From an archaeon GW2011_AR10 (GTDB taxonomy: Archaea > Iainarchaeota > Iainarchaeia > Iainarchaeales > GW2011-AR10), in the NCBI GenBank assembly GCA_000830275.1, contig CP010424.1, positions 570,001 through 602,000 on the forward strand: a DNA stretch of 32,000 nt. Direction: 5' to 3'. Each line of letters starts with the position of its first letter. Positions within the stretch are counted from its first letter, which is position 1. The translations under genes were made by a program, and so were the position numbers. The notes beneath the pieces are model-generated. The model was not told where the DNA came from. It searched no databases and saw nothing but the letters and a program-made list of their open reading frames with translations. Shown piece by piece: positions 1-32,000 of the stretch.

Positions 1-82
1 CCTCTACAAGGCCGGGAATGCTTTTTTCGTCAAAGTATGCGGGAAAGAAAAAAGAAACGCTTTCTTTGGAAGTTTTCGCCAT
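1..82 (-). CDS. Glycosyltransferase family 2-like protein, N-terminal fragment (gene runs off the left edge)
   Basis: ATG at 82 on the minus strand opens a frame to the window edge: MAKTSKESVSFFFPAYFDEKSIPGLVE. The VSxxxPAYxxE pattern is the usual GT2 N-terminus. Only 27 codons are visible. It is absent from the ORF track because it is truncated. Confidence 0.35.
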   Translation of the reverse strand, partial: MAKTSKESVSFFFPAYFDEKSIPGLVE

Positions 83-122
83 AAAACTCTGTTTCCGCTT
101 TCAAAAAAAAATCATTGGAAAG

Positions 123-1256
123 TTATTTATTTGGTTTGGTTTCCTCGATTATTTTTTTCAGCTCAAAGCCGATTTTTTCCGCTGTAAAATTCTGCCTGAA
201 AACCCTGAATGCATTTGAAGAAATGCTTCTTCTTAGAGGCGGGTTGCTTTTGAGGAAAAGAATTTTTTGCGCAAGCGAGGAAGCATTTCCGCCTTTGCAG
301 AAAACAATGCTTTCATTCTCCTTGAAGAACTCTCTTGCTGCGGGAGTGTCAGCGTTGATTACAGGCTTTTTCATTGCGATTGACTGGAATATTTTGTGGC
401 CGATGAATATGTTTGCCCTCTCGGTTTTCCCGAACTGCCCCAAGCAAATGTCAGCTGACGCAATTTCTTCCGGAAGATTTTCCTCAGGCACCCAGCCCAA
501 AAACTCAACATTTGCAAGGCTTTTCTGTTCTGCCATTGCCTTAACTTCGTTGAAAAGCAGACCCTTGCCTAGCAGCTTGAACCTTATGTCTTTTTCGTTT
601 TTAAGCTTCTCGGCTGCACCGATTATGTATTCTAATCCCTGCAAAGGAATGAACGAACCGAAAAAAAGAACATTGAAGTTTTTGCTTTTTTTTGCTGGGC
701 GGGAAAAAAATTTTTCTTCCTCCGCACCAAGGTAAAGAACCCTCATCTTTTCTTTTGGAACCTTAAGGGTTTTTGAAAGGGAATCTGCATGGGTTTTTGT
801 CTGCACCAATACTTTATCAGAAAGCGCGAATGAAAGCCTATCCTTCCACAAATTCCATTCTGCTGAAAAAGATTTTTCAGGGAAAACCCTGCTTTCAAGA
901 ACTAATGTAGCGTATTTTGAGTTGAAGATGTCGAAAACAAGTTTTTTTCCGAAAAGCTTCGCAAAAAACCATGCAAGGAAAACATCGTACTCCCATTCAA
1001 ACGGAACAATGATTGAATCACATTTCCTTCCGCCCCTTAAAAATTTAAAAAAAAGTTTGGTATAACATTTTGAAAAAACAAGGGACCTTTTGACAATGAA
1101 TTCTGCAAGGCCAAGCTTTCCTTCTCTGCTGATTTTTATTTGTGGAAGCGAAACATTGCATTCAATTACTTCCACGCCATTTTTTTGCAGGCCTTTCCTT
1201 AAAACAATGTTTCTCGGATAGGAAGGATCGTAAGTTCCAAAAAAGCAGACCCTCAT
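123..1256 (-). CDS. GT-B fold glycosyltransferase (GT1/GT4 family)
   Basis: N-terminus MRVCFFGTYDPSYPRN. C-terminal region FIGHKIFQSIAMKKPVINADTPAAREFFKENESIVF resembles the GT4 EX7E region. ATG at 1256 forms an ATGA overlap with the stop of the upstream GT2 gene, so I prefer it to the ORF-track start at 1271. Confidence 0.8.
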   Translation of the reverse strand: MRVCFFGTYDPSYPRNIVLRKGLQKNGVEVIECNVSLPQIKISREGKLGLAEFIVKRSLVFSKCYTKLFFKFLRGGRKCDSIIVPFEWEYDVFLAWFFAKLFGKKLVFDIFNSKYATLVLESRVFPEKSFSAEWNLWKDRLSFALSDKVLVQTKTHADSLSKTLKVPKEKMRVLYLGAEEEKFFSRPAKKSKNFNVLFFGSFIPLQGLEYIIGAAEKLKNEKDIRFKLLGKGLLFNEVKAMAEQKSLANVEFLGWVPEENLPEEIASADICLGQFGKTERANIFIGHKIFQSIAMKKPVINADTPAAREFFKENESIVFCKGGNASSLAQKILFLKSNPPLRRSISSNAFRVFRQNFTAEKIGFELKKIIEETKPNK

Positions 1257-2122
1257 TTTTTTGGCCTCCAACGCAGTGCTGAAGCAGTTCCTGAAAGAAC
1301 TGCATGAACCGACTGAAGGTAACTGATTGGGTTGCGCGGAATCATGTAAAGGTAGTCCAAAAAAATTAGTTTTGGCGTATGGAAAAAAATGTTTTTCAGT
1401 AATGCTTTCGGATAAAACTTCCTCTGAAAAATTATTAGGCTGCGCTGGCTGTGAAAAAGGTTGTTGTAATTGCTCATTGCAGTGCTGATTCCCATATGGG
1501 TTACGAGCGCGTCAGGCAAAACATTGAGCTTATAATTGGTTTCTCTCCTTATTCGCTCGCTGAAATCGCAGTCCTCGTATTTCGCGAAATAGTCCTCTGA
1601 AACCAACCCAATCTCCCGAAAAACTTTTTTGCGGATGAACGCAGAGCCAAGGCAGACGTGCTCTGTTTCCTTAACCTCTTTCAAGTCCTCATAGGTGTCA
1701 AATGGAAAACCTGTGTGCAGTACGCCATTGGAAAAATAAATGCCGCCGCTTTTGTTAAGGAACTTGCATCCAAGCACTGCTGTTGAAGGGATTTCCTCCA
1801 AAAAATCAACGTGCTTTTTCAGATAATTTTTGTCAACTATTGTATCTTGGTTAAGGAGGCAGACATATTTTCCTCTCGTCCTCTTTATTCCCCTATTAAC
1901 TGATTTTGCAAAGCCGAGGTTTTCATTATTTTTAACCTGAACAAGTTTTGGGAATTTTTTTAGTAGTGATTCGACTTTGGAATCCTTTGGGTCATCGTTT
2001 ACAATAATTAATTCATAATCCTCCAGGGTTTGGCTTTGAAAGCAGGGAAGAAGCTTTTCCAAGTAAGAATAGCCGTTGAAGTAGGGAATTACAACTGAAA
2101 CAATGGGCTCTTTCATAAACAT
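1253..2122 (-). CDS. Glycosyltransferase family 2
   Basis: VSVVIPYFNG, ELIIVNDDPKD and CLLNQDT motifs are typical of GT-A/GT2. ATG starts are possible at 2122 or 2116. The track start at 2128 is TTG. Confidence 0.85.
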   Translation of the reverse strand: MFMKEPIVSVVIPYFNGYSYLEKLLPCFQSQTLEDYELIIVNDDPKDSKVESLLKKFPKLVQVKNNENLGFAKSVNRGIKRTRGKYVCLLNQDTIVDKNYLKKHVDFLEEIPSTAVLGCKFLNKSGGIYFSNGVLHTGFPFDTYEDLKEVKETEHVCLGSAFIRKKVFREIGLVSEDYFAKYEDCDFSERIRRETNYKLNVLPDALVTHMGISTAMSNYNNLFHSQRSLIIFQRKFYPKALLKNIFFHTPKLIFLDYLYMIPRNPISYLQSVHAVLSGTASALRWRPKK

Positions 2123-2260
2123 GACCAAGCTTAGCTGTCAAAACGTCTGGGAACCCACGCCTGTGGGCTTGCAGATTAATGCCGTAAATAAGCATATTTT
2201 TAGATATTATTAAAAGTTAATTCAAATTCCATTATAATCAAAGCAAGGGAAGGAACCACT

Positions 2261-3250
2261 ATGAGGGAACTTAAAGCTGCTGTTGTTGGCTGCGGGTGGA
2301 TGGGCGCAAACCATGCAAGAATATATGCTGACATGAACGGCGTTGACTTGGTTGCAGTGGCAGACAAAGTAATTGAGAGGGCAGCCGAGGTTGCAAAAAG
2401 GCACAAGGCAAAAGCTTATAGTAGCGCAAAGGAGCTGTTTGAAAGGGAAGTTCCTGATGTTGTGTCAATTGCAGTTCCATCCAAGTTTCACAAGGATGTG
2501 GCACTTGAAGCAATGGATTACTGCAAAAATGTCCTAGTTGAAAAGCCGATTGCTGTAAACTCAAGTGATGCAAAGAAAATAATTGATGAGGCAAAAAGGA
2601 AAAACGTCAGGCTCATGGTTGGGCACATTGAAAGATTTAACCCTGCTGTTGTGGAGCTAAAAAAACAGATTGAAAGCGGCAGGATTGGCAGGGTATTCCT
2701 TGTTGAAGTGCAGCGCATTGGCCCTTTCCCTTCACGCATAGAGGATTCAGGCGTTACAATTGACTTGGCAGTGCACGACATTGACATTTTGAACTACTTG
2801 TTTAATGAGCCAGTCAAAAAGGTTTTTGCTTTCACTGGCAGAAAAATCCATCCAAACAGCGAGGACATGCTTACAGCTACGCTGCAGTTTGATTCAATGG
2901 TTGCAGTGCTTAACGTTAACTGGCTTACTCCAACCAAGATAAGGAAACTTTTTGTTACTGGAGAGAAAGGAATGTTTACAGTAAACTATTTGACGCAGGA
3001 CCTTTACTTTTACGAGAACGCTTCCATAAGGGAGGGGATTGATTACCCTGAAATGATTATGGGAATAGCTGAAGGCAACATGATAAAGCTGCGGGTAGAA
3101 AAAAAGGAGCCATTGAAGGTGGAGCTGGATGCATTCATTGAATCAATCAGAAGAAACTCTAGAGCGCCAAACAACCCCGAAGATGCGCTGAAAGCAATTG
3201 CAACAGTTGAAAAAATAATCGAGTCAGCAAAAAAAGGGCAGGTGGTTTAG
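2261..3250 (+). CDS. Gfo/Idh/MocA oxidoreductase, WbpB-like UDP-N-acetyl-sugar 3-dehydrogenase
   Basis: Rossmann motif AAVVGCGWMGANHARIY, EKP motif (VLVEKPIA) and GHIERFNPA. It sits with UDP-sugar genes. GGAAGGAA lies upstream of the ATG. Confidence 0.75.
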   Translation: MRELKAAVVGCGWMGANHARIYADMNGVDLVAVADKVIERAAEVAKRHKAKAYSSAKELFEREVPDVVSIAVPSKFHKDVALEAMDYCKNVLVEKPIAVNSSDAKKIIDEAKRKNVRLMVGHIERFNPAVVELKKQIESGRIGRVFLVEVQRIGPFPSRIEDSGVTIDLAVHDIDILNYLFNEPVKKVFAFTGRKIHPNSEDMLTATLQFDSMVAVLNVNWLTPTKIRKLFVTGEKGMFTVNYLTQDLYFYENASIREGIDYPEMIMGIAEGNMIKLRVEKKEPLKVELDAFIESIRRNSRAPNNPEDALKAIATVEKIIESAKKGQVV

Positions 3251-4023
3251 TGAAAAACGTTTTGGTTGTGGGAACCGGGGAAGTCGGAAAAGCCGTGATT
3301 GAATTGCTTGAGGAAAGCAAAAAGTTCAAGGTGTTCAGGAAAGACGTTGCGCCAATTCAGCTGAAAGAAAAAATCGATGTGATGCACGTGTGCATTCCGT
3401 TCAGTGAGGGGTTTGAAAAAATTGTGGAGGGCTACATAAAAGAATTCAAGCCCGAGCTGACAATAATTGATTCAACTGTTAGGCCTGGCACCACTGAAAA
3501 AATTGAGAAGAAAACAGGAAAACTGGTTGTGCATTCTCCGGTTAGGGGAAAGCACCCCAACCTGAAGGCTGGGCTGCTGAAATTCGTTAAATTTGTTGGC
3601 TCAACTTCAAGGAAAGCAGCAGAAGATGCTGCAAAACACTTTGAGGAAGCAGGGGTTAAAACCGAGATTCTTTCAGGGCCAAAGGAAACCGAGGTTGGAA
3701 AGCTTCTGTGCACAACATACTATGGTGCAAACATTGCTTTCCACCAGGAAATGGCACGAATCTGCGAGCACTATGGAGTAAATTTTGGCGAGACCGTAAC
3801 AAGGTTCAGCGCTACAGGCACAATTGACATCAACCACAAGATTCCTAGGCCGCTGATGTTTCCAGGCACAATTGGCGGGCACTGTGTAATGCCGAACATT
3901 GACATACTGCAAAAGGAAGTTAACTCAAGTTTTCTCAGTGAAATCGTGAAGTCAAACGATAAAACCAAAAAGAAACCGTTCAATTTTGGCCTTGAAGAAA
4001 TGAAAAAATACTCCGGCAAGTAA
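3250..4023 (+). CDS. Short UDP-glucose/GDP-mannose dehydrogenase family-like protein (NAD-binding and central domains only)
   Basis: GTG start overlaps the upstream TAG by 1 nt. VVGTGEVGKA, IIDSTVRPGTTE, HSPVRG and EVGKLLCTTYYGANIAFHQEMARICE match UGDH family blocks. GGHCVMPN is at the position of the catalytic-Cys motif. At 257 aa it lacks the C-terminal UDP-sugar-binding domain. Confidence 0.55.
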   Translation: MKNVLVVGTGEVGKAVIELLEESKKFKVFRKDVAPIQLKEKIDVMHVCIPFSEGFEKIVEGYIKEFKPELTIIDSTVRPGTTEKIEKKTGKLVVHSPVRGKHPNLKAGLLKFVKFVGSTSRKAAEDAAKHFEEAGVKTEILSGPKETEVGKLLCTTYYGANIAFHQEMARICEHYGVNFGETVTRFSATGTIDINHKIPRPLMFPGTIGGHCVMPNIDILQKEVNSSFLSEIVKSNDKTKKKPFNFGLEEMKKYSGK

Positions 4024-4040
4024 CTATGGGGGGAATCTGA

Positions 4041-5114
4041 GTGAAAGTGTTGAGCGTTGTAGGGGCAAGACCGCAGTTCATCAAGGAGAAGCCTCTTTCA
4101 GTTGAACTCAGGAAAAAATGCGACGAGGTTTTAGTGCACACTGGCCAGCATTATGACATGGAAATGTCCAGAATTTTTTTTGACGAGCTGAAAATCCCTG
4201 AACCAGACTATAACCTCGGCATTGGCTCTGACACCAGTGCAAGGCAGATTGCAAGGATGATTGCTGCACTGGGTAAAGTGCTGAGAAAAGAGAAGCCTGA
4301 TGCAGTTGTTGTTTTCGGTGACACCAATTCAACTACTGCGGGAGCGCTCGCGGCTTCAGCTGCCGGCATTCAGCTAGCGCACATTGAGGCCGGAATGCGC
4401 TCCTTCAACCTTGAGATGCCGGAGGAAATAAACAGGGTTATTACTGACAATGTTTCCCAGTTACTGTTCGCGCCAACCAAAACAGCGGTGAAAAACCTTG
4501 AACGCGAAAAGCTTTCCGGAAAAATTTTTTTGGTTGGAGACGTTATGTTTGATGCTTTCAGGCAGAACATTGGAATTGCTGAAAAAAAATCAAAAGTACT
4601 CGAGGATAAATGCCTTGAAAGGAAAAAATTTTTTTATCTCACAGTTCACCGTGCTTCGAACACGGACATTAAAAGAAACCTCGCAGGAATTCTGGGCGCG
4701 GTCACGGCAATTGAGGGCACGGTTTTTTTTCCGGTGCACCCTAGGACAGGCAAAGCGTTAAAGGAGCATGGGCTCATGGAAAAACTGAAGAAAAGTGAAA
4801 ACATTGTTTTGTCGAAACCCGTGGGCTACCTTGACTCGCTGGTGTTAACCAAAAACGCAGTAAAGGTTCTAACTGACTCAGGGGGCCTGCAGAAAGAGGC
4901 TTTTTTTGCTGGAACACCCTGTGTTTCTCTTCGCGAGGAAAAGGAGTGGGTTGAAACCTTCCACGGCAACTGGAACATTCTCGCTGGAACGTCAAAGGAA
5001 AAAATAGTTAGAGCAGTGAGAGCAAGGACAAGCGGGAAAAAAGGGGCTTTTTTTGGCAATGGCCATGCGGCAAAAAGAATAGTTAAAATCATTACTGGAT
5101 TAGATTCTTACTGA
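4041..5114 (+). CDS. wecB: UDP-N-acetylglucosamine 2-epimerase (non-hydrolysing)
   Basis: GARPQFIK, HTGQHYD, GDTNST, HIEAGMRS and DSGGLQKEA are classic WecB/MnaA blocks. GTG start follows GGGGGGAA. Confidence 0.9.
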   Translation: MKVLSVVGARPQFIKEKPLSVELRKKCDEVLVHTGQHYDMEMSRIFFDELKIPEPDYNLGIGSDTSARQIARMIAALGKVLRKEKPDAVVVFGDTNSTTAGALAASAAGIQLAHIEAGMRSFNLEMPEEINRVITDNVSQLLFAPTKTAVKNLEREKLSGKIFLVGDVMFDAFRQNIGIAEKKSKVLEDKCLERKKFFYLTVHRASNTDIKRNLAGILGAVTAIEGTVFFPVHPRTGKALKEHGLMEKLKKSENIVLSKPVGYLDSLVLTKNAVKVLTDSGGLQKEAFFAGTPCVSLREEKEWVETFHGNWNILAGTSKEKIVRAVRARTSGKKGAFFGNGHAAKRIVKIITGLDSY

Positions 5115-6103
5115 TGGCTAACAAGAATGTATTGGTTACGGGTGCAGCGGGCTTCATTGGCTCAAACCTTGTTGACAGGTTGCTGAAAGAAGGGTTTGAG
5201 GTAACTGGAATAGATAATCTCTCACAGGGCAGCAGGAGAAACTTGGAGGACGCACTGCGCAACCCTGCTTTCAATTTAGTTGAGGGGGATGTAAGGAACT
5301 TGGAAGTAATTGAAAAAGCAGGAAAAGGCGCTGATTTTTTTGTTCACTTGGCTGCATTCAAAATCCCACGCTATGGAAATGCAATGGATACATTGCAGAT
5401 TAATTCAAAGGGAACTGAGAACATTCTGGAGGCGGCAAAGGAAACCAAGGCAAAGGTTGTGTTTGCTTCAACATCCGATGTTTACGGAAAAAACAGGGAA
5501 CTGCCTTTCAGCGAGGAAAGCAGCTTGGTTATTGGGCCGCCGAATGTAAAGCGCTGGGCTTACGCTGCCTCAAAGATTTTTGATGAGCAGCTGTGCTTTG
5601 CATACAACGAAAAATTTGGTTTGCCTTTTTCAATTGTGAGGTATTTTGGAGGCTATGGCCCAAGACAGCACTTATCATGGTGGGGCGGCCCACAAAGCGT
5701 TTTCATTGAAAAAATATTGAAAGGAGAAAAAGTGCCAGTTCACGGAGACGGAAAACAGAAAAGGAGTTTTACTTTCATTGATGATTTGGTGGAAGGAACT
5801 TTTCTTGCAATGAAATCTGGCAGAGCAAACGGTGAAGTGCTAAACATTGGCAGCAGAGAGGAAAGCTCAATTCTTGGCTTGGCGAAAATGATTGCAAAGC
5901 TTATGGGAAAAGAAAAAGAACTTGAAATAGAGTTTGTGCCGTATGAAACTTTTGGCAAGTACGAGGACGTAAGGAGAAGAGTTCCTTATACAACAAAAGC
6001 AAAAAAATTAATTGGTTTTGAGGCAAAAGTTAAACTAGTGGAGGGCCTGAAAAAAACAATTGGTTGGCAGGAAGCAGTGATGGGGCATGTCAAAAAAAAC
6101 TGA
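5114..6103 (+). CDS. Extended SDR NAD-dependent epimerase/dehydratase, UDP-glucuronate decarboxylase (UXS / ArnA C-terminal)-like
   Basis: VTGAAGFIGSNL, ASTSDVYG and YAASK (YxxxK). TGATG 1-nt overlap with wecB. Confidence 0.8.
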   Translation: MANKNVLVTGAAGFIGSNLVDRLLKEGFEVTGIDNLSQGSRRNLEDALRNPAFNLVEGDVRNLEVIEKAGKGADFFVHLAAFKIPRYGNAMDTLQINSKGTENILEAAKETKAKVVFASTSDVYGKNRELPFSEESSLVIGPPNVKRWAYAASKIFDEQLCFAYNEKFGLPFSIVRYFGGYGPRQHLSWWGGPQSVFIEKILKGEKVPVHGDGKQKRSFTFIDDLVEGTFLAMKSGRANGEVLNIGSREESSILGLAKMIAKLMGKEKELEIEFVPYETFGKYEDVRRRVPYTTKAKKLIGFEAKVKLVEGLKKTIGWQEAVMGHVKKN

Positions 6104-6809
6104 AAAATTTGTTTTAGGAATTATTCCGGCGCGAGGGGCTTCCAAAAGAATTCGTGGAAAAGCATTGGCTTTGCTTGGAGGGAAAAAGCTTCTTTCCTAT
6201 GCAATTGAAGAGGCAAAGAAAAGCAAGTTGCTGAGTGAAGTGATTGTTTCAACTGAAAGCAGTGAAATTGCTTTGGAAGCAAAAAAGCTTGGCGCTCTTG
6301 TGCCGTTCAAGAGGCCTAAAGAGCTGGCGCTGGACGAAACTCCGATGCTACCGGTGCTGAAGCAAGCCGTGATTGAAAGCGAAAAATTCTTCAGCAAAAA
6401 GGTTGACGCTGTAGTGCTATTGCAATTGACTTCTCCATTCAGGAAGGCAAGGCACATTGACGAGGCAGTAAGAATTTTTCTGAAAGGAGGCATTGAAGGC
6501 GTTGTAAGTGTTTCAAGGGCAAAGACTGAACCAAAGTGGATGCTGAAAAAAAAGTCTGGCGTTCTGGAGTTCTATGAAAAAAATGATTTCAGTGCAAGCA
6601 GGAAACAGGATATGAAAGAATTTTTTGAGCTAAACGGTGCAGTTTACGTTTTTTCCAGAGAAACAGTAATGAATTCAAAGGGTTATGCTTGGGGAAAAAG
6701 GATTGCGGCTTATGAAATGGACAAAATCAGTTCTATTGATATTGATGAACCAATTGACTTGGAGATTGCCAATGCTTTGCTTAGGGCGGGTTTGAATGAA
6801 AACGATTAG
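6087..6809 (+). CDS. neuA: CMP-nonulosonic acid synthetase (acylneuraminate cytidylyltransferase family; NeuA/LegF-like)
   Basis: GIIPARGASKRIRGKA is the cytidylyltransferase P-loop-like block. It is about 240 aa and overlaps the upstream gene by 17 nt. Confidence 0.85.
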   Translation: MSKKTEKFVLGIIPARGASKRIRGKALALLGGKKLLSYAIEEAKKSKLLSEVIVSTESSEIALEAKKLGALVPFKRPKELALDETPMLPVLKQAVIESEKFFSKKVDAVVLLQLTSPFRKARHIDEAVRIFLKGGIEGVVSVSRAKTEPKWMLKKKSGVLEFYEKNDFSASRKQDMKEFFELNGAVYVFSRETVMNSKGYAWGKRIAAYEMDKISSIDIDEPIDLEIANALLRAGLNEND

Positions 6810-7854
6810 AATCGGCAGAAAAGAAATTGGCGAGGGAAAACCATGCTTTGTTATCGCTGAAGCCGGAGTAAACCACAACGGAAAAGTAAGCATAGCAAAG
6901 AAACTGGTTGATGCAGCAGTGCAGGCAAGAGCTGATGCAGTAAAATTCCAGTCATTCAAAACAGAGGAGCTGGTGGAAAAGGGAACGGCTAAGCCTGCTT
7001 ATCAGTCAAAGGCTTTGGGAAAAAAGATTTCTCAGGACGAAATGATTAAGTCATTGGAGTTAAAGGAAAAAGATTTCAGGGAGCTGCTCGGTTACTGTAA
7101 AAGGCAGGGAATAATTTTTCTTTCAACGCCGTTTGACTTTGAGAGCGCTGACATGCTTGAAAAAATTGGTGTGAGCGCTTTCAAGATTGGTTCTGGTGAA
7201 ATAACAAACCACCCGTTAATAGAGCATATTGCGGCAAAGAAAAAGCCTGTTCTGCTTTCCACAGGAATGGCTTTCATGAGTGAGGTGGCAGAAGCAGTAG
7301 AGCTTGTTAAAAAAATAAACCAGAAACTGGTTTTAATGCAGTGCACCTCATCCTATCCTGCAAAAACAGAAAACGCTAACTTGCTCGTGTTACATGAGTA
7401 CATGAAAAGGTTCAACTGCATTGTTGGCTACAGCGACCACACGCTCGGCATTAACTCGGCTCTTGCAGCGGTTGCGCTAGGCGCAAAAGTTGTTGAAAAG
7501 CACATCACGATTGACAGGGCAATGAGGGGGCCAGACCACAAGGCTTCAACTGAACCCAACGAAATGAGAAAATTGGTGGAGGCAATCAGAGAAGTTGAGG
7601 CTTCGCTTGGAGTAAAAGAGAAAAAGCCTATTGGAAAAGAAATGGAGTTGAGGAAGCTGGCGAGGAAAAGCATTTTTGCCAGAATTAAAATAAATAAGGG
7701 TGAGCGGATCAGTAAAAGAATGCTCAAAATTGTTCGGCCGGCTGAAGGCATCCAGCCAAAATTTTTTTCAAGGGTTATTGGGAGCATTGCTGCCAGAAAC
7801 ATTCCTACTGGAAAACCAGTAAAAAAAATTGATTTGAGTGGATTCTATGAATAA
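6796..7854 (+). CDS. neuB: Nonulosonic acid synthase (N-acetylneuraminate synthase family with C-terminal SAF domain; NeuB/LegI-like)
   Basis: CFVIAEAGVNHNG, AVKFQSF and YSDHTLG, plus a C-terminal SAF-like segment (SIFARIKINKGERIS...). Overlaps the upstream gene by 14 nt. Confidence 0.9.
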   Translation: MKTIRIGRKEIGEGKPCFVIAEAGVNHNGKVSIAKKLVDAAVQARADAVKFQSFKTEELVEKGTAKPAYQSKALGKKISQDEMIKSLELKEKDFRELLGYCKRQGIIFLSTPFDFESADMLEKIGVSAFKIGSGEITNHPLIEHIAAKKKPVLLSTGMAFMSEVAEAVELVKKINQKLVLMQCTSSYPAKTENANLLVLHEYMKRFNCIVGYSDHTLGINSALAAVALGAKVVEKHITIDRAMRGPDHKASTEPNEMRKLVEAIREVEASLGVKEKKPIGKEMELRKLARKSIFARIKINKGERISKRMLKIVRPAEGIQPKFFSRVIGSIAARNIPTGKPVKKIDLSGFYE

Positions 7855-9034
7855 ACTGCCCGCTGTTCTTGGGGGAAAACCAGCATTTGGGAAACCTGTG
7901 CCTATTACGCTGCCAACGCTTCCAAGCTTTGAAAGGGTCTCTAAAATGGCTGAAGGGATTTTTTCAACCGGCATGATAACCAACCACGTTTTTGTGAGAG
8001 AGTTTGAAGAAAAAACTGCAGAGCACCTGTGTGTTAAGCATGCTGTTGCTGTTTCATCCTGCACTTCTGGCTTAATGCTTTTAATGAAGGCACTTGAATT
8101 GAAAGGAGAAATCATTTTGCCATCCTTTACTTTTAATGCAACCGGAACAGCACTGCTTTGGAACAATTTGGAGCCTGTTTTTGTTGACATTGACAGTGAA
8201 ACATTCAACTTAAACCCTGCAAGGGTTGAAGAAGCAATTACTAAAAAAACTGCTGCAATTCTTGCAGTGCACGTTTTCGGCAATCCTGTTGACGTGAAAA
8301 GCCTTCAAGAAATTGCAGAGAGAAAAAGTGTTCCGCTTATTTTTGATTCTGCACATGCTTTCGGAGCAAGCGTTAAAGGAAAAATGGTTGGCGGTTTTGG
8401 AGATGCAGAGGTTTTCAGCTGCTCTCCTACAAAGTTGATTAATTCCGGCGAGGGCGGCATAATTTCAACTAACAATGGAATGCTTGCTGAAAAATTAAAG
8501 GTTCTCAGAAACTATGGCGTGCTCCCTGATTATGACTGCGAACAAGCAGGTTTGAATTCCAGAATGCCTGAACTTAATGCCATTCTTGGCATTGAATCCT
8601 TAGCGATTCTTAATCAAAACTTGAGAAAAAGGCTGGAACTTGTTGAAATGTACAAGCGAGGGCTTAAGAAGATTGCAGGAATAAGTTTTCAGAGGATTGA
8701 AGAAGGAAGTAAAAGCTGTTACAAGGATTTCTCAATCGTGGTTGACAAGAAAGAATTTGGTATTGACAGGAACGGCTTAAACCTTGCTTTGGAGAAGGAA
8801 AACATTGTTTCAAAGAAATATTTTTTCCCGCCACTGCACAGGCAAAAAATTTTTTCAAGATACTTTGAAAGGTTTGACAGCATATTGCCTGAAACCAATT
8901 ATGTTTCAGAAAACGCTTTGAGCCTGCCGCTTTACTCTCACATGAGCAGAAAAGAAGTTGAAGGCATTGTTTCATGCGTTTCAGCAATTCATGATAATTC
9001 TGAAAAGGTTTTGGAGATGCTTCCTAATGCCTGA
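7847..9034 (+). CDS. DegT/DnrJ/EryC1/StrS family PLP-dependent sugar aminotransferase
   Basis: FSCSPTKLINSGEGGI contains the PLP-lysine block. The fold-type-I layout is typical. ATG at 7847 gives an ATGAATAA overlap with the neuB stop. The track start at 7838 is GTG. Confidence 0.85.
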   Translation: MNKLPAVLGGKPAFGKPVPITLPTLPSFERVSKMAEGIFSTGMITNHVFVREFEEKTAEHLCVKHAVAVSSCTSGLMLLMKALELKGEIILPSFTFNATGTALLWNNLEPVFVDIDSETFNLNPARVEEAITKKTAAILAVHVFGNPVDVKSLQEIAERKSVPLIFDSAHAFGASVKGKMVGGFGDAEVFSCSPTKLINSGEGGIISTNNGMLAEKLKVLRNYGVLPDYDCEQAGLNSRMPELNAILGIESLAILNQNLRKRLELVEMYKRGLKKIAGISFQRIEEGSKSCYKDFSIVVDKKEFGIDRNGLNLALEKENIVSKKYFFPPLHRQKIFSRYFERFDSILPETNYVSENALSLPLYSHMSRKEVEGIVSCVSAIHDNSEKVLEMLPNA

Positions 9035-10436
9035 GAAAAGACTTGAGAAGTTTCTTGTTTTCCCGGAGGATTCAATTAAGGAGACCATGAGAAAAGTTGA
9101 CTTGAATGGTTTTGGGATTGCCTTGATAACCAACCACGAAAAAAAACTTCTTGGAATTGTTACTGATGGGGACATCAGGAGAGCAATACTTAAGGGCACT
9201 GACATTGGTGAAAAGGTTGAAGGCATAATGAACAGGAACCCTGTTTATGCTTTTGAAGGCGCATCAAAGAGAGAGTTACTTTCACTTGTCAGGCGCCACA
9301 ATGTTGTGGAAAAAATTCCTATTTTGGGAAAAAACCTTACAGTAAAAGACATTGCAATCTTTTCCAATATTGAGGAGGGAAACCCTCTTTACATTAGCAT
9401 GGAAAAGAAGACTGCGCCATTAGTAAGAAAAGTCCTGGTAATAGGGGGGGCAGGCTATCTTGGCTCGGTTCTTGTCAGAAAGCTTTTGGAAAAAGGTTTT
9501 TTTGTAAGGGTACTTGACAACCTTACTTTTGGGAACGATGGCATAAAGGAGCTCTTTTCCAATAACCGCTTTGAATTCTTTGAGGGTGACATCAGGAAAA
9601 TTGATGATGTGGTGAGAGCAATTATTGGCATGGATGCAGTGGTTCATCTAGCTGCAATTGTGGGCGATTCTGCTTCCTCCATTGAACCAATTTCAACTGT
9701 TGAAACCAATTACCTTGCAACAAAGCTTATAGCTGAAACATGCAAGCACCATCAGGTTAACAGGCTGGTTTTTGCCTCAAGCTGTTCGGTTTACGGAGCA
9801 AACAGTTATGTGGCTGATGAGAGCACTGAACTGAACCCTGTCTCGCTTTACGCGAGAACAAAAATCAAGTCAGAGGAAGGCTTGCTTGAAATGAGTGACG
9901 AGAATTTTGCTCCGTGCATTTTGAGGATGGCAACTCTGTTCGGTGTTTCACCGAGAATGCGGTTTGACTTAGTTGTTAACCTGCTAACTGCAAAGGCACT
10001 AAACGAAAAAGAGATAACAATTTTTGGCGGAAACCAGTTCAGGCCGTTAGTGCATGTTGAGGATGCAGCGCAGGCCTACATTGATTGTCTTCGCGCACCG
10101 ATTGAAAAAATCAGGGGCCAAGTTTTCAATGTTGGGGCTGACAGCGGCAACTACCGAATCATTGACCTCGGCAGAAAAATCAAGGAGCTTGTTCCAGAAG
10201 CAAAACTTGTCGTGGAAAAAAAAGAAGAGGGCGACATTAGAACCTACAAGGTCTCTTTTGAAAAAATTTCCAAAGAACTTGGCTTTGCAGCAAGAAAAAC
10301 TGTTGATAACGGAGTAAAGGAAATAAGGGCTGCATTCGAGGAAGAATTGTTTGATGATTACTCAAGCGAAAAATACAGTGTTTACAGTTACTTAAAGAAA
10401 AATGTGTTTGGCAAGAGGGGTGCTTCCAATGAGTGA
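9027..10436 (+). CDS. CBS-pair (Bateman) domain fused to an extended SDR NAD-dependent sugar epimerase/dehydratase
   Basis: The N-terminal ~125 aa carry two CBS motifs (GIVTDGDIRRAIL ... KIPILGKNLTVKDIAIFSNI). These are followed by VIGGAGYLGSVL, ASSCSVYG and YARTK. ATG at 9027 overlaps the upstream stop (ATGCCTGA). The longer track ORF from 8958 is rejected. Confidence 0.8.
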   Translation: MPEKRLEKFLVFPEDSIKETMRKVDLNGFGIALITNHEKKLLGIVTDGDIRRAILKGTDIGEKVEGIMNRNPVYAFEGASKRELLSLVRRHNVVEKIPILGKNLTVKDIAIFSNIEEGNPLYISMEKKTAPLVRKVLVIGGAGYLGSVLVRKLLEKGFFVRVLDNLTFGNDGIKELFSNNRFEFFEGDIRKIDDVVRAIIGMDAVVHLAAIVGDSASSIEPISTVETNYLATKLIAETCKHHQVNRLVFASSCSVYGANSYVADESTELNPVSLYARTKIKSEEGLLEMSDENFAPCILRMATLFGVSPRMRFDLVVNLLTAKALNEKEITIFGGNQFRPLVHVEDAAQAYIDCLRAPIEKIRGQVFNVGADSGNYRIIDLGRKIKELVPEAKLVVEKKEEGDIRTYKVSFEKISKELGFAARKTVDNGVKEIRAAFEEELFDDYSSEKYSVYSYLKKNVFGKRGASNE

Positions 10437-10848
10437 GGAGAGGTTTGAGAAATGGGTGATGCCAAAAATTGAGGAAAAAAAGCTTCACCCAAAATATTTT
10501 TTTCTTGTTCAATACAAGCATAACCTGAAACTCGGAGTAAAAACTGATATCGGGGCTTTCAATTACATTAACGCAAAAAACGGTGTGGAAATTGGTGATT
10601 TCGTGCAAATAGGCTCGCACTGCTCAATTTACAGTGATTCAACAATTGACAACAAAAAAGGAAAAGTTGTTCTGAAAAAAAATGCAAGAATTGGAAGCCA
10701 CAGCGTTGTGATGCCTGGCGTCACTGTGGGGGAGAACTCAATTATTGGGGCGTTAAGTTTTGTCAACAAAGATATTCCTGCAAATGTATTGGCTTTCGGC
10801 ATTCCGGCAAAAGTTGTTAGGAAGCTCAAGCAGGAAGAACTTGAATGA
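10429..10848 (+). CDS. Left-handed beta-helix (hexapeptide repeat) acyl/acetyltransferase
   Basis: Hexapeptide periodicity in IGDFVQIGSHCSIYSDSTID...ARIGSHSVVMPGVTVGENSIIGALSFV. ATG at 10429 overlaps the upstream stop (ATGAGTGA). Confidence 0.75.
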   Translation: MSEERFEKWVMPKIEEKKLHPKYFFLVQYKHNLKLGVKTDIGAFNYINAKNGVEIGDFVQIGSHCSIYSDSTIDNKKGKVVLKKNARIGSHSVVMPGVTVGENSIIGALSFVNKDIPANVLAFGIPAKVVRKLKQEELE

Positions 10849-10858
10849 GTCAATAAAA

Positions 10859-12007
10859 ATGAAAAAAGTCTGCGTTACAACTGGTTCAAGGTCGGATTAT
10901 GGCATTCTTTCCCAAGTTATGAAAGAAATCAGAAAGAGCAAAGAGCTTGAGCTTGAAATTGTTGCAGCAGGCTCTCATCTTGAGGAAACATTCGGCTACA
11001 CTTACAAAGAAATAGAGCGGGATGGCTTTATTATTGATAAAAAAGTTAGGATTCCGCTTGCGTTTTCTTCAAACAAGGAAATGGCTAGTGCAACAGGTGA
11101 AGCAGTAAGAGGCTTTTCAGAGGCTTTCAGTGAAATAAAGCCTGACTTGGTGTTGGTTCTTGGCGACAGGTTCGAGGTTTTTGCAGCAGTCATTGCTGCT
11201 TACTATCAATTGATTCCTGTTGCGCACATTCACGGCGGTGACAAGTCAACTGGTGGCAGCCTTGACGACAGTGTCAGGCACGCAATTACAAAGCTTTCTC
11301 AAATTCATTTTGTTGCCTCGCGTAAAAGCTTTGAAAGGGTTAAAAAGCTTGGAGAGGAAGAGCACAGAATTCACTTGGTTGGTTCGCCGGCAGTTGACAT
11401 GATTCTGTCAACTAAAAAAATTTCCAGAGAGGAATTAAACAAAAAGTTTGGACTAAAAAATGAGCCATACACTGTTGTAATACAGCACCCTATAACAAGC
11501 AATGTTGGGGAAGCAGGCGCACAGATGAGGGAAACAATGGAGGCAGTTAAAAGCATTGGATTGCAGGCAGTTGTTGTTTACCCCAACGCTGATGCCGGAG
11601 GAAAAAAAATCATTGAAGAAATTGAGAAATACTCTAAGCTGCCTTTTGTGAAAGTTTTCAAGTCCGTTCCATTCAAGGATTACGTTCAGCTGTTAATGCA
11701 TTCGTCCTGCCTTGTCGGCAATAGCAGCGGAGCGCTGATTGAAACGCCTTCACTGCACATTCCTGCTGTCAATATTGGGCCAAGGCAAAATGAAAGGGAA
11801 AAGTCAGAGAATGTAATTGATGCCCCACATGACAGAAGAGAAATTGAGGCAGCAATTAGGAAGGCTTTGTTTGACAAGGAGTTCAAGAAAAAAGTTGAGA
11901 ATTGCAAAAATCCTTATGGCATAGGAAAAAGCTCAAAAAAAATTGTTGAAATACTGGAAAAAACAGAAATCAATGAGGGATTAATAAGGAAAAAACTTGC
12001 TTACTAG
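10859..12007 (+). CDS. neuC: UDP-N-acetylglucosamine 2-epimerase (hydrolysing), NeuC/LegG-like
   Basis: VTTGSRSDYGIL, AAGSHLEETFGYTYKEIERDGF and HIHGGDKSTGGSLDDSVRHAITKLSQIHF are NeuC-type blocks. ATG at 10859 lies just after the acetyltransferase stop. Confidence 0.85.
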   Translation: MKKVCVTTGSRSDYGILSQVMKEIRKSKELELEIVAAGSHLEETFGYTYKEIERDGFIIDKKVRIPLAFSSNKEMASATGEAVRGFSEAFSEIKPDLVLVLGDRFEVFAAVIAAYYQLIPVAHIHGGDKSTGGSLDDSVRHAITKLSQIHFVASRKSFERVKKLGEEEHRIHLVGSPAVDMILSTKKISREELNKKFGLKNEPYTVVIQHPITSNVGEAGAQMRETMEAVKSIGLQAVVVYPNADAGGKKIIEEIEKYSKLPFVKVFKSVPFKDYVQLLMHSSCLVGNSSGALIETPSLHIPAVNIGPRQNEREKSENVIDAPHDRREIEAAIRKALFDKEFKKKVENCKNPYGIGKSSKKIVEILEKTEINEGLIRKKLAY

Positions 12008-12152
12008 CTGTGTTTGATTTCTTGCGATTATGGGTTTCAAAGAAATGCTTAAAAAATATTAAAAGCCTAGCCTTTTATTGGCTAATCTGCTGGCTGAAAA
12101 GCTTTTTTTATAAATAGTACGTTTTTACAATGATTTTATTGCAGGTGAAAAA

Positions 12153-13040
12153 TTGGATAATGTAATCGTAATGTACCACTATGTGCAGGACAACACTGGA
12201 TTCAAAGCGTTTTCAAAGCAAGAATTCAGGGAACAAGTGCAGTACCTTAAAGAAAGATACAAAATAATCTCTTTGCAGGAACTCGTGGAAAAAAAGCCTC
12301 AAGGCAAGACATGCGTTCTCACGTTTGACGACGGAATTAAAGACGGATTTACAACAGCACTTCCAATACTTGAAGAAGAGGGCCTTAATGGAACTTTCTT
12401 TGTTCCAACAAAAATTTTTATGGAGAAAAAGCTGCTTGGAGCGCAGAAAAGGCACCTGTTACTGGCAAAGCTTGGAACAAAAAAGTTTGTTGAAGAATTC
12501 AATAAAATTGCAGACAATGTTTTTCAAGTAAAAAAAGAAGGAAAGAAAAACGAGTACGACGACGAACTGACATCAAACCTTAAATTCATGCTAGATAACA
12601 TGGACCAGAGAAAAGCAAATGCCATTTTGGATAGGATTTTCAGCAAGCGCTTCAATGAAAAAGAAGAGTTCGAAAAAATTTACCTAAGCTCAAAGGAAGT
12701 AAAAAGATTAGTTGGAAAAGGAATGGAGGTAGGAAGCCACGGGCATGCGCACCTGTGGCTTGGCAAGCTCCCTTTCAAGGACATGGAAGCAGACTTGGTG
12801 AAATCAGTTGAGGTTTTCAATAATGTGTTCTCAATGCACCCAAGAGTAATGTCTTACCCTTTTGGAAGCTACTCTCTTTTTACAAGGAGGCTAGCTGAAA
12901 AACTTGGTTTCATAGCGGCCGTTACAACAGCGAAAAAGAAAAATATAAGCCTAGAAAGCCCCTTAGAGCTAGGCAGGTATGACTGCATTGACCTGTTTCC
13001 AAGGAAAACCAAGGAAAAGTCGAGAAAGATTCTAAGCTAG
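12153..13040 (+). CDS. Polysaccharide deacetylase (NodB homology domain)
   Basis: VLTFDDGIKDG and GSHGHAH NodB motifs. TTG start lies 4 nt behind AGGTGA. An alternative ATG is at 12171. Confidence 0.8.
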   Translation: MDNVIVMYHYVQDNTGFKAFSKQEFREQVQYLKERYKIISLQELVEKKPQGKTCVLTFDDGIKDGFTTALPILEEEGLNGTFFVPTKIFMEKKLLGAQKRHLLLAKLGTKKFVEEFNKIADNVFQVKKEGKKNEYDDELTSNLKFMLDNMDQRKANAILDRIFSKRFNEKEEFEKIYLSSKEVKRLVGKGMEVGSHGHAHLWLGKLPFKDMEADLVKSVEVFNNVFSMHPRVMSYPFGSYSLFTRRLAEKLGFIAAVTTAKKKNISLESPLELGRYDCIDLFPRKTKEKSRKILS

Positions 13041-13055
13041 CAATATTGCGAAACA

Positions 13056-14174
13056 CTAATCAAAATAACTCTCCAATTTGCTATCCCTAACCGTATCCAG
13101 CGTATTGCAGTGAATTCCGCCCATATAATATGAGTGCCTGAAGCTTATTGGAATGACTTTCAATTTGTATTTTTCCAAAGTTTGAATTAGTTTTGTTTGT
13201 CTTTTATCAACAATCACTGTTTCCGGGTCAATAGACAATATGTTCATGCCAATCCACTCGGAAGCCATGTCACCAAGATCGCTTTCAACTCCAAGCTTTA
13301 GTAGCTTTTGGTGTACTTTGCTTCTTACATTTCTCTGGAAGTCAACGGTTTCTTTTGGGTGAGGCATTATATCATTGAAATAAATCTTTTCCCATTTGTC
13401 CAAAATTTTTGGGCAAGTTTTTTGGTTTACTCGGAAGCCATTTAAAAGCACTAGGCCGGGCCTCAAACATAAAACAGTGGAATCAATATGACTTGAGCGA
13501 TATATCTTGTCAGTGGTATGAACCCTGTATTCTTCGCCCAAAATGCTTTGCAGCCATTTGGCTGCAAGATAATTGCCTGACTTCGAAACCAAATACAAGA
13601 TGTCTTTTCCCATCCTGGCAGTGTTGGCAGCCTCAAAAAGAATTTCGTTTTCAGCCAATTTAAACAATACTTTATCAAATTCCCTCTCAACATCATGAAA
13701 GGGCACCATGTAATCCCCAATTAGTTTTGCTTTTGGGGCAGATATCCAGCGGAAACCCTCCTCAAAATAATGGTACCAAACATCGTAGAGTGCCATTGCC
13801 TCGTAATACCTGTACCTATTATAGGTGGGAGATTCTATTACAGTATCACCAACCACCAAATGGTGGTCCCGCATATTGTAACAATCGGAGCCAACCGCAG
13901 CCCAGTGGGGGGTTGAAAAAAACTTGTTCACATCGCCAGTATTTGGTCTGAATACTTTAGCTCCGTGGCTCTTAAGCACACCACACAGCTCTTCCAGGTC
14001 CTCGCTTACTTCGTTTACAAGCCATTCAGGATATGCGTCTTGGGCTAATTTGAATGCCTTTTCTTTGGTTTTATCATCAACAGGCCGGAAAAGAGTAAGA
14101 CTGGCCATTGTCTTAGTTCTGCCAACAATTATTTCTCTTAGTCTGTCCCACTCATTATGGCTATTAATTTTCAT
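13056..14174 (-). CDS. Amidinotransferase family protein (glycine / inosamine-phosphate amidinotransferase-like)
   Basis: NEWDRLREIIVG (compare NEWDPLEEVIVG as I recall it from human AGAT), SSHIDST (catalytic His region) and C-terminal MGGIHCNTLD (catalytic Cys region). The length and overall block order match AGAT/StrB1. Confidence 0.8.
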   Translation of the reverse strand: MKINSHNEWDRLREIIVGRTKTMASLTLFRPVDDKTKEKAFKLAQDAYPEWLVNEVSEDLEELCGVLKSHGAKVFRPNTGDVNKFFSTPHWAAVGSDCYNMRDHHLVVGDTVIESPTYNRYRYYEAMALYDVWYHYFEEGFRWISAPKAKLIGDYMVPFHDVEREFDKVLFKLAENEILFEAANTARMGKDILYLVSKSGNYLAAKWLQSILGEEYRVHTTDKIYRSSHIDSTVLCLRPGLVLLNGFRVNQKTCPKILDKWEKIYFNDIMPHPKETVDFQRNVRSKVHQKLLKLGVESDLGDMASEWIGMNILSIDPETVIVDKRQTKLIQTLEKYKLKVIPISFRHSYYMGGIHCNTLDTVRDSKLESYFD

Positions 14175-14520
14175 TCTCCCACTCGGTTGTTGTTTTTATT
14201 TTCCACTACGTTTTAACATTCCCAAATGACAGGACATAAGCCCATAAGTTGCTTTAATATTACTTCTTCTTTCTAACAAACATGAGCAGATTAGCCATAT
14301 TTTCTTGACACTATTTGTATTATTAAAAATATACAAAAATATATAACCATTTCTATAATCTATTAGGCCGGATTCCAAACGCTTCAAGTAAATAAAAAGG
14401 CTTTTCAAAGATTTGGAATGCGTTGCAGAAAGAAGGGTTCATGGAAAGAACTGGGTTGGCTGTTTTCATGAGAAGGCTTAAATAACTTAATTTGCTAATT
14501 TTACATGTCCTGGTGAAAAA

Positions 14521-15576
14521 ATGAAAAAAATGATTTTGTTCGGCTGCGGCGGCTCGGCAGGAATCAATTTTGTTAAATCATTGCGGCTTTGCAGGGAAAA
14601 AGTGAAAATTATTGGGTTTGACATAAATAGGTACTACATTGAGCTTTCGCCAGTTGACCAGCGCTACTTAATTCCAGCCATAAAGCAGCGTTCATCAGAA
14701 ACAATTGACAAGGTAAATGAACTGATAAAAAAAGGGGGGATTGATTTTGTTCACGCGCAGCCCGACCCAGAAGTAGGATATGTTTCAGAACACAGGGAAA
14801 AATTCAATGCAAAAACTTTTTTTCCTTCAAAAGAAGCCGTAAAAATCTGCCACGACAAAATGGAGTCCTACAAGACTTGGAAAAGTAAGGGAGTGCCTGT
14901 TGCAAAAACAATTCAAATTCAAAACGAGGGTTCGCTTGAAAAAGTTTTCAATGAGCTTAAGGGAACCGTGTGGATTCGCGCATCAAAGGGAGCCGGAGGA
15001 AAAGCAAGTTTGCCTGTTGACAGTGTTGATGAAGCCAGAATGTGGATAAGGTTCTGGACAAAATATGGTTTGATGTGGAATGATTTTATTGCAAGCGAGT
15101 TTTTGCCTGGAGAAGAAATTGCATGGAACAGTGTTTGGGCTGATGGAAAGCTGTTGTGCTCTCAGGGGAGAATCAGAATTGAGTGGGTTCAAGCTGGGTT
15201 GAGTCCGAGCGGCGTTACTGGCACAACAGCAATACAGAAAACAGTTCATGACGACAGCATCAATGAAATTGCCACAAAGGCAATTGAGGCAGTGGATAAA
15301 AAGCCTAACGGCATATTTTCAGTTGACATAAAACAGGACCCTGAAGGAAACCCGAAAGTAACTGAAATTAACCCCGGAAGATTTTCTACAACATCGCTTT
15401 TCTTTTCAACTTATGGAGTGAACATGCCTGAAATTTATTTGAAAGCAGCTTATGGAGAGAAAATTAAGGGGGTTTCTCCCTATAATTCAGTTGAAAAGGA
15501 CGTTTACTGGATTAGGATTCCAGATGGCGGCCCAGTTATGGTAAAAGGGGATGACTGGAAAAGCAAGCCGCTTTAA
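14521..15576 (+). CDS. ATP-grasp family ligase
   Basis: WIRASKGAGGKAS (glycine-rich ATP loop), EFLPGEE and KVTEINPGRFS (Mg/ATP-binding E-x-N). It is about 350 aa with a pre-ATP-grasp Rossmann-like N-terminus. Confidence 0.7.
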   Translation: MKKMILFGCGGSAGINFVKSLRLCREKVKIIGFDINRYYIELSPVDQRYLIPAIKQRSSETIDKVNELIKKGGIDFVHAQPDPEVGYVSEHREKFNAKTFFPSKEAVKICHDKMESYKTWKSKGVPVAKTIQIQNEGSLEKVFNELKGTVWIRASKGAGGKASLPVDSVDEARMWIRFWTKYGLMWNDFIASEFLPGEEIAWNSVWADGKLLCSQGRIRIEWVQAGLSPSGVTGTTAIQKTVHDDSINEIATKAIEAVDKKPNGIFSVDIKQDPEGNPKVTEINPGRFSTTSLFFSTYGVNMPEIYLKAAYGEKIKGVSPYNSVEKDVYWIRIPDGGPVMVKGDDWKSKPL

Positions 15577-15589
15577 CTTTAATTCTCTT

Positions 15590-16312
15590 ATGCTTGATAG
15601 TATGCAGGCAAAAGCAGTGATTTTTGATTACCATGGCACGCTTGTTGATCCATGGAAGCGATACCTAGAATCTTTTTCGCAGGCAATGAAAAAATGCTGC
15701 AATTCGGCTGTTACTGATAGGGAATTCATAAAAGAACAGCGGAGAGCAGGCACTCCAACACATAAAATATTGGAGAGCATTTTAAAAAAATCGGGTTTTC
15801 CTCAGTCCTCAGAGCTCATAGAAGAAATTAACAATTATAGAAGGACCCTTGTTTCCAGTCCTGATTTTTTTAGGGAAAACCCTGACACATTAATTGAAAG
15901 CGCAAAAGAAACTCTGCAAAAGATGAAGAAACAGGGAGCAAAGCTTTTTCTGGTTTCATTAATTCCACTTTTAGACCATTCAGAAGAGAGAAAAATAAAA
16001 AAACTTATACATAATCAGTTGGTGGCTTATGAACTGGAAAAAGAATTCAGCGAGGTTTTCATTGAAATAACTCCTTATGGAAAAAAATTCGGCAACGTCA
16101 AGCTAAACGCTTTCAAGAAAATTAATGAAAAAAACGGTTTTTCTTCTAATGAATGCGTTGTTGTGGGAGACTCTGAAATCGAGCTTAATGCCGGAAAAAC
16201 ACTCGGAATGAAAACAGTAGGCGTTCTAACTGGAATGAGCAGCAGGGAGAGGCTAGAAAAATTAAAGGTTGACAGAATAATAGGGTCGGTTGCAGAACTG
16301 GAACTTTTTTAG
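15590..16312 (+). CDS. HAD superfamily hydrolase (phosphoglycolate phosphatase/HAD-IA-like) with a variant motif I
   Basis: Motif I is VIFDYHGTLVD. Motif IV is VVGDSEIELNAG. A cap-domain-length insert lies between them. ATG at 15590 or 15602. The track start at 15551 overlaps the ATP-grasp gene. Confidence 0.75.
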   Translation: MLDSMQAKAVIFDYHGTLVDPWKRYLESFSQAMKKCCNSAVTDREFIKEQRRAGTPTHKILESILKKSGFPQSSELIEEINNYRRTLVSSPDFFRENPDTLIESAKETLQKMKKQGAKLFLVSLIPLLDHSEERKIKKLIHNQLVAYELEKEFSEVFIEITPYGKKFGNVKLNAFKKINEKNGFSSNECVVVGDSEIELNAGKTLGMKTVGVLTGMSSRERLEKLKVDRIIGSVAELELF

Positions 16313-17931
16313 CCGAACCACTTTGCCCTGTACTGAATAGGAATGTCAATTAATGTGTGCTCTCCCGACCTAAGAGCTTCCCTAAAAATTCTTTTTAGTT
16401 CATCGTTTTTTCCGGGCCTAAATGTTTTGAAACCATAGGACTCACCGAGCTTCAGAAAATCAGGGTTTTCTGCTTCCACTTCATAAGTTGTGCCGGAAGA
16501 AATCTGCTGGTTGTGTCTGATCAAGCCATAGCCTCCATCATTAAACACTACAGCCATAAACGGCAAATCAAGCCTCTTGGAAGTGTTAAGCGGTCCTGGC
16601 AACATATTCAAGCCGCCGTCACCCAAAACAGCAATTACGTTTCCTTTATCCCCAGTGTGTTTTTGGTAAAGTTTTGCAGCATTGGCTGCAGGCAAAGCAA
16701 AAGCCATTGTGGAAAATCCGTTGGAGAACAGCACACGGTTTCTTGAAACAGGGTTAAACATCAGGCCAACGTACTGCTTGTGCAATCCAACATCGCATGT
16801 TAAAATGTCATCCGGGCCAACGGCTTCACCCAATGCTTTAAGAACCTGCTGTGGCCAGAAAGGAAAAGCGCTTCCGTCAGAAAAGTCAAGGATTTTATGC
16901 AGTTTCTCTCTTTCCTCTTTTGGGTCAATTAACTTCTTCCCCGCCTTGAAATTCTTTCCTGCGCTGCTAGTGAGGAACTGCAAATACTTCTTTACGTTAC
17001 CTGTCAACTCAACGTGCGGTCTGTAAAATTCCTTTGAATTGTGGGGCGTGGCATCAATGTGCAGAACTTTTGGCTCAGGCATTGTCTTCCAAGTTGATGG
17101 CTTGACCCCCTCAGCATAGTCGTAACCCAAAGCAATCAAGAGATCAGATCTTTTGAATATTTCCTCATAAATGCTAAGGTGCCTGCTGACTGTGCCTATG
17201 AAAAGAGGGTGATCAGAGGAAATAGAATTTTTTCCGTGAAAAGAAGTAATGACAGGAATGTTGAATTTTTCTGCAAACTTTTTCAGTTCCTCGTGGGCTC
17301 CAAGCCTGTTGACAATCCCGCCTGCAAGTATTAGCGGGCTTTTTGAATTCCTTATCAGCTCGGCTGCAAAATGCAGAATCGAATCATCATAGCCCAGTTC
17401 TTTTGTTGGAAGCCTTTCAGAACGCTGTTCTGGAAAATCCCCTTTCAACGCGTCCCTGACAACAGTAATGTGAACAGGCCCTGGCCTTTCAGACTTAGCT
17501 ATGGAAAAAGCAAGGGAAATGACATTAGGAATACTGTCATGCGGCTTCAAAGTTGTTGAGCGCTTTGTTACAGGCGCCATTACTTTCTCAATGTCAATGA
17601 ATTGATGCGACCCCTCCACACAGTCCTCCAATGGCAGCTGGTCGCTTAAAGCAACAACAGGCGAGTAATCCTGCTTTGCGTTTGCAAGACCGCTGACAAG
17701 GTTTGTTGCTCCCGGTCCAAGAGTTGAAAAGCAAACTCCCGGCTCTTTTGAGAGCCTCCCCCAAGCGTCAGCCATTATTGCTGCTTCATGCTCATGCCTG
17801 ACTGTAATGAACTTGATGCTTGACTCCTTCAGGTCTGCAGGCAGGCTTGTAAGGTCATCTCCAAAAAGGCCGAAAATGTATTTAACGCCCTGCTCTTCCA
17901 AGGATTTTACCAGAAGCCGGGAACCCCTCAT
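16309..17931 (-). CDS. Thiamine-diphosphate-dependent enzyme, acetolactate synthase large subunit-like (three-domain)
   Basis: N-terminal Pyr domain (VRHEHEAAIMADAWGR, GPGATN). C-terminal ThDP motif VLGDGGLNM...VVFNDGGYG. The stop overlaps the HAD stop (TTAG). Confidence 0.85.
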   Translation of the reverse strand: MRGSRLLVKSLEEQGVKYIFGLFGDDLTSLPADLKESSIKFITVRHEHEAAIMADAWGRLSKEPGVCFSTLGPGATNLVSGLANAKQDYSPVVALSDQLPLEDCVEGSHQFIDIEKVMAPVTKRSTTLKPHDSIPNVISLAFSIAKSERPGPVHITVVRDALKGDFPEQRSERLPTKELGYDDSILHFAAELIRNSKSPLILAGGIVNRLGAHEELKKFAEKFNIPVITSFHGKNSISSDHPLFIGTVSRHLSIYEEIFKRSDLLIALGYDYAEGVKPSTWKTMPEPKVLHIDATPHNSKEFYRPHVELTGNVKKYLQFLTSSAGKNFKAGKKLIDPKEEREKLHKILDFSDGSAFPFWPQQVLKALGEAVGPDDILTCDVGLHKQYVGLMFNPVSRNRVLFSNGFSTMAFALPAANAAKLYQKHTGDKGNVIAVLGDGGLNMLPGPLNTSKRLDLPFMAVVFNDGGYGLIRHNQQISSGTTYEVEAENPDFLKLGESYGFKTFRPGKNDELKRIFREALRSGEHTLIDIPIQYRAKWFG

Positions 17932-18002
17932 ATTAAATCAGCCAATACTCTTAATACGTAAAACCAAATAAAAGCTTGTTTATATTAATTTTTAGTTGGT
18001 TT

Positions 18003-19364
18003 ATGGAAAAAAAAAGCTTCATTTTCAGGGTTCTTTCAAGGATTTTGCCTGAAAACAAGAGGGAACCTGAATTTGTTTCAAGCATTTCAATGTGGCTTCT
18101 GGCCGGCCTGCTACTGCACCTTATTTTGTTGCCTTTTGCTTTTCACTCAGATTTTTTATACATACACGGCAGTGCTTTCCAGTTATCGCATAATGGCGTA
18201 ATAAACATTTACAGTTATCTAGAAGAAAACAACTTGTGTGAAGGACTTGAAAATGCGTGCTTTGGTTATCCTCCCATAACATATTTTTTCTTTGGTGCGA
18301 CACAATTTATTGCAAAACCATTGCTGATAAATTTTGAAGAATGGGTTGACAGCATTGTTGAACTCCACAACAAAGAAGGTGTGCAGGAACTATTTTTTGG
18401 GTTTAACTCGAGCAACTGGAATGCGCTTCTTTTGAAACTTCCTTACCTTTTCTTTGACTTTGGTATTGCAGTAATTCTTCTGCATTTAATTGAAGACAAA
18501 AAGAAAGCAATTTTTGCAATGGTTTTCTGGCTCTTTAATCCAGTGGTTATTTATTCGCCTTTTCTTTTCTCGCAGTTTGACATAATCCCTGTCTTTTTTA
18601 TTGCGCTTGCATTGCTTTTCGCAAAAAAAGGAAAAGATATTGAGGCAATGGTTTCGCTAGGAATTGGTTTCGCATTCAAGCTTTTTCCAGTTCTCCTAAT
18701 ACCAATCGCTGCAATTATTTTGGGAAAAAAATTTTTTAGAACCATAAAACTAGGTTTAGTCGGAATTGCGCCTTTCATCATTGCTTCAATTCCTTTTTTC
18801 TTTACCCCAATTTACTGGAAGAGCCTGTTCGGCGCAAGCACAACCCCTTATGTTGTGCTTCCGCTGGGGATTTTTTTGTCAAGGCTTTTTGAAATGAATT
18901 TTGGGCTTGGAGTGCTTGAAAATACTCCGATATTCCATTTAGGGTATTTTCTGATAATTGCGCTTGTATGGGTTAAGAGAAAGTCGCCTAGGGAAGAACT
19001 GTACAAATATTTTTTGCTTGTTTTCTTTTGGCTTTTCATTTTTATTTTTATGAGACCGCATTACTTCATCTGGATTATTCCAACGCTTGCCATGTTCATT
19101 GCAAATGAAAAAAAATATTTACTGCCAAGCATTCTTCTGATAATTTTTTATGTGATTGCATTTATTCTGCCGTTTGATTACATGACCTGGGAATTGTTCT
19201 ACATAACTGACAAAGCATTTTTTTCATCGCTTCCAATGCCGGGAGCACTAATTGACTTGTTTTTTCCCTTTCCAATTTTTTACAGGCTCTCAAGAGTTTT
19301 TTTTGTTCTAACTAGTTTCTGGTTTGTTTTAGAATTATTAAAGAAAAAACAAAAAGGAAATTGA
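18003..19364 (+). CDS. Polytopic membrane protein, GT-C fold glycosyltransferase-like (DUF2029/GT87-like)
   Basis: More than 10 hydrophobic segments. The N-terminal loop HSDFLYIHGSAF...NIYSY...FGYPPITYFFFG resembles the DUF2029 signature (D..Y...YPP). FKLFPVLLIP block present. ATG at 18003 is preferred over TTG at 17976. Confidence 0.5.
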   Translation: MEKKSFIFRVLSRILPENKREPEFVSSISMWLLAGLLLHLILLPFAFHSDFLYIHGSAFQLSHNGVINIYSYLEENNLCEGLENACFGYPPITYFFFGATQFIAKPLLINFEEWVDSIVELHNKEGVQELFFGFNSSNWNALLLKLPYLFFDFGIAVILLHLIEDKKKAIFAMVFWLFNPVVIYSPFLFSQFDIIPVFFIALALLFAKKGKDIEAMVSLGIGFAFKLFPVLLIPIAAIILGKKFFRTIKLGLVGIAPFIIASIPFFFTPIYWKSLFGASTTPYVVLPLGIFLSRLFEMNFGLGVLENTPIFHLGYFLIIALVWVKRKSPREELYKYFLLVFFWLFIFIFMRPHYFIWIIPTLAMFIANEKKYLLPSILLIIFYVIAFILPFDYMTWELFYITDKAFFSSLPMPGALIDLFFPFPIFYRLSRVFFVLTSFWFVLELLKKKQKGN

Positions 19365-19368
19365 TTCC

Positions 19369-20145
19369 ATGAGAATTGTGAGAATATTCATTGTCAGCAT
19401 GGAGGAACCGTTTTTTCTCCCGGGTTTTTTTGAGAAAATCATTGAGAAAAACAGGGAAAAAATTGTTGGAATGACTGTCTTGCCACCAAAAGAAAGCCTC
19501 GTGAAAATTATGCTAAATGAAATCAGGGTCAATGGTTTAGGGAATTTTTCAATAAAGGGGCTGAAATTTGCTTACTTGAAATCAGTGGATTTTTTTGGAA
19601 ATTTTCTCCAGCAAAAAAAGGTTTATTCACTCAGAGGCCTTGCAAAAAAATATTCAATTCCGGTAATTGAAACGCGCAACGTTAACGATGAAAAGTATAT
19701 CGAAAAACTTCAAGGCATTAATCTAGACCTAATTATTGCGCAGTCCCCCCAAGTTTTCAGCAAGAAACTGCTAGAGGTAGCAAAAATCGGGTGCATTAAC
19801 AAGCATGCCTCGCTTCTCCCAAAATACAGGGGGTTGCACCCAATAGTGTGGGCTATTGCAAACGGTGAAAAAGAAATCGGAGTAACAGTCCACTTTATGG
19901 AGGAAAAAGTTGATTCCGGTCCTGTAATCGCACAAAAAAGTTTTAGGCTAAAAAAAGGCGACACAATTGACAAACTTTATGAAAAGGTATTTAAGGAGGC
20001 GGCAGTTTTGATAATTAAAGCAATAAAGGATATTGAGGAAAAGAAATTAAGAACGTTCAGGCAAAAAGGAAAGGGCAGCTATTATTCTGTGCCAGATAAA
20101 GAGACTATTGTTAAATTCAGGAAAAACTTGGCTGGGCTGAAATGA
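19369..20145 (+). CDS. Formyltransferase (Fmt/ArnA N-terminal/PurN family), probable sugar N-formyltransferase
   Basis: INKHASLLPKYRG (N-x-H-x-SLLPxxRG) and EEKVDSGPVIAQ (catalytic Asp region). No Fmt tRNA-binding C-terminal domain is evident. It overlaps the next gene by ATGA. Confidence 0.8.
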   Translation: MRIVRIFIVSMEEPFFLPGFFEKIIEKNREKIVGMTVLPPKESLVKIMLNEIRVNGLGNFSIKGLKFAYLKSVDFFGNFLQQKKVYSLRGLAKKYSIPVIETRNVNDEKYIEKLQGINLDLIIAQSPQVFSKKLLEVAKIGCINKHASLLPKYRGLHPIVWAIANGEKEIGVTVHFMEEKVDSGPVIAQKSFRLKKGDTIDKLYEKVFKEAAVLIIKAIKDIEEKKLRTFRQKGKGSYYSVPDKETIVKFRKNLAGLK

Positions 20146-21056
20146 AAGACAACAAAATAGCAGCAACAATACAGGTTGACATGGACCCTTTATGGAGCCA
20201 GCTTGAATACTATGGCCATAGCGGAGAAATTCATCCGGATGTTTTCTATGAAACCGGGCTTCCCCGCTTTTTGGATTTGTTCAGGAAGAACAACGTTAAG
20301 GCCACTTTTTTTGTGGTTGGAAAAGACGCTGAAAACAAGCACAAAAAGGAATTGTTAAAACAAATCCGCGAAGAAGGCCATGAAATTGCAAACCATTCAT
20401 TTTCCCACCCACTCGGCTTAAGCAGTTTGCCGAAAAAAGAAATTGAAACAGAGGTCAGAAAAGCAGAAAATGCCATCAAAAAAATCACTGGAATGAAGCC
20501 GGCTGGATTTAAAGCACCTGGATGGGATCTGAGCTCAAAGTTGTTGGATATTTTAGAAGAAAATAATTATGTTTATGATGCCTCGCTTCTCCCGACATTT
20601 ACAATCCTTCCGATTTATTTGTTTGAGAGAATATTTGGGAGAAAAAAACTCAATCAATTCCATGGGCCAAACTTAAGTTCTGGATTCGCACCACTGCACC
20701 CTTACACTCCTTCAATAGATTCTATTGAAAAAATTGGTGAAAGGGAAATTGTTGAAATCCCAAACACTGTTGTTCCGATTTTCAGGTTTCCTTACCACAG
20801 CAGCCCAGTTTTTTTATTTGGCTTGAATTTTTTTAGGGTCAGCTATTTCCTTACAAGGAAGAGGCACCTTCCACTAAACTATGAATTCCACTTAATTGAT
20901 TTGGCTGACAACATTGCGGACAGGAGAATTCCATCTTACAGGTTGCCTCCTTTGGAGAAAAGAATGCGCATCTGCAGGTTTATTGTAAAAGCACTGGTGA
21001 ACGATTACAGAATTGTTACTTCCCGTGATCTTGCAGAAGAATTCAAACCCAGATAG
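20142..21056 (+). CDS. Polysaccharide deacetylase family protein, ArnD-like (possible deformylase)
   Basis: IQVDMDPLW (a DxD-type motif like ArnD IDVDT, not TFDD), ATFFVVGKDA and HEIANHSFSHP. Confidence 0.7.
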   Translation: MKDNKIAATIQVDMDPLWSQLEYYGHSGEIHPDVFYETGLPRFLDLFRKNNVKATFFVVGKDAENKHKKELLKQIREEGHEIANHSFSHPLGLSSLPKKEIETEVRKAENAIKKITGMKPAGFKAPGWDLSSKLLDILEENNYVYDASLLPTFTILPIYLFERIFGRKKLNQFHGPNLSSGFAPLHPYTPSIDSIEKIGEREIVEIPNTVVPIFRFPYHSSPVFLFGLNFFRVSYFLTRKRHLPLNYEFHLIDLADNIADRRIPSYRLPPLEKRMRICRFIVKALVNDYRIVTSRDLAEEFKPR

Positions 21057-21097
21057 AACTTAAATTTATTATTGCGAGTAAATTTTTAGGTGATTGG

Positions 21098-21829
21098 TTG
21101 ATTAAATTCGTAATCCCTGCTTTCAATGAAGCGGAAAACATCTCAAAAGTTCTGCAAAAAATTGAAAAATTAATGAAGCGCATGAATAAAAACTATGCAT
21201 TAATTGTAATCGATGATGGCAGCACGGACAACACAAAGCAACTGTTGAAAGGCTTTAAAAAAAATATGTATCTAATTTCTCACGAAAAAAACAAAGGCGT
21301 TGCTGAAGTTTTCAAAACCGCTTTTAATTCAATCGAGCCAAAACTTAAGGAAAACGATTTGGTTGTTACACTGGAGGCTGACCTGACCTCTGACCTAAAG
21401 GATTTGCCTGAAATGATTGCAAAAGCCGAACAGGAGGCTGATGTGGTGCTTGCATCCTGCTATGCTCCTGGCGGGAGCATAAAAAACATTTCTTTTGAGA
21501 GAAGGTTTTTGAGCACTGGAGCAAACACACTAATGAAAATGGTTTTCCCGATGCAGGGCATTCACACTTACTCTTCTTTTTTCAGGGTTTACAGGGGAAG
21601 CGCAATAAAAAAAGCAATTAAAAATTACGGAAAACATTTGATTGAAGAAGATGGATTCACCTGCGTGGTGGAGCTCCTCATTAAAATGGACATGCTTGGT
21701 TTGCGCTTTGCCGAAGTGCCAACTACTCTTGACTTAAGCGTAAGAAAAGGAAAAAGCAAAATGAATGTTCCAAAAACAATTGCAGCATATTTAAAGCTCA
21801 TTCACCGTTATGCATGGAAAAGAGGATAG
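21098..21829 (+). CDS. GT2 polyprenyl-phosphate glycosyltransferase (Dpm1/ArnC/AglK-like)
   Basis: FVIPAFNEAENI, IVIDDGSTDNT, HEKNKGVAE and LEADLTSD. It is a short soluble GT-A of about 240 aa. TTG start lies 4 nt behind AGGTGA. Confidence 0.8.
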   Translation: MIKFVIPAFNEAENISKVLQKIEKLMKRMNKNYALIVIDDGSTDNTKQLLKGFKKNMYLISHEKNKGVAEVFKTAFNSIEPKLKENDLVVTLEADLTSDLKDLPEMIAKAEQEADVVLASCYAPGGSIKNISFERRFLSTGANTLMKMVFPMQGIHTYSSFFRVYRGSAIKKAIKNYGKHLIEEDGFTCVVELLIKMDMLGLRFAEVPTTLDLSVRKGKSKMNVPKTIAAYLKLIHRYAWKRG

Positions 21830-21870
21830 CGGGATACGTTTAATACGGTTTTGCAGCTAAAATTCAATTA

Positions 21871-23382
21871 ATGCCTTTCCTAGCGCAAGAGAACAGGGCC
21901 AAGCTGCTGCTGCTTTTGCTGGCAATTGCGTTTCTTGTACGGGTTTACGCTATTGACAGGCCGATCCTTGAAGTAATGTCCACAAGGCAGGCTTTAACTG
22001 CAATGACTGCAAGGAACTTAAACGAAAGCAACTTTGACCTGCTGCACCCAGAAATAGACCTATTTGAAGGCAGGGAAAAATCCTATTATGCGCTGGAGCT
22101 ACACGTGATGCCAGCGATTACTGCGCTGCTCTACAGCCTGTTTGGAGTACAGGAATGGATTGGCAGGCTGGTATCAATACTGTTTTTTCTCGGAGCACTT
22201 ATTTTCATGTTTTTGCTCCTTGAAAAGTTCTTTAACCTGAAAGTTGCATTTATTGGCAGCCTTTTTTTCTCGCTTTCCCCGCTTACGGTAATTTATGCGA
22301 GAACATTCCAGCCGGAATCATCAATGCTTTTCTTCATGGTCGGAGCTTTGTACTTTTTCAGCGAATGGGTTGACAGGCAGGGAAATGCGGAACTCGCATT
22401 GAGCGCGGTTTTCACTTCGCTTGCACTGCTCATTAAGCCGACTGCAATTGCAGTGCTTCCTGCAATAGCGTTTCTCGCATTCAACAAGTTTGGCTGGAAA
22501 GCACTTTCAAACTGGAAGGCATGGGCCGCAATAATTCTTGTGCCATCAATTGCACTGGTTGCCTGGAGTTACTGGGCGTTTCTACTGCAACAGGAAAGCC
22601 CGGGAAGTTTTGCAAGCGTTTTGGGTGGGTGGCTGCAGCGAGACCTGGAGGAATTAACTGCTGTTACCCCGTTTTCGCCGGAACTTTATTTTGTTTTGTT
22701 TGAGAGGCTTGCCGGAAGAATCCTCACGCCAATTGGTTTTGCGCTCGCAGCAATAGGCTTGATGCTGAAACCAGAAAAAAAAGCGCAGCTGGTTTTCCAT
22801 TTTTTCCTTTTAGGAGGCTTAATTTCATTCCTTGTTTTTTACTGGCAGAACTTTGTGCACGACTACTATCAATTGCCTTTGGCTGCTGCACTAGCTGCAT
22901 TTGTTGGCATAGGGGGAAACGCAATACTTGAATCAAGGCAAATAAGGGAACGAGTGATTGACAAAAGAATAATTGCTGCCGGACTGGTTTTGCTTGTTGG
23001 GACAACGTTTTACTATTACACCCTGCAGGCATTCCACCCTTACACTAAAACCCCTGGAGAGCACTTGATGTTCGTTGAAGCAGGAGAAAAAGTTGATTCA
23101 TTAATTGAAAAAGATGCAAAGGTTTTGGTTGCATCAGAGAACGCGAAAGGCCTCCTGTATTACACCGACAGGAAGGGAAACGTATTTGCAGTTGGGCAAA
23201 CCAATGCCGAATCAATTGAAAACCTGCAGGAAAAAATCGGCATTGGCTTTACACATTTCCTTTACGCGAAAACAAAAAACTTTGCTTTGCCTGAAGAAAT
23301 CCATAGTTACCTGAAAGAAAACTTTGAAACGGTTTTGGCAGAGGAAGAAAAATACTATTTGTACGATTTAAGCCCCGATTAA
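21871..23382 (+). CDS. Polytopic membrane glycosyltransferase, GT-C fold (ArnT/PMT, GT83/GT39-like)
   Basis: 503 aa with many hydrophobic segments, followed by a soluble C-terminal ~100 aa. The layout and the position next to the Dpm1/ArnC-like GT2 are typical of ArnT/PMT_2 proteins. I could not see a clean DE motif in the first loop. Confidence 0.5.
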   Translation: MPFLAQENRAKLLLLLLAIAFLVRVYAIDRPILEVMSTRQALTAMTARNLNESNFDLLHPEIDLFEGREKSYYALELHVMPAITALLYSLFGVQEWIGRLVSILFFLGALIFMFLLLEKFFNLKVAFIGSLFFSLSPLTVIYARTFQPESSMLFFMVGALYFFSEWVDRQGNAELALSAVFTSLALLIKPTAIAVLPAIAFLAFNKFGWKALSNWKAWAAIILVPSIALVAWSYWAFLLQQESPGSFASVLGGWLQRDLEELTAVTPFSPELYFVLFERLAGRILTPIGFALAAIGLMLKPEKKAQLVFHFFLLGGLISFLVFYWQNFVHDYYQLPLAAALAAFVGIGGNAILESRQIRERVIDKRIIAAGLVLLVGTTFYYYTLQAFHPYTKTPGEHLMFVEAGEKVDSLIEKDAKVLVASENAKGLLYYTDRKGNVFAVGQTNAESIENLQEKIGIGFTHFLYAKTKNFALPEEIHSYLKENFETVLAEEEKYYLYDLSPD

Positions 23383-24639
23383 AACCTTCGATGCAAGCCA
23401 CCAAACTTCCCTGTCCCAGAATGCCGGGTAAAAAAGTACTGCTGCGAGGTTTAGCAGCAGCGAATAAGCCAAAACTGCAAGGAAAAGCCACCACAAATAT
23501 TTGTTTTTGTTGGATTTAAACCACTGCATGAAAGGCAGCGCAAAAAGTGGAAGGAACGGAACAAAGTACCTTGGCCCGAATGAGGCAATTCCGCTTGCAA
23601 GGTAAGAGACTGAAGAGTAAAGGAGCCAAGTGAAAACAAATGAGAGGGCAAGCCAGACTGCTTCATCTTTGTGTTCTCTGTAGAATTCCCTGAAACCTAA
23701 AAGTGAAAAAATTAAAATTGGAGAGAAAACAAGCAGCCCAAATTTAGGGGAAAAAATAAGGGCAGGCAATCCGAAAAAAATGTTCCCAACTCCAACAGTG
23801 TCGAGCTGCCTTAACGGAACATGGCCTACTTTAATCACCAAATTGGTGTAGATTATAGTTACAGCAACTGTTATTGCAATTGGAATTGAGAAAACCGCAA
23901 GCCCCCTGAATTTCTTTTTCTTTGCAAGCAGAAAAGCTTTTGCCCCGGCAAGAATTGCCATTGGATAATTTGCCGCAAAAGCCACAGACATCAAAAGCGA
24001 GGAAGGCAAAAACTTTTTTCTGACAAAAAAGAAATAAAATGAAAGAGTTGTCAAAAACATCAGCAGGGTTGCAGGCCATAGGCTTTTGGAGTAAAACCAT
24101 ATTGGGGTTGCAAAAGCCCAAATCAATGTCACAATTATTGCGTGTCTTTCACTCGCACCGTAATGCTTAAGAATTTTGTAGAGAAGAAACAGGGTTAGCA
24201 CAGAAACAATCATCATGAGGTAAATTGCTGCGCTTTCAAGAAACGTGGAGTTAGCAAAAGGAAACAAAAAAATGCTGAAAACCAGCGGCATTCCGATTGG
24301 GTGCCCTGGAAAACAAAGCTCTCCTTTTCCGATTCCATGGTACATGCAATGGCGGTCTGCTCCCTCAATTCCCTGCGTGTTGGAGTAAATTGCGCCGGCA
24401 TCCGTTTGATTGTTATAGTAGGTGTCAGTGTAATTGTTTTCAAGGTCAAGGTCTAGGTCCTCAGCAATGCTGTAAATTGTTGCAAGGTAATGCGGCTCAT
24501 CCCCTGAAAGAACTCTGGGCAGGCCGAGAAAAACTCCGGAAATTCTGAAGTTTTCATCGAAAGAATACTGAATGAATGTTGGAATAAGGTAAAGAAAAAA
24601 AACCAGCAATGCAAGGAAAATTTTTTGTTTTTTCTCCAT
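23368..24639 (-). CDS. Polytopic membrane protein, GT-C-like glycosyltransferase candidate
   Basis: Multiple TM segments. The first extracytoplasmic loop has LSGDEPHYLATIYSIAEDLDLDLENNY, an acidic DE motif as in GT-C enzymes. ATG at 24639 lies 4 nt after the upstream stop. The 3' end overlaps the convergent gene by 15 nt. Confidence 0.45.
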   Translation of the reverse strand: MEKKQKIFLALLVFFLYLIPTFIQYSFDENFRISGVFLGLPRVLSGDEPHYLATIYSIAEDLDLDLENNYTDTYYNNQTDAGAIYSNTQGIEGADRHCMYHGIGKGELCFPGHPIGMPLVFSIFLFPFANSTFLESAAIYLMMIVSVLTLFLLYKILKHYGASERHAIIVTLIWAFATPIWFYSKSLWPATLLMFLTTLSFYFFFVRKKFLPSSLLMSVAFAANYPMAILAGAKAFLLAKKKKFRGLAVFSIPIAITVAVTIIYTNLVIKVGHVPLRQLDTVGVGNIFFGLPALIFSPKFGLLVFSPILIFSLLGFREFYREHKDEAVWLALSFVFTWLLYSSVSYLASGIASFGPRYFVPFLPLFALPFMQWFKSNKNKYLWWLFLAVLAYSLLLNLAAVLFYPAFWDREVWWLASKVLIGA

Positions 24640-24643
24640 GCAC

Positions 24644-25516
24644 TCAAACCTTCCTTGCAATGAATTCAAACAAAAAAGTTTTTCCGGTGAGTTTTTGTAG
24701 CAAATAAATTGCACCAATAACTAAAGTCATCAATGGCCCCTCCTGTAACTTGTCCACAGGAATTTCGCTGCGGTTAAACCACTCTTCCTTAAACCCTGTT
24801 TCTTTAAAGTATAAGCGCATTATTTCCGGAGTTGGGTGAAAAGTGTGCTGCAACTGAAAACACTTCTGTGCGGGAGAATTAATTTTTCCAAGAGTTGAAT
24901 GGTAAAGCATGCCAGAAAGCTGCGAGATAAGGCTGCTTGAATCAATTGTGGTTAGCAAGAGCAGGCCATTCTTCTTCAGTTTTTTTCTTGCGCCTTTCAG
25001 CACTGACTTCATGCTTGGAACATGCTCTATTACTTCGTGCAGAGTTATTACGTCAAAGTAGCTGTCAGGCGCCTTCAAGTTTTCAATTGTTGCTACACTT
25101 GCCTTCAAGCCGAAATTCTTTCGCGCATAATGCACGGCATACTTTGAAACATCAATGCCTTGCACTTCCCAGCCTCTTTCCCTAGCGATGTCAAGGAAGA
25201 CTCCGGTAGCACAGCCTACATCAAGCATTTTTCCTTTCGCTGAAAATTTTTCAAGCTGTTCAAGCAGGTTAGTGTAATTGTTTATTATTGAATCGTTTTC
25301 AAGTTTCCTGTAATCGGCTGTGTAGGAGTCATAGCGCTTTGGGTACTTTTTTTTGTAGTAGTCTCCTGAATAGATTTCCAGGTCACGCGAGTAAACGCTT
25401 GAATCAGTGAATACTAGGCCGCATGAACCGCAGCTTAAAACCCTGTATTCCGGGAAATTAAACAGGACAGAGCTTTGTTTCGAACTGCACAGGTCACATT
25501 TTACTTGAAATTCCAT
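24644..25516 (-). CDS. Class I SAM-dependent methyltransferase with an N-terminal Cys4 zinc-ribbon-like motif
   Basis: CDLCSS...CGSCGLVF, then motif I MLDVGCATGVF and DVITLHEVIEHV. Confidence 0.8.
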   Translation of the reverse strand: MEFQVKCDLCSSKQSSVLFNFPEYRVLSCGSCGLVFTDSSVYSRDLEIYSGDYYKKKYPKRYDSYTADYRKLENDSIINNYTNLLEQLEKFSAKGKMLDVGCATGVFLDIARERGWEVQGIDVSKYAVHYARKNFGLKASVATIENLKAPDSYFDVITLHEVIEHVPSMKSVLKGARKKLKKNGLLLLTTIDSSSLISQLSGMLYHSTLGKINSPAQKCFQLQHTFHPTPEIMRLYFKETGFKEEWFNRSEIPVDKLQEGPLMTLVIGAIYLLQKLTGKTFLFEFIARKV

Positions 25517-25552
25517 GAAAACCAAAAAAAGTAGGGATTAAAGATTTTTATT

Positions 25553-26530
25553 TCATTGCCTTTGCGAATAGAATTCAATGGTTTTACGGATGCCTTCCTC
25601 AAATGAGTGGCGCGGCTTCCAGCCTAAAACATTTTTGATTTTTGAGATGTCTGAAACGTAGCTGCCGGTTTCAATGCTTTGCCAGTCTTTTGGCCAAGGC
25701 ACTTTCTTAATGCGCCCTTTTCCCGCAATTGAAACAATTTTTTCAACTGCATCCACAACACTTATGCCCTTACCGCTGCCTAAGTTAAAGTCTTGGCCTA
25801 ATGCCTTATCCTCAGTCATCGCAATAACAAAAGCATCCATTACATCGTCAACGAAAATGTAGTCCCGCAGCTGCTTGCCTGAACCGAAAACAGTTATTTC
25901 CTCGTCGTTAAGCGCTTTTCCGAGAAACCAGTTTAGGATGCAGTGCGTGCCCTCCTTCATTGGTGCGCGAGGGCCAAAAGGATTCGACAAACGGAATACA
26001 ACCGACTTTATGCCATGGTTGCAGTAGTAAAGCAGGTAATATTTTTCTGCTGCCATTTTGTGTATGGCCTCAATACTCAACGGGTTCTGAGTGTGCTTTT
26101 CACCTACTTTTTTTGAGGCCGGCAAGCCAAACTGCATTCTTGAACCTGGAAAGAAAACTGTTGCATCAGAGGAAGATTTTCTGAGCGCTTCAAGCAGCTT
26201 GAGGTGGCTCGCACAGTTTACCTCAAGGTTCAGCAGCGGGTCATCAAAGCTTTTAACATGGCCTATGTTGGCTGCAAAATTGAAAATGAAGTCCTTGCCT
26301 TCAACTGCTTGCCTGATTTTTTCCTCATCGCGAATATCGCCTGCGACAATTTCAACCTTGCCTTCAACCGGCTTCAGGTTGTCAAGCGAGGAATCGATTT
26401 TCTGCTGAAGATCAAAAACTGTTACTTCTGCTCCAAGGCCGTGAAGCCTGTGCACGAGGTTTGACCCCAGAAAACCCAAGCCGCCAGTAACAAGAACCCT
26501 TTTTCCCTTCACGAATTTTTCTGAAGCCAT
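25553..26530 (-). CDS. Extended SDR-fold NAD-dependent epimerase/dehydratase family protein (atypical active site)
   Basis: VLVTGGLGFLGSNL Rossmann motif, with a length and C-terminal region typical of UDP-sugar epimerases. No YxxxK is seen at the expected position (SIEAIHKMAAEKY). Confidence 0.75.
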   Translation of the reverse strand: MASEKFVKGKRVLVTGGLGFLGSNLVHRLHGLGAEVTVFDLQQKIDSSLDNLKPVEGKVEIVAGDIRDEEKIRQAVEGKDFIFNFAANIGHVKSFDDPLLNLEVNCASHLKLLEALRKSSSDATVFFPGSRMQFGLPASKKVGEKHTQNPLSIEAIHKMAAEKYYLLYYCNHGIKSVVFRLSNPFGPRAPMKEGTHCILNWFLGKALNDEEITVFGSGKQLRDYIFVDDVMDAFVIAMTEDKALGQDFNLGSGKGISVVDAVEKIVSIAGKGRIKKVPWPKDWQSIETGSYVSDISKIKNVLGWKPRHSFEEGIRKTIEFYSQRQ

Positions 26531-26534
26531 AAAA

Positions 26535-27914
26535 TCATCTTATTGCATTTGCAGCAAGCTGGTCCACCGCAATGAAGGACTGCTTCATCACTTGGTCCAT
26601 GTCAAGGTAGTTGAACTGGCCTGTCCTTCCAATAAAATAAATGTTGTCAATTTCTTTAAGGTGATTCATTACCTTTGAGAAATGCTCCCTGTAATCTGTC
26701 AGGTAAACAGGGTAAACGTGCGGTGCCTTCAGCAAAAAATAGTTTGTTACCTCGCTTTTTTTCAGGAAACCATCTTTTTCTAGTTCCGCGATTGCCTGTT
26801 CAAACAACTGTTCCTTGCTTTTATTCCAAGTGGCATCGCCTTCAAAGCACGAGAACTCAACGCTTAACATGTTCTCATCTGCCGGGCTTAGCTCTTGAGA
26901 CCACTTGTTTGTTTCAGTCAACCGGTGAAAGGAACGGTTCATGAAGTAAATGTACGGCACTTGCATTATGTCCTGCTTTGTTGAAGCAATGTAAAGCAGT
27001 ACAAGGGAGCGATACCTCAGCTTTGAAGCCGACAACAGAATATCTTTTGGCGGTTTTGGAAAAAGCATTTTTGCAAACAGTGGCACTGGAAGAGAAGAGA
27101 ACAAGTATGAAGCAGCAAAGGTTTTTGTTTTTCCGCCTGAAACGCATTCAACACTGAAACCGTTTTTGGTTTTTTTAACTTTTGAAACCTTTGAGTTGAG
27201 GTAAATTTTTCCTCCACGCTTTTGAACCCGTTCAGCAATTCTTTCAGCAAGCATTCCTATGCCCTTTCTCGGGTAAAAAAGCAGGAGGTTGCTGCGTTCA
27301 ATCTGCGATGCTATCTCTCCTTTCTTTGGCTTGGAAAAAATTGATTTAAGAGTTTTAATGAGGTTGACTTTTGCTACGCGCTGGTTTGCCCAGAAAGCGT
27401 CAAGCTCGCTGCACTTAACCCCCCAAAATTTTTCAGTGTAAGGCTTGAAGAAGATTTTGTAAAGGTGGTTTCCAAAGCCTGCCCTGGCCCAGTCCTCAAA
27501 GTTTTTTATTTCCGGTTTCCTGAAAAATTTTTTTGTGGAGGCCTTTGCAAAGCTTAAGCCTGAAACAATTGATGTTGTAAGGCCCATTTCGAAAAGCGCA
27601 GTGCGGATGTTCAATGGGTAATTGACGAAGCGGTCATTGAAGTAGAGGAGGCAGCGGCGCTCAAACGAAAGCAAGTCATCTGCAATAAGTTCCTTGAACA
27701 ATTCCTGAATATCCTCTTTTTCAGTGTAAAATGGATGGGGGCCAAAGTCCATGTAATAGGGGCCTTCCTTGATTGTTGCAGCAAGTCCTCCGACAAAAGA
27801 GTTTGCCTCAACCACTTCAACCTCAAACCCTTTTTCAAGCAGCCTGTGAGCAGCACTCAGTCCCGCTAAGCCAGCGCCCAAAACAAGTGCCTTTTTTCCC
27901 TTCATTCCCACCAC
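26535..27914 (-). CDS. FAD-dependent oxidoreductase, UDP-galactopyranose mutase / amine-oxidase-like
   Basis: VLGAGLAGLSAA...VGGLA dinucleotide fold. YTEKFWG and GRTGQFNYLDMD resemble Glf/UGM blocks. Start is GTG at 27914 or ATG at 27905. Confidence 0.65.
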   Translation of the reverse strand: MVGMKGKKALVLGAGLAGLSAAHRLLEKGFEVEVVEANSFVGGLAATIKEGPYYMDFGPHPFYTEKEDIQELFKELIADDLLSFERRCLLYFNDRFVNYPLNIRTALFEMGLTTSIVSGLSFAKASTKKFFRKPEIKNFEDWARAGFGNHLYKIFFKPYTEKFWGVKCSELDAFWANQRVAKVNLIKTLKSIFSKPKKGEIASQIERSNLLLFYPRKGIGMLAERIAERVQKRGGKIYLNSKVSKVKKTKNGFSVECVSGGKTKTFAASYLFSSLPVPLFAKMLFPKPPKDILLSASKLRYRSLVLLYIASTKQDIMQVPYIYFMNRSFHRLTETNKWSQELSPADENMLSVEFSCFEGDATWNKSKEQLFEQAIAELEKDGFLKKSEVTNYFLLKAPHVYPVYLTDYREHFSKVMNHLKEIDNIYFIGRTGQFNYLDMDQVMKQSFIAVDQLAANAIR

Positions 27915-27967
27915 TAACAGTAAAAAATAGGGAAAAAGAATTTAAAACACTAAACTGTTACAATTAT

Positions 27968-28058
27968 AGCAAACAGCTTTAATTTTTTGAATCAGGTGAT
28001 TTGCTGTTTGCTGGTTGCAAAATGCAGTTTTCTTTATTCAAATGCACAAGCATTTTGC
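27968..28058. repeat. Two tandem inverted repeats in the intergenic spacer between two minus-strand genes
   Basis: AGCAAACAGC (27968-27977) pairs with GCTGTTTGCT (28003-28012), 25-nt spacer. GCAAAATGC (28017-28025) pairs with GCATTTTGC (28050-28058), 24-nt spacer. Both are perfect. Confidence 0.4.
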
Positions 28059-28064
28059 CATAAT

Positions 28065-28811
28065 TCAAGGTCTCAGTTTCCTTTTCACGCGAACCCTAAG
28101 CACTTTGATGTTAACCAGCTGGCACGCGCCGTTTACTTGCTGAAAAGGGTTTTCCCCGGTTTTAATTGTCCAAGACCTCATGGGATCGGGGCCTTTTTTT
28201 ATCTGATACGGCATTCTGAAACCGCTCCACTCCAGCTCCAAATCGTAAGGCATGCTTTTCAGGATTCTCTCGTATGAGTAGGTTGAAAAAGTGTTCCAGC
28301 CAGTAAGCCATTTACTGCTTTCTTCTGCTGCTGGCTTGTACCTCATCAAAACATCAATAGGTTCGTCATTGAACATTCCAGCAACAATTAGAGTGCCATC
28401 CCCTTTTACGCAGGACAGCAGGTTTTTCAAAGGCGCATCAATTTCGTCCAAAATCGACAGGACACCAATGCAGAACACAACATCAAACTTTTCCCTGCTT
28501 TTGAATGGCTTGGTCAAAATGTCGCTGCAAACAAACTTTTCCGAAGGAATTTTTTCTTTTGCCCGCTGAATCAGGCTCTCGGAAACATCAATTCCTGTGA
28601 AAGAAAAACCGGGAAACTTTTTTTTTAAGAAAAAAATTAGTTCTCCTGTGGCACAGCCAACGTCAAGCATTTTTCCGGTTGTTGAAAGCTTTCCATCAAG
28701 CATTCCTGCAATAAACTTAAATATTTCTTTCGGGCCCTCGTATCGGTCTTCATGAAGGTAGATGGCCTTGTCAGCCAACCGTTCTCCTTGCGGAATAATT
28801 TTTTTTACCAT
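28065..28811 (-). CDS. Class I SAM-dependent methyltransferase
   Basis: Motif I MLDVGCATGEL, GIDVS and FDVVFCIGVLSIL, plus a ~90 aa C-terminal extension. Confidence 0.8.
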   Translation of the reverse strand: MVKKIIPQGERLADKAIYLHEDRYEGPKEIFKFIAGMLDGKLSTTGKMLDVGCATGELIFFLKKKFPGFSFTGIDVSESLIQRAKEKIPSEKFVCSDILTKPFKSREKFDVVFCIGVLSILDEIDAPLKNLLSCVKGDGTLIVAGMFNDEPIDVLMRYKPAAEESSKWLTGWNTFSTYSYERILKSMPYDLELEWSGFRMPYQIKKGPDPMRSWTIKTGENPFQQVNGACQLVNIKVLRVRVKRKLRP

Positions 28812-28828
28812 AAAAATTACCTAAATCC

Positions 28829-29185
28829 CTACTTGAATTTTGGAATCAATTCAAAAACGTCTTCTGCTTCAACTTTTGGAAAAATCCTGTTCAGCACTGG
28901 AAGATCAAGGCGCTGGGTTCTTGTGAGGTAAATCAGCAGCGCAATGACAACAATTAAGAGCAGGGAGGAGAAAACCGAGAAGAACTCTATCGGCATGCCT
29001 AAAAGCTGGTTCTCAACCAAAACCACCAGCGGCAGGAAACCAATTGAGAAAACAACGGAGAACGTTAACCTTTCCGCCAAATCGATTTCTTTTCTGCTTG
29101 GAAAAAATGCCAGCGTGAGAAAGTAGCCAGGCACAAACAATACTGCTGCAAAAACTATTACGCCTGCAACTGTTTCCAAAGCCAT
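28829..29185 (-). CDS. Small membrane protein (3 predicted TM segments; DUF1616-like N-terminus)
   Basis: MALETVAGVIVFAAVLFVPGYFLTLAFFP... Start at ATG 29185. The longer track ORF to 29449 would overlap the reductase gene and its extra part is compositionally non-protein-like. Confidence 0.5.
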   Translation of the reverse strand: MALETVAGVIVFAAVLFVPGYFLTLAFFPSRKEIDLAERLTFSVVFSIGFLPLVVLVENQLLGMPIEFFSVFSSLLLIVVIALLIYLTRTQRLDLPVLNRIFPKVEAEDVFELIPKFK

Positions 29186-29255
29186 AGAGTATTTTCTGCT
29201 GGAACACTTAAAAAGGTTTTTCCCGCACAATAAATAATAAACTGTTTTTTGAAAG

Positions 29256-30407
29256 GTGAGTTTTTTGCACTCGGTCACGGTTGTAGGAGCAGGACCTGCA
29301 GGTCTTTCAACAGCGCTTGAATGCCAAAAGAGGGGGTGGGATGCAGTAGTAATTGAGGAGCACGCAGAGATAGGCAAGCCAGTGAACTGTACCGGCCTCA
29401 TAAGCCGAAGCGGAGTAGAGGAAACAGGCTTAGACATAGAGAAAATCAAGCTTAACAGCGTTCGAGGGGCAAGAATTTACTCTCCAAACCACGAAATGCT
29501 TGAAGTAAAGCGTAGCTCTCCAGTTGCTTACGTTATTGACCGCGCTGCCTTGGATCAGAGCATGGCGGAAGAAGCAAAAGCTGCAGGCGTGAAAATAATG
29601 CTTGAAACCAAGCTCCTTGACATAAGGAATGAAACGGTTTTCGTTGAGGAAAAAAGGCGGGGCGGACTGCTTAAATCAAAAGTCATTGTTGGAGCTGATG
29701 GCCCGAACTCCAAAACTAGGGAACTCATGGAGATAAGCAAGAAGCGAGAAGACTTTGCTCACGCGTACCAGGTTAGGGTTAATGGCAGCTTTGACGCAGG
29801 GTTTGTTGAATTATATTTTGGTTCCTACGCAAAGGACTTCTTTGCTTGGGTTGTGCCGGAAAACAAGGAATGGGCTCGCGTTGGCTTGGCAACCTCCAAC
29901 ATTAATGTAAGGGAGAGCTTTAACAGTTTCTTGAAGGAAACAAACCTTGAAGCAAATTATTCATGCGACATGTGCTCTGCTTTAATTCCAGTTGGGCTGC
30001 CGCTGAAAGAACCAGTGAAAGGCAATGTTCTGCTTGTCGGCGATGCAGCTTTTCAGACAAAGAGCACAACTGGCGGAGGCATCCTGACAGGAATCAATGC
30101 GGGCAAGGCAGCAGCAAAAGCAATCGATGATTTCTACAAGAGCAAGAAACCTTTAACCAATTACTCCAAGTACTTGAAGCCAATCAACAAAGAGCTGGAG
30201 CTGCACTGGAAGCTGAGAAAATATTTCAACGGGCTCAGCAACGAAAAACTGGACAAATTGTTTGTGAAAATGAGGAAAGCGAAGGTAGGGGAATTCCTGA
30301 GCGAGCACGGTGACATGGACAAGCCAAGCAGGTTCATAGGCAAAGTTCTCACAAGGCCAAGCATGTGGAGAATGTTCCCCGAATTCGTAAGCTTTATGGT
30401 GAAATAA
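29256..30407 (+). CDS. Geranylgeranyl reductase family flavoprotein (digeranylgeranylglycerophospholipid reductase-like)
   Basis: VVGAGPAGLSTA, NCTGLIS and LLVGDAAFQTKSTTGGGI. GTG at 29256, or more likely TTG at 29265, which lies 5 nt behind AGGTGA. Confidence 0.85.
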   Translation: MSFLHSVTVVGAGPAGLSTALECQKRGWDAVVIEEHAEIGKPVNCTGLISRSGVEETGLDIEKIKLNSVRGARIYSPNHEMLEVKRSSPVAYVIDRAALDQSMAEEAKAAGVKIMLETKLLDIRNETVFVEEKRRGGLLKSKVIVGADGPNSKTRELMEISKKREDFAHAYQVRVNGSFDAGFVELYFGSYAKDFFAWVVPENKEWARVGLATSNINVRESFNSFLKETNLEANYSCDMCSALIPVGLPLKEPVKGNVLLVGDAAFQTKSTTGGGILTGINAGKAAAKAIDDFYKSKKPLTNYSKYLKPINKELELHWKLRKYFNGLSNEKLDKLFVKMRKAKVGEFLSEHGDMDKPSRFIGKVLTRPSMWRMFPEFVSFMVK

Positions 30408-30410
30408 ATT

Positions 30411-30745
30411 ACGCCCTAGCCAAACAACAGGTTTTCCGCTCACCCACTAAAACAGCTACTAGCACCAGAAAACAGGACGTCCTCCAATGCCTAAAGGCGC
30501 AGCCTCTTTTTCGCAAGCCTCCTCGTAAAACCTTTGGTTTTACGTGGCCCGCAAAATCCCTGATTTTGCTTGGGTTTTCTAAAAGGCTTAAGGCAGTGGT
30601 TCCCCGACATTTACAAAAAGGACGTCTCTTACCCGTCAACGGAAAAAATCCACAAAAAAAAGACCATCTTGCAGAACAAAGTTCTGCGAGACCTCGCAAA
30701 CGGAGTTTGCAAGGCTCCCTGAAGGAAGTGGATTTTTTGGGTTGT
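30411..30745 (+). ncRNA. Candidate structured non-coding RNA(s), identity unresolved
   Basis: 353-nt gap between convergent stops with no credible ORF. Four perfect or near-perfect hairpins, an 11-bp long-range helix, and U6 at the 3' end on the + strand. One stem pair is U-G on + but C-A on -. See findings. Confidence 0.35.
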
Positions 30746-30760
30746 TAAATGCAAGGCAAG

Positions 30761-31051
30761 TTATTCTTCAACTTCAAGGGTTCCATTCCTTCCGGCGCTA
30801 ACCTGAATTTGGCCCTGCCACTCACTGCACCAGCCGTTCGTGATTTTCACTTTTGAGCCTTCCTTCACTTTGTCAATTTCATCGTTCCAGAGGCTGAGTT
30901 TCACTTCTTTTCCTTTATTGTCCTTTAATACAGCGCTGGCTACCTTGCCTGAGCCCCTTTCATTTGCAAAAGAGCGCGACTCGCTGACTGAAACAATTTC
31001 CCCTGAAAGTTCGTCAAAACCACTTCTCGGCTTCAAGTCCTTCACTAACAA
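30761..31051 (-). CDS. Single OB-fold ssDNA-binding protein (Sulfolobus SSB / RPA-like), short form
   Basis: VKDLKP...VSESRSF...GKVASAVLKDNKGKEVKLSLWNDEIDKVKEGSKVKITNGWCSEWQGQIQVSAGRNGTLEV parallels the crenarchaeal SSB OB domain (...LTLWG...IKEGQVVKIENAW...FKGQVQLNAG). TTG start lies 5 nt behind GAGGTG. Confidence 0.7.
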   Translation of the reverse strand: MLVKDLKPRSGFDELSGEIVSVSESRSFANERGSGKVASAVLKDNKGKEVKLSLWNDEIDKVKEGSKVKITNGWCSEWQGQIQVSAGRNGTLEVEE

Positions 31052-31245
31052 TCCAACACCTCAAAAAAGTTCTGTGAAAAAAGTTAACTCCCTTGGTTCT
31101 TTTAAAGGAATAGCATAAATCGGCTTAACAGGATGGTCTCTAAAAAACACCTCCATAGTGTAAAGTGCAACCCGCCATTTCTGGGTTTTCATAACATCAT
31201 GCATGCAAATAAAACTAAAGAAAATAAACAGTTTTCTGTTGAAGG

Positions 31246-31266
31246 AAAAAAACGCGAATCTAAAAA
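31246..31266 (-). terminator. Oligo-T tracts downstream of the tRNA-like segment (minus strand)
   Basis: On the minus strand there is a T5 (31266-31262) starting 6 nt after the discriminator position, then a T7 (31252-31246). Archaeal polymerase terminates at oligo-T. Confidence 0.3.
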
Positions 31267-31271
31267 TGAAA

Positions 31272-31316
31272 TAGCCCCGCAGAGATTCGAACTCTCATGG
31301 CAGGTCGTCCCTTTTG
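31272..31316 (-). tRNA. tRNA 3'-half-like segment (variable region, T-arm, 3' acceptor strand, discriminator) with no adjacent 5' half
   Basis: Minus strand reads ...CGACCUGCCAU GAGAG UUCGAAU CUCUG CGGGGCU A. It has a canonical T-loop UUCGAAU with G53-C61, a 4-5 bp T-stem (49/65 is G-G) and a 7-nt 3' acceptor strand. No D-arm, anticodon loop or AGCCCCG 5' strand lies upstream. Confidence 0.4.
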
Positions 31317-31342
31317 ACACAGAAAGACTTAAATAAACTTGT

Positions 31343-31358
31343 TATATCAATTGATATA
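31343..31358. promoter_or_regulatory. Perfect 16-bp palindrome TATATCAATTGATATA (possible bidirectional TATA element / operator)
   Basis: Checked base by base. It lies 10 nt upstream of the ATG at 31369 and about 27 nt upstream of the tRNA-like segment on the other strand. A second TATA-like TTTATTTAA lies on the minus strand at 31330-31338. Confidence 0.4.
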
Positions 31359-31368
31359 GTGAATTAAT

Positions 31369-31659
31369 ATGTCTATTGCCAAAACAATTTTTTCGCCTAA
31401 AAATATTCTTAGATACCCAAGATTGGATACGGTCCTCATGGTAGAAGAAGCTATCAGAAAAGCCAAAGATTATCCAACCAAGGCAAAGCTCTGGAAGAGC
31501 CTTCCAAAAAAAATGATGTACCAGACATTCAATACCATAATTGACTATTTGGAGTATTCTGGCAAAATCTTGGTTGAAAAAGACGGTTCAATAATCTGGA
31601 TTTGGGACCCGCAAGGCGTTAGAGAACTTTTGAGCAAAAAGCATTTAGTGGTCCGATGA
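31369..31659 (+). CDS. Small hypothetical protein, possible winged-helix DNA-binding protein / antitoxin candidate
   Basis: 96 aa. Its stop overlaps the start of the downstream RelE-like gene by ATGA. The C-terminal part YQTFNTIIDYLEYSGKILVEKDGSIIWIW looks like a wHTH recognition helix plus wing. No family was recognised. Confidence 0.45.
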   Translation: MSIAKTIFSPKNILRYPRLDTVLMVEEAIRKAKDYPTKAKLWKSLPKKMMYQTFNTIIDYLEYSGKILVEKDGSIIWIWDPQGVRELLSKKHLVVR

Positions 31660-32000
31660 AACAAGACAACCGGAAAATCTTTGTAATCTTTGTTGACGAT
31701 AAAACCAAAGAGGCATACGACAAACTCAAAGCAGGAAAATTTGAAGACAAGGAACTATACGAATTCATTAACCGGGCAATGGATGACATGAAGAAAAACC
31801 CGCGCGTCGGAATACACTTGCCAAAACGCTTAATACCAAAAGAATACATCCAAAAATACGGCGTAAACAACCTTTACAAATATGACCTGCCAAACAGCTG
31901 GCGACTCATTTACACAATCAAAGGAAGCGAAGTGGAAATACTTGCAGTAATCCTGGAATGGTTTGACCACAAAAACTACGACAGAAAATTTGGATACAAG
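31656..32000 (+). CDS. RelE/ParE (YoeB/Txe-like) superfamily toxin-like protein, 3' end beyond the window
   Basis: My own translation from ATG 31656: MKQDNRKIFVIFVDDKTKEAYDKLKAGKFEDKELYEFINRAMDDMKKNPRVGIHLPKRLIPKEYIQKYGVNNLYKYDLPNSWRLIYTIKGSEVEILAVILEWFDHKNYDRKFGYK. The blocks ...NP..G..L, ...WRLIY.I and ...I..V.....HK.Y follow the RelE/YoeB pattern. It is not in the ORF track because no stop falls in the window. Confidence 0.55.
   Translation, partial: MKQDNRKIFVIFVDDKTKEAYDKLKAGKFEDKELYEFINRAMDDMKKNPRVGIHLPKRLIPKEYIQKYGVNNLYKYDLPNSWRLIYTIKGSEVEILAVILEWFDHKNYDRKFGYK

Follow-up and report, generated by a model that had tools for sequence, protein, structure and literature searches.

A probable seam between two sugar-tailoring gene modules in a glycan island of a DPANN archaeon

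The locus and the question it raises

The DNA analyzed here (the window, 32,000 nucleotides) belongs to a DPANN (Diapherotrites) archaeon and carries four adjacent genes, g1 to g4, within a glycan island. Do these genes serve one pathway or several? The first-pass annotation regarded them as one module, plausibly for a new glycan decoration chemistry, with an amidinotransferase feeding an ATP-grasp ligase. Our results suggest that the interval is probably the seam of two independently inherited sugar-tailoring modules that abut in this archaeon: Module A, an accessory of a nonulosonic-acid (NulO) cassette, and Module B, a 3-keto/3-amino-sugar accessory. The features are as follows.

2261..3250, plus strand: GFO/IDH/MocA oxidoreductase resembling archaeal UDP-GlcNAc 3-dehydrogenase (NF040723, 326 bits, cutoff of 450 not reached)
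6087..12007, plus strand: legionaminic-type NulO cassette of CMP-transferase, NeuB, DegT, CBS-SDR, hexapeptide acetyltransferase and NeuC (Pfam)
12153..13040, plus strand: CE4 (NodB-type) polysaccharide de-N-acetylase, PDa1 (Pfam Polysacc_deac_1, 7e-23), Module A
13056-14174, minus strand: g1, StrB1-type L-arginine amidinotransferase, 372 aa, Module A
14175-14520: AT-rich divergent intergenic region, 346 bp, seam of Modules A and B
14521-15576, plus strand: g2, ATP-grasp carboxylate-amine ligase of a PylC-like/CPS-like family, 351 aa, Module B
15551-16312, plus strand: g3, HAD-superfamily hydrolase (HAD_2), 253 aa, Module B
16309-17931, minus strand: g4, three-domain ThDP enzyme, FAD-independent and catabolic-ALS-like, 540 aa, Module B
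17976..19364, plus strand: GT87-like GT-C glycosyltransferase (Pfam GT87)
19369..23382, plus strand: Arn-like block of formyltransferase, CE4, GT2 and PMT_2 GT-C (Pfam), downstream context of Module B

The coordinates and strands of the four genes matched those proposed earlier exactly, as did both junctions, namely the 346-bp AT-rich divergent region and the convergent stop overlap of g3 and g4 (4 nt, TTAG, 16309-16312). The g1/g2 intergenic region had a GC content of 32.4% (window, 41.5%) and contained TATA-like hexamers on both strands near 14340-14359. The genes for g4 and the GT87-like GT-C are divergent, with a 44-bp gap between them. The proposed glycan-island setting was also confirmed, with the NulO cassette upstream and GT-C, formyltransferase, CE4, GT2 and PMT_2 genes downstream. 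Additionally, WecB and a UDPG_dh-like ORF are found upstream in the window.

All four enzyme-family calls agreed with Pfam, profile and Foldseek matches. Because many conserved homologs were found for all four, g1 to g4 are genuine genes rather than chance ORFs. We also retain the view that none of them has a close characterized ortholog in a housekeeping pathway.

The amidinotransferase and its partners

In Pfam, g1 had a single weak C-terminal match (ADI/PF02274, 25 bits). Its family profile, searched against PDB, matched StrB1 (1bwd, E 9e-91), SxtG (4e-69), HsvA (1e-60) and AGAT (about 1e-59). Foldseek likewise placed StrB1 (1bwd) first for the AlphaFold model (pLDDT 83; E 4e-33, TM 0.75-0.80), with deiminases and DDAH approximately 20 orders of magnitude weaker, and the identity between g1 and StrB1 was 40% across residues 6-270 and 49% across 305-370. 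The catalytic Cys356 was kept in 120/120 homologs and His229 in 115/120. The triad acid is Glu181 (Glu in 113 homologs and Asp in 2), whereas StrB1 and AGAT have Asp, a point against the reading proposed below. The profile and Foldseek matches mark g1 as a true amidinotransferase with StrB1 as its closest relative.

An unbiased clustering of neighbors was performed for g1 orthologs in 53 loci from many phyla, including CPR, SAR11, Prochlorococcus and Acidobacteriota. A CE4 homolog was found within 5 kb of g1 in 44 loci (median gap, 10 bp) and within 300 bp in 36, while methyltransferase families were present near g1 in 39, including 33 at 300 bp or less; 34 loci had both partners. Core NulO genes were located within 5 kb in 34 of the 53 loci, and no ligase recurred. 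Pfam confirmed the representatives of the CE4 and methyltransferase clusters. The CE4 PDa1 of the window matched its cluster representative (E 7e-13) and has intact TFDD and HGHAH metal/catalytic motifs; this gene falls outside the interval delimited by the first-pass annotation. These results define Module A as CE4 plus StrB1-type amidinotransferase (12153-14174), a pair widespread in microbes. Among close relatives, one locus (L165, g1 77% identical) has an overlapping operon of amidinotransferase, CE4 and methyltransferase, and another (L166, 66%) has the order CE4, amidinotransferase, methyltransferase inside a complete DegT/CMP-transferase/NeuB/NeuC/PglD-like/PtmE-like cluster. The window itself departs from this arrangement: CE4 and g1 converge instead of running in the same direction, and neither has a methyltransferase beside it; the nearest ones, at 24644-25525 and 28065-28811, have no more than generic similarity (E about 1e-8).

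The partition into Modules A and B is well supported by the reciprocal distribution of the genes. A g2 or g3 homolog was present in 0/69 g1-homolog loci and a g4-like gene in 1/69, the exception being a distant cyanobacterial g1 (33% identity) with a weak ThDP gene (25% identity). Conversely, g1, the g1-type CE4 (PDa1), NeuB and CMP-transferase were found in 0/88 loci anchored on g2 or g4 (746 kb), and all were absent by Pfam annotation from an 89th (L167). The two closest g1 relatives lack ATP-grasp, HAD and ThDP genes. All four genes occur together only within this one population, in locus copies with 99.5-99.9% identity, so that the single module proposed earlier has no synteny in related genomes, and these counts also speak against an amidinotransferase feeding the ligase.

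Under joint action, the ATP-grasp enzyme would ligate a guanidino acid made by the amidinotransferase, or a guanidino 2-oxo-acid product that the ThDP enzyme has branched or decarboxylated, to a sugar (amino, uronic or nonulosonic). Such a scheme fits the contiguity of the genes, the divergent promoter region common to g1 and g2, the fact that no copy of the locus in this population has lost any of the four, and the amidinotransferase-plus-ligase logic of natural-product pathways. Nevertheless, it is largely refuted and we consider it very improbable, given the lack of co-occurrence outside this population, including the closest g1 relatives, the lack of a recurrent ligase near g1 orthologs, and the strongly conserved but different partners of each half. 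Co-inheritance of the two sides of the 346-bp region had no comparative support in the 69 g1 loci and 88 g2/g4 loci; in this organism, their divergent adjacency could nevertheless permit co-regulation or lineage-specific combined use.

The upstream cassette is of the Neu/Leg, NeuB/NeuC type, with NeuB passing TIGR03569 (422 bits, cutoff 400) and NeuC passing TIGR03568 (440 bits, cutoff 236), and it keeps a NeuD/PglB-family hexapeptide acetyltransferase (10402-10848). Judging from gene families and neighborhoods, we infer that Module A is an accessory of this adjacent legionaminic-type cassette and would yield guanidino-legionaminic acid. CE4 would de-N-acetylate either the NulO itself or the nucleotide sugar that precedes it. 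Its most likely target would be the acetyl group at N5, which derives from GlcNAc: the DegT step would already leave the N7 amine free, and the cassette retains a separate acetyltransferase. Cys356 of g1 would then take up the amidino group of L-arginine, with ornithine as the by-product, and transfer it to the deacetylated amine of the sugar. The resulting guanidino-NulO would, in most other genomes, next be methylated by the adjacent SAM methyltransferase. StrB1, the nearest characterized relative, acts on the ring amine of an amino-cyclitol phosphate. Neither a guanidino-legionaminic-type sugar nor the CE4/amidinotransferase/methyltransferase triad was found in the literature searched.

The distribution is uneven: CE4 was absent from 9/53 loci, approximately 14/53 had no NulO gene within reach, and in L164 and L165 the triad adjoins housekeeping genes, so that NulO is not necessarily the acceptor. 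Creatine synthesis combines an amidinotransferase (AGAT) with a methyltransferase (GAMT), and by this logic, together with the triads far from NulO genes, Module A might instead make a free guanidino compound, such as guanidinoacetate or, via the methyltransferase, a methylated creatine-like solute, with CE4 acting elsewhere. This is unlikely, because CE4, the tightest partner, contributes nothing to the synthesis of small guanidino acids, triads sit inside NulO operons and StrB1 itself amidinates a ring amine.

The ligase, hydrolase and ThDP enzyme

The g2 protein contains ATP-grasp_3 and PylC-like_N domains (Pfam) and scored 90 bits with NCBIfam PRK12767, where the cutoff was not reached. 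Its AF2 model (pLDDT 91) has a canonical ATP-grasp ligase fold, matched by Foldseek to 2pn1, PurD, PurK, L-amino-acid ligases, PylC, ArgX and Ddl; identities did not exceed 19%, and these matches gave no clue to the substrate. With at least 225 homologs, chiefly in archaea and CPR, g2 represents an uncharacterized PylC-like/CPS-like family of ATP-grasp carboxylate-amine ligases. A HAD ORF directly follows the g2 homolog in 51 of the 69 loci with room for one, usually with a stop overlap; motif I is of the FDLDGTL type in 47 of these 51 ORFs and variant in 4. In g3 (HAD_2, 2e-13; Hydrolase), the motif is FDYHGTL, with the nucleophilic Asp kept but the general acid two residues on (Asp+2) replaced by His. 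On identical contigs, gene callers start g3 at ATG 15602 (236 aa), probably its true start.

The g4 protein contains TPP_enzyme_N/M/C domains, and its nearest PDB entries were catabolic ALS (5e-77) and CEAS (7e-60). It could be taken for an ordinary acetolactate synthase of branched-chain amino-acid or acetoin metabolism, incidentally located in the island: ALS large subunits are its best models and JGI and NCBI name its homologs ALS. We regard this as most unlikely. The best NCBIfam model (PRK08322) gave 441 bits against a cutoff of 509, g4 fell below every NCBIfam ALS cutoff, and no IlvN- or IlvC-like ORF was found among the scanned window ORFs. In a reciprocal check, a PylC-like ATP-grasp gene was directly downstream of 4/4 close g4 homologs examined. 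In addition, g4 clusters with ThDP genes adjoining ATP-grasp genes, which have a common GYDYAEG(I/V)KP signature, and a rough NJ tree grouped glycan-linked ThDP enzymes, with a common indel signature, apart from annotated ALS, although identity to annotated ALS (36-38%) is similar to that within the clade (37-42%).

Module B (g2, g3 and g4; 14521-17931) recurs as a trio, with shuffled gene order, in six other loci (L156, L158, L159, L160, L163 and L167). Its neighbors were GFO (6/6), GT2 (5/6), DegT (4/6) and GT-C genes (4/6; PMT_2/PMT/YfhO, in L156, L159, L160 and L163), and no acetyltransferase was annotated near the trio in these loci. Based on this neighborhood, Module B may serve a 3-keto/3-amino-sugar pathway by N-acylating a 3-amino sugar, at the expense of ATP, with an acid that the ThDP enzyme supplies, a proposal weaker than that for Module A. 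The product of a GFO 3-dehydrogenase and DegT would be loaded onto polyprenyl phosphate by GT2 and transferred by GT-C. Pyruvate-type carboligation by g4 would give a 2-hydroxy or oxo acid; g2 would convert its carboxylate through an acyl phosphate to an amide with the sugar amine, replacing the usual N-acetyltransferase; and g3 would dephosphorylate either a building block or the product. In the window, the GFO at 2261..3250 is a candidate supplier of the keto/amino sugar, and the GT87-like GT-C likely uses the resulting sugar. Ligation by an ATP-grasp enzyme with subsequent HAD dephosphorylation has a precedent in C. jejuni (PMC11800397), and archaeal N-glycans are known to carry N-glyceroyl and C6-amidated diamino-uronic acids (PMC11407970).

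The latter sugars also bear on a second scheme, to which we assign a small but appreciable probability. Here, a phosphorylated amine or amino acid would be coupled to the C6 carboxylate of a (diamino)uronic acid and the HAD enzyme would then remove the phosphate, with the ThDP enzyme and an aminotransferase supplying the amine precursor. The logic would be that of C. jejuni Cj1438C/Cj1435 or of threonine amidation in the Methanococcus glycan. In C. jejuni, ATP-grasp ligation and then HAD dephosphorylation were experimentally proven for glucuronamide formation (PMC11800397). UDP-sugar dehydrogenase, WecB-type epimerase, GFO and DegT are among the neighbors of the wider archaeal g2 family, and the upstream WecB and UDPG_dh-like ORF of the window fit as well. 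The trio of L163 adjoins a UDP-sugar dehydrogenase and epimerase, so uronic-acid amidation is also compatible there. However, g2 and g3 have no family-level homology to Cj1438C and Cj1435, hhalign set g2 apart from the TupA-like ATP-grasp enzymes (probability 0.15%), and no uronic-acid-forming UDP-sugar dehydrogenase is annotated near the trio in L156, L158, L160 and L167. We also know of no phospho-amine route with an ALS-like enzyme.

AHAS-like enzymes can branch keto-sugars, as in YerE, and the trio's most constant neighbor is a GFO 3-dehydrogenase that would make a keto-sugar. A YerE-like g4 adding a two-carbon branch from pyruvate to a keto-sugar nucleotide, with g2 and g3 serving a different step, is nonetheless doubtful. 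YerE is described as a flavoenzyme, whereas the RFDDR-type motif that FAD-dependent AHAS-like enzymes carry is missing from g4, whose closest match is the FAD-independent catabolic ALS, an assignment stronger than the YerE and AruI analogies drawn earlier. The tight ThDP/ATP-grasp coupling would be left unexplained, and DegT accompanies GFO in 4/6 trio loci, pointing to amination of the keto group.

Implications for glycan tailoring

Taken together, the broad idea of new glycan decoration chemistry survives, not as a single chemistry but as two with different partners. The gene identities, the conservation of catalytic residues and the two patterns of co-occurrence are established here, and the substrates, step order and products are proposals. 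Both modules are uncharacterized, and Module A may decorate sialic-acid-like sugars with a guanidino group not described before.

Gene content of the locus and its partition into two modules

The four genes g1 to g4 and the neighboring CE4 de-N-acetylase gene PDa1 were located in the window as follows:

12153-13040, PDa1, CE4 de-N-acetylase, directly upstream of g1 in the window
13056-14174, minus strand, g1, amidinotransferase (372-aa ORF)
14521-15576, plus strand, g2, ATP-grasp ligase (351-aa ORF)
15551-16312, plus strand, g3, HAD hydrolase (253-aa ORF; gene models on identical public contigs begin at the ATG at 15602 and are 236 aa long)
16309-17931, minus strand, g4, ThDP enzyme (540-aa ORF)

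The positions assigned to the four ORFs by the first-pass annotation were exact, and the setting that it described was found as well: a glycan island with a nonulosonic acid (NulO) cassette upstream and GT-C/Arn-like genes downstream. The divergent spacer between g1 and g2 (346 bp) had a GC content of 32.4%, against 41.5% for the window, and TATA-like hexamers were noted in this region, while g3 and g4 converged with a 4-nt overlap (TTAG). Upstream of the four genes were GT1/GT2 genes, a GFO/IDH/MocA oxidoreductase (GFO) gene, WecB, and SDRs, followed by the NulO cassette, consisting of a CMP-transferase, NeuB, DegT, a CBS-SDR, a hexapeptide acetyltransferase, and NeuC. The downstream region contained genes for a GT87-like GT-C, a formyltransferase, a CE4, a GT2, and a PMT_2 GT-C. 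Since NeuB and NeuC exceeded the cutoffs of the curated models NeuB_NnaB (TIGR03569; 422 bits, cutoff 399.65) and NeuC_NnaA (TIGR03568; 440 bits, cutoff 235.9), the cassette is of the Neu/Leg type rather than the Pse type. The window synthase fell below the cutoff of the PseI model (288 against 340), and the scores for LegB (168 and 97 bits, below 475), LegC (190, below 420), and PseF (130, below 206) represent family-level matches only.

Several further features of the window were observed. An ORF of 257 aa (3250-4023) aligned with UDP-glucose/GDP-mannose dehydrogenases solely over their central domain and is possibly a dehydrogenase that has been truncated or split; the same short gene was called on all population contigs, and homologs with 40-46% identity recur in archaeal g2 loci. 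The genes for a formyltransferase, a CE4 deacetylase/deformylase, a GT2, and a PMT_2 GT-C stand in tandem at 19369-23382, a row that parallels the logic of bacterial Arn (L-Ara4N) genes (ArnA-N, ArnD, ArnC, and ArnT) in a DPANN archaeon, for which a transiently formylated, lipid-linked amino sugar would be unusual. Additionally, a DUF1616 membrane-protein ORF (28829-29449, minus strand) and a gene for a geranylgeranyl-reductase-like FAD protein (29256-30407, plus strand), both consistent with an archaeal host, overlap on opposite strands by about 190 nt; the TTG assigned as the DUF1616 start is probably too far upstream.

A protein identical to g4 is assigned by NCBI to a Candidatus Diapherotrites archaeon. 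Contigs from the Rifle groundwater metagenome aligned to the window at 99.5-99.9% identity. Six of these carried the exact g1 protein and, at the same identity, belong to one population, so that they are uninformative on conservation. In one population variant (L004), a truncation of g4 was rejected as a biological breakpoint, as it is an assembly gap (N-run) with both flanks 99% identical to g4. NeuC was split into ORFs of 202 and 185 aa on another population contig (L001 12168-13330, corresponding to about 10850-12007 in the window) and was intact (388 aa) on the others; the alignment of L001 with the window differs in length by four columns, and the split reflects either a frameshift in that strain or an error in sequencing.

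The first-pass annotation had read g1 to g4 as a single glycan-decoration module, and conservation of the genes in relatives did not bear this out. Among 69 g1-anchored loci from named genomes, screened for homologs of the window proteins, neither g2 nor g3 homologs were found (0 of 69 each), and the one g4-like gene was a ThDP gene of 25% identity beside a distant cyanobacterial g1 (33% identity). These loci contained NeuB (34 loci), DegT (29), CMP-transferase (28), and NeuC (26), together with PDa1 homologs in 22 at strict thresholds. Conversely, g1, PDa1-type CE4, NeuB, and CMP-transferase were all absent from 88 g2- or g4-anchored loci (746 kb), and likewise from locus L167 according to Pfam annotation. 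The four genes are therefore not syntenic as a unit in related genomes, an outcome that the first-pass annotation itself had named as refuting its proposal. The proposed passage of a product from amidinotransferase to ligase was not supported either; annotation-free clustering of every ORF within 5 kb of g1, in 53 loci with a g1 at least 45% identical, recovered no recurring ligase, ATP-grasp, HAD, or ThDP family. Therefore, we conclude with high confidence that the g1-g4 interval partitions into two modules, Module A (PDa1 and g1) and Module B (g2, g3, and g4), and joint action of all four genes is very improbable. We read Module A as serving the NulO cassette and Module B as serving an amino-sugar and lipid-linked pathway. 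The four enzyme families had nevertheless been named correctly, as indicated by Pfam for g2 to g4 and by profile and structure matches for g1, and the sense that the locus is novel was right. Adjacency within a glycan island was weak evidence of a functional unit, and the true partner of g1 sat just beyond the interval first reported.

Amidinotransferase g1 and its partners in Module A

Pfam gave only a weak C-terminal ADI match for g1 (25 bits). The g1 family profile matched StrB1 (1bwd, 9e-91), SxtG (4e-69), HsvA (1e-60), and AGAT (about 1e-59) in the PDB, and the top Foldseek match of the AlphaFold model (pLDDT 83) was again StrB1 (4e-33), with ADI and DDAH no better than 1e-11, about 20 orders of magnitude weaker. 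These matches place g1 nearer to pentein-fold amidinotransferases than to deiminases or DDAH and uphold its initial assignment to the AGAT/StrB1 type. The catalytic Cys356 (GGIHC), aligned to Cys332 of StrB1, was kept in 120 of 120 homologs, and the triad His229 (SHIDST), aligned to His227, in 115. At the triad-acid position, g1 has Glu, as do 113 of the 120 homologs (Asp in 2), a conservative change. From its sequence, g1 looks catalytically competent.

StrB1, the L-arginine:inosamine-phosphate amidinotransferase of Streptomyces griseus, is the closest known protein to g1 by both profile and structure, with 40-49% identity in aligned blocks and the catalytic Cys and His in common. Its acceptor, an amine on a six-membered polyhydroxylated ring, is the nearest known analogue of a sugar amine. 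The two proteins differ at the triad acid, where StrB1 has Asp (D179; D254 in AGAT) and g1 has Glu, and g1 also contains about 25-30 extra residues around positions 271-304 that StrB1 lacks. Whereas StrB1 belongs to aminoglycoside biosynthesis, g1 is found with NulO biosynthesis, CE4, and methyltransferase genes. In family terms, g1 is an amidinotransferase with StrB1 as its nearest relative; its context is undescribed, and the partner genes found there imply a sugar-amine acceptor.

The g1 family occurs in Parcubacteria/CPR lineages, Omnitrophota, Planctomycetota, Acidobacteriota, Chloroflexota (SAR202), Leptospiraceae, and others, as well as in many SAR11 single-cell genomes and Prochlorococcus. 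The identity of 50-66% across these distant groups is unusually high, indicating strong constraint. A separate g1-like clade of about 33% identity (L059-L066 and L069) was found in cyanobacteria (Scytonema, Lyngbya, Rhizonema, and Iphinoe), Lewinellaceae, and others. Its members, probably natural-product amidinotransferases, had no CE4, methyltransferase, or NulO neighbors, so the association with NulO genes is confined to the g1 clade at 45% identity or more.

In the 53 loci of this clade, a CE4 gene lay within 5 kb of g1 in 44 (median gap 10 bp; within 300 bp in 36), SAM-methyltransferase families were nearby in 39 (within 300 bp in 33), and both occurred together in 34. Core NulO genes were likewise within 5 kb in 34 of the 53, and acetamidino genes of the WbpG/HisH/HisF type were near g1 in only five. 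Pfam confirmed the cluster representatives as Polysacc_deac_1 and methyltransferases. PDa1 itself is a Polysacc_deac_1 protein with both the TFDD and HxxxH motifs, which were present in 41 and 44, respectively, of the 44 members of the g1-adjacent CE4 cluster. The closest relatives of g1 had the same partners. P0002 (77% identical) is directly followed by a CE4 gene and then, on L165, by a methyltransferase gene with overlapping gene ends; its two contigs also bear archaeal housekeeping genes (TBP on L164 and ribosomal protein L21e on L165), and no glycan-related gene was found on L165 beyond the CE4/amidinotransferase/methyltransferase set. For P0007 (66% identical), the order CE4, amidinotransferase, methyltransferase is embedded in a complete cluster of DegT, CMP-transferase, NeuB, NeuC, PglD-like acetyltransferase, and PtmE-like NTP-transferase genes. 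As caveats, PDa1 and g1 are convergent in the window, where no methyltransferase gene adjoins them, and some of the triads sit apart from any NulO gene.

We infer the chemistry of Module A throughout, and the most economical reading would have three steps. The CE4 enzyme would remove an N-acetyl group to free an amine, g1 would turn this amine into a guanidine with L-arginine as the donor, and the product would be methylated where a methyltransferase is present. The favored site would be N5, because the N5 acetyl group comes from GlcNAc and a deacetylase is therefore needed; N7 is less favored because its amine is already free after DegT and because the window retains a NeuD/PglB-family acetyltransferase for it. 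That Module A produces a guanidino sugar by acting on a NulO or a NulO precursor is, in our judgment, a little short of an even prospect. Somewhat more tentatively, CE4, a StrB1-like amidinotransferase, and usually a methyltransferase might form a widespread and hitherto undescribed pathway that replaces an N-acetyl group of Leg-type NulOs with a guanidino or N-methylguanidino group.

Cationic substituents of another kind are known on these sugars. In Campylobacter and Legionella, the acetamidino-NulOs Leg5Am7Ac, Leg5AmNMe7Ac, and Pse5Ac7Am depend on amidotransferases of the PseA/PtmG/WbpG type with HisH/HisF-like proteins and on the methyltransferase PtmH, and the acetamido carbonyl is converted with ammonia. 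Module A with its methyltransferase would yield an analogous N-substituent, likewise cationic and optionally methylated. However, it would do so with other enzymes, by stripping the acetyl group and adding the amidino group of arginine, to form a guanidine rather than an acetamidine. Our literature search found nothing relevant that ties amidinotransferases or guanidino groups to nonulosonic or legionaminic acids or to neuB, and a guanidino substituent on a natural NulO is undescribed in the literature searched. By our calculation, exchange of acetyl (C2H3O, 43.0184) for amidino (CH3N2, 43.0296) shifts the mass by only +0.011 Da, so guanidino NulOs could pass as ordinary di-N-acetyl NulOs in MS surveys. 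Some organisms may make both guanidino and acetamidino substituents: WbpG/PseA-like and HisH/HisF-like acetamidino genes were found beside the amidinotransferase triad in five genomes. HisH/HisF-like genes also lie beside the Module B genes in L163 (1113-2554).

ATP-grasp, HAD, and ThDP genes of Module B

Pfam assigned g2 to ATP-grasp_3 and PylC-like_N. Its model (pLDDT 91) has an ATP-grasp fold with Foldseek probability 1.0 to many ATP-grasp ligases; the matches were generic ligases of at most 19% identity and gave no clue to the substrate. The g2 family, with at least 225 matches, occurs mostly in Bathyarchaeia, Methanomethyliaceae, Parvarchaeota, and CPR. Of the metagenomic g2 loci, 69 offered 500 nt or more of downstream sequence, and in 51 of them the ORF following the g2 homolog encodes a small HAD hydrolase, generally overlapping the stop codon of the g2 homolog; the ATP-grasp/HAD pair is therefore the ancient core. 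Motif I in these 51 was of the FDLDGTL type in 47 and a variant in 4. A tblastn search with g3 had given almost no matches near g2; this apparent absence of HAD genes was rejected as insensitivity in light of the downstream-ORF extraction. The pair is very widespread in archaeal metagenome loci, mostly Bathyarchaeia-type contigs (L076-L155 and L157), where the HAD protein is minimal (about 164 aa, motif IV GNxxND) and its start overlaps the ATP-grasp stop; some of these loci have a DUF354-like 329-aa protein or an SDR in its place.

The g3 protein matched HAD_2/Hydrolase in Pfam (HAD_2, 2e-13), and its alignment revealed the HAD motifs FD(27)YHGTL with the nucleophile Asp of motif I, LVS for the Ser/Thr of motif II, and GDSEIE with the acidic residues of motif IV. 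It lacks the DxD typical of phosphatases: the general acid/base at Asp+2 is His (FDYHGTL), so phosphatase activity is not assured. This position is Glu in L156 and Phe in L097, canonical DxD in about 47 other family members, and Cys (FDFCETL) in Cj1435, a HAD phosphatase of Campylobacter jejuni. The change may mark an altered substrate or mechanism in the sub-clade associated with the ThDP enzyme.

The third gene, g4, encodes the three ThDP-enzyme domains TPP_enzyme_N/M/C, with the ThDP motif GDGGLNM...NDGGYG and the catalytic Glu in RHEHEAA. It scored below every ALS equivalog cutoff (best NF006187, 440.7 bits against 509, with the remaining models far below), and the nearest PDB entries were a FAD-independent catabolic ALS (5e-77) and CEAS (7e-60). 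Neither IlvN, IlvC, IlvD, nor AlsD was detected among the scanned window ORFs of at least 150 aa or annotated in nine homolog loci. In a rough NJ tree, g4 and its counterparts in other trio loci (those with all three Module B genes) separated from the annotated ALS of cyanobacteria, Firmicutes, and Nitrospirae, and have in common the signature GYDYAEG(I/V)KP and an insertion of one residue. The GYDYAEG segment aligns to RFDDR, which we take to be the motif of FAD-dependent AHAS, and resembles catabolic ALS. This alignment bears on a YerE-type role in sugar branching, for which a FAD-binding central domain of the AHAS type and activity on a keto-sugar nucleotide would be expected. Like catabolic AlsS and CEAS, g4 has the three-domain ThDP fold without the RFDDR FAD motif, but it differs from both in forming a distinct clade with this signature and an ATP-grasp neighbor in glycan clusters.

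The ThDP enzyme joins the ATP-grasp/HAD pair in the sub-clade nearest to the window (38-59% identity), with shuffled gene order: ThDP, ATP-grasp, HAD in L156, L158, L163, and L167; ATP-grasp, ThDP, HAD in L159; and HAD < ATP-grasp > ThDP in L160. A PylC-like ATP-grasp gene lay directly downstream of the g4 homolog in all four close homologs examined. In L161 and L162, the ATP-grasp protein downstream of the g4 homolog shares just 23% identity with g2, and a HAD gene is absent. We regard the g4 group as a previously unnoticed ALS-like ThDP subfamily coupled to an ATP-grasp ligase in amino-sugar clusters.

The six trio loci had rather constant neighbors, namely GFO (6 of 6), a small GT2 (5 of 6), and DegT aminotransferase and GT-C (4 of 6 each); the window copy of GFO resembles archaeal UDP-GlcNAc 3-dehydrogenase. 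No N-acetyltransferase was annotated near any of the six, and four (L156, L158, L160, and L167) had no UDP-sugar dehydrogenase nearby. From these neighbors and absences we derive the favored sequence, in which a UDP-HexNAc would be oxidized at C3 and transaminated, g2 would N-acylate the resulting amine with an acid from the ALS-like g4 where acetylation would otherwise occur, the HAD protein would dephosphorylate either a building block or the product, and the sugar would pass to polyprenyl phosphate and then be transferred by the GT-C. Attachment of a ThDP-derived acid to a 3-amino sugar by N-acylation is a tentative proposal that we hold with considerable doubt. A serious alternative, amidation of the C6 carboxylate of a uronic acid, would fit the UDP-sugar dehydrogenases of L163 and many archaeal g2 loci and the Thr-amidated and C6-amidated uronic acids known in archaeal N-glycans; given the four trio loci without such a dehydrogenase, we consider it unlikely. 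In Methanococcus, AglU is linked to threonine attachment, and a literature search on aglU/MMP1084 gave nothing usable to tie g2 to AglU. Both C6-amidated and N-glyceroyl diamino-uronic acids have been described in archaeal N-glycans (PMC11407970).

On the strand opposite the trio, L158 (2108-5306) and L167 (3684-6901) carry genes for a GDSL/SGNH-like protein of about 390 aa, an ORF of 74-76 aa without a Pfam match, and a carbamoyltransferase (Carbam_trans_N/C); L156 has the GDSL-like gene alone at the corresponding position (4004-5176). The window lacks this conserved set, whose presence elsewhere hints that the trio's sugar also receives O-carbamoyl or O-acyl groups.

Parts of Module B resemble known routes. 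The WbpB/WbpE/WbpD route leads to UDP-2,3-diacetamido sugars, and Arn is the pathway of lipid-linked L-Ara4N. As with WbpB/WbpE, a GFO-type 3-dehydrogenase and a DegT aminotransferase stand beside Module B, and as in Arn there are a GT2 for transfer to polyprenyl phosphate and a GT-C, with a formyltransferase and a CE4 in the window. Unlike the WbpD route, the trio loci lack an N-acetyltransferase and have the ATP-grasp/ThDP/HAD set in its place. In the C. jejuni HS:2 capsule, glucuronamide is formed by the ATP-dependent amidoligase Cj1438C and the HAD phosphatase Cj1435, with ligation of a phosphorylated building block and subsequent dephosphorylation proven (PMC11800397). Module B similarly pairs a predicted amide-forming ligase with a HAD protein in polysaccharide tailoring. 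With the published sequences of the pair, we rejected family-level homology of g2 to the TupA-like Cj1438C (hhalign probability 0.15%; PF14305 matched by Cj1438C and not by g2) and of g3 to Cj1435 (BLASTP E 0.17; PF12710 against HAD_2/Hydrolase), so the C. jejuni pair is an analogue only. It also has no ThDP partner, unlike Module B, and the polarity may be reversed, with a sugar amine and an acid in Module B and a sugar acid and an amine in C. jejuni. No characterised pathway was found to match Module B, a recurrent arrangement of three well-known superfamilies.

Significance for microbial surface glycans

Both modules are glycan-tailoring enzyme sets, and neither is categorically new in kind. 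Several unusual acyl groups of archaeal and CPR glycans still have no assigned enzymes, and Module B points to an undescribed N-acyl (or amide) decoration in such glycans. Many microbes carry NulOs as their outermost surface sugars, whose N-substituents set charge and recognition by phages, grazers, and the immune system. Carriers of the Module A gene triad include marine bacteria that rank among the most abundant, as well as episymbiotic CPR/DPANN lineages, and the triad predicts a new natural NulO substituent. If this prediction is true, SAR11, Prochlorococcus, CPR bacteria, Acidobacteriota, and DPANN archaea would display a cationic, sialic-acid-like sugar at their surfaces.

Follow-up and report, generated by a model that had tools for sequence, protein, structure and literature searches.

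A Glu-triad amidinotransferase within a legionaminic-type gene cluster of archaeon GW2011_AR10: a candidate route to guanidino nonulosonic acids

The window analysed here is a stretch of 32,000 nucleotides from archaeon GW2011_AR10 (Iainarchaeota, DPANN; contig CP010424.1, positions 570,001 to 602,000). The first-pass annotation had called the DNA archaeal, in agreement with window proteins that are identical to AJF60170.1 and AJF60163.1 of this organism and whose 90% cluster mates carry the names Diapherotrites/Iainarchaeum. A minus-strand open reading frame at 13056–14174 begins with ATG and encodes a 372-residue protein of the amidinotransferase family, hereafter AMID. The three blocks by which the protein had been recognised are all present in its translation: NEWDRLREIIVG (residues 7–18), SSHIDST (residues 227–233) and MGGIHCNTLD (residues 350–359).

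AMID sits in a complete legionaminic-acid-type cluster, all other described members of which lie on the plus strand. These encode a LegB-like NAD-dependent 4,6-dehydratase of the SDR type (5114–6103), a CMP-nonulosonate cytidylyltransferase (6087–6809; PF02348, with PseF as best NCBIfam match, below cutoff), a NeuB/LegI-type nonulosonic acid synthase (6796–7854; TIGR03569, 422 bits, cutoff 399.65), a DegT/LegC/PseC-type sugar aminotransferase (7847–9034), a CBS-domain and SDR fusion of dehydratase/epimerase type (9027–10436), a 139-residue hexapeptide-repeat sugar N-acetyltransferase resembling LegH/NeuD (10429–10848), and a NeuC/LegG-like hydrolysing UDP/GDP-GlcNAc-type 2-epimerase (10841–12007, its start taken from gene calls; TIGR03568, 439.6 bits, cutoff 235.9). 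Together with the glycosyltransferases and an Arn-like module also found here, this pathway bears out the earlier assignment of the region to surface glycans. Next to AMID lies PDA_1 (12153–13040; Pfam PF01522), a CE4 (NodB-type) de-N-acetylase predicted to be cytoplasmic. On the other side, divergent from AMID, is an ATP-grasp ligase (14521–15576), a neighbour specific to the AR10 lineage that may be an additional N-acyl/aminoacyl ligase and whose link to AMID is putative. HAD and TPP genes stand near AMID as well, and these ATP-grasp/HAD/TPP neighbours would also suit an acceptor amine carried by an aminoacyl side chain. No methyltransferase of the type found beside AMID elsewhere (see below) adjoins it in the window, where two generic methyltransferases 10–14 kb away give weak partial matches to that enzyme.

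The assignment of AMID to the amidinotransferases agrees across sequence, predicted fold and phylogeny. Among PDB sequences, the best phmmer match is StrB1 (1bwd; E = 9.5e-72), followed by SxtG (3.5e-54), HsvA (2.7e-44) and AGAT (about 1e-43), each aligned over nearly the full length, while no arginine deiminase (ADI) or DDAH appears at E up to 10. The AF2 model (pLDDT 86) gives the same picture: its predicted pentein (beta/alpha propeller) fold has amidinotransferases as nearest structures, with StrB1 at TM 0.80/0.85 and E = 1.7e-33, and the top seven Foldseek matches in the PDB are StrB1, SxtG, HsvA and AGAT (E = 1e-28 to 1e-33), as against about 1e-10 for DDAH and ADI. This distance in both sequence and fold sets AMID apart from the ADI/DDAH group. 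A PseA/WbuX/AglXYZ-type enzyme was likewise rejected, AMID having no match to the PP-loop ATP-pyrophosphatase model TIGR03573. The only Pfam match is the ADI model over the C-terminal 90 residues (25 bits), and a combined Pfam and NCBIfam scan yields just this weak C-terminal ADI/arcA match; we therefore find that no curated family covers the AMID clade.

Alignment with the solved enzymes indicates an intact active site and L-arginine donor site. The nucleophile Cys356 corresponds to AGAT C407 and StrB1 C332, the catalytic His229 to AGAT H303 and StrB1 H227, and the guanidinium-binding residues Asp103 and Asp231 to AGAT D170/D305 and StrB1 D108/D229; all four are invariant in 120 homologues. 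Arg248, also invariant, and Ser305, conserved in at least 90%, align with AGAT R322 and S355, with which AGAT binds the carboxylate of arginine/ornithine. The triad acid differs. At the position of AGAT D254 and StrB1 D179, AMID carries Glu181, in the motif FEAAN that also includes the key residue Asn184, and Glu is found in 117 of 120 close homologues, the remaining three having Asp. StrB1, AGAT, SxtG and HsvA all have Asp here (motif FDAA[DN]), as does a NulO-linked sister clade of AMID. The first-pass annotation was right about the Cys and His blocks; in the Asp-His-Cys triad that it suggested confirming, the acid is conservatively replaced by Glu. Since the hydrolases ADI and DDAH use a Cys-His-Glu triad and all characterised amidinotransferases have Asp, Glu181 is in itself a point against transferase activity. 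The FxAAN signature is common to StrB1-type, not AGAT-type, sequences.

On the neighbor-joining (NJ) tree AMID groups in the amidinotransferase branch, so that neither observation the first-pass annotation had named as damaging, an ADI/DDAH placement or missing triad residues, was made beyond the Asp-to-Glu change. The AMID clade is tight (about 60–77% identity) and includes DPANN archaea, CPR bacteria, Omnitrophota, SAR202, Pelagibacteraceae and other groups. With the Asp-type sister clade it forms a group of 100% NJ bootstrap that leaves StrB1 outside, and the joining of both with StrB1-like sequences recurs in just 25% of replicates; StrB1 as sister of the AMID clade is therefore unsupported. 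Orthology to StrB1 (EC 2.1.4.2) fails on tree position and on gene context. SxtG, CyrA, HsvA and AmtA sit apart in an AGAT-type clade (99.5% bootstrap). A plasmid collection yielded distant relatives alone, at most 41% identical and mostly StrB1-like proteins of Streptomyces, and a phage collection likewise, at 23–28% identity in Campylobacter and Synechococcus phages. The AMID clade is widespread and unstudied.

A survey of 33 non-redundant AMID loci from more than 12 phyla reveals a conserved module. A CE4 deacetylase is present at 25 loci and within 300 bp of AMID at 20; a SAM methyltransferase occurs at 24, again within 300 bp at 20; and NeuB is found at 24. At loci L030/L031 and L034 a single co-directional legionaminic operon comprises NeuB, NeuC, a PglD-like acetyltransferase, PDA, AMID, a PtmE-like gene, LegB and LegC, and at L030/L031 the stop and start codons of operon genes overlap. 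In a second archaeon an AMID-PDA-MTase trio forms a compact operon, on a short contig on which NulO genes are not visible next to the trio. The gene had first been described as part of an archaeal locus, which is correct, but because the module is both widespread and conserved that scope was too narrow: it is no archaeal oddity. Loci of the Glu clade usually hold a hexapeptide acetyltransferase and a tightly coupled deacetylase. In Pse-type clusters, genes of the Asp-type sister clade are flanked by NeuB and the CMP-transferase, with neither an acetyltransferase nor a deacetylase visible. They appear to take the place of the missing PseH acetyltransferase, a layout in keeping with amidination straight onto the amine that the transaminase makes.

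The deacetylase partners are, as read from their sequences, cytoplasmic enzymes that retain the CE4 catalytic residues: 21 of them share an unchanged TFDD motif and two unchanged His residues, and these 21 are without a hydrophobic segment. PDA_1 is convergent with AMID, 15 bp apart, and hence not co-transcribed with it, which counts against the remodelling role proposed below. Its identity to the bacterial partners, just about 21%, also raised the question of a coincidental adjacency. This was dismissed, since PDA_1 aligns with the bacterial partners over 97% of its length (E about 1e-30) and is 47% identical to the partner in the second archaeon, whose gene overlaps that of AMID.

We propose, with a probability of roughly 55%, that AMID is an active L-arginine-dependent amidinotransferase that remodels a legionaminic-type 5,7-diamino nonulosonic acid. 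The dehydratase, aminotransferase, hexapeptide acetyltransferase, NeuC-like epimerase, NeuB-like synthase and CMP-transferase would first make a standard di-N-acetylated sugar, from which the neighbouring cytoplasmic CE4 deacetylase would strip one N-acetyl group and free an amine. AMID would take the amidino group from L-arginine, carry it on Cys356 in a thiouronium intermediate, release ornithine and hand the group to the freed amine, so that an acetamido becomes a guanidino substituent. In most other lineages the adjacent SAM methyltransferase would then N-methylate the guanidino group; as the AR10 window is without this neighbour, its product is probably an unmethylated guanidino sugar. 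Family membership, the intact active and donor sites and the conserved gene linkage are established by the analysis; we infer the acceptor, the nitrogen concerned (N5 or N7), the target of methylation and the stage of the reaction, be it free sugar, CMP-sugar or nucleotide-hexose precursor. A ring amine as acceptor is favoured by StrB1, the closest solved enzyme, whose own acceptor amine sits on the six-membered ring of a cyclitol. Points against the proposal are the Glu triad acid, the convergent layout of PDA_1 and its low identity to the bacterial partners, the lack of a module-type methyltransferase in the window, the second archaeon's trio without visible NulO neighbours, and a searched literature that reports no guanidino nonulosonic acid.

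The role of the deacetylase could also be to free a sugar amine for a preformed group, with AMID amidinating a small free amine (glycine, beta-alanine, ornithine/lysine or a polyamine) and a ligase, in AR10 the neighbouring ATP-grasp enzyme, joining the guanidino acid, possibly N-methylated, to that sugar. The characterised relatives AGAT, SxtG and HsvA do use small amines, but StrB1, the nearest solved enzyme, is specific for a ring amine, and AMID has an FxAAN signature of the StrB1 type. The ATP-grasp gene adjoins AMID in the AR10 window, yet none of the other 32 loci has it, and across the 33 the module comes with no other conserved ligase. The pairing of AMID with a methyltransferase resembles that of AGAT with GAMT, and in the second archaeon no NulO genes are visible beside the trio; against this, the sister-clade genes appear to stand in for the missing PseH. 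On balance we regard a small-amine acceptor as unlikely.

Amidination could instead occur before PEP condensation, on the nucleotide-linked 4-amino-4,6-dideoxy-hexosamine made by the DegT aminotransferase, which would put the guanidino group at N7 and leave the CE4 enzyme to another step or another substrate. This is a sub-variant of the nonulosonic acid remodelling proposed above and differs from it in the timing of the reaction alone. The phosphorylated cyclitol whose ring amine StrB1 targets resembles such a nucleotide sugar, and the sister-clade loci, without acetyltransferase and deacetylase, are consistent with it. The acetyltransferase and coupled deacetylase of the Glu-clade loci argue that acetylation comes first and remodelling later, and make the early acceptor a rather improbable variant. 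That AMID is a hydrolase (a deiminase or amidinohydrolase) with a Cys-His-Glu triad, acting on an amidino/guanidino substituent or free arginine, we consider very improbable: Glu181 in place of the Asp of four solved amidinotransferases matches the ADI/DDAH acid type, and the lone Pfam match is the ADI model at the C-terminus, but similarity to transferases is at least 20 orders of magnitude better in sequence and fold, Glu and Asp appear interchangeable at the triad acid given Asp in three of 120 members and in the whole NulO-linked sister clade, and an amine-generating deacetylase makes sense as partner of a transferase, not of a hydrolase.

Beyond the remodelling proposed for AMID itself, we put forward a broader and more tentative idea, to which we give slightly less than even odds: natural guanidino and N-methylguanidino nonulosonic acids exist, and the three genes that make them, for a CE4 deacetylase, a Glu-triad amidinotransferase and a SAM methyltransferase, form a portable module which horizontal transfer has carried into DPANN archaea, CPR bacteria and many free-living phyla. 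The literature searched contained no report of a guanidino nonulosonic acid, and none linking an amidinotransferase or guanidino group with nonulosonic, legionaminic or pseudaminic acid, O-antigen, capsule, flagellin glycosylation or CPR. The main text of a NulO mass-spectrometry survey (PMC8157484) does not mention amidino-type compositions. By arithmetic, an amidino group (+CH2N2, 42.0218 Da) and an acetyl group (+C2H2O, 42.0106 Da) lie 0.011 Da apart, and such sugars would consequently pass as Leg5Ac7Ac or Pse5Ac7Ac except in high-resolution mass spectrometry.

On many microbial surfaces, flagella, pili and S-layers the outermost sugars are nonulosonic acids, whose N-substituents govern charge, antigenicity, recognition by phages and lectins, and resistance to sialidases. 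If the proposal holds, guanidino and methylguanidino groups would be a new class of decoration on these sugars, turning an anionic sugar into a zwitterion that bears an arginine-like group, and the cationic head group on a sialic-acid-like sugar would be nature's equivalent of the guanidino group that was built into zanamivir by design. Such surfaces are predicted for SAR11 and SAR202 and also for CPR bacteria and DPANN archaea, two groups with an almost uncharted surface chemistry and an episymbiosis that depends on cell-cell contact. To the cyclitols, amino acids and polyamines on which amidinotransferases act, nine-carbon sugars would be added as substrates, the PDA-AMID-MTase trio would serve as a simple genetic marker for finding guanidino glycans, and AMID would be an enzyme for the chemoenzymatic synthesis of guanidino-sialic-acid analogues.

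Among known systems, the L-arginine:inosamine-phosphate amidinotransferase StrB1 of streptomycin biosynthesis is the best sequence match (about 43% identity). The two proteins share the Cys/His/Asp-Asp active-site residues, the Arg/Ser donor site and the FxAAN motif, and the StrB1 acceptor amine is carried on a polyhydroxylated ring. They differ in the triad acid and are separate in the tree; AMID has a helical insertion of about 30 residues (at about residues 266–302) that StrB1 is without, and its gene lies among NeuB, NeuC, CMP-transferase, DegT and SDR genes, whereas that of StrB1 belongs to an aminocyclitol antibiotic cluster. AGAT, by sequence and model, would share fold and family chemistry with AMID, but it is just about 32% identical, has the motif FDAAD, and uses glycine as acceptor with neither a sugar context nor a deacetylase partner. 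The two-step logic of creatine synthesis, AGAT then GAMT, parallels the adjacency of AMID and methyltransferase at 20 of 33 loci; the module methyltransferases are generic class I enzymes, and the likeness to GAMT is drawn by analogy. SxtG, CyrA, HsvA and AmtA, from toxin and virulence pathways, belong to the family of AMID and use the covalent Cys-amidino mechanism predicted for it, with acceptors derived from amino acids or polyamines.

A parallel in outcome comes from an unrelated fold. PseA/WbuX (WbpG) with HisH/HisF-like partners, and archaeal AglXYZ, occur in the same kind of loci as AMID and combine a PP-loop ATP pyrophosphatase with a glutaminase/cyclase. They replace the carbonyl oxygen of the acetamide by NH, giving an acetamidino group. 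The contrast that the first-pass annotation drew with these enzymes stands: the AR10 window has no WbuX, HisH or HisF genes, and at six related loci a true WbuX (283 bits, cutoff 203) and HisH/HisF-like genes co-occur with AMID as separate genes. The idea that AMID substitutes for the acetamidino machinery was dropped on account of these six loci, at which AMID must do a different, non-redundant job. As proposed here for AMID, the PseA/WbuX/AglXYZ enzymes convert a neutral N-acetyl group of a surface sugar into a cationic amidine-type group.

The protein encoded at 13056..14174 on the minus strand (AMID; ATG start, 372 aa) contains the three sequence blocks quoted in the first-pass annotation, NEWDRLREIIVG at residues 7-18, SSHIDST at 227-233 and MGGIHCNTLD at 350-359, and the full-length kinship with amidinotransferases proposed there holds. 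Amidinotransferases were its sole matches among all PDB sequences, namely StrB1 (1bwd; E = 9.5e-72), SxtG (3.5e-54), HsvA (2.7e-44) and human AGAT (~1e-43), with each alignment spanning residues 3-372, one insertion excepted. No arginine deiminase (ADI) or DDAH chain was matched among the PDB sequences at E up to 10. In Pfam the sole match was C-terminal, to PF02274 (ADI) at 25 bits, and NCBIfam gave nothing beyond sub-threshold arcA matches; neither has a curated family model covering the AMID clade. Built from an alignment of 32 sequences, the AlphaFold2 model reached high confidence (mean pLDDT 86, pTM 0.87). In a Foldseek search of the PDB it ranked StrB1 first (E = 1.7e-33, TM 0.80/0.85) and SxtG, HsvA and AGAT next (E ~1e-29), far ahead of DDAH and ADI (~1e-10, TM ~0.55). 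Because of this ranking, membership in the ADI/DDAH branches, the alternative named in the annotation, is ruled out.

Active-site residues were located in the HMMER alignment, with StrB1 numbered by chain position, and their roles follow the AGAT and StrB1 crystal structures. Asp103 aligns with StrB1 D108 and AGAT D170, His229 and Asp231 with StrB1 H227 and D229 (AGAT H303 and D305), and Cys356 with StrB1 C332 and AGAT C407; all four are invariant in 120 close homologues. Arg248 and Ser305 align with AGAT R322 and S355, which grip the carboxylate of arginine/ornithine; across the 32 aligned sequences Arg248 never varies and Ser305 is at least 90% conserved. Of the Asp-His-Cys triad expected by the annotation, the Cys and His are therefore retained, but the acid is Glu181 (motif FEAAN), with Glu in 117/120 homologues. 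StrB1 (D179) and AGAT (D254) instead carry Asp within FDAA[DN], and SxtG and HsvA also use Asp; the hydrolases ADI and DDAH have Glu at the equivalent position. Three residues after the triad acid, AMID has Asn, as in StrB1-type sequences, whereas Asp occupies this position in AGAT, SxtG and HsvA. Strong purifying selection acts on the clade. Since nucleophile, general base, guanidinium clamp and donor site are also intact, sequence comparison indicates that AMID is very likely an active arginine-dependent amidinotransferase, an enzyme of a kind already known.

More than 1,200 homologues were found at E <= 1e-10. The best 120 are full-length at 58-99% identity, and most either lack a name or carry the label "hypothetical", "glycine amidinotransferase" or "DDAH". 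The genome matches, all MAGs or SAGs, belong to Omnitrophota, Rokubacteria, Binatia, Pirellulales, Dehalococcoidia/SAR202, Bdellovibrionota, Pelagibacteraceae, Gammaproteobacteria, "Deltaproteobacteria" and Patescibacteria/CPR (Giovannoni-, Yanofsky- and Harrisonbacteria, Saccharibacteria, Paceibacterota). An exhaustive search of 50%-identity representatives gave only four at 340 bits or above, followed by scores of at most 268 bits, the level of StrB1 itself (245 bits). A neighbor-joining tree was built from 122 full-length sequences, and a subset of 65 was bootstrapped 200 times. In it the query falls in a Glu-triad clade with 82% support (core 99.5%), joined at 100% by a small Asp-triad sister clade. 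AGAT, SxtG and HsvA form a separate clade (99.5%), as does a "DDQHDC" group (100%), and StrB1-like sequences form a paraphyletic grade. The phylogeny called for by the annotation thus places AMID among amidinotransferases, but in a clade of its own, so that orthology to StrB1 or AGAT is ruled out; this clade is distinct and strongly conserved. Sequences from bacterial phyla surround the query, and a second DPANN archaeon has a close copy; this pattern fits horizontal movement of the module between DPANN archaea and CPR bacteria of groundwater. Distant homologues (23-28% identity) also occur in two large Campylobacter phages, NC_027997 (CP220) and NC_027996 (CPt10), and one Synechococcus phage, PQ898602 (S-SCSM2R), some adjoining radical-SAM or 2OG-oxygenase genes.

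The setting in an archaeal surface-glycan locus was borne out. Archaeon GW2011_AR10 encodes exact matches to two window proteins (AJF60170.1 and AJF60163.1, on a 1.24 Mb contig), and the 90% cluster mates of these proteins bear the names Candidatus Diapherotrites or Iainarchaeum, the latter placed in the DPANN archaea (Nanobdellati); the locus recurs on 13 metagenomic contigs. On the lower-coordinate side of AMID lies a complete legionaminic-acid-type pathway, all on the plus strand: a LegB-like dehydratase (5114-6103), a CMP-transferase (6087-6809), a NeuB-type synthase (6796-7854; TIGR03569 above its cutoff), a DegT aminotransferase (7847-9034), a CBS-SDR fusion (9027-10436), a hexapeptide N-acetyltransferase (10429-10848), a NeuC-type hydrolysing epimerase (10841-12007; TIGR03568 above its cutoff) and PDA_1, a CE4 polysaccharide-deacetylase family protein (12153-13040) ending 15 bp from the AMID 3' end. 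The epimerase is intact (388 aa) in the window and on three other contigs, but one population contig carries it as two fragments of 202 and 185 aa (L025 12168-13330 vs L026 12168-13334), which suggests strain-level pathway inactivation or an assembly error. At still lower coordinates, a nucleotide-sugar dehydrogenase homologue (3250-4023, plus strand) of only 257 aa, matched in its central domain alone and equally short on all contigs, may be truncated or degenerate; it is flanked by a UDP-GlcNAc 3-dehydrogenase-like gene and a WecB-like epimerase.

The other flank of AMID encodes an ATP-grasp ligase with a PylC-like N-domain, a HAD phosphatase and an acetolactate-synthase-like TPP enzyme (14521-17931), the last also matching a 5-guanidino-2-oxopentanoate decarboxylase model below cutoff. 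The trio recurs on AR10-lineage contigs only; the ATP-grasp ligase may add a further N-acyl group. Beyond it lies an Arn-like lipid-linked amino-sugar module (17976-23382, plus strand) comprising a GT87-like membrane protein, an ArnA-N-like formyltransferase, an ArnD-like CE4 deformylase/deacetylase (PDA_2), an ArnC-like GT2 and a PMT_2/GT-C (ArnT/Agl23-like) transferase. The window also encodes a DUF1616 protein (28829-29449, minus) and a geranylgeranyl reductase (29256-30407, plus), whose reading frames as mechanically listed overlap by ~190 bp; one of the start codons probably lies further in.

Comparison of 33 non-redundant loci (the window, 24 genome loci and eight metagenomic loci reached via homologues) revealed a CE4 deacetylase homologous to PDA_1 in 25 (within 300 bp of AMID in 20), a SAM-dependent methyltransferase of several class I subfamilies in 24 (within 300 bp in 20) and NeuB in 24 (within 300 bp in 5); CMP-transferase, NeuC-like epimerase and DegT are also frequent. 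In an earlier clustering of the window and genome loci, the deacetylase was found in 21/25, at a median of 4 bp from AMID. L030/L031, on a 4.46 Mb contig, form a single co-directional operon (methyltransferase, GFO, CMP-transferase, SDR, an unknown gene, NeuB, NeuC, PglD-like acetyltransferase, deacetylase, AMID, PtmE-like CBS-nucleotidyltransferase, LegB, LegC), with overlaps of 4 and 1 nt among the deacetylase, AMID and the following gene. L034 keeps this order and has a 243-aa methyltransferase immediately after AMID. The second archaeon (L032/L033), whose locus neighbours TBP and ribosomal L21e genes, has a compact overlapping AMID-deacetylase-methyltransferase operon, its AMID 77% identical to the query and its deacetylase 47% identical to PDA_1. 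A distant Glu-type member (P0149) lies in a run of NeuC, methyltransferase, AMID, CMP-transferase and PtmE-like genes. L035 is a different elaboration of the module, with four B12-binding radical-SAM genes around the homologue (1329-7656 and 20067-21113) and an Asn-synthase-like gene overlapping the AMID start. The annotation's observation is confirmed and its interpretation supported, with a wider scope: a widespread, conserved, uncharacterised sugar-remodelling module. Our literature search found no description of the clade, its Glu triad, the three-gene module or its nonulosonic acid (NulO) context.

Divergence is much more rapid in the partner deacetylases than in AMID: the bacterial partners are ~44% identical among themselves, but share ~21% identity with PDA_1 (97% of its length aligned, E ~1e-30). 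The partner deacetylases keep the CE4 metal-binding/catalytic residues; TFDD and two His do not vary across 21 sequences. None has a hydrophobic segment; they are thus cytoplasmic, which makes soluble sugar precursors a more likely substrate than an exported polymer.

The Asp-type sisters, like P0149, share the gene linkage of the other loci. P0151 and P0152 lie between NeuB and the CMP-transferase in pseudaminic-type clusters with a PseC-like DegT and, in L029, a PseG-like hydrolase, and P0162 adjoins NeuB and the CMP-transferase; two of the three have a methyltransferase nearby. No acetyltransferase or deacetylase is visible at these loci, nor is a PseH-type acetyltransferase in L029, L037/L038 (both pseudaminic-type) or L039/L040, where Asp-triad genes stand beside NeuB and the CMP-transferase. 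These enzymes may put N-amidination in place of N-acetylation. WbuX and HisH/HisF-like proteins are the canonical acetamidino machinery; six loci also hold WbuX N-acetyl-sugar amidotransferase (above cutoff) with HisH-like and HisF-like proteins, and the window has no genes of these types.

Two features point towards an acceptor amine on a sugar: AMID lies in NulO operons, and it is translationally coupled to a de-N-acetylase of the cytoplasm. A rival in which AMID modifies a small amine and a ligase (in AR10 the neighbouring ATP-grasp enzyme) then attaches the product to the sugar ranks lower; the 24 bacterial genome loci hold no ATP-grasp homologue. Amidination at the nucleotide-hexose stage also ranks lower, as does hydrolase chemistry, at which the Glu triad hints and to which the amidinotransferase-first Foldseek ranking lends no support. 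For amidination of a sugar amine, we infer the steps from gene linkage and the family's known chemistry, and the guanidino product is a prediction. The pathway would first build a legionaminic-type sugar in its standard di-N-acetyl form. One amine, at N5 or N7, would then be bared by the CE4 enzyme and turned into a guanidino group by AMID, with the free NulO, CMP-NulO or nucleotide-hexose as the possible level of the reaction. In the pseudaminic-type clusters of the sister clade, which lack an acetyltransferase, the transaminase-made amine could be amidinated directly. An amidino group (+CH2N2, 42.0218 Da) is by our arithmetic nearly isobaric with acetyl (+C2H2O, 42.0106 Da), which could explain why guanidino NulOs escaped routine MS surveys. 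The near-constant methyltransferase suggests that the new guanidino group would then be N-methylated; the window lacks this partner, and the AR10 product is therefore probably unmethylated. Elsewhere, the proposed order of amidination followed by N-methylation parallels that of AGAT and GAMT.

What the first reader, a model, noticed from the sequence alone, without database searches (positions are those of the whole stretch)
19369..23382. Arn-like block: formyltransferase, ArnD-like deformylase, ArnC/Dpm1-like GT2 and ArnT/PMT-like GT-C in a probable archaeon
Four consecutive + strand genes are tightly packed, with an ATGA overlap at 20142 and gaps of about 40 nt. They reproduce the enzyme logic of the bacterial arn (pmrHFIJKLM) pathway. 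A sugar N-formyltransferase has the NxHxSLLPxxRG and catalytic Asp blocks. A NodB-fold protein has the ArnD-type DxD motif (IQVDMD) rather than TFDD. A short GT2 is of the polyprenyl-phosphate-sugar synthase type. A large GT-C membrane transferase completes the set. Upstream in the same island are candidates for the earlier steps: a UGDH-like gene (3250), a UXS/ArnA-C-like SDR with STSDVYG/YAASK (5114) and a DegT aminotransferase (7847). In bacteria this route delivers 4-amino-arabinose to lipid A. An archaeon has no lipid A, so the acceptor would be something else, such as an S-layer protein, a pilin or a lipid-linked glycan. This would place a transient N-formyl protection strategy on a dolichol-type carrier outside its known context. 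A simpler alternative is that the formyltransferase N-formylates the nonulosonic acid. 5-N-formyl-legionaminic acid is known from a haloarchaeal glycan.
Basis: partly seen in the sequence, partly recalled or inferred. Interest (0 to 1): 0.75.

Follow-up and report, generated by a model that had tools for sequence, protein, structure and literature searches.

The report
Archaeal lipid-carrier amino-sugar tailoring operon
A tiny groundwater archaeon carries a tight operon with the same four enzyme types as the bacterial Arn (polymyxin-resistance) pathway, but comparison with relatives suggests it swaps an acetyl for a formyl group on a lipid-carried amino sugar, not that it copies Arn.

Summary
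There are four tightly packed + strand genes, with an ATGA overlap and 41-nt gaps. They are Formyl_trans_N with an intact N-H-D triad, a NodB deacetylase with all metal and catalytic residues, a short Dpm1/ArnC-type GT2, and a PMT_2 GT-C. The operon really starts one gene earlier, at a GT87-like GT-C. The host is the DPANN archaeon GW2011_AR10 (Diapherotrites).

None of the four proteins reaches an Arn equivalog cutoff. The GT-C gives no BLAST hit to ArnT, and no ArnE/F is present. The proposed upstream precursor genes read better as a legionaminic-acid cluster plus a 2,3-diacetamido-sugar route.

In relatives, the formyltransferase family sits next to a deacetylase in 8 of 14 contexts (within 3 kb in a ninth), about half of them with no GT-C nearby, and almost never next to an aminotransferase. 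The deacetylase family is always near a PMT_2 GT-C and usually a short GT2. In those loci FemAB or a carbamoyltransferase takes the formyltransferase's place.

Best reading (0.4): a dolichyl-phosphate amino-sugar module where deacetylation is followed by N-formylation before GT-C transfer. The Arn-like transient-formyl order remains a live rival (0.3). I class it as a new variant of a known kind, of moderate interest.

The parts
17979..17987 (+). TATA-box-like element (tttatatta) about 20 nt upstream of the ATG at 18003. It lies in the 72-nt divergent intergenic region and is the candidate archaeal promoter of the operon.
   Evidence: Read directly from the sequence. Function is inferred, not tested.
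18003..19364 (+). First gene of the operon: a GT87-like polytopic membrane glycosyltransferase (GT-C type). The mechanical ORF starts at 17976; the public gene call starts at 18003.
   Evidence: Pfam GT87, 31.7 bits. Many hydrophobic segments. Only a 4-nt gap to the next gene. A 369-aa relative (38% identity over 114 aa, weak GT87 hit) sits between FT and the PMT_2 gene in L092.
19369..20145 (+). N10-formyl-tetrahydrofolate-type formyltransferase (FT). It belongs to a distinct ~259-aa stand-alone family with a family-specific long helix at residues 44-80.
   Evidence: Pfam Formyl_trans_N, 99.6 bits. N144, H146 and D182 are invariant in 40 homologs. The family profile scores best on ArnA-N among solved structures. 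The AF2 model has pLDDT 93. More than 150 clusters at 50% identity score above 235 bits over the full length.
20142..21056 (+). Cytoplasmic NodB/CE4 metal-dependent de-N-acylase (DAC). It has no signal peptide or TM segment.
   Evidence: Pfam Polysacc_deac_1, 84.2 bits. H85, H89 and H250 are invariant, and D13 and D15 at least 90% conserved, in 41 homologs. The AF2 model has pLDDT 93.5. The best folds are 3rxz and 3qbu; ArnD 8t0j ranks 8th. hhalign against ArnD gives 98.6% probability over 112 columns only. No TM segment found.
21098..21829 (+). Short soluble Dpm1/ArnC-type GT2, a candidate dolichyl-phosphate sugar synthase. It has an EAD motif in place of DAD and lacks the C-terminal TM helices of ArnC.
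   Evidence: Pfam GT2, 81.6 bits. Best solved relative is P. furiosus Dol-P-Man synthase (70 bits over residues 2-238), then ArnC at 44-50 bits. D40, D44 and D95 are invariant against DAC-linked GT2s and ArnC. It is 35.5% identical over the full length to the GT2 that overlaps the DAC homolog in a PVC-group bacterium, L175.
21871..23382 (+). PMT_2-family GT-C membrane glycosyltransferase with a C-terminal extracytoplasmic domain. It is the candidate transferase that moves the lipid-linked sugar to a surface acceptor.
   Evidence: Pfam PMT_2, 60.9 bits. Multiple TM segments. An acidic residue (E34) is conserved, and R39, Q40 and R48 are invariant, in loop 1 across 16 homologs. hhalign against the ArnT family gives 96.9% probability over 305 columns at 15% identity. 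There is no BLAST hit to ArnT and no sequence hit in the PDB.
23368..24717 (-). Convergent LA_3751/LA_3752-like polytopic membrane protein, a putative third GT-C-like transferase. Its 3' end overlaps the 3' end of the PMT_2 gene by 15 nt. The public gene call is 23368-24639.
   Evidence: NCBIfam NF047440, 55 bits, below the cutoff of 200. TM segments present. Gene call. Its membership in the pathway is inferred from position only.

Best explanation
The block is a five-gene archaeal operon in the order GT87-like GT-C, formyltransferase, NodB de-N-acylase, Dpm1-type GT2, PMT_2 GT-C. It tailors an amino sugar on a polyprenyl (dolichyl) phosphate carrier and hands it to surface acceptors.

Proposed steps, all inferred and none shown:
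1. On the cytoplasmic face, the GT2 loads an N-acetylated amino sugar from a nucleotide donor onto dolichyl phosphate. A 2-acetamido or 2,3-diacetamido hexose made by the neighbouring WbpB/WecB-type genes is possible.
2. The zinc-type NodB enzyme removes an N-acetyl group.
3. The formyltransferase re-acylates the freed amine with formate from N10-formyl-THF. The net effect is an N-acetyl to N-formyl exchange.
4. An unidentified flippase moves the lipid-linked sugar outward.
5. The PMT_2 and GT87-like GT-C enzymes transfer it to an S-layer or other surface glycan.

What is shown is narrower: the family identities, intact catalytic residues, tight operon structure and conserved gene neighbourhoods. 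The order of the formyltransferase and deacylase steps, and the sugar, are inferred.
For: FT-family neighbourhoods, 14 informative contexts:
- A deacetylase is the immediate neighbour in 8, often with a 4-nt overlap: the window, Salinibacter L003, L089, L091, L092, L094, L099 and the Haloarcula plasmid L180. It lies within 3 kb in L093.
- A GT-C is nearby in only 4 of the 14. The FT-deacetylase pair therefore works without lipid loading and GT-C transfer in about half the cases. That does not fit a protect, load, deprotect order.
- Among the 11 relatives' loci tested (tblastn, E <= 1e-6), a DegT aminotransferase is near FT only in L093. This suggests the amine comes from deacetylation.

DAC-family neighbourhoods, 5 contexts:
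- PMT_2 is present in 5 of 5 and a short GT2 in 4 of 5.
- The position next to DAC is occupied by FT (window), FemAB (a JGI contig and the Nanoarchaeota locus L174) or a carbamoyltransferase nearby (L176). These enzymes can only act on a free amine.

Fusion proteins link FT to membrane enzymes. P0318 is a membrane GT2 fused to FT, and P0454 is FT fused to a polytopic membrane domain.

A WbpB-type UDP-GlcNAc 3-dehydrogenase lies directly upstream of DAC-FT in L092, and another is in the window at 2261.
Against: - The same four families in the order FT then DAC also occur in the canonical arn operon, where formylation precedes lipid loading.
- Among solved structures the FT profile scores highest on ArnA-N.
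- For a polyprenyl-P GT2 + deacylase + GT-C triad, the known paradigm (Arn; Bordetella Lgm and Francisella systems, from my own knowledge) ends with a free amine, not a re-acylated one.
- No N-formyltransferase acting on a lipid-linked sugar is known to me.
- The FT-specific helix 44-80 is not clearly amphipathic.
- The context sample is small (14 and 5 loci). Several deacetylases paired with FT (Salinibacter, L099) are of the DUF3473 subtype, not the window's subtype.
- No flippase gene is in the block.
- A supply of N10-formyl-THF in this reduced genome was not checked.
Confidence: 0.4

Rival explanations
1. A true Arn-type logic. The formyltransferase N-formylates a nucleotide-linked amino sugar, and the GT2 loads the formamido sugar onto dolichyl phosphate. 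The NodB enzyme then removes the formyl group on the cytoplasmic face, and the GT-C transfers a cationic free amino sugar to a non-lipid-A acceptor.
For: - All four Arn enzyme families sit in one tight operon.
- The FT family profile scores best on the ArnA formyltransferase domain. FT is 35% identical to ArnA-N over 154 aa, and the GT2 is 28% identical to ArnC.
- ArnD is among the top structural matches of DAC. hhalign gives 98.6% probability against ArnD and 96.9% against ArnT.
- The DAC family is always linked to PMT_2 and usually to a short GT2. In L174 it also sits near two small EamA proteins resembling ArnE/F, an aminotransferase, an SDR and a hexapeptide acyltransferase.
- All four families recur in L089/L090.
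Against: - No protein reaches an Arn equivalog cutoff.
- DAC lacks the 41-residue insertion of ArnD and aligns to it over only 112 columns.
- There is no dedicated aminotransferase, decarboxylase or ArnE/F in the block. The only DegT is 10 kb upstream, inside the legionaminic-acid cluster.
- FT-deacetylase pairs occur without any GT2 or GT-C in Salinibacter, and without a GT-C in L094. No GT2 or GT-C was detected with my own seed HMMs in L093 or L099.
- FemAB or a carbamoyltransferase replaces FT beside DAC in relatives.
Confidence: 0.3
2. The formyltransferase N-formylates the legionaminic-type nonulosonic acid made by the upstream cluster, as in 5-N-formyl-legionaminic acid of Halorubrum sp. 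PV6. The deacetylase would free N5 first, and the GT2 and GT-C genes would be unrelated neighbours.
For: - A complete legionaminic-type cluster lies at 5114-12007. NeuB and NeuC pass NCBIfam cutoffs.
- Halorubrum PV6 has a predicted formyltransferase inside its Leg cluster (PMC6137143).
- Making a 5-N-formyl group from a GlcNAc-derived precursor would need deacetylation followed by formylation. This last point is my inference.
Against: - The FT gene is 7.4 kb and six genes away from the last Leg gene, with strand switches, and sits in a different operon.
- None of the 11 relatives' loci tested has a NeuB homolog within the fetched flanks (tblastn, E <= 1e-6).
- FT's conserved partners are a deacetylase, GT2 and GT-C, not NulO genes.
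Confidence: 0.06
3. The four genes are merely co-resident members of a large, mosaic surface-glycan island and act on different sugars, with no shared pathway.
For: - The window is packed with glycan genes of many kinds.
- The nearest relatives of FT, DAC and the GT-C come from different lineages with different neighbours, so the block is a mosaic.
- The GT-C's closest homologs sit with a 327-aa GT2 and an SDR, without FT or DAC.
Against: - The genes show translational coupling and 41-nt gaps.
- FT-DAC, DAC-GT2 and DAC-PMT_2 adjacency recurs across bacteria and archaea.
- FT is fused to a membrane GT2 and to a membrane protein.
Confidence: 0.12

Closest known systems
Bacterial Arn (PmrHFIJKLM) pathway for L-Ara4N modification of lipid A (ArnA-N, ArnC, ArnD, ArnT, ArnE/F)
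   Same: The same four enzyme superfamilies sit in one operon, with the formyltransferase next to the deacylase. The GT2 is of the polyprenyl-phosphate type and the last enzyme is a GT-C. The FT profile's best solved relative is ArnA-N.
   Different: - All scores are far below the Arn equivalog cutoffs.
- FT is a stand-alone 258-aa protein with an extra helix and no fused decarboxylase.
- The GT2 lacks ArnC's TM helices.
- DAC lacks ArnD's insertion.
- The GT-C is only 15% identical to ArnT at profile level.
- There is no ArnB or ArnE/F in the block.
- The host is an archaeon without lipid A.
- Comparative context suggests a different order of steps.
Polyprenyl-P-HexNAc synthase + deacetylase + GT-C triads (Bordetella LgmABC, Francisella FlmF2/NaxD/FlmK, mycobacterial PpgS/Rv3779). 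Cited from my own knowledge; not tested here.
   Same: The conserved core of the window's DAC family is DAC + short GT2 + PMT_2 GT-C. NCBIfam lists PpgS among the GT2's hits (41 bits).
   Different: Those systems have no formyltransferase and deliver a free amine to lipid A or arabinogalactan. NaxD belongs to a different deacetylase fold. No sequences of these proteins were compared here.
Archaeal Dol-P-sugar routes that add sugars outside the membrane (Haloferax AglD/AglJ GT2 enzymes with the GT-C AglS; Agl23). Pathway roles are from my own knowledge.
   Same: A Dpm1-type GT2 is paired with a GT-C in an archaeon. NCBIfam gives weak hits to AglJ (38.7 bits) and the halophile Dol-P hexose transferase (31.2) for the GT2, and to Agl23 (31.7) for the GT-C.
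   Different: Those routes carry neutral hexoses and have no N-acyl tailoring enzymes. All scores are far below cutoffs.
XrtA/PEP-CTERM-associated polysaccharide deacetylase (TIGR03006). The FemAB-like partner is from my own knowledge of TIGRFAM descriptions.
   Same: TIGR03006 is the best NCBIfam hit of DAC (71 bits). Salinibacter and L099 pair a DUF3473-type deacetylase with the FT family. DPANN relatives pair the window-type DAC with FemAB.
   Different: The score is far below the cutoff of 276. The window's DAC lacks DUF3473. The function of the XrtA-type pair is itself uncharacterised as far as I know.
Sugar N-formyltransferases acting on nucleotide sugars (WbkC, WlaRD, FdtF, VioF, PseJ, Rv3404c)
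   Same: Same catalytic fold and triad, and all are recovered by the family profile (76-116 bits). Folds are similar.
   Different: These score lower than ArnA-N and Fmt. To my knowledge their genes normally sit beside the aminotransferase that makes the amine. The window's FT family sits beside a deacetylase instead.

Membership tests
Arn pathway (ArnA formyltransferase domain) | Reaches the NCBIfam ArnA equivalog score, and the formyltransferase is fused to a UDP-GlcA decarboxylase domain | tested here: not met
   NF005998 scores 108 bits against a cutoff of 777, matching residues 87-238 only. The protein is 258 aa and stand-alone. The N-H-D triad is present.
Arn pathway (ArnD) | Reaches the ArnD equivalog score and aligns over the full length with ArnD, including its insertion after strand 2 | tested here: not met
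   NF011923 scores 28.6 bits against a cutoff of 382. BLAST against Rosenbergiella ArnD gives E = 0.006. hhalign covers 112 columns, and the 41-residue ArnD insertion is absent. ArnD ranks 8th among fold matches.
Arn pathway (ArnC) | Reaches the ArnC equivalog score and has the GT2 domain followed by C-terminal TM helices | tested here: not met
   NF007986 scores 57.6 bits against a cutoff of 529. The protein is 243 aa with no TM segment. Its best solved relative is a Dol-P-Man synthase, not ArnC.
Arn pathway (ArnT) | Sequence similarity to ArnT at family level | tested here: not met
   There is no NCBIfam ArnT hit, no BLAST hit to ArnT and no PDB sequence hit. Only a profile-profile relation exists: 96.9% probability at 15% identity.
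Arn pathway (ArnB, ArnE/F, lipid A acceptor) | A dedicated aminotransferase and a small EamA/SMR-type flippase pair in the operon, and lipid A as acceptor | tested here: not met
   The block 17976-24717 holds no such genes. The only DegT is at 7838, inside the Leg cluster. The host is an archaeon according to source names. The acceptor itself cannot be tested with these tools.
Formyl_trans_N superfamily (N10-formyl-THF transformylases) | Pfam score above the gathering cutoff, the catalytic Asn-His-Asp triad, and the SLLPxxRG folate loop | tested here: met
   99.6 bits against a cutoff of 26.1. N144, H146 and D182 are invariant in 40 homologs. The motif is confirmed. The fold matches Fmt, ArnA-N and WbkC.
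NodB / carbohydrate esterase 4 de-N-acetylases | Pfam score above cutoff, the Asp-His-His metal triad, and the catalytic Asp and His | tested here: met
   84.2 bits against a cutoff of 23.1. D13, D15, H85, H89 and H250 are conserved. The model has pLDDT 93.5 and matches CE4 structures. Activity and substrate were not tested.
Dpm1-like polyprenyl-phosphate glycosyltransferases (GT2) | A GT-A domain with the nucleotide-binding DDGS.D motif and the DxD metal motif, and closest similarity to known polyprenyl-P sugar synthases | tested here: met
   Best solved relatives are PfDPMS (70 bits over residues 2-238), then ArnC and GtrB. D40, D44 and D95 are invariant, and the first DxD position is Glu. 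Use of a lipid acceptor is inferred, not tested.
GT-C fold, PMT_2 (GT39/GT83-like) | Pfam score above cutoff, a polytopic membrane domain, and a conserved acidic residue in the first extracytoplasmic loop | tested here: met
   60.9 bits against a cutoff of 26.1. TM segments are present. An acidic residue is conserved at E34, and R39, Q40 and R48 are invariant. The topology of loop 1 is inferred.

The most novel reading that the evidence does not exclude
The ~259-aa formyltransferase family, FemAB-type aminoacyl transferases and carbamoyltransferases are interchangeable N-tailoring enzymes. They act after a NodB deacylase on polyprenyl-phosphate-linked (or lipid-linked glycan) amino sugars. Together they would form a widespread, uncharacterised cassette for diversifying surface-glycan N-acyl groups in bacteria and DPANN or halophilic archaea. 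The window's enzyme would then be the first N-formyltransferase to use a lipid-linked sugar substrate.
Probability: 0.3. Interest if true: 0.65.

Novelty: new variant of a known kind. Interest (0 to 1): 0.5.

Why it matters
If the module works as proposed, it would show how archaea and many uncultured bacteria re-decorate amino sugars while the sugars sit on the lipid carrier. It would also assign a function to a large unannotated formyltransferase family (more than 150 clusters at 50% identity) that databases now label 'methionyl-tRNA formyltransferase'.

If the Arn-like order is right instead, transient N-formyl protection would no longer be a peculiarity of lipid A modification. It would then be a general strategy that also operates on dolichol carriers.

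Either way, the block offers a defined five-gene target for reconstitution. It also gives a handle on the surface chemistry of DPANN archaea, which depend on cell-cell contact.

Tried and rejected
They returned mostly ordinary Fmt and ArnA genes. Only L009, L010, L031, L094, L099 and L123 were family members.
- The viral-contig scans with the FT and DAC alignments gave only partial, unrelated matches.
- Foldseek did not discriminate Fmt, ArnA-N and sugar formyltransferases for FT.
- The idea that the FT-specific helix 44-80 is a membrane-binding amphipathic helix was not supported. Its mean maximum hydrophobic moment is 0.38, against a protein-wide maximum of 0.53.
- The membrane domain of fusion protein P0454 could not be classified as GT-C.
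- Literature searches found no prior description of this block, of AR10 glycosylation, or of a deacetylase-formyltransferase pair. The 'WbmS' search returned unrelated papers.
- I considered and rejected a PurN or Fmt housekeeping role for FT. All 14 contexts are glycan clusters, and the PurN scores are lower.
- I also rejected reading SDR 5114 and DegT 7838 as ArnA-C and ArnB equivalents. Their scores are ambiguous and they lie inside the NeuB cluster.

Full report
**1. The observation**

The four + strand ORFs exist at the stated coordinates:
- 19369-20145, 258 aa
- 20142-21056, 304 aa
- 21098-21829, 243 aa
- 21871-23382, 503 aa

The first pair overlaps in ATGA. The other two junctions are 41-nt gaps.

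Pfam assigns them to Formyl_trans_N (99.6 bits), Polysacc_deac_1 (84.2), Glycos_transf_2 (81.6) and PMT_2 (60.9), all far above the gathering cutoffs.

The block is really five genes long. A GT87-like polytopic membrane protein (public gene call 18003-19364) ends 4 nt before the formyltransferase. It is preceded by a 72-nt divergent intergenic region containing tttatatta about 20 nt upstream of its ATG. That is compatible with an archaeal TATA box and a leaderless transcript, but this is inference. A convergent LA_3751/3752-like membrane protein overlaps the 3' end of the PMT_2 gene.

**2. Origin**

The window's proteins are identical to entries of 'archaeon GW2011_AR10' (AJF60160.1 and others, on a 1.24-Mb contig). 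They also match Candidatus Diapherotrites / Ca. Iainarchaeum MAGs, and the same DNA is found on several metagenome contigs.

A DUF1616 protein and a geranylgeranyl reductase that passes its NCBIfam cutoff lie downstream. I accept the archaeal (DPANN) origin on the strength of these source names. I did not test it phylogenetically.

**3. The four proteins**

*Formyltransferase (FT).* FT belongs to a distinct family of stand-alone proteins of about 259 aa.
- In 40 homologs at 25-38% identity, N144, H146 and D182 are invariant, as are L150, P151 and G155 of the folate loop; L149, K152, Y153 and R154 are at least 90% conserved.
- Pfam and NCBIfam models match only residues 88-240.
- The N-terminal part contains a family-specific 37-residue helix at 44-80, seen in a confident AF2 model (pLDDT 93).
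- The family profile scores best on the ArnA formyltransferase domain (144.6 bits). The best Fmt scores 132, WbkC 116 and PurN 93 or less.
- Foldseek does not separate these.
- NCBIfam scores are far below every equivalog cutoff: Fmt 110.6/201.5, ArnA 108/777, PurN 80/150.
- The family is large. The best 150 representatives at 50% identity all score above 235 bits over the full length.

*Deacylase (DAC).* DAC keeps all NodB residues. D13 and D15 (VDMD) are at least 90% conserved, and H85, H89 (HSFSH) and H250 (FHLID) are invariant in 41 homologs.
- It has no TM segment or signal peptide.
- The best solved relatives by sequence and fold are H. pylori PgdA (3qbu) and an M. smegmatis deacetylase (3rxz). 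ArnD (8t0j) ranks 8th, with TM 0.57 and 12% identity.
- Against a family alignment of nine real ArnD proteins, hhalign gives 98.6% probability, but over only 112 central columns.
- ArnD's 41-residue insertion is absent.
- The DxD-type first motif is shared with HpPgdA (VDID), so it is not ArnD-specific.

*GT2.* The GT2 is most similar to the P. furiosus dolichyl-phosphate mannose synthase (70 bits over residues 2-238), then to three ArnC structures (44-50 bits) and GtrB (27 bits).
- It has the DDGSTD motif and an EAD metal motif.
- D95 is invariant across related GT2s and ArnC.
- Unlike ArnC, it has no TM helices.

*GT-C.* The GT-C has many TM segments.
- Its first loop carries a conserved acidic residue (E34) and invariant R39, Q40 and R48.
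- It has a profile-level relation to ArnT (96.9% probability over 305 columns at 15% identity).
- It has no BLAST or PDB sequence hit.

*Direct comparison with a real arn operon.* I used Rosenbergiella, locus L078.

| Window protein | Arn protein | Result |
|---|---|---|
| FT | ArnA-N | 35% over 154 aa, E = 2e-27 |
| GT2 | ArnC | 28% over 173 aa, E = 3e-16 |
| DAC | ArnD | E = 0.006 |
| GT-C | ArnT | no hit |

**4. The proposed upstream 'early steps'**

The region 5114-12007 reads as a legionaminic-type nonulosonic-acid cluster. Its genes are:
- an SDR whose best hit is LegB (168 bits), with RmlB (148), ArnA-C (141) and a UXS-like model (140) close behind;
- a CMP-sugar synthetase;
- NeuB, which passes its cutoff (422 against 400);
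- DegT, best as DesI (294), then PseC (224), ArnB (193) and LegC (190);
- a CBS-SDR;
- a hexapeptide acetyltransferase;
- NeuC, which passes its cutoff (440 against 236).

The region 2261-5114 encodes an archaeal-type UDP-GlcNAc 3-dehydrogenase (326 bits), a 257-aa dehydrogenase-like protein lacking the C-terminal domain, and WecB (passes its cutoff). This suggests a 2,3-diacetamido-sugar route. Nothing there is specifically an Ara4N pathway.

**5. Synteny, from the FT side**

I could examine 14 informative FT-family contexts.
- A Polysacc_deac_1 gene is the immediate neighbour in 8: the window, Salinibacter ruber, L089/90, L091, L092, L094, L099 and a Haloarcula halobia plasmid. The two genes often overlap by 4 nt. 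In L093 the deacetylase lies within 3 kb.
- A PMT_2-type GT-C is close in 4: the window, L001, L089 and L092.
- A GT2 is close in 4 to 5.
- All four families occur together in the window and in L089/L090, where the order is GT2, PMT_2, FT, DAC.
- L092 repeats a longer stretch of the window's layout: TPP enzyme, ATP-grasp, HAD, GFO, sugar dehydrogenase, DAC, FT, GT87-like, PMT_2. Identities are 31-42% for most of these (HAD 24%), and the PMT_2 genes match only at HMM level.
- None of the 11 relatives' loci tested has NeuB nearby, and only L093 has a DegT nearby.

**6. Synteny, from the DAC side**

The window's DAC has full-length homologs at 30-47% identity in Woesearchaeota, Nanoarchaeota, Omnitrophica, PVC-group and Sumerlaeia MAGs. 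Four of their contexts were examined.

| Context | Gene order |
|---|---|
| JGI contig | PMT_2, LPG_synthase_TM, DAC, FemAB, aminotransferase, GT2, Epimerase_2, Hexapep, DegT, GFO, PMT |
| Nanoarchaeota L174 | PMT_2, DAC, FemAB, FemAB, aminotransferase, EamA, EamA, GT2, WecB, SDR, Hexapep |
| PVC bacterium L175 | FAD oxidase, DAC, GT2 (35.5% identical to the window's GT2, overlapping DAC), ..., PMT_2 |
| Omnitrophica L176 | DAC, PP-loop protein, 87-aa ORF, PMT_2, 88-aa ORF, carbamoyltransferase |

The conserved core of this DAC family is therefore DAC + short GT2 + PMT_2 GT-C. The acyl-type transferase next to it varies between FT, FemAB and a carbamoyltransferase.

**7. Synteny, from the GT-C side, and fusions**

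The GT-C's closest homologs (27-30% identity, for example in Scalindua) sit next to a 327-aa GT2 and an SDR, without FT or DAC. The block is therefore a mosaic of modules with different histories.

Two fusion proteins tie the FT family to membrane glycosylation enzymes:
- P0318 is a membrane GT2 fused to FT.
- P0454 is FT fused to a domain with at least 8 TM segments.

**8. Interpretation**

I regard four points as settled:
- This is a real operon of a DPANN archaeon.
- It combines an N10-formyl-THF-type transformylase, an intact NodB deacylase, a Dpm1-type GT2 and two GT-C enzymes.
- The pairs FT-DAC, DAC-GT2 and DAC-PMT_2 recur across bacteria and archaea, far more often than chance adjacency of rare families would give.
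- None of the proteins is an Arn ortholog.

The open question is the order of the formyltransferase and deacylase steps. The Arn order (formylate, load, deformylate, transfer) fits three observations:
- the four families occur together;
- the FT profile scores best on ArnA-N;
- the known paradigm for GT2 + deacylase + GT-C triads ends with a free amine.

The exchange order (load or not, deacetylate, then formylate) better explains four other observations:
- FT-deacetylase pairs stand without a GT-C in about half of the contexts with such a pair;
- the FT family is almost never next to an aminotransferase;
- in relatives, FT's place beside DAC is taken by FemAB or a carbamoyltransferase, enzymes that need a free amine;
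- the block has no dedicated amino-sugar precursor genes.

I therefore prefer the exchange model at about 0.4, with the Arn-like model at about 0.3. The sample is small and no experiment exists for any member.

**9. Comparison with known systems, and novelty**

The block works like the family of 'three-component' lipid-carrier glycosylation systems and their amino-sugar variants. These include Arn, and, from my own knowledge, Bordetella Lgm, the Francisella Flm/NaxD system, mycobacterial PpgS/Rv3779 and Haloferax AglD/AglS.

It is not a member of the Arn pathway by any tested criterion. I found no paper describing this block, AR10 surface glycosylation, or a deacetylase-formyltransferase pair. 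That library is incomplete, so prior description elsewhere cannot be ruled out.

I rate it a new variant of a known kind and of moderate interest. Glycan islands in archaea are notoriously diverse and mosaic, so the gene set alone is not very surprising. The more interesting points are the recurrent FT/FemAB/carbamoyl 'N-tailoring' position next to a lipid-carrier deacylase, and the size of the unannotated FT family. Both make a concrete, testable biochemical hypothesis.

Noticed in passing
window 5114-12007 (+): A complete legionaminic-type nonulosonic-acid cluster: LegB-like SDR, CMP-sugar synthetase, NeuB (passes its NCBIfam cutoff), DegT, a CBS-domain-fused SDR (492 aa), a hexapeptide acetyltransferase and NeuC (passes its cutoff). 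Sialic-acid-like sugars in a DPANN archaeon are noteworthy in themselves.
   Followed up: partly
window 2261-5114 (+): An archaeal-type UDP-GlcNAc 3-dehydrogenase (326 bits), then a 257-aa nucleotide-sugar-dehydrogenase-like protein, then WecB. The 257-aa protein has a Rossmann start but matches only positions 113-302 of the 413-position model, so it lacks the C-terminal domain. It is possibly degenerate or neofunctionalised. L092 has a GFO gene plus a full-length dehydrogenase directly upstream of DAC-FT.
   Followed up: partly
window 12153-14174: A second NodB deacetylase (12153-13040) sits just after the Leg cluster, with its Pfam match split by a large insertion (residues 47-253 on a 124-position model). 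It is followed by a convergent amidinotransferase/arginine-deiminase-fold protein (13056-14174). Together they could modify the N-acyl groups of the nonulosonic acid, for example to give acetimidoyl derivatives.
   Followed up: no
window 14521-17931; L092 1-2796: An ATP-grasp (PylC-like N-domain), a HAD hydrolase and a TPP enzyme (acetolactate-synthase-like, 441 bits, below its cutoff) lie next to the operon. They are conserved at 24-42% identity next to DAC-FT-GT-C in L092. This suggests a further, unexplained tailoring step, such as attaching an acyl or amino-acid group.
   Followed up: partly
L174 5321-12627 (Nanoarchaeota MAG) and the JGI contig of P0173: In DPANN relatives the DAC homolog is flanked by PMT_2, one or two FemAB-family genes, an aminotransferase and a short GT2. 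In L174 there are also two small EamA proteins resembling ArnE/F; in the JGI contig there is an LPG_synthase_TM protein. This looks like aminoacylation of a lipid-linked amino sugar in wall-less archaea.
   Followed up: partly
P0318 (642 aa) and P0454 (1052 aa), from the representative library: Fusion proteins of the FT family. In P0318 a membrane-embedded GT2 is followed by FT. In P0454 FT is followed by an unclassified domain with at least 8 TM segments and a long soluble C-terminal region.
   Followed up: partly
L180 (Haloarcula halobia plasmid NZ_CP119788.1, record 59682-61306): A cultured haloarchaeon carries the same overlapping deacetylase-formyltransferase pair on a plasmid, followed by an LPG_synthase_TM protein and a sulfatase-family protein. 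A divergent GT2 and a second deacetylase lie alongside. This organism is tractable for testing the pair.
   Followed up: partly
window 26535-27914 (-); L175 5752-7026: A FAD amine-oxidase / UDP-galactopyranose-mutase-like protein (PRK07208 type, 347 bits, below its cutoff of 389) lies downstream in the window. A FAD oxidase of the same Pfam families sits immediately upstream of DAC-GT2 in the PVC-group bacterium. tblastn found no direct similarity between the two at E <= 1e-4.
   Followed up: no
L089 18-1959: The metagenomic locus that holds all four families also has a second, more distant formyltransferase (256 aa), followed by a second short GT2 and a DUF2304 small membrane protein. That makes two FT-GT2 modules in one cluster.
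   Followed up: no
window 115-735 (+) and 7428-8283 (-): ORFs of 124-206 aa lie antisense to, or overlap, well-supported genes (the GT4 at 123-1271, NeuB and DegT). They are probably spurious products of mechanical ORF calling.
   Followed up: no

What the first reader, a model, noticed from the sequence alone, without database searches (positions are those of the whole stretch)
30408..30760. 353-nt hairpin-dense gap between convergent genes: probable unannotated structured RNA
Convergent gene pairs elsewhere in this window overlap or are 15 nt apart (16309-16312, 13041-13055, 23368-23382). Here 353 nt separate the reductase stop (30405-30407) from the SSB-like stop. The segment is visibly more G+C-rich than the other intergenic regions. 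The two long ORFs across it are rich in Arg, Lys, Cys and Pro. The + ORF has no Met inside the gap. The structure I could verify base by base is as follows. There is a 9-bp perfect stem at 30524-30532/30536-30544 with loop UUU. There is an 8-bp perfect stem at 30551-30558/30562-30569 with loop CCU. There is an 11-bp stem at 30667-30677/30681-30691 with loop AAA, whose single non-Watson-Crick pair (30670/30688) is U-G on the + strand but C-A on the - strand. There is a 5-bp stem at 30696-30700/30706-30710. An 11-bp long-range helix, AAAAAAUCCAC (30643-30653) with GUGGAUUUUUU (30728-30738), encloses the last two hairpins and ends in U6 on the + strand. That is an archaeal terminator signal, whereas the minus strand would have internal T8 and T6 runs. 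Two copies of the self-complementary GGACGUC (30475-30481, 30620-30626) could pair over 8 bp. I could not match it to SRP RNA, RNase P RNA, 5S, tRNA or C/D-box features. It may be a divergent housekeeping RNA or a novel one.
Basis: seen in the sequence. Interest (0 to 1): 0.65.

Follow-up and report, generated by a model that had tools for sequence, protein, structure and literature searches.

The report
Nested miniature transposon relics, not housekeeping RNA
The hairpin-rich 353-base gap is most likely not a hidden housekeeping RNA gene but two small gene-less mobile elements, one inserted inside the other, left by a common transposon family (IS200/IS605, TnpB-type) in a tiny groundwater archaeon; this is ordinary.

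Summary

The interpretation, one unannotated housekeeping or novel RNA on the + strand, is not what the evidence favours. The gap is a composite of interspersed repeats read on the - strand.

- **Element A (30475-30744).** It has no terminal inverted repeats.
  - Its 5' module matches a covariance model built from five copies in other Diapherotrites/Iainarchaeota contigs (39.4 bits, E 8e-7).
  - Its 3' module is the terminal stem-loop that sits directly after tnpB stop codons in IS605-type elements: GGAAUCC-stem-UUUA-stem-GGAGGACGUCA.
  - This makes A a transposase-less LE-RE fusion (a PATE) carrying an omega-RNA-like scaffold.
- **Element B (30499-30589).** This 91-nt repeat holds the two perfect hairpins. 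It is inserted in the loop of A's 3' hairpin, between GCCTT repeats. A second copy, 89% identical, lies upstream of tRNA-Gln.
- **Sister copy of A.** An intact 122-nt copy lies about 0.5 kb away in 8 of 9 informative near-identical strain contigs. It is precisely absent from the window.
- **Relatives.** Their orthologous loci lack the element, and Rfam gives no real hit.

No tnpA or tnpB was found nearby. Transcription was not tested.

The parts
30475..30744 (-). Element A: transposase-less IS200/IS605-type element (PATE-like LE-RE fusion, omega-RNA-like scaffold). It includes the nested element B.
   Evidence: The 5' module is hit by model R1 and the 3' half by model R2. It aligns with the 122-nt sister copy at L001:9661-9782. 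With B removed it is 177 nt and folds into the family architecture.
30745..30751 (-). Left flank CATTTAA. This is the target-like motif (consensus A-T-T-Y-A-Y) that precedes CAACCC in all copies.
   Evidence: Flanks of the six copies are TCATT, TCATT, TTCAC, TTCAC, TTTAC and TTTAA.
30620..30744 (-). 5' (LE-side) module X. It reads CAAC-CC-AAAAAAUCCAC ... GUGGAUUUUUU-CC-GUUG-ACGGG-N5-GACGUCC.
   Evidence: Model R1 was built from 5 other copies without this one. It gives 39.4 bits, E 7.6e-7, full length, at 30620-30750 on the - strand. Part of this match is circular, because the other copies were retrieved with a pattern taken from this sequence. The outer stem differs in sequence but stays paired across copies.
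30654..30727 (-). Expanded interior of the X stem. It replaces the CGGC-UUUA-GUCG hairpin seen in other copies. Its origin is unknown.
   Evidence: No other copy of this interior was found.
30590..30598 (-). 5' arm of A's terminal (RE-type) hairpin, CACUGCCUU. It is cut off from its 3' arm by element B.
   Evidence: Compared with the uninterrupted hairpin CCUGCC-UUUA-GGCAGG in L001:9757-9775.
30499..30589 (-). Element B: a 91-nt miniature repeat (MITE/SMR-like) carrying the two perfect hairpins (30524-30544 and 30551-30569). It sits in the loop of A's terminal hairpin between direct GCCTT repeats (30590-30594 and 30494-30498).
   Evidence: A second copy at L001:8305-8390 is 89% identical over 84 nt and has its own flanking GCAAA repeat. 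The ends form an imperfect inverted repeat, AGCCTyTTTT. In contig L010 all 7 SNPs of the gap fall inside B, and 30526/30542 change together.
30475..30493 (-). 3' arm of the terminal hairpin plus the tail, UAGGCAUUGGAGGACGUCC. This corresponds to the end of the tnpB-linked RE / omega-RNA scaffold (GGGGAGGACGUCAA).
   Evidence: Model R2 gives a partial hit at 30476-30501 (13.3 bits, E 0.9; model positions 9-38 only, because B splits the hairpin).
30468..30474 (-). UGUUUUC directly after the element end. This is a possible archaeal oligo-U termination signal for a - strand transcript.
   Evidence: Read from the sequence. U-runs follow the element end in the other copies too. Function is inferred.
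30408..30467 (.). Unassigned spacer (the reductase 3' flank). It belongs to no repeat family found here.
   Evidence: No match to any other locus.
31265..31274 (-). Empty site (TTTCATT|TTTAG) where 8 of 9 informative strain contigs carry the intact 122-nt sister copy of A.

Best explanation
**What it is.** The gap is a conglomerate of miniature non-autonomous mobile elements in the Diapherotrites archaeon GW2011_AR10.

**Element A (- strand, 30744 to 30475).** A is a transposase-less derivative of an IS200/IS605-family insertion sequence, that is, a palindrome-associated transposable element (PATE).
- Its left-end part is a long stem, which in other copies holds a hairpin with a UUUA loop.
- This part is fused to the last ~60 nt of a tnpB-type right end. 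That stretch consists of a GACGUCC box, then the terminal stem-loop, then GGAGGACGUC.
- In complete elements the same stretch is the 3' end of the omega (guide) RNA scaffold of TnpB.

**How it most likely works (inferred).** Such elements are moved as single strands by a Y1 (HUH) TnpA supplied in trans. TnpA recognises the UUUA-loop hairpins, inserts 3' of a TTYAY-like target and excises precisely.

**Element B.** A second repeat of 91 nt, with imperfect inverted ends and 5-bp flanking repeats, later inserted into the loop of A's terminal hairpin. This probably immobilised the copy. That would explain why it is fixed in all sampled strains, while the intact 122-nt sister copy is still polymorphic.

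**Shown versus inferred.**
- Shown: the repeat composition, the nesting, the homology to tnpB-linked ends, the sister-copy polymorphism and the absence from relatives.
- Inferred: mobilisation by TnpA, any RNA role, and inactivation by B.
For: 1. **Sister copy.** The 122-nt indel at L001:9661-9782 shares A's modules in the same order. It is present in 8 contigs and precisely absent from the window and L008, with TCATT at both junctions.
2. **Other copies.** More copies occur at unrelated sites in other Diapherotrites/Iainarchaeota contigs: L146, L138/L147, L157, and L153/L076, the last from Candidatus Iainarchaeum UBA10205.
3. **5' module.** Model R1, built without the gap copy, finds it at full length (39.4 bits, E 7.6e-7).
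4. **3' motif next to tnpB.**
   - A pattern taken from A's 3' module retrieved viral contigs in which it lies within 15 nt of the end of a tnpB ORF (L175/L176, L177).
   - Pfam confirms these ORFs as TnpB (PF07282 and PF01385, E 1e-15 to 1e-24).
   - L175 is a complete tnpA-tnpB element whose LE and RE hairpins are near-identical and both have UUUA loops.
5. **Unbiased check.** Two tnpB loci chosen by protein similarity alone (L179, L180) carry the same module right after the stop codon.
6. **3' module.** Model R2, built from the tnpB-linked and viral modules, hits the sister copy (26.4 bits, E 2.4e-4), L138 (26.3 bits), L146 (19.7 bits) and the 3' half in the gap.
7. **Nesting of B.** B has a second copy 89% identical, and it sits exactly in the loop of a hairpin that is uninterrupted in the sister copy.
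8. **Relatives.** Relatives with 59-63% identical reductase, or 61-66% identical OB-fold protein, have no such element at the corresponding positions.
9. **Published precedent.**
   - PATEs lack inverted terminal repeats, have near-terminal palindromes like those of IS605-type transposons, and are preferentially hit by ~110-bp small repeats inside those palindromes (PMC3119063).
   - PATEs often encode omega RNAs that must be used in trans (PMC10055086).
Against: - **No transposase found.** No tnpA or tnpB gene or remnant was found in the window or in about 150 kb of related archaeal loci. The rest of the 1.24-Mb genome could not be scanned, so the trans-acting partner is unproven.
- **Circular retrieval.** The copies and the tnpB-linked ends were retrieved with patterns taken from the element itself. 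Part of the model scores is therefore circular. The independent support comes from positions outside the patterns, from L138, and from L179/L180.
- **The gap copy is incomplete.** It lacks the recognisable LE hairpin. Its terminal hairpin is split and it ends in GUCC rather than GUCA, so its own family membership rests on the 5' module and half of the 3' module.
- **Insertion or deletion.** The 122-nt polymorphism could be a deletion between the 5-nt repeats rather than transposition.
- **Thin data for B.** Only two copies are known, so its ends and target duplications are provisional.
- **No expression data.**
Confidence: 0.8

Rival explanations
1. The transposon-derived sequence has been taken over by the host. 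Three versions are possible. The - strand transcript could act as an orphan omega-RNA used in trans by a TnpB or a nuclease-dead TnpB-like repressor encoded elsewhere. It could act as a structured 3' UTR of the OB-fold gene. Or it could act as a bidirectional terminator between the two convergent genes.
For: - The copy is fixed and identical in 9 of 10 strain contigs, while the flanking genes carry SNPs.
- The GACGUCC/GGACGUC pairing is retained.
- U-runs follow the element end on the - strand, and T-runs occur on the + strand.
- PATEs are reported to encode omega RNAs used in trans (PMC10055086). A PATE-derived RNA affected growth in Halobacterium (PMC4615843).
Against: - The terminal hairpin, the best conserved part of the scaffold, is split by a 91-nt insertion, and the element end is mutated.
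- No TnpB-like gene was found in the sequence available.
- Relatives manage without any such element at these genes.
- With only about 0.3-0.7% divergence among strains, identity over 353 nt is weak evidence of selection.
Confidence: 0.12
2. The gap encodes one discrete structured RNA on the + strand, either a divergent housekeeping RNA or a novel cellular ncRNA, ending at the U6 run.
For: - The sequence folds significantly better than shuffles (z -3.79).
- One U-G pair (30670/30688) favours the + strand.
- The gap is unusually long for convergent genes in this window.
Against: - Rfam finds nothing at gathering thresholds or at E <= 10 except terminator-like noise.
- The - strand folds just as well.
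- The helices belong to two separate repeat families with other copies elsewhere.
- The element is absent from the orthologous sites in relatives.
- The U6 run is one arm of the outer stem of the element.
Confidence: 0.03
3. The CAAC...GUUG stem with its unpaired CC/CC spacer is a site-specific recombination site of the integron attC type. On this view the OB-fold gene between the two copies is a gene cassette.
For: - The stem layout (R box CAAC/GUUG, unpaired spacer, a second stem, a variable tip) resembles attC, from my own knowledge of integron sites.
- Two copies in direct orientation flank the small OB-fold ORF in most strains.
- Toxin-antitoxin genes and a tRNA fragment lie nearby.
Against: - The polymorphic unit runs from CAACCC to GACGTCATT. 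It is the whole element, not a stretch from one recombination point to the next with an ORF inside.
- No integrase lies nearby.
- The core sites match the attC consensus only in part.
- The 3' module is clearly the end of tnpB-type elements.
Confidence: 0.02

Closest known systems
PATEs (palindrome-associated transposable elements) of IS200/IS605-type transposons, described in Haloquadratum walsbyi and other haloarchaea (PMC3119063)
   Same: - No terminal inverted repeats.
- Hairpins near both ends that resemble each other and those of full IS605-type elements.
- A short conserved oligonucleotide at the 5' flank.
[quoted passage not shown]
- Strain-specific presence or absence.
- Hit by a ~100-nt small repeat inside a near-terminal palindrome, as the SMR-A elements do in Haloquadratum.
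   Different: - The host is a DPANN archaeon (Diapherotrites) with a 1.24-Mb genome.
- No full-length parent element or TnpA has been found in it yet.
- The left part is a long, variable-tip stem rather than a simple palindrome.
- The nested repeat here shows apparent 5-bp flanking duplications, whereas SMR-A elements are reported not to cause duplications.
TnpB omega RNA (reRNA; 'sotRNA' in PMC4615843), the guide RNA encoded at the 3' end of tnpB and the transposon right end
   Same: - The terminal module GGAAUCC-stem-UUUA-stem-GGGGAGGACGUCAA is shared with tnpB-linked ends (L175, L177, L179, L180).
- An upstream GACGUC box that can pair with the 3' GGACGUC is kept. In tnpB genes this box is the D-V codons of the RDVNA motif.
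   Different: - No tnpB ORF overlaps it, so the scaffold is shortened.
- In the gap copy the terminal hairpin is interrupted by 91 nt.
- Transcription, guide use and a partner protein are all untested.
Rfam HgcC family (RF00062), high-GC ncRNAs of Methanocaldococcus and Pyrococcus, function unresolved
   Same: - The 3' end of the HgcC consensus (GGaaC-CccCGccc-UUuA-gggCGggG-AGGAGGUCAG) is the same terminal module.
- HgcC has been linked to IS1341-type right ends (PMC4615843).
- HgcC was found inside a tRNA-flanked insertion in Archaeoglobus fulgidus (PMC5732400).
   Different: - Only the sister copy gives a hit, at 15.3 bits against a gathering score of 50 (E 0.2).
- The gap, L146, L138 and L157 give none.
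- The 5' two-thirds do not match.
MITEs and small mobile repeats (for element B)
   Same: - About 90 nt.
- Imperfect inverted ends.
- Apparent 5-bp duplications at both known insertion sites.
- More than one copy in the genome.
- Inserted into another mobile element.
   Different: - Only two copies have been seen.
- No matching transposase is known.
- The ends are uncertain by a few bases.

Membership tests
IS200/IS605-type PATE | No terminal inverted repeats | tested here: met
   The ends CAACCCAAAA... and ...GGAGGACGTCC are not inverted copies of each other. The same holds for the sister copy.
IS200/IS605-type PATE | Right-end subterminal hairpin and tail like those of full IS605-type elements | tested here: met
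   Model R2 scores 26.4 bits on the sister copy. In the gap it scores 13.3 bits on the 3' half only, because B splits the hairpin.
IS200/IS605-type PATE | Left-end hairpin similar to the right-end hairpin | tested here: inconclusive
   Other copies have CGGC-UUUA-GUCG, with the same loop as the LE and RE hairpins of the complete element L175. In the gap copy this hairpin is replaced by other hairpins (30654-30727).
IS200/IS605-type PATE | Insertion 3' of a short conserved target, with precise presence/absence between strains | tested here: inconclusive
   This is met for the 122-nt sister copy: the empty site is TTTCATT|TTTAG and the filled site is TTTCATT|CAACCC...GACGTCATT|TTGAG. The gap copy itself is present in all 10 contigs. 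A deletion between the TCATT repeats cannot be excluded.
IS200/IS605-type PATE | A Y1 transposase (TnpA) in the same genome to move it | not testable with these tools
   Only about 42 kb of the 1.24-Mb genome could be read, and no tnpA was in it.
TnpB omega RNA | Encoded at, and overlapping, the 3' end of a tnpB gene | tested here: not met
   There is no tnpB ORF or remnant in or beside the gap (tblastn noise only; Pfam negative). It can at most be an orphan derivative.
TnpB omega RNA | Conserved terminal stem-loop followed by GGAGGAxGUCAA at the scaffold-guide junction | tested here: inconclusive
   The module is intact in the sister copy. In the gap it is split by B and ends in GUCC.
TnpB omega RNA | Transcribed, bound by TnpB and used as a guide | not testable with these tools
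   No expression or binding data are available here.
Rfam HgcC (RF00062) | Score at or above the family gathering threshold (50 bits) | tested here: not met
   There is no hit for the gap at E <= 10. The sister copy scores 15.3 bits. L138, L157 and L146 give no hit.
Archaeal SRP RNA, RNase P RNA or any other Rfam family | Covariance-model match | tested here: not met
   The whole window gives 0 hits at gathering thresholds. Region 30300-30900 at E <= 10 gives only three terminator-like hits to bacterial sRNA models.
MITE-like repeat (element B) | Inverted ends, target duplication, several copies, no ORF | tested here: inconclusive
   There are two copies, 89% identical. The flanking repeats are GCCTT and GCAAA. 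The inverted repeat is imperfect, 8-10 nt. Two copies are too few to fix the ends.

The most novel reading that the evidence does not exclude
The intact copies of this family, and perhaps the gap copy, could be orphan omega-type guide RNAs kept by a reduced DPANN genome and used in trans. The user would be a TnpB, or a nuclease-dead TnpB-like regulator, encoded elsewhere in the genome or on a virus or host partner. That would make them a working RNA-guided system stripped down to its RNA. It would also give the long-unexplained HgcC RNAs of hyperthermophilic archaea the same reading.
Probability: 0.1. Interest if true: 0.6.

Novelty: new member of a known kind. Interest (0 to 1): 0.25.

Why it matters
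**Annotation.** This result stops a hairpin-dense intergenic region from being filed as a new housekeeping RNA. It also shows that even a 1.24-Mb DPANN genome carries recently mobile miniature IS200/IS605 derivatives, clustered in a variable region next to tRNA-Gln and toxin-antitoxin genes.

**A reusable signature.** The terminal module GGAAUCC-stem-UUUA-stem-GGAGGAxGUCAA is a compact signature of one tnpB clade's right end and omega RNA. It can be used to flag such relics and the ends of tnpB elements. It also ties Rfam's HgcC family to that same module.

**Limits.** No new biology is established beyond that.

Tried and rejected
**Searches that found nothing useful**
- Rfam found nothing on the window, the gap or four sister loci, apart from one weak HgcC hit that did not recur in other copies.
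- ARAGORN found no tRNA in the window.
- blastn of the elements against plasmids and phages gave no match.
- The first viral contigs patterns gave no match.
- tblastn with two TnpB proteins against the window and the archaeal loci gave only noise.
- A full-text search for GW2011_AR10 found nothing relevant.

- My first genome contigs pattern (CCGTTGACGGGN{3,8}GACGTC) was too loose.
- Attempts to extend the window leftwards failed. In one case the protein was not on record, and in the other the contig ended.
- The last protein search, with the L175 TnpB, gave no taxon names, so it could not show whether Diapherotrites encode this clade. It did supply the two unbiased tnpB loci.

**Ideas considered and dropped**
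- RNase P RNA and SRP RNA, compared by eye. GAGGACGUCC resembles the RNase P CR-I motif but sits in the wrong position, and the element is multi-copy.
- A split tRNA. The tRNA-like piece at 31272-31296 is a duplicate of the tRNA-Gln 3' end instead.
- An integron attC site. The polymorphic unit has the wrong boundaries and there is no integrase.
- Protein coding. There are no Pfam hits.

Full report
**1. The observation**

The gap 30408-30760 lies between the stop codon of a geranylgeranyl-reductase-family gene (+ strand, 29256-30407) and that of a 96-aa OB-fold gene (- strand, 30761-31051). The gap is 46.5% G+C against 41.5% for the window. It folds better than dinucleotide shuffles on the + strand (z -3.79) and equally well on the - strand (z -3.55). 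The ORFs that cross it have no Pfam match. The folding statistics do not choose a strand.

**2. Not a known RNA family**

Rfam finds nothing in the whole window at gathering thresholds. At E <= 10 the gap gives only terminator-like matches to bacterial sRNA models. ARAGORN finds no tRNA.

**3. Source organism and strain comparison**

The OB-fold protein occurs unchanged on 23 contigs from Rifle groundwater metagenomes. NCBI names it under 'archaeon GW2011_AR10', whose longest contig is 1.24 Mb. The reductase's named relatives are Candidatus Diapherotrites archaea.

Ten near-identical contigs (99.3-99.9%) all carry the gap. Nine are identical across it. The tenth (L010) has 7 SNPs, all between 30524 and 30560, and 30526/30542 change together.

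The informative difference lies about 0.5 kb away. At window 31269/31270, eight contigs have an extra 122 nt (L001:9661-9782) that the window and L008 lack. TCATT is present at both junctions.

**4. The gap is built from repeats**

Element A. The 122-nt indel shares sequence modules, in the same order, with the - strand of the gap. The modules are:
- CAACCC(A)4-6 and one stem arm;
- the other stem arm, then UUUUCCGUUGACGGGU-N4-GACGUCC;
- UAAAyGU..GG..ACC;
- a hairpin CUGCC-UUUA-GGCAG;
- GAGGACGUC.

Element B. In the gap the last hairpin reads CACUGCCUU[97 nt]UAGGCAUUGG. The inserted stretch consists of a 91-nt unit plus a second GCCTT. It has another copy, 89% identical over 84 nt, at L001:8305-8390, just upstream of tRNA-Gln. 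That copy is flanked by its own 5-nt repeat, GCAAA.

With B removed, A is 177 nt and folds into an outer CAAC/GUUG-closed stem plus a GACGUCC/GGACGUC-closed terminal hairpin.

- The 9-bp and 8-bp hairpins belong to B.
- The 11-bp long-range helix is A's outer stem.
- The 11-bp and 5-bp hairpins fill the expanded tip of that stem.
- The two GGACGUC boxes are A's closing helix.

**5. Other copies**

A pattern from A's 5' module found copies at unrelated intergenic sites in AT-rich archaeal contigs:
- L146, 87% identical to the 122-nt copy;
- L138/L147;
- L157;
- L153/L076, the last from Candidatus Iainarchaeum UBA10205.

All copies are preceded by a similar short motif (TCATT, TCATT, TTCAC, TTCAC, TTTAC, TTTAA) and end in GACGUCAY.

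A covariance model built from five of these copies, without the gap, finds the gap copy at full length on the - strand (30620-30750; 39.4 bits, E 7.6e-7 in 156 kb). It finds no other copy in the window.

Part of that score is circular, because the copies were found with a pattern taken from the gap. The CAACCC start, the CC/CC internal loop and the paired outer stem lie outside the pattern. Across copies the outer stem differs in sequence but stays paired. Several pairs are G-U on this strand, which would be C-A on the other strand. With five sequences from two lineages, this covariation is modest.

**6. The link to IS200/IS605 and TnpB**

A weak Rfam hit of the 122-nt copy to HgcC (15.3 bits, E 0.2) was the first lead. 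HgcC has been connected to IS1341-type right ends and to PATEs (PMC4615843). The hit did not recur in other copies.

The decisive result came from a pattern taken from A's 3' module (GCCTTTAGGCN{2,8}GGACGTCA) run on viral contigs.
- In L175/L176 and L177 the motif lies within 15 nt of the end of ORFs that are TnpB by Pfam (PF07282 and PF01385).
- L175 is a complete element with a Y1 tnpA. Its left-end hairpin (AAUCCCCUAGC-UUUA-GCCACGGGGAU) nearly repeats its right-end hairpin (GGAAUCCCCUGCC-UUUA-GGCACGAGGG).
- Other hits (L169/171/172, L173/L178, L174) are gene-less copies of the same kind.

To remove the selection bias I took two tnpB loci chosen by protein similarity alone (L179, L180). Both carry UAGGAAUCCCCUU...GGGGA(A/G)G(A/U)U(G/U)UCAA directly after the stop codon.

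A model built from these seven modules gives the following hits:
- the sister copy: 26.4 bits, E 2.4e-4;
- L138: 26.3 bits, although L138 lacks the second half of the search pattern;
- L146: 19.7 bits;
- the gap: only the 3' half (30476-30501; 13.3 bits, E 0.9), as expected if B splits the hairpin.

The upstream GACGUC box of tnpB-linked ends falls on the D-V codons of the RDVNA motif. In L179 both boxes differ (GAUAUC and GAUGUC) and can still pair. This is a single case, noted but not tested.

**7. Not conserved at the locus**

In relatives with 59-63% identical reductase, the gene downstream of the reductase differs each time (toxin-antitoxin-like genes, CutA1). No copy of A or B is present.

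The stretch between the reductase and the undecaprenyl-diphosphate-synthase-family gene (Prenyltransf, PF01255) is a variable region. In AR10 this region holds the OB-fold gene, toxin-antitoxin genes, tRNA-Gln and the repeats.

In two relatives the OB-fold gene sits after ftsY in a ribosomal-protein neighbourhood with no such element behind it.

**8. Interpretation**

The best reading is a transposase-less IS200/IS605-type element (a PATE) with an omega-RNA-like right end, later hit by a second miniature repeat.

This matches the description of Haloquadratum PATEs (PMC3119063). They have no inverted ends and near-terminal palindromes like those of IS605-type transposons. They have a 4-5-bp targeting sequence and strain-specific insertions. 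About 110-bp small repeats preferentially insert into their palindromes.

PATEs are also reported to encode omega RNAs that must act in trans (PMC10055086).

Three points are inferred, not shown:
- mobilisation by a TnpA in trans;
- inactivation of the gap copy by B;
- any RNA role.

No tnpA or tnpB was found in the roughly 42 kb of this genome that I could read, nor in about 150 kb of related loci.

**9. Verdict**

The finding is real as a structure and ordinary as biology. It is a new member of a known kind, in a lineage (DPANN, Diapherotrites) where I found no earlier description of such elements. The main caveats are the partly circular retrieval of family members, the small number of copies, the unscanned rest of the genome and the lack of transcript data.

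Noticed in passing
window 31272-31296 (- strand); L001:8438-8512 and L001:9620-9655: A tRNA-like 3' fragment (GAGAGTTCGAATCTCTGCGGGGCTA) duplicates the 3' end of tRNA-Gln(CTG), which lies about 1.1 kb further on, just outside the window. Small toxin-antitoxin-like genes (YoeB/ParE-like) lie between the two. This looks like the att duplication of an integrated element or its remnant.
   Followed up: partly
window 30761-31051 (- strand) compared with L166 and L168: In two relatives the small OB-fold (RPA/SSB-like) gene follows ftsY in a ribosomal-protein, eIF6 and prefoldin cluster. In AR10 it sits in a variable region, and in most strains it lies between two copies of element A in direct orientation. 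It may have been relocated or duplicated. I did not check whether AR10 has a second copy next to ftsY.
   Followed up: partly
L157:4061-4203 and L076:~1418-1550 (- strand): A 131-nt element (TTTAC|AACGCC...GGGTCGTTTTAC|) occurs as 97-99% identical copies at two unrelated loci of one Iainarchaeum-like population. At one locus it is downstream of module X and at the other upstream. It has two UUUA/UUUU-loop hairpins and ends in the same pentanucleotide that precedes it, so it looks like a second PATE family.
   Followed up: partly
window 30524-30560 in contig L010: All 7 SNPs that distinguish L010 in the gap cluster within 37 nt of element B, while the flanks are nearly identical. This suggests gene conversion from another B copy. 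In the second B copy the loop of the 9-bp hairpin is inverted (AAA versus TTT).
   Followed up: partly
L175:9620-11371 (IMG/VR contig IMGVR_UViG_3300029952_000059): A complete IS605-type element (tnpA, tnpB and matching LE and RE hairpins) sits directly downstream of a tRNA gene in a 29% G+C viral contig. Copies of element A in L138 and L001 also lie next to a tRNA gene or a tRNA fragment. This proximity to tRNA genes may not be chance.
   Followed up: no
L177, L175, L179, L180: tnpB 3' ends: The GACGUC box upstream of the terminal hairpin is the D-V codon pair of the catalytic RDVNA motif of TnpB, and it can pair with GGACGUC at the scaffold end. In L179 both boxes differ (GAUAUC and GAUGUC) and pairing is kept. 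In L180 it is not obviously kept.
   Followed up: no
L157:6818-6894 (- strand): Model R2 gives a weak hit here (13.8 bits, E 0.66) with a 45-nt insertion in the hairpin. It may be another interrupted right-end module.
   Followed up: no
L135, L139, L140 (metagenome contigs, 38-43% G+C): Three related contigs share TTCCGTTGACGGGAATGCGACGTCC, preceded by an inverted TTTCCCGTCAA. Model R1 scores them only 19 bits. It is unclear whether they are distant relatives of the family or coding sequence.
   Followed up: no
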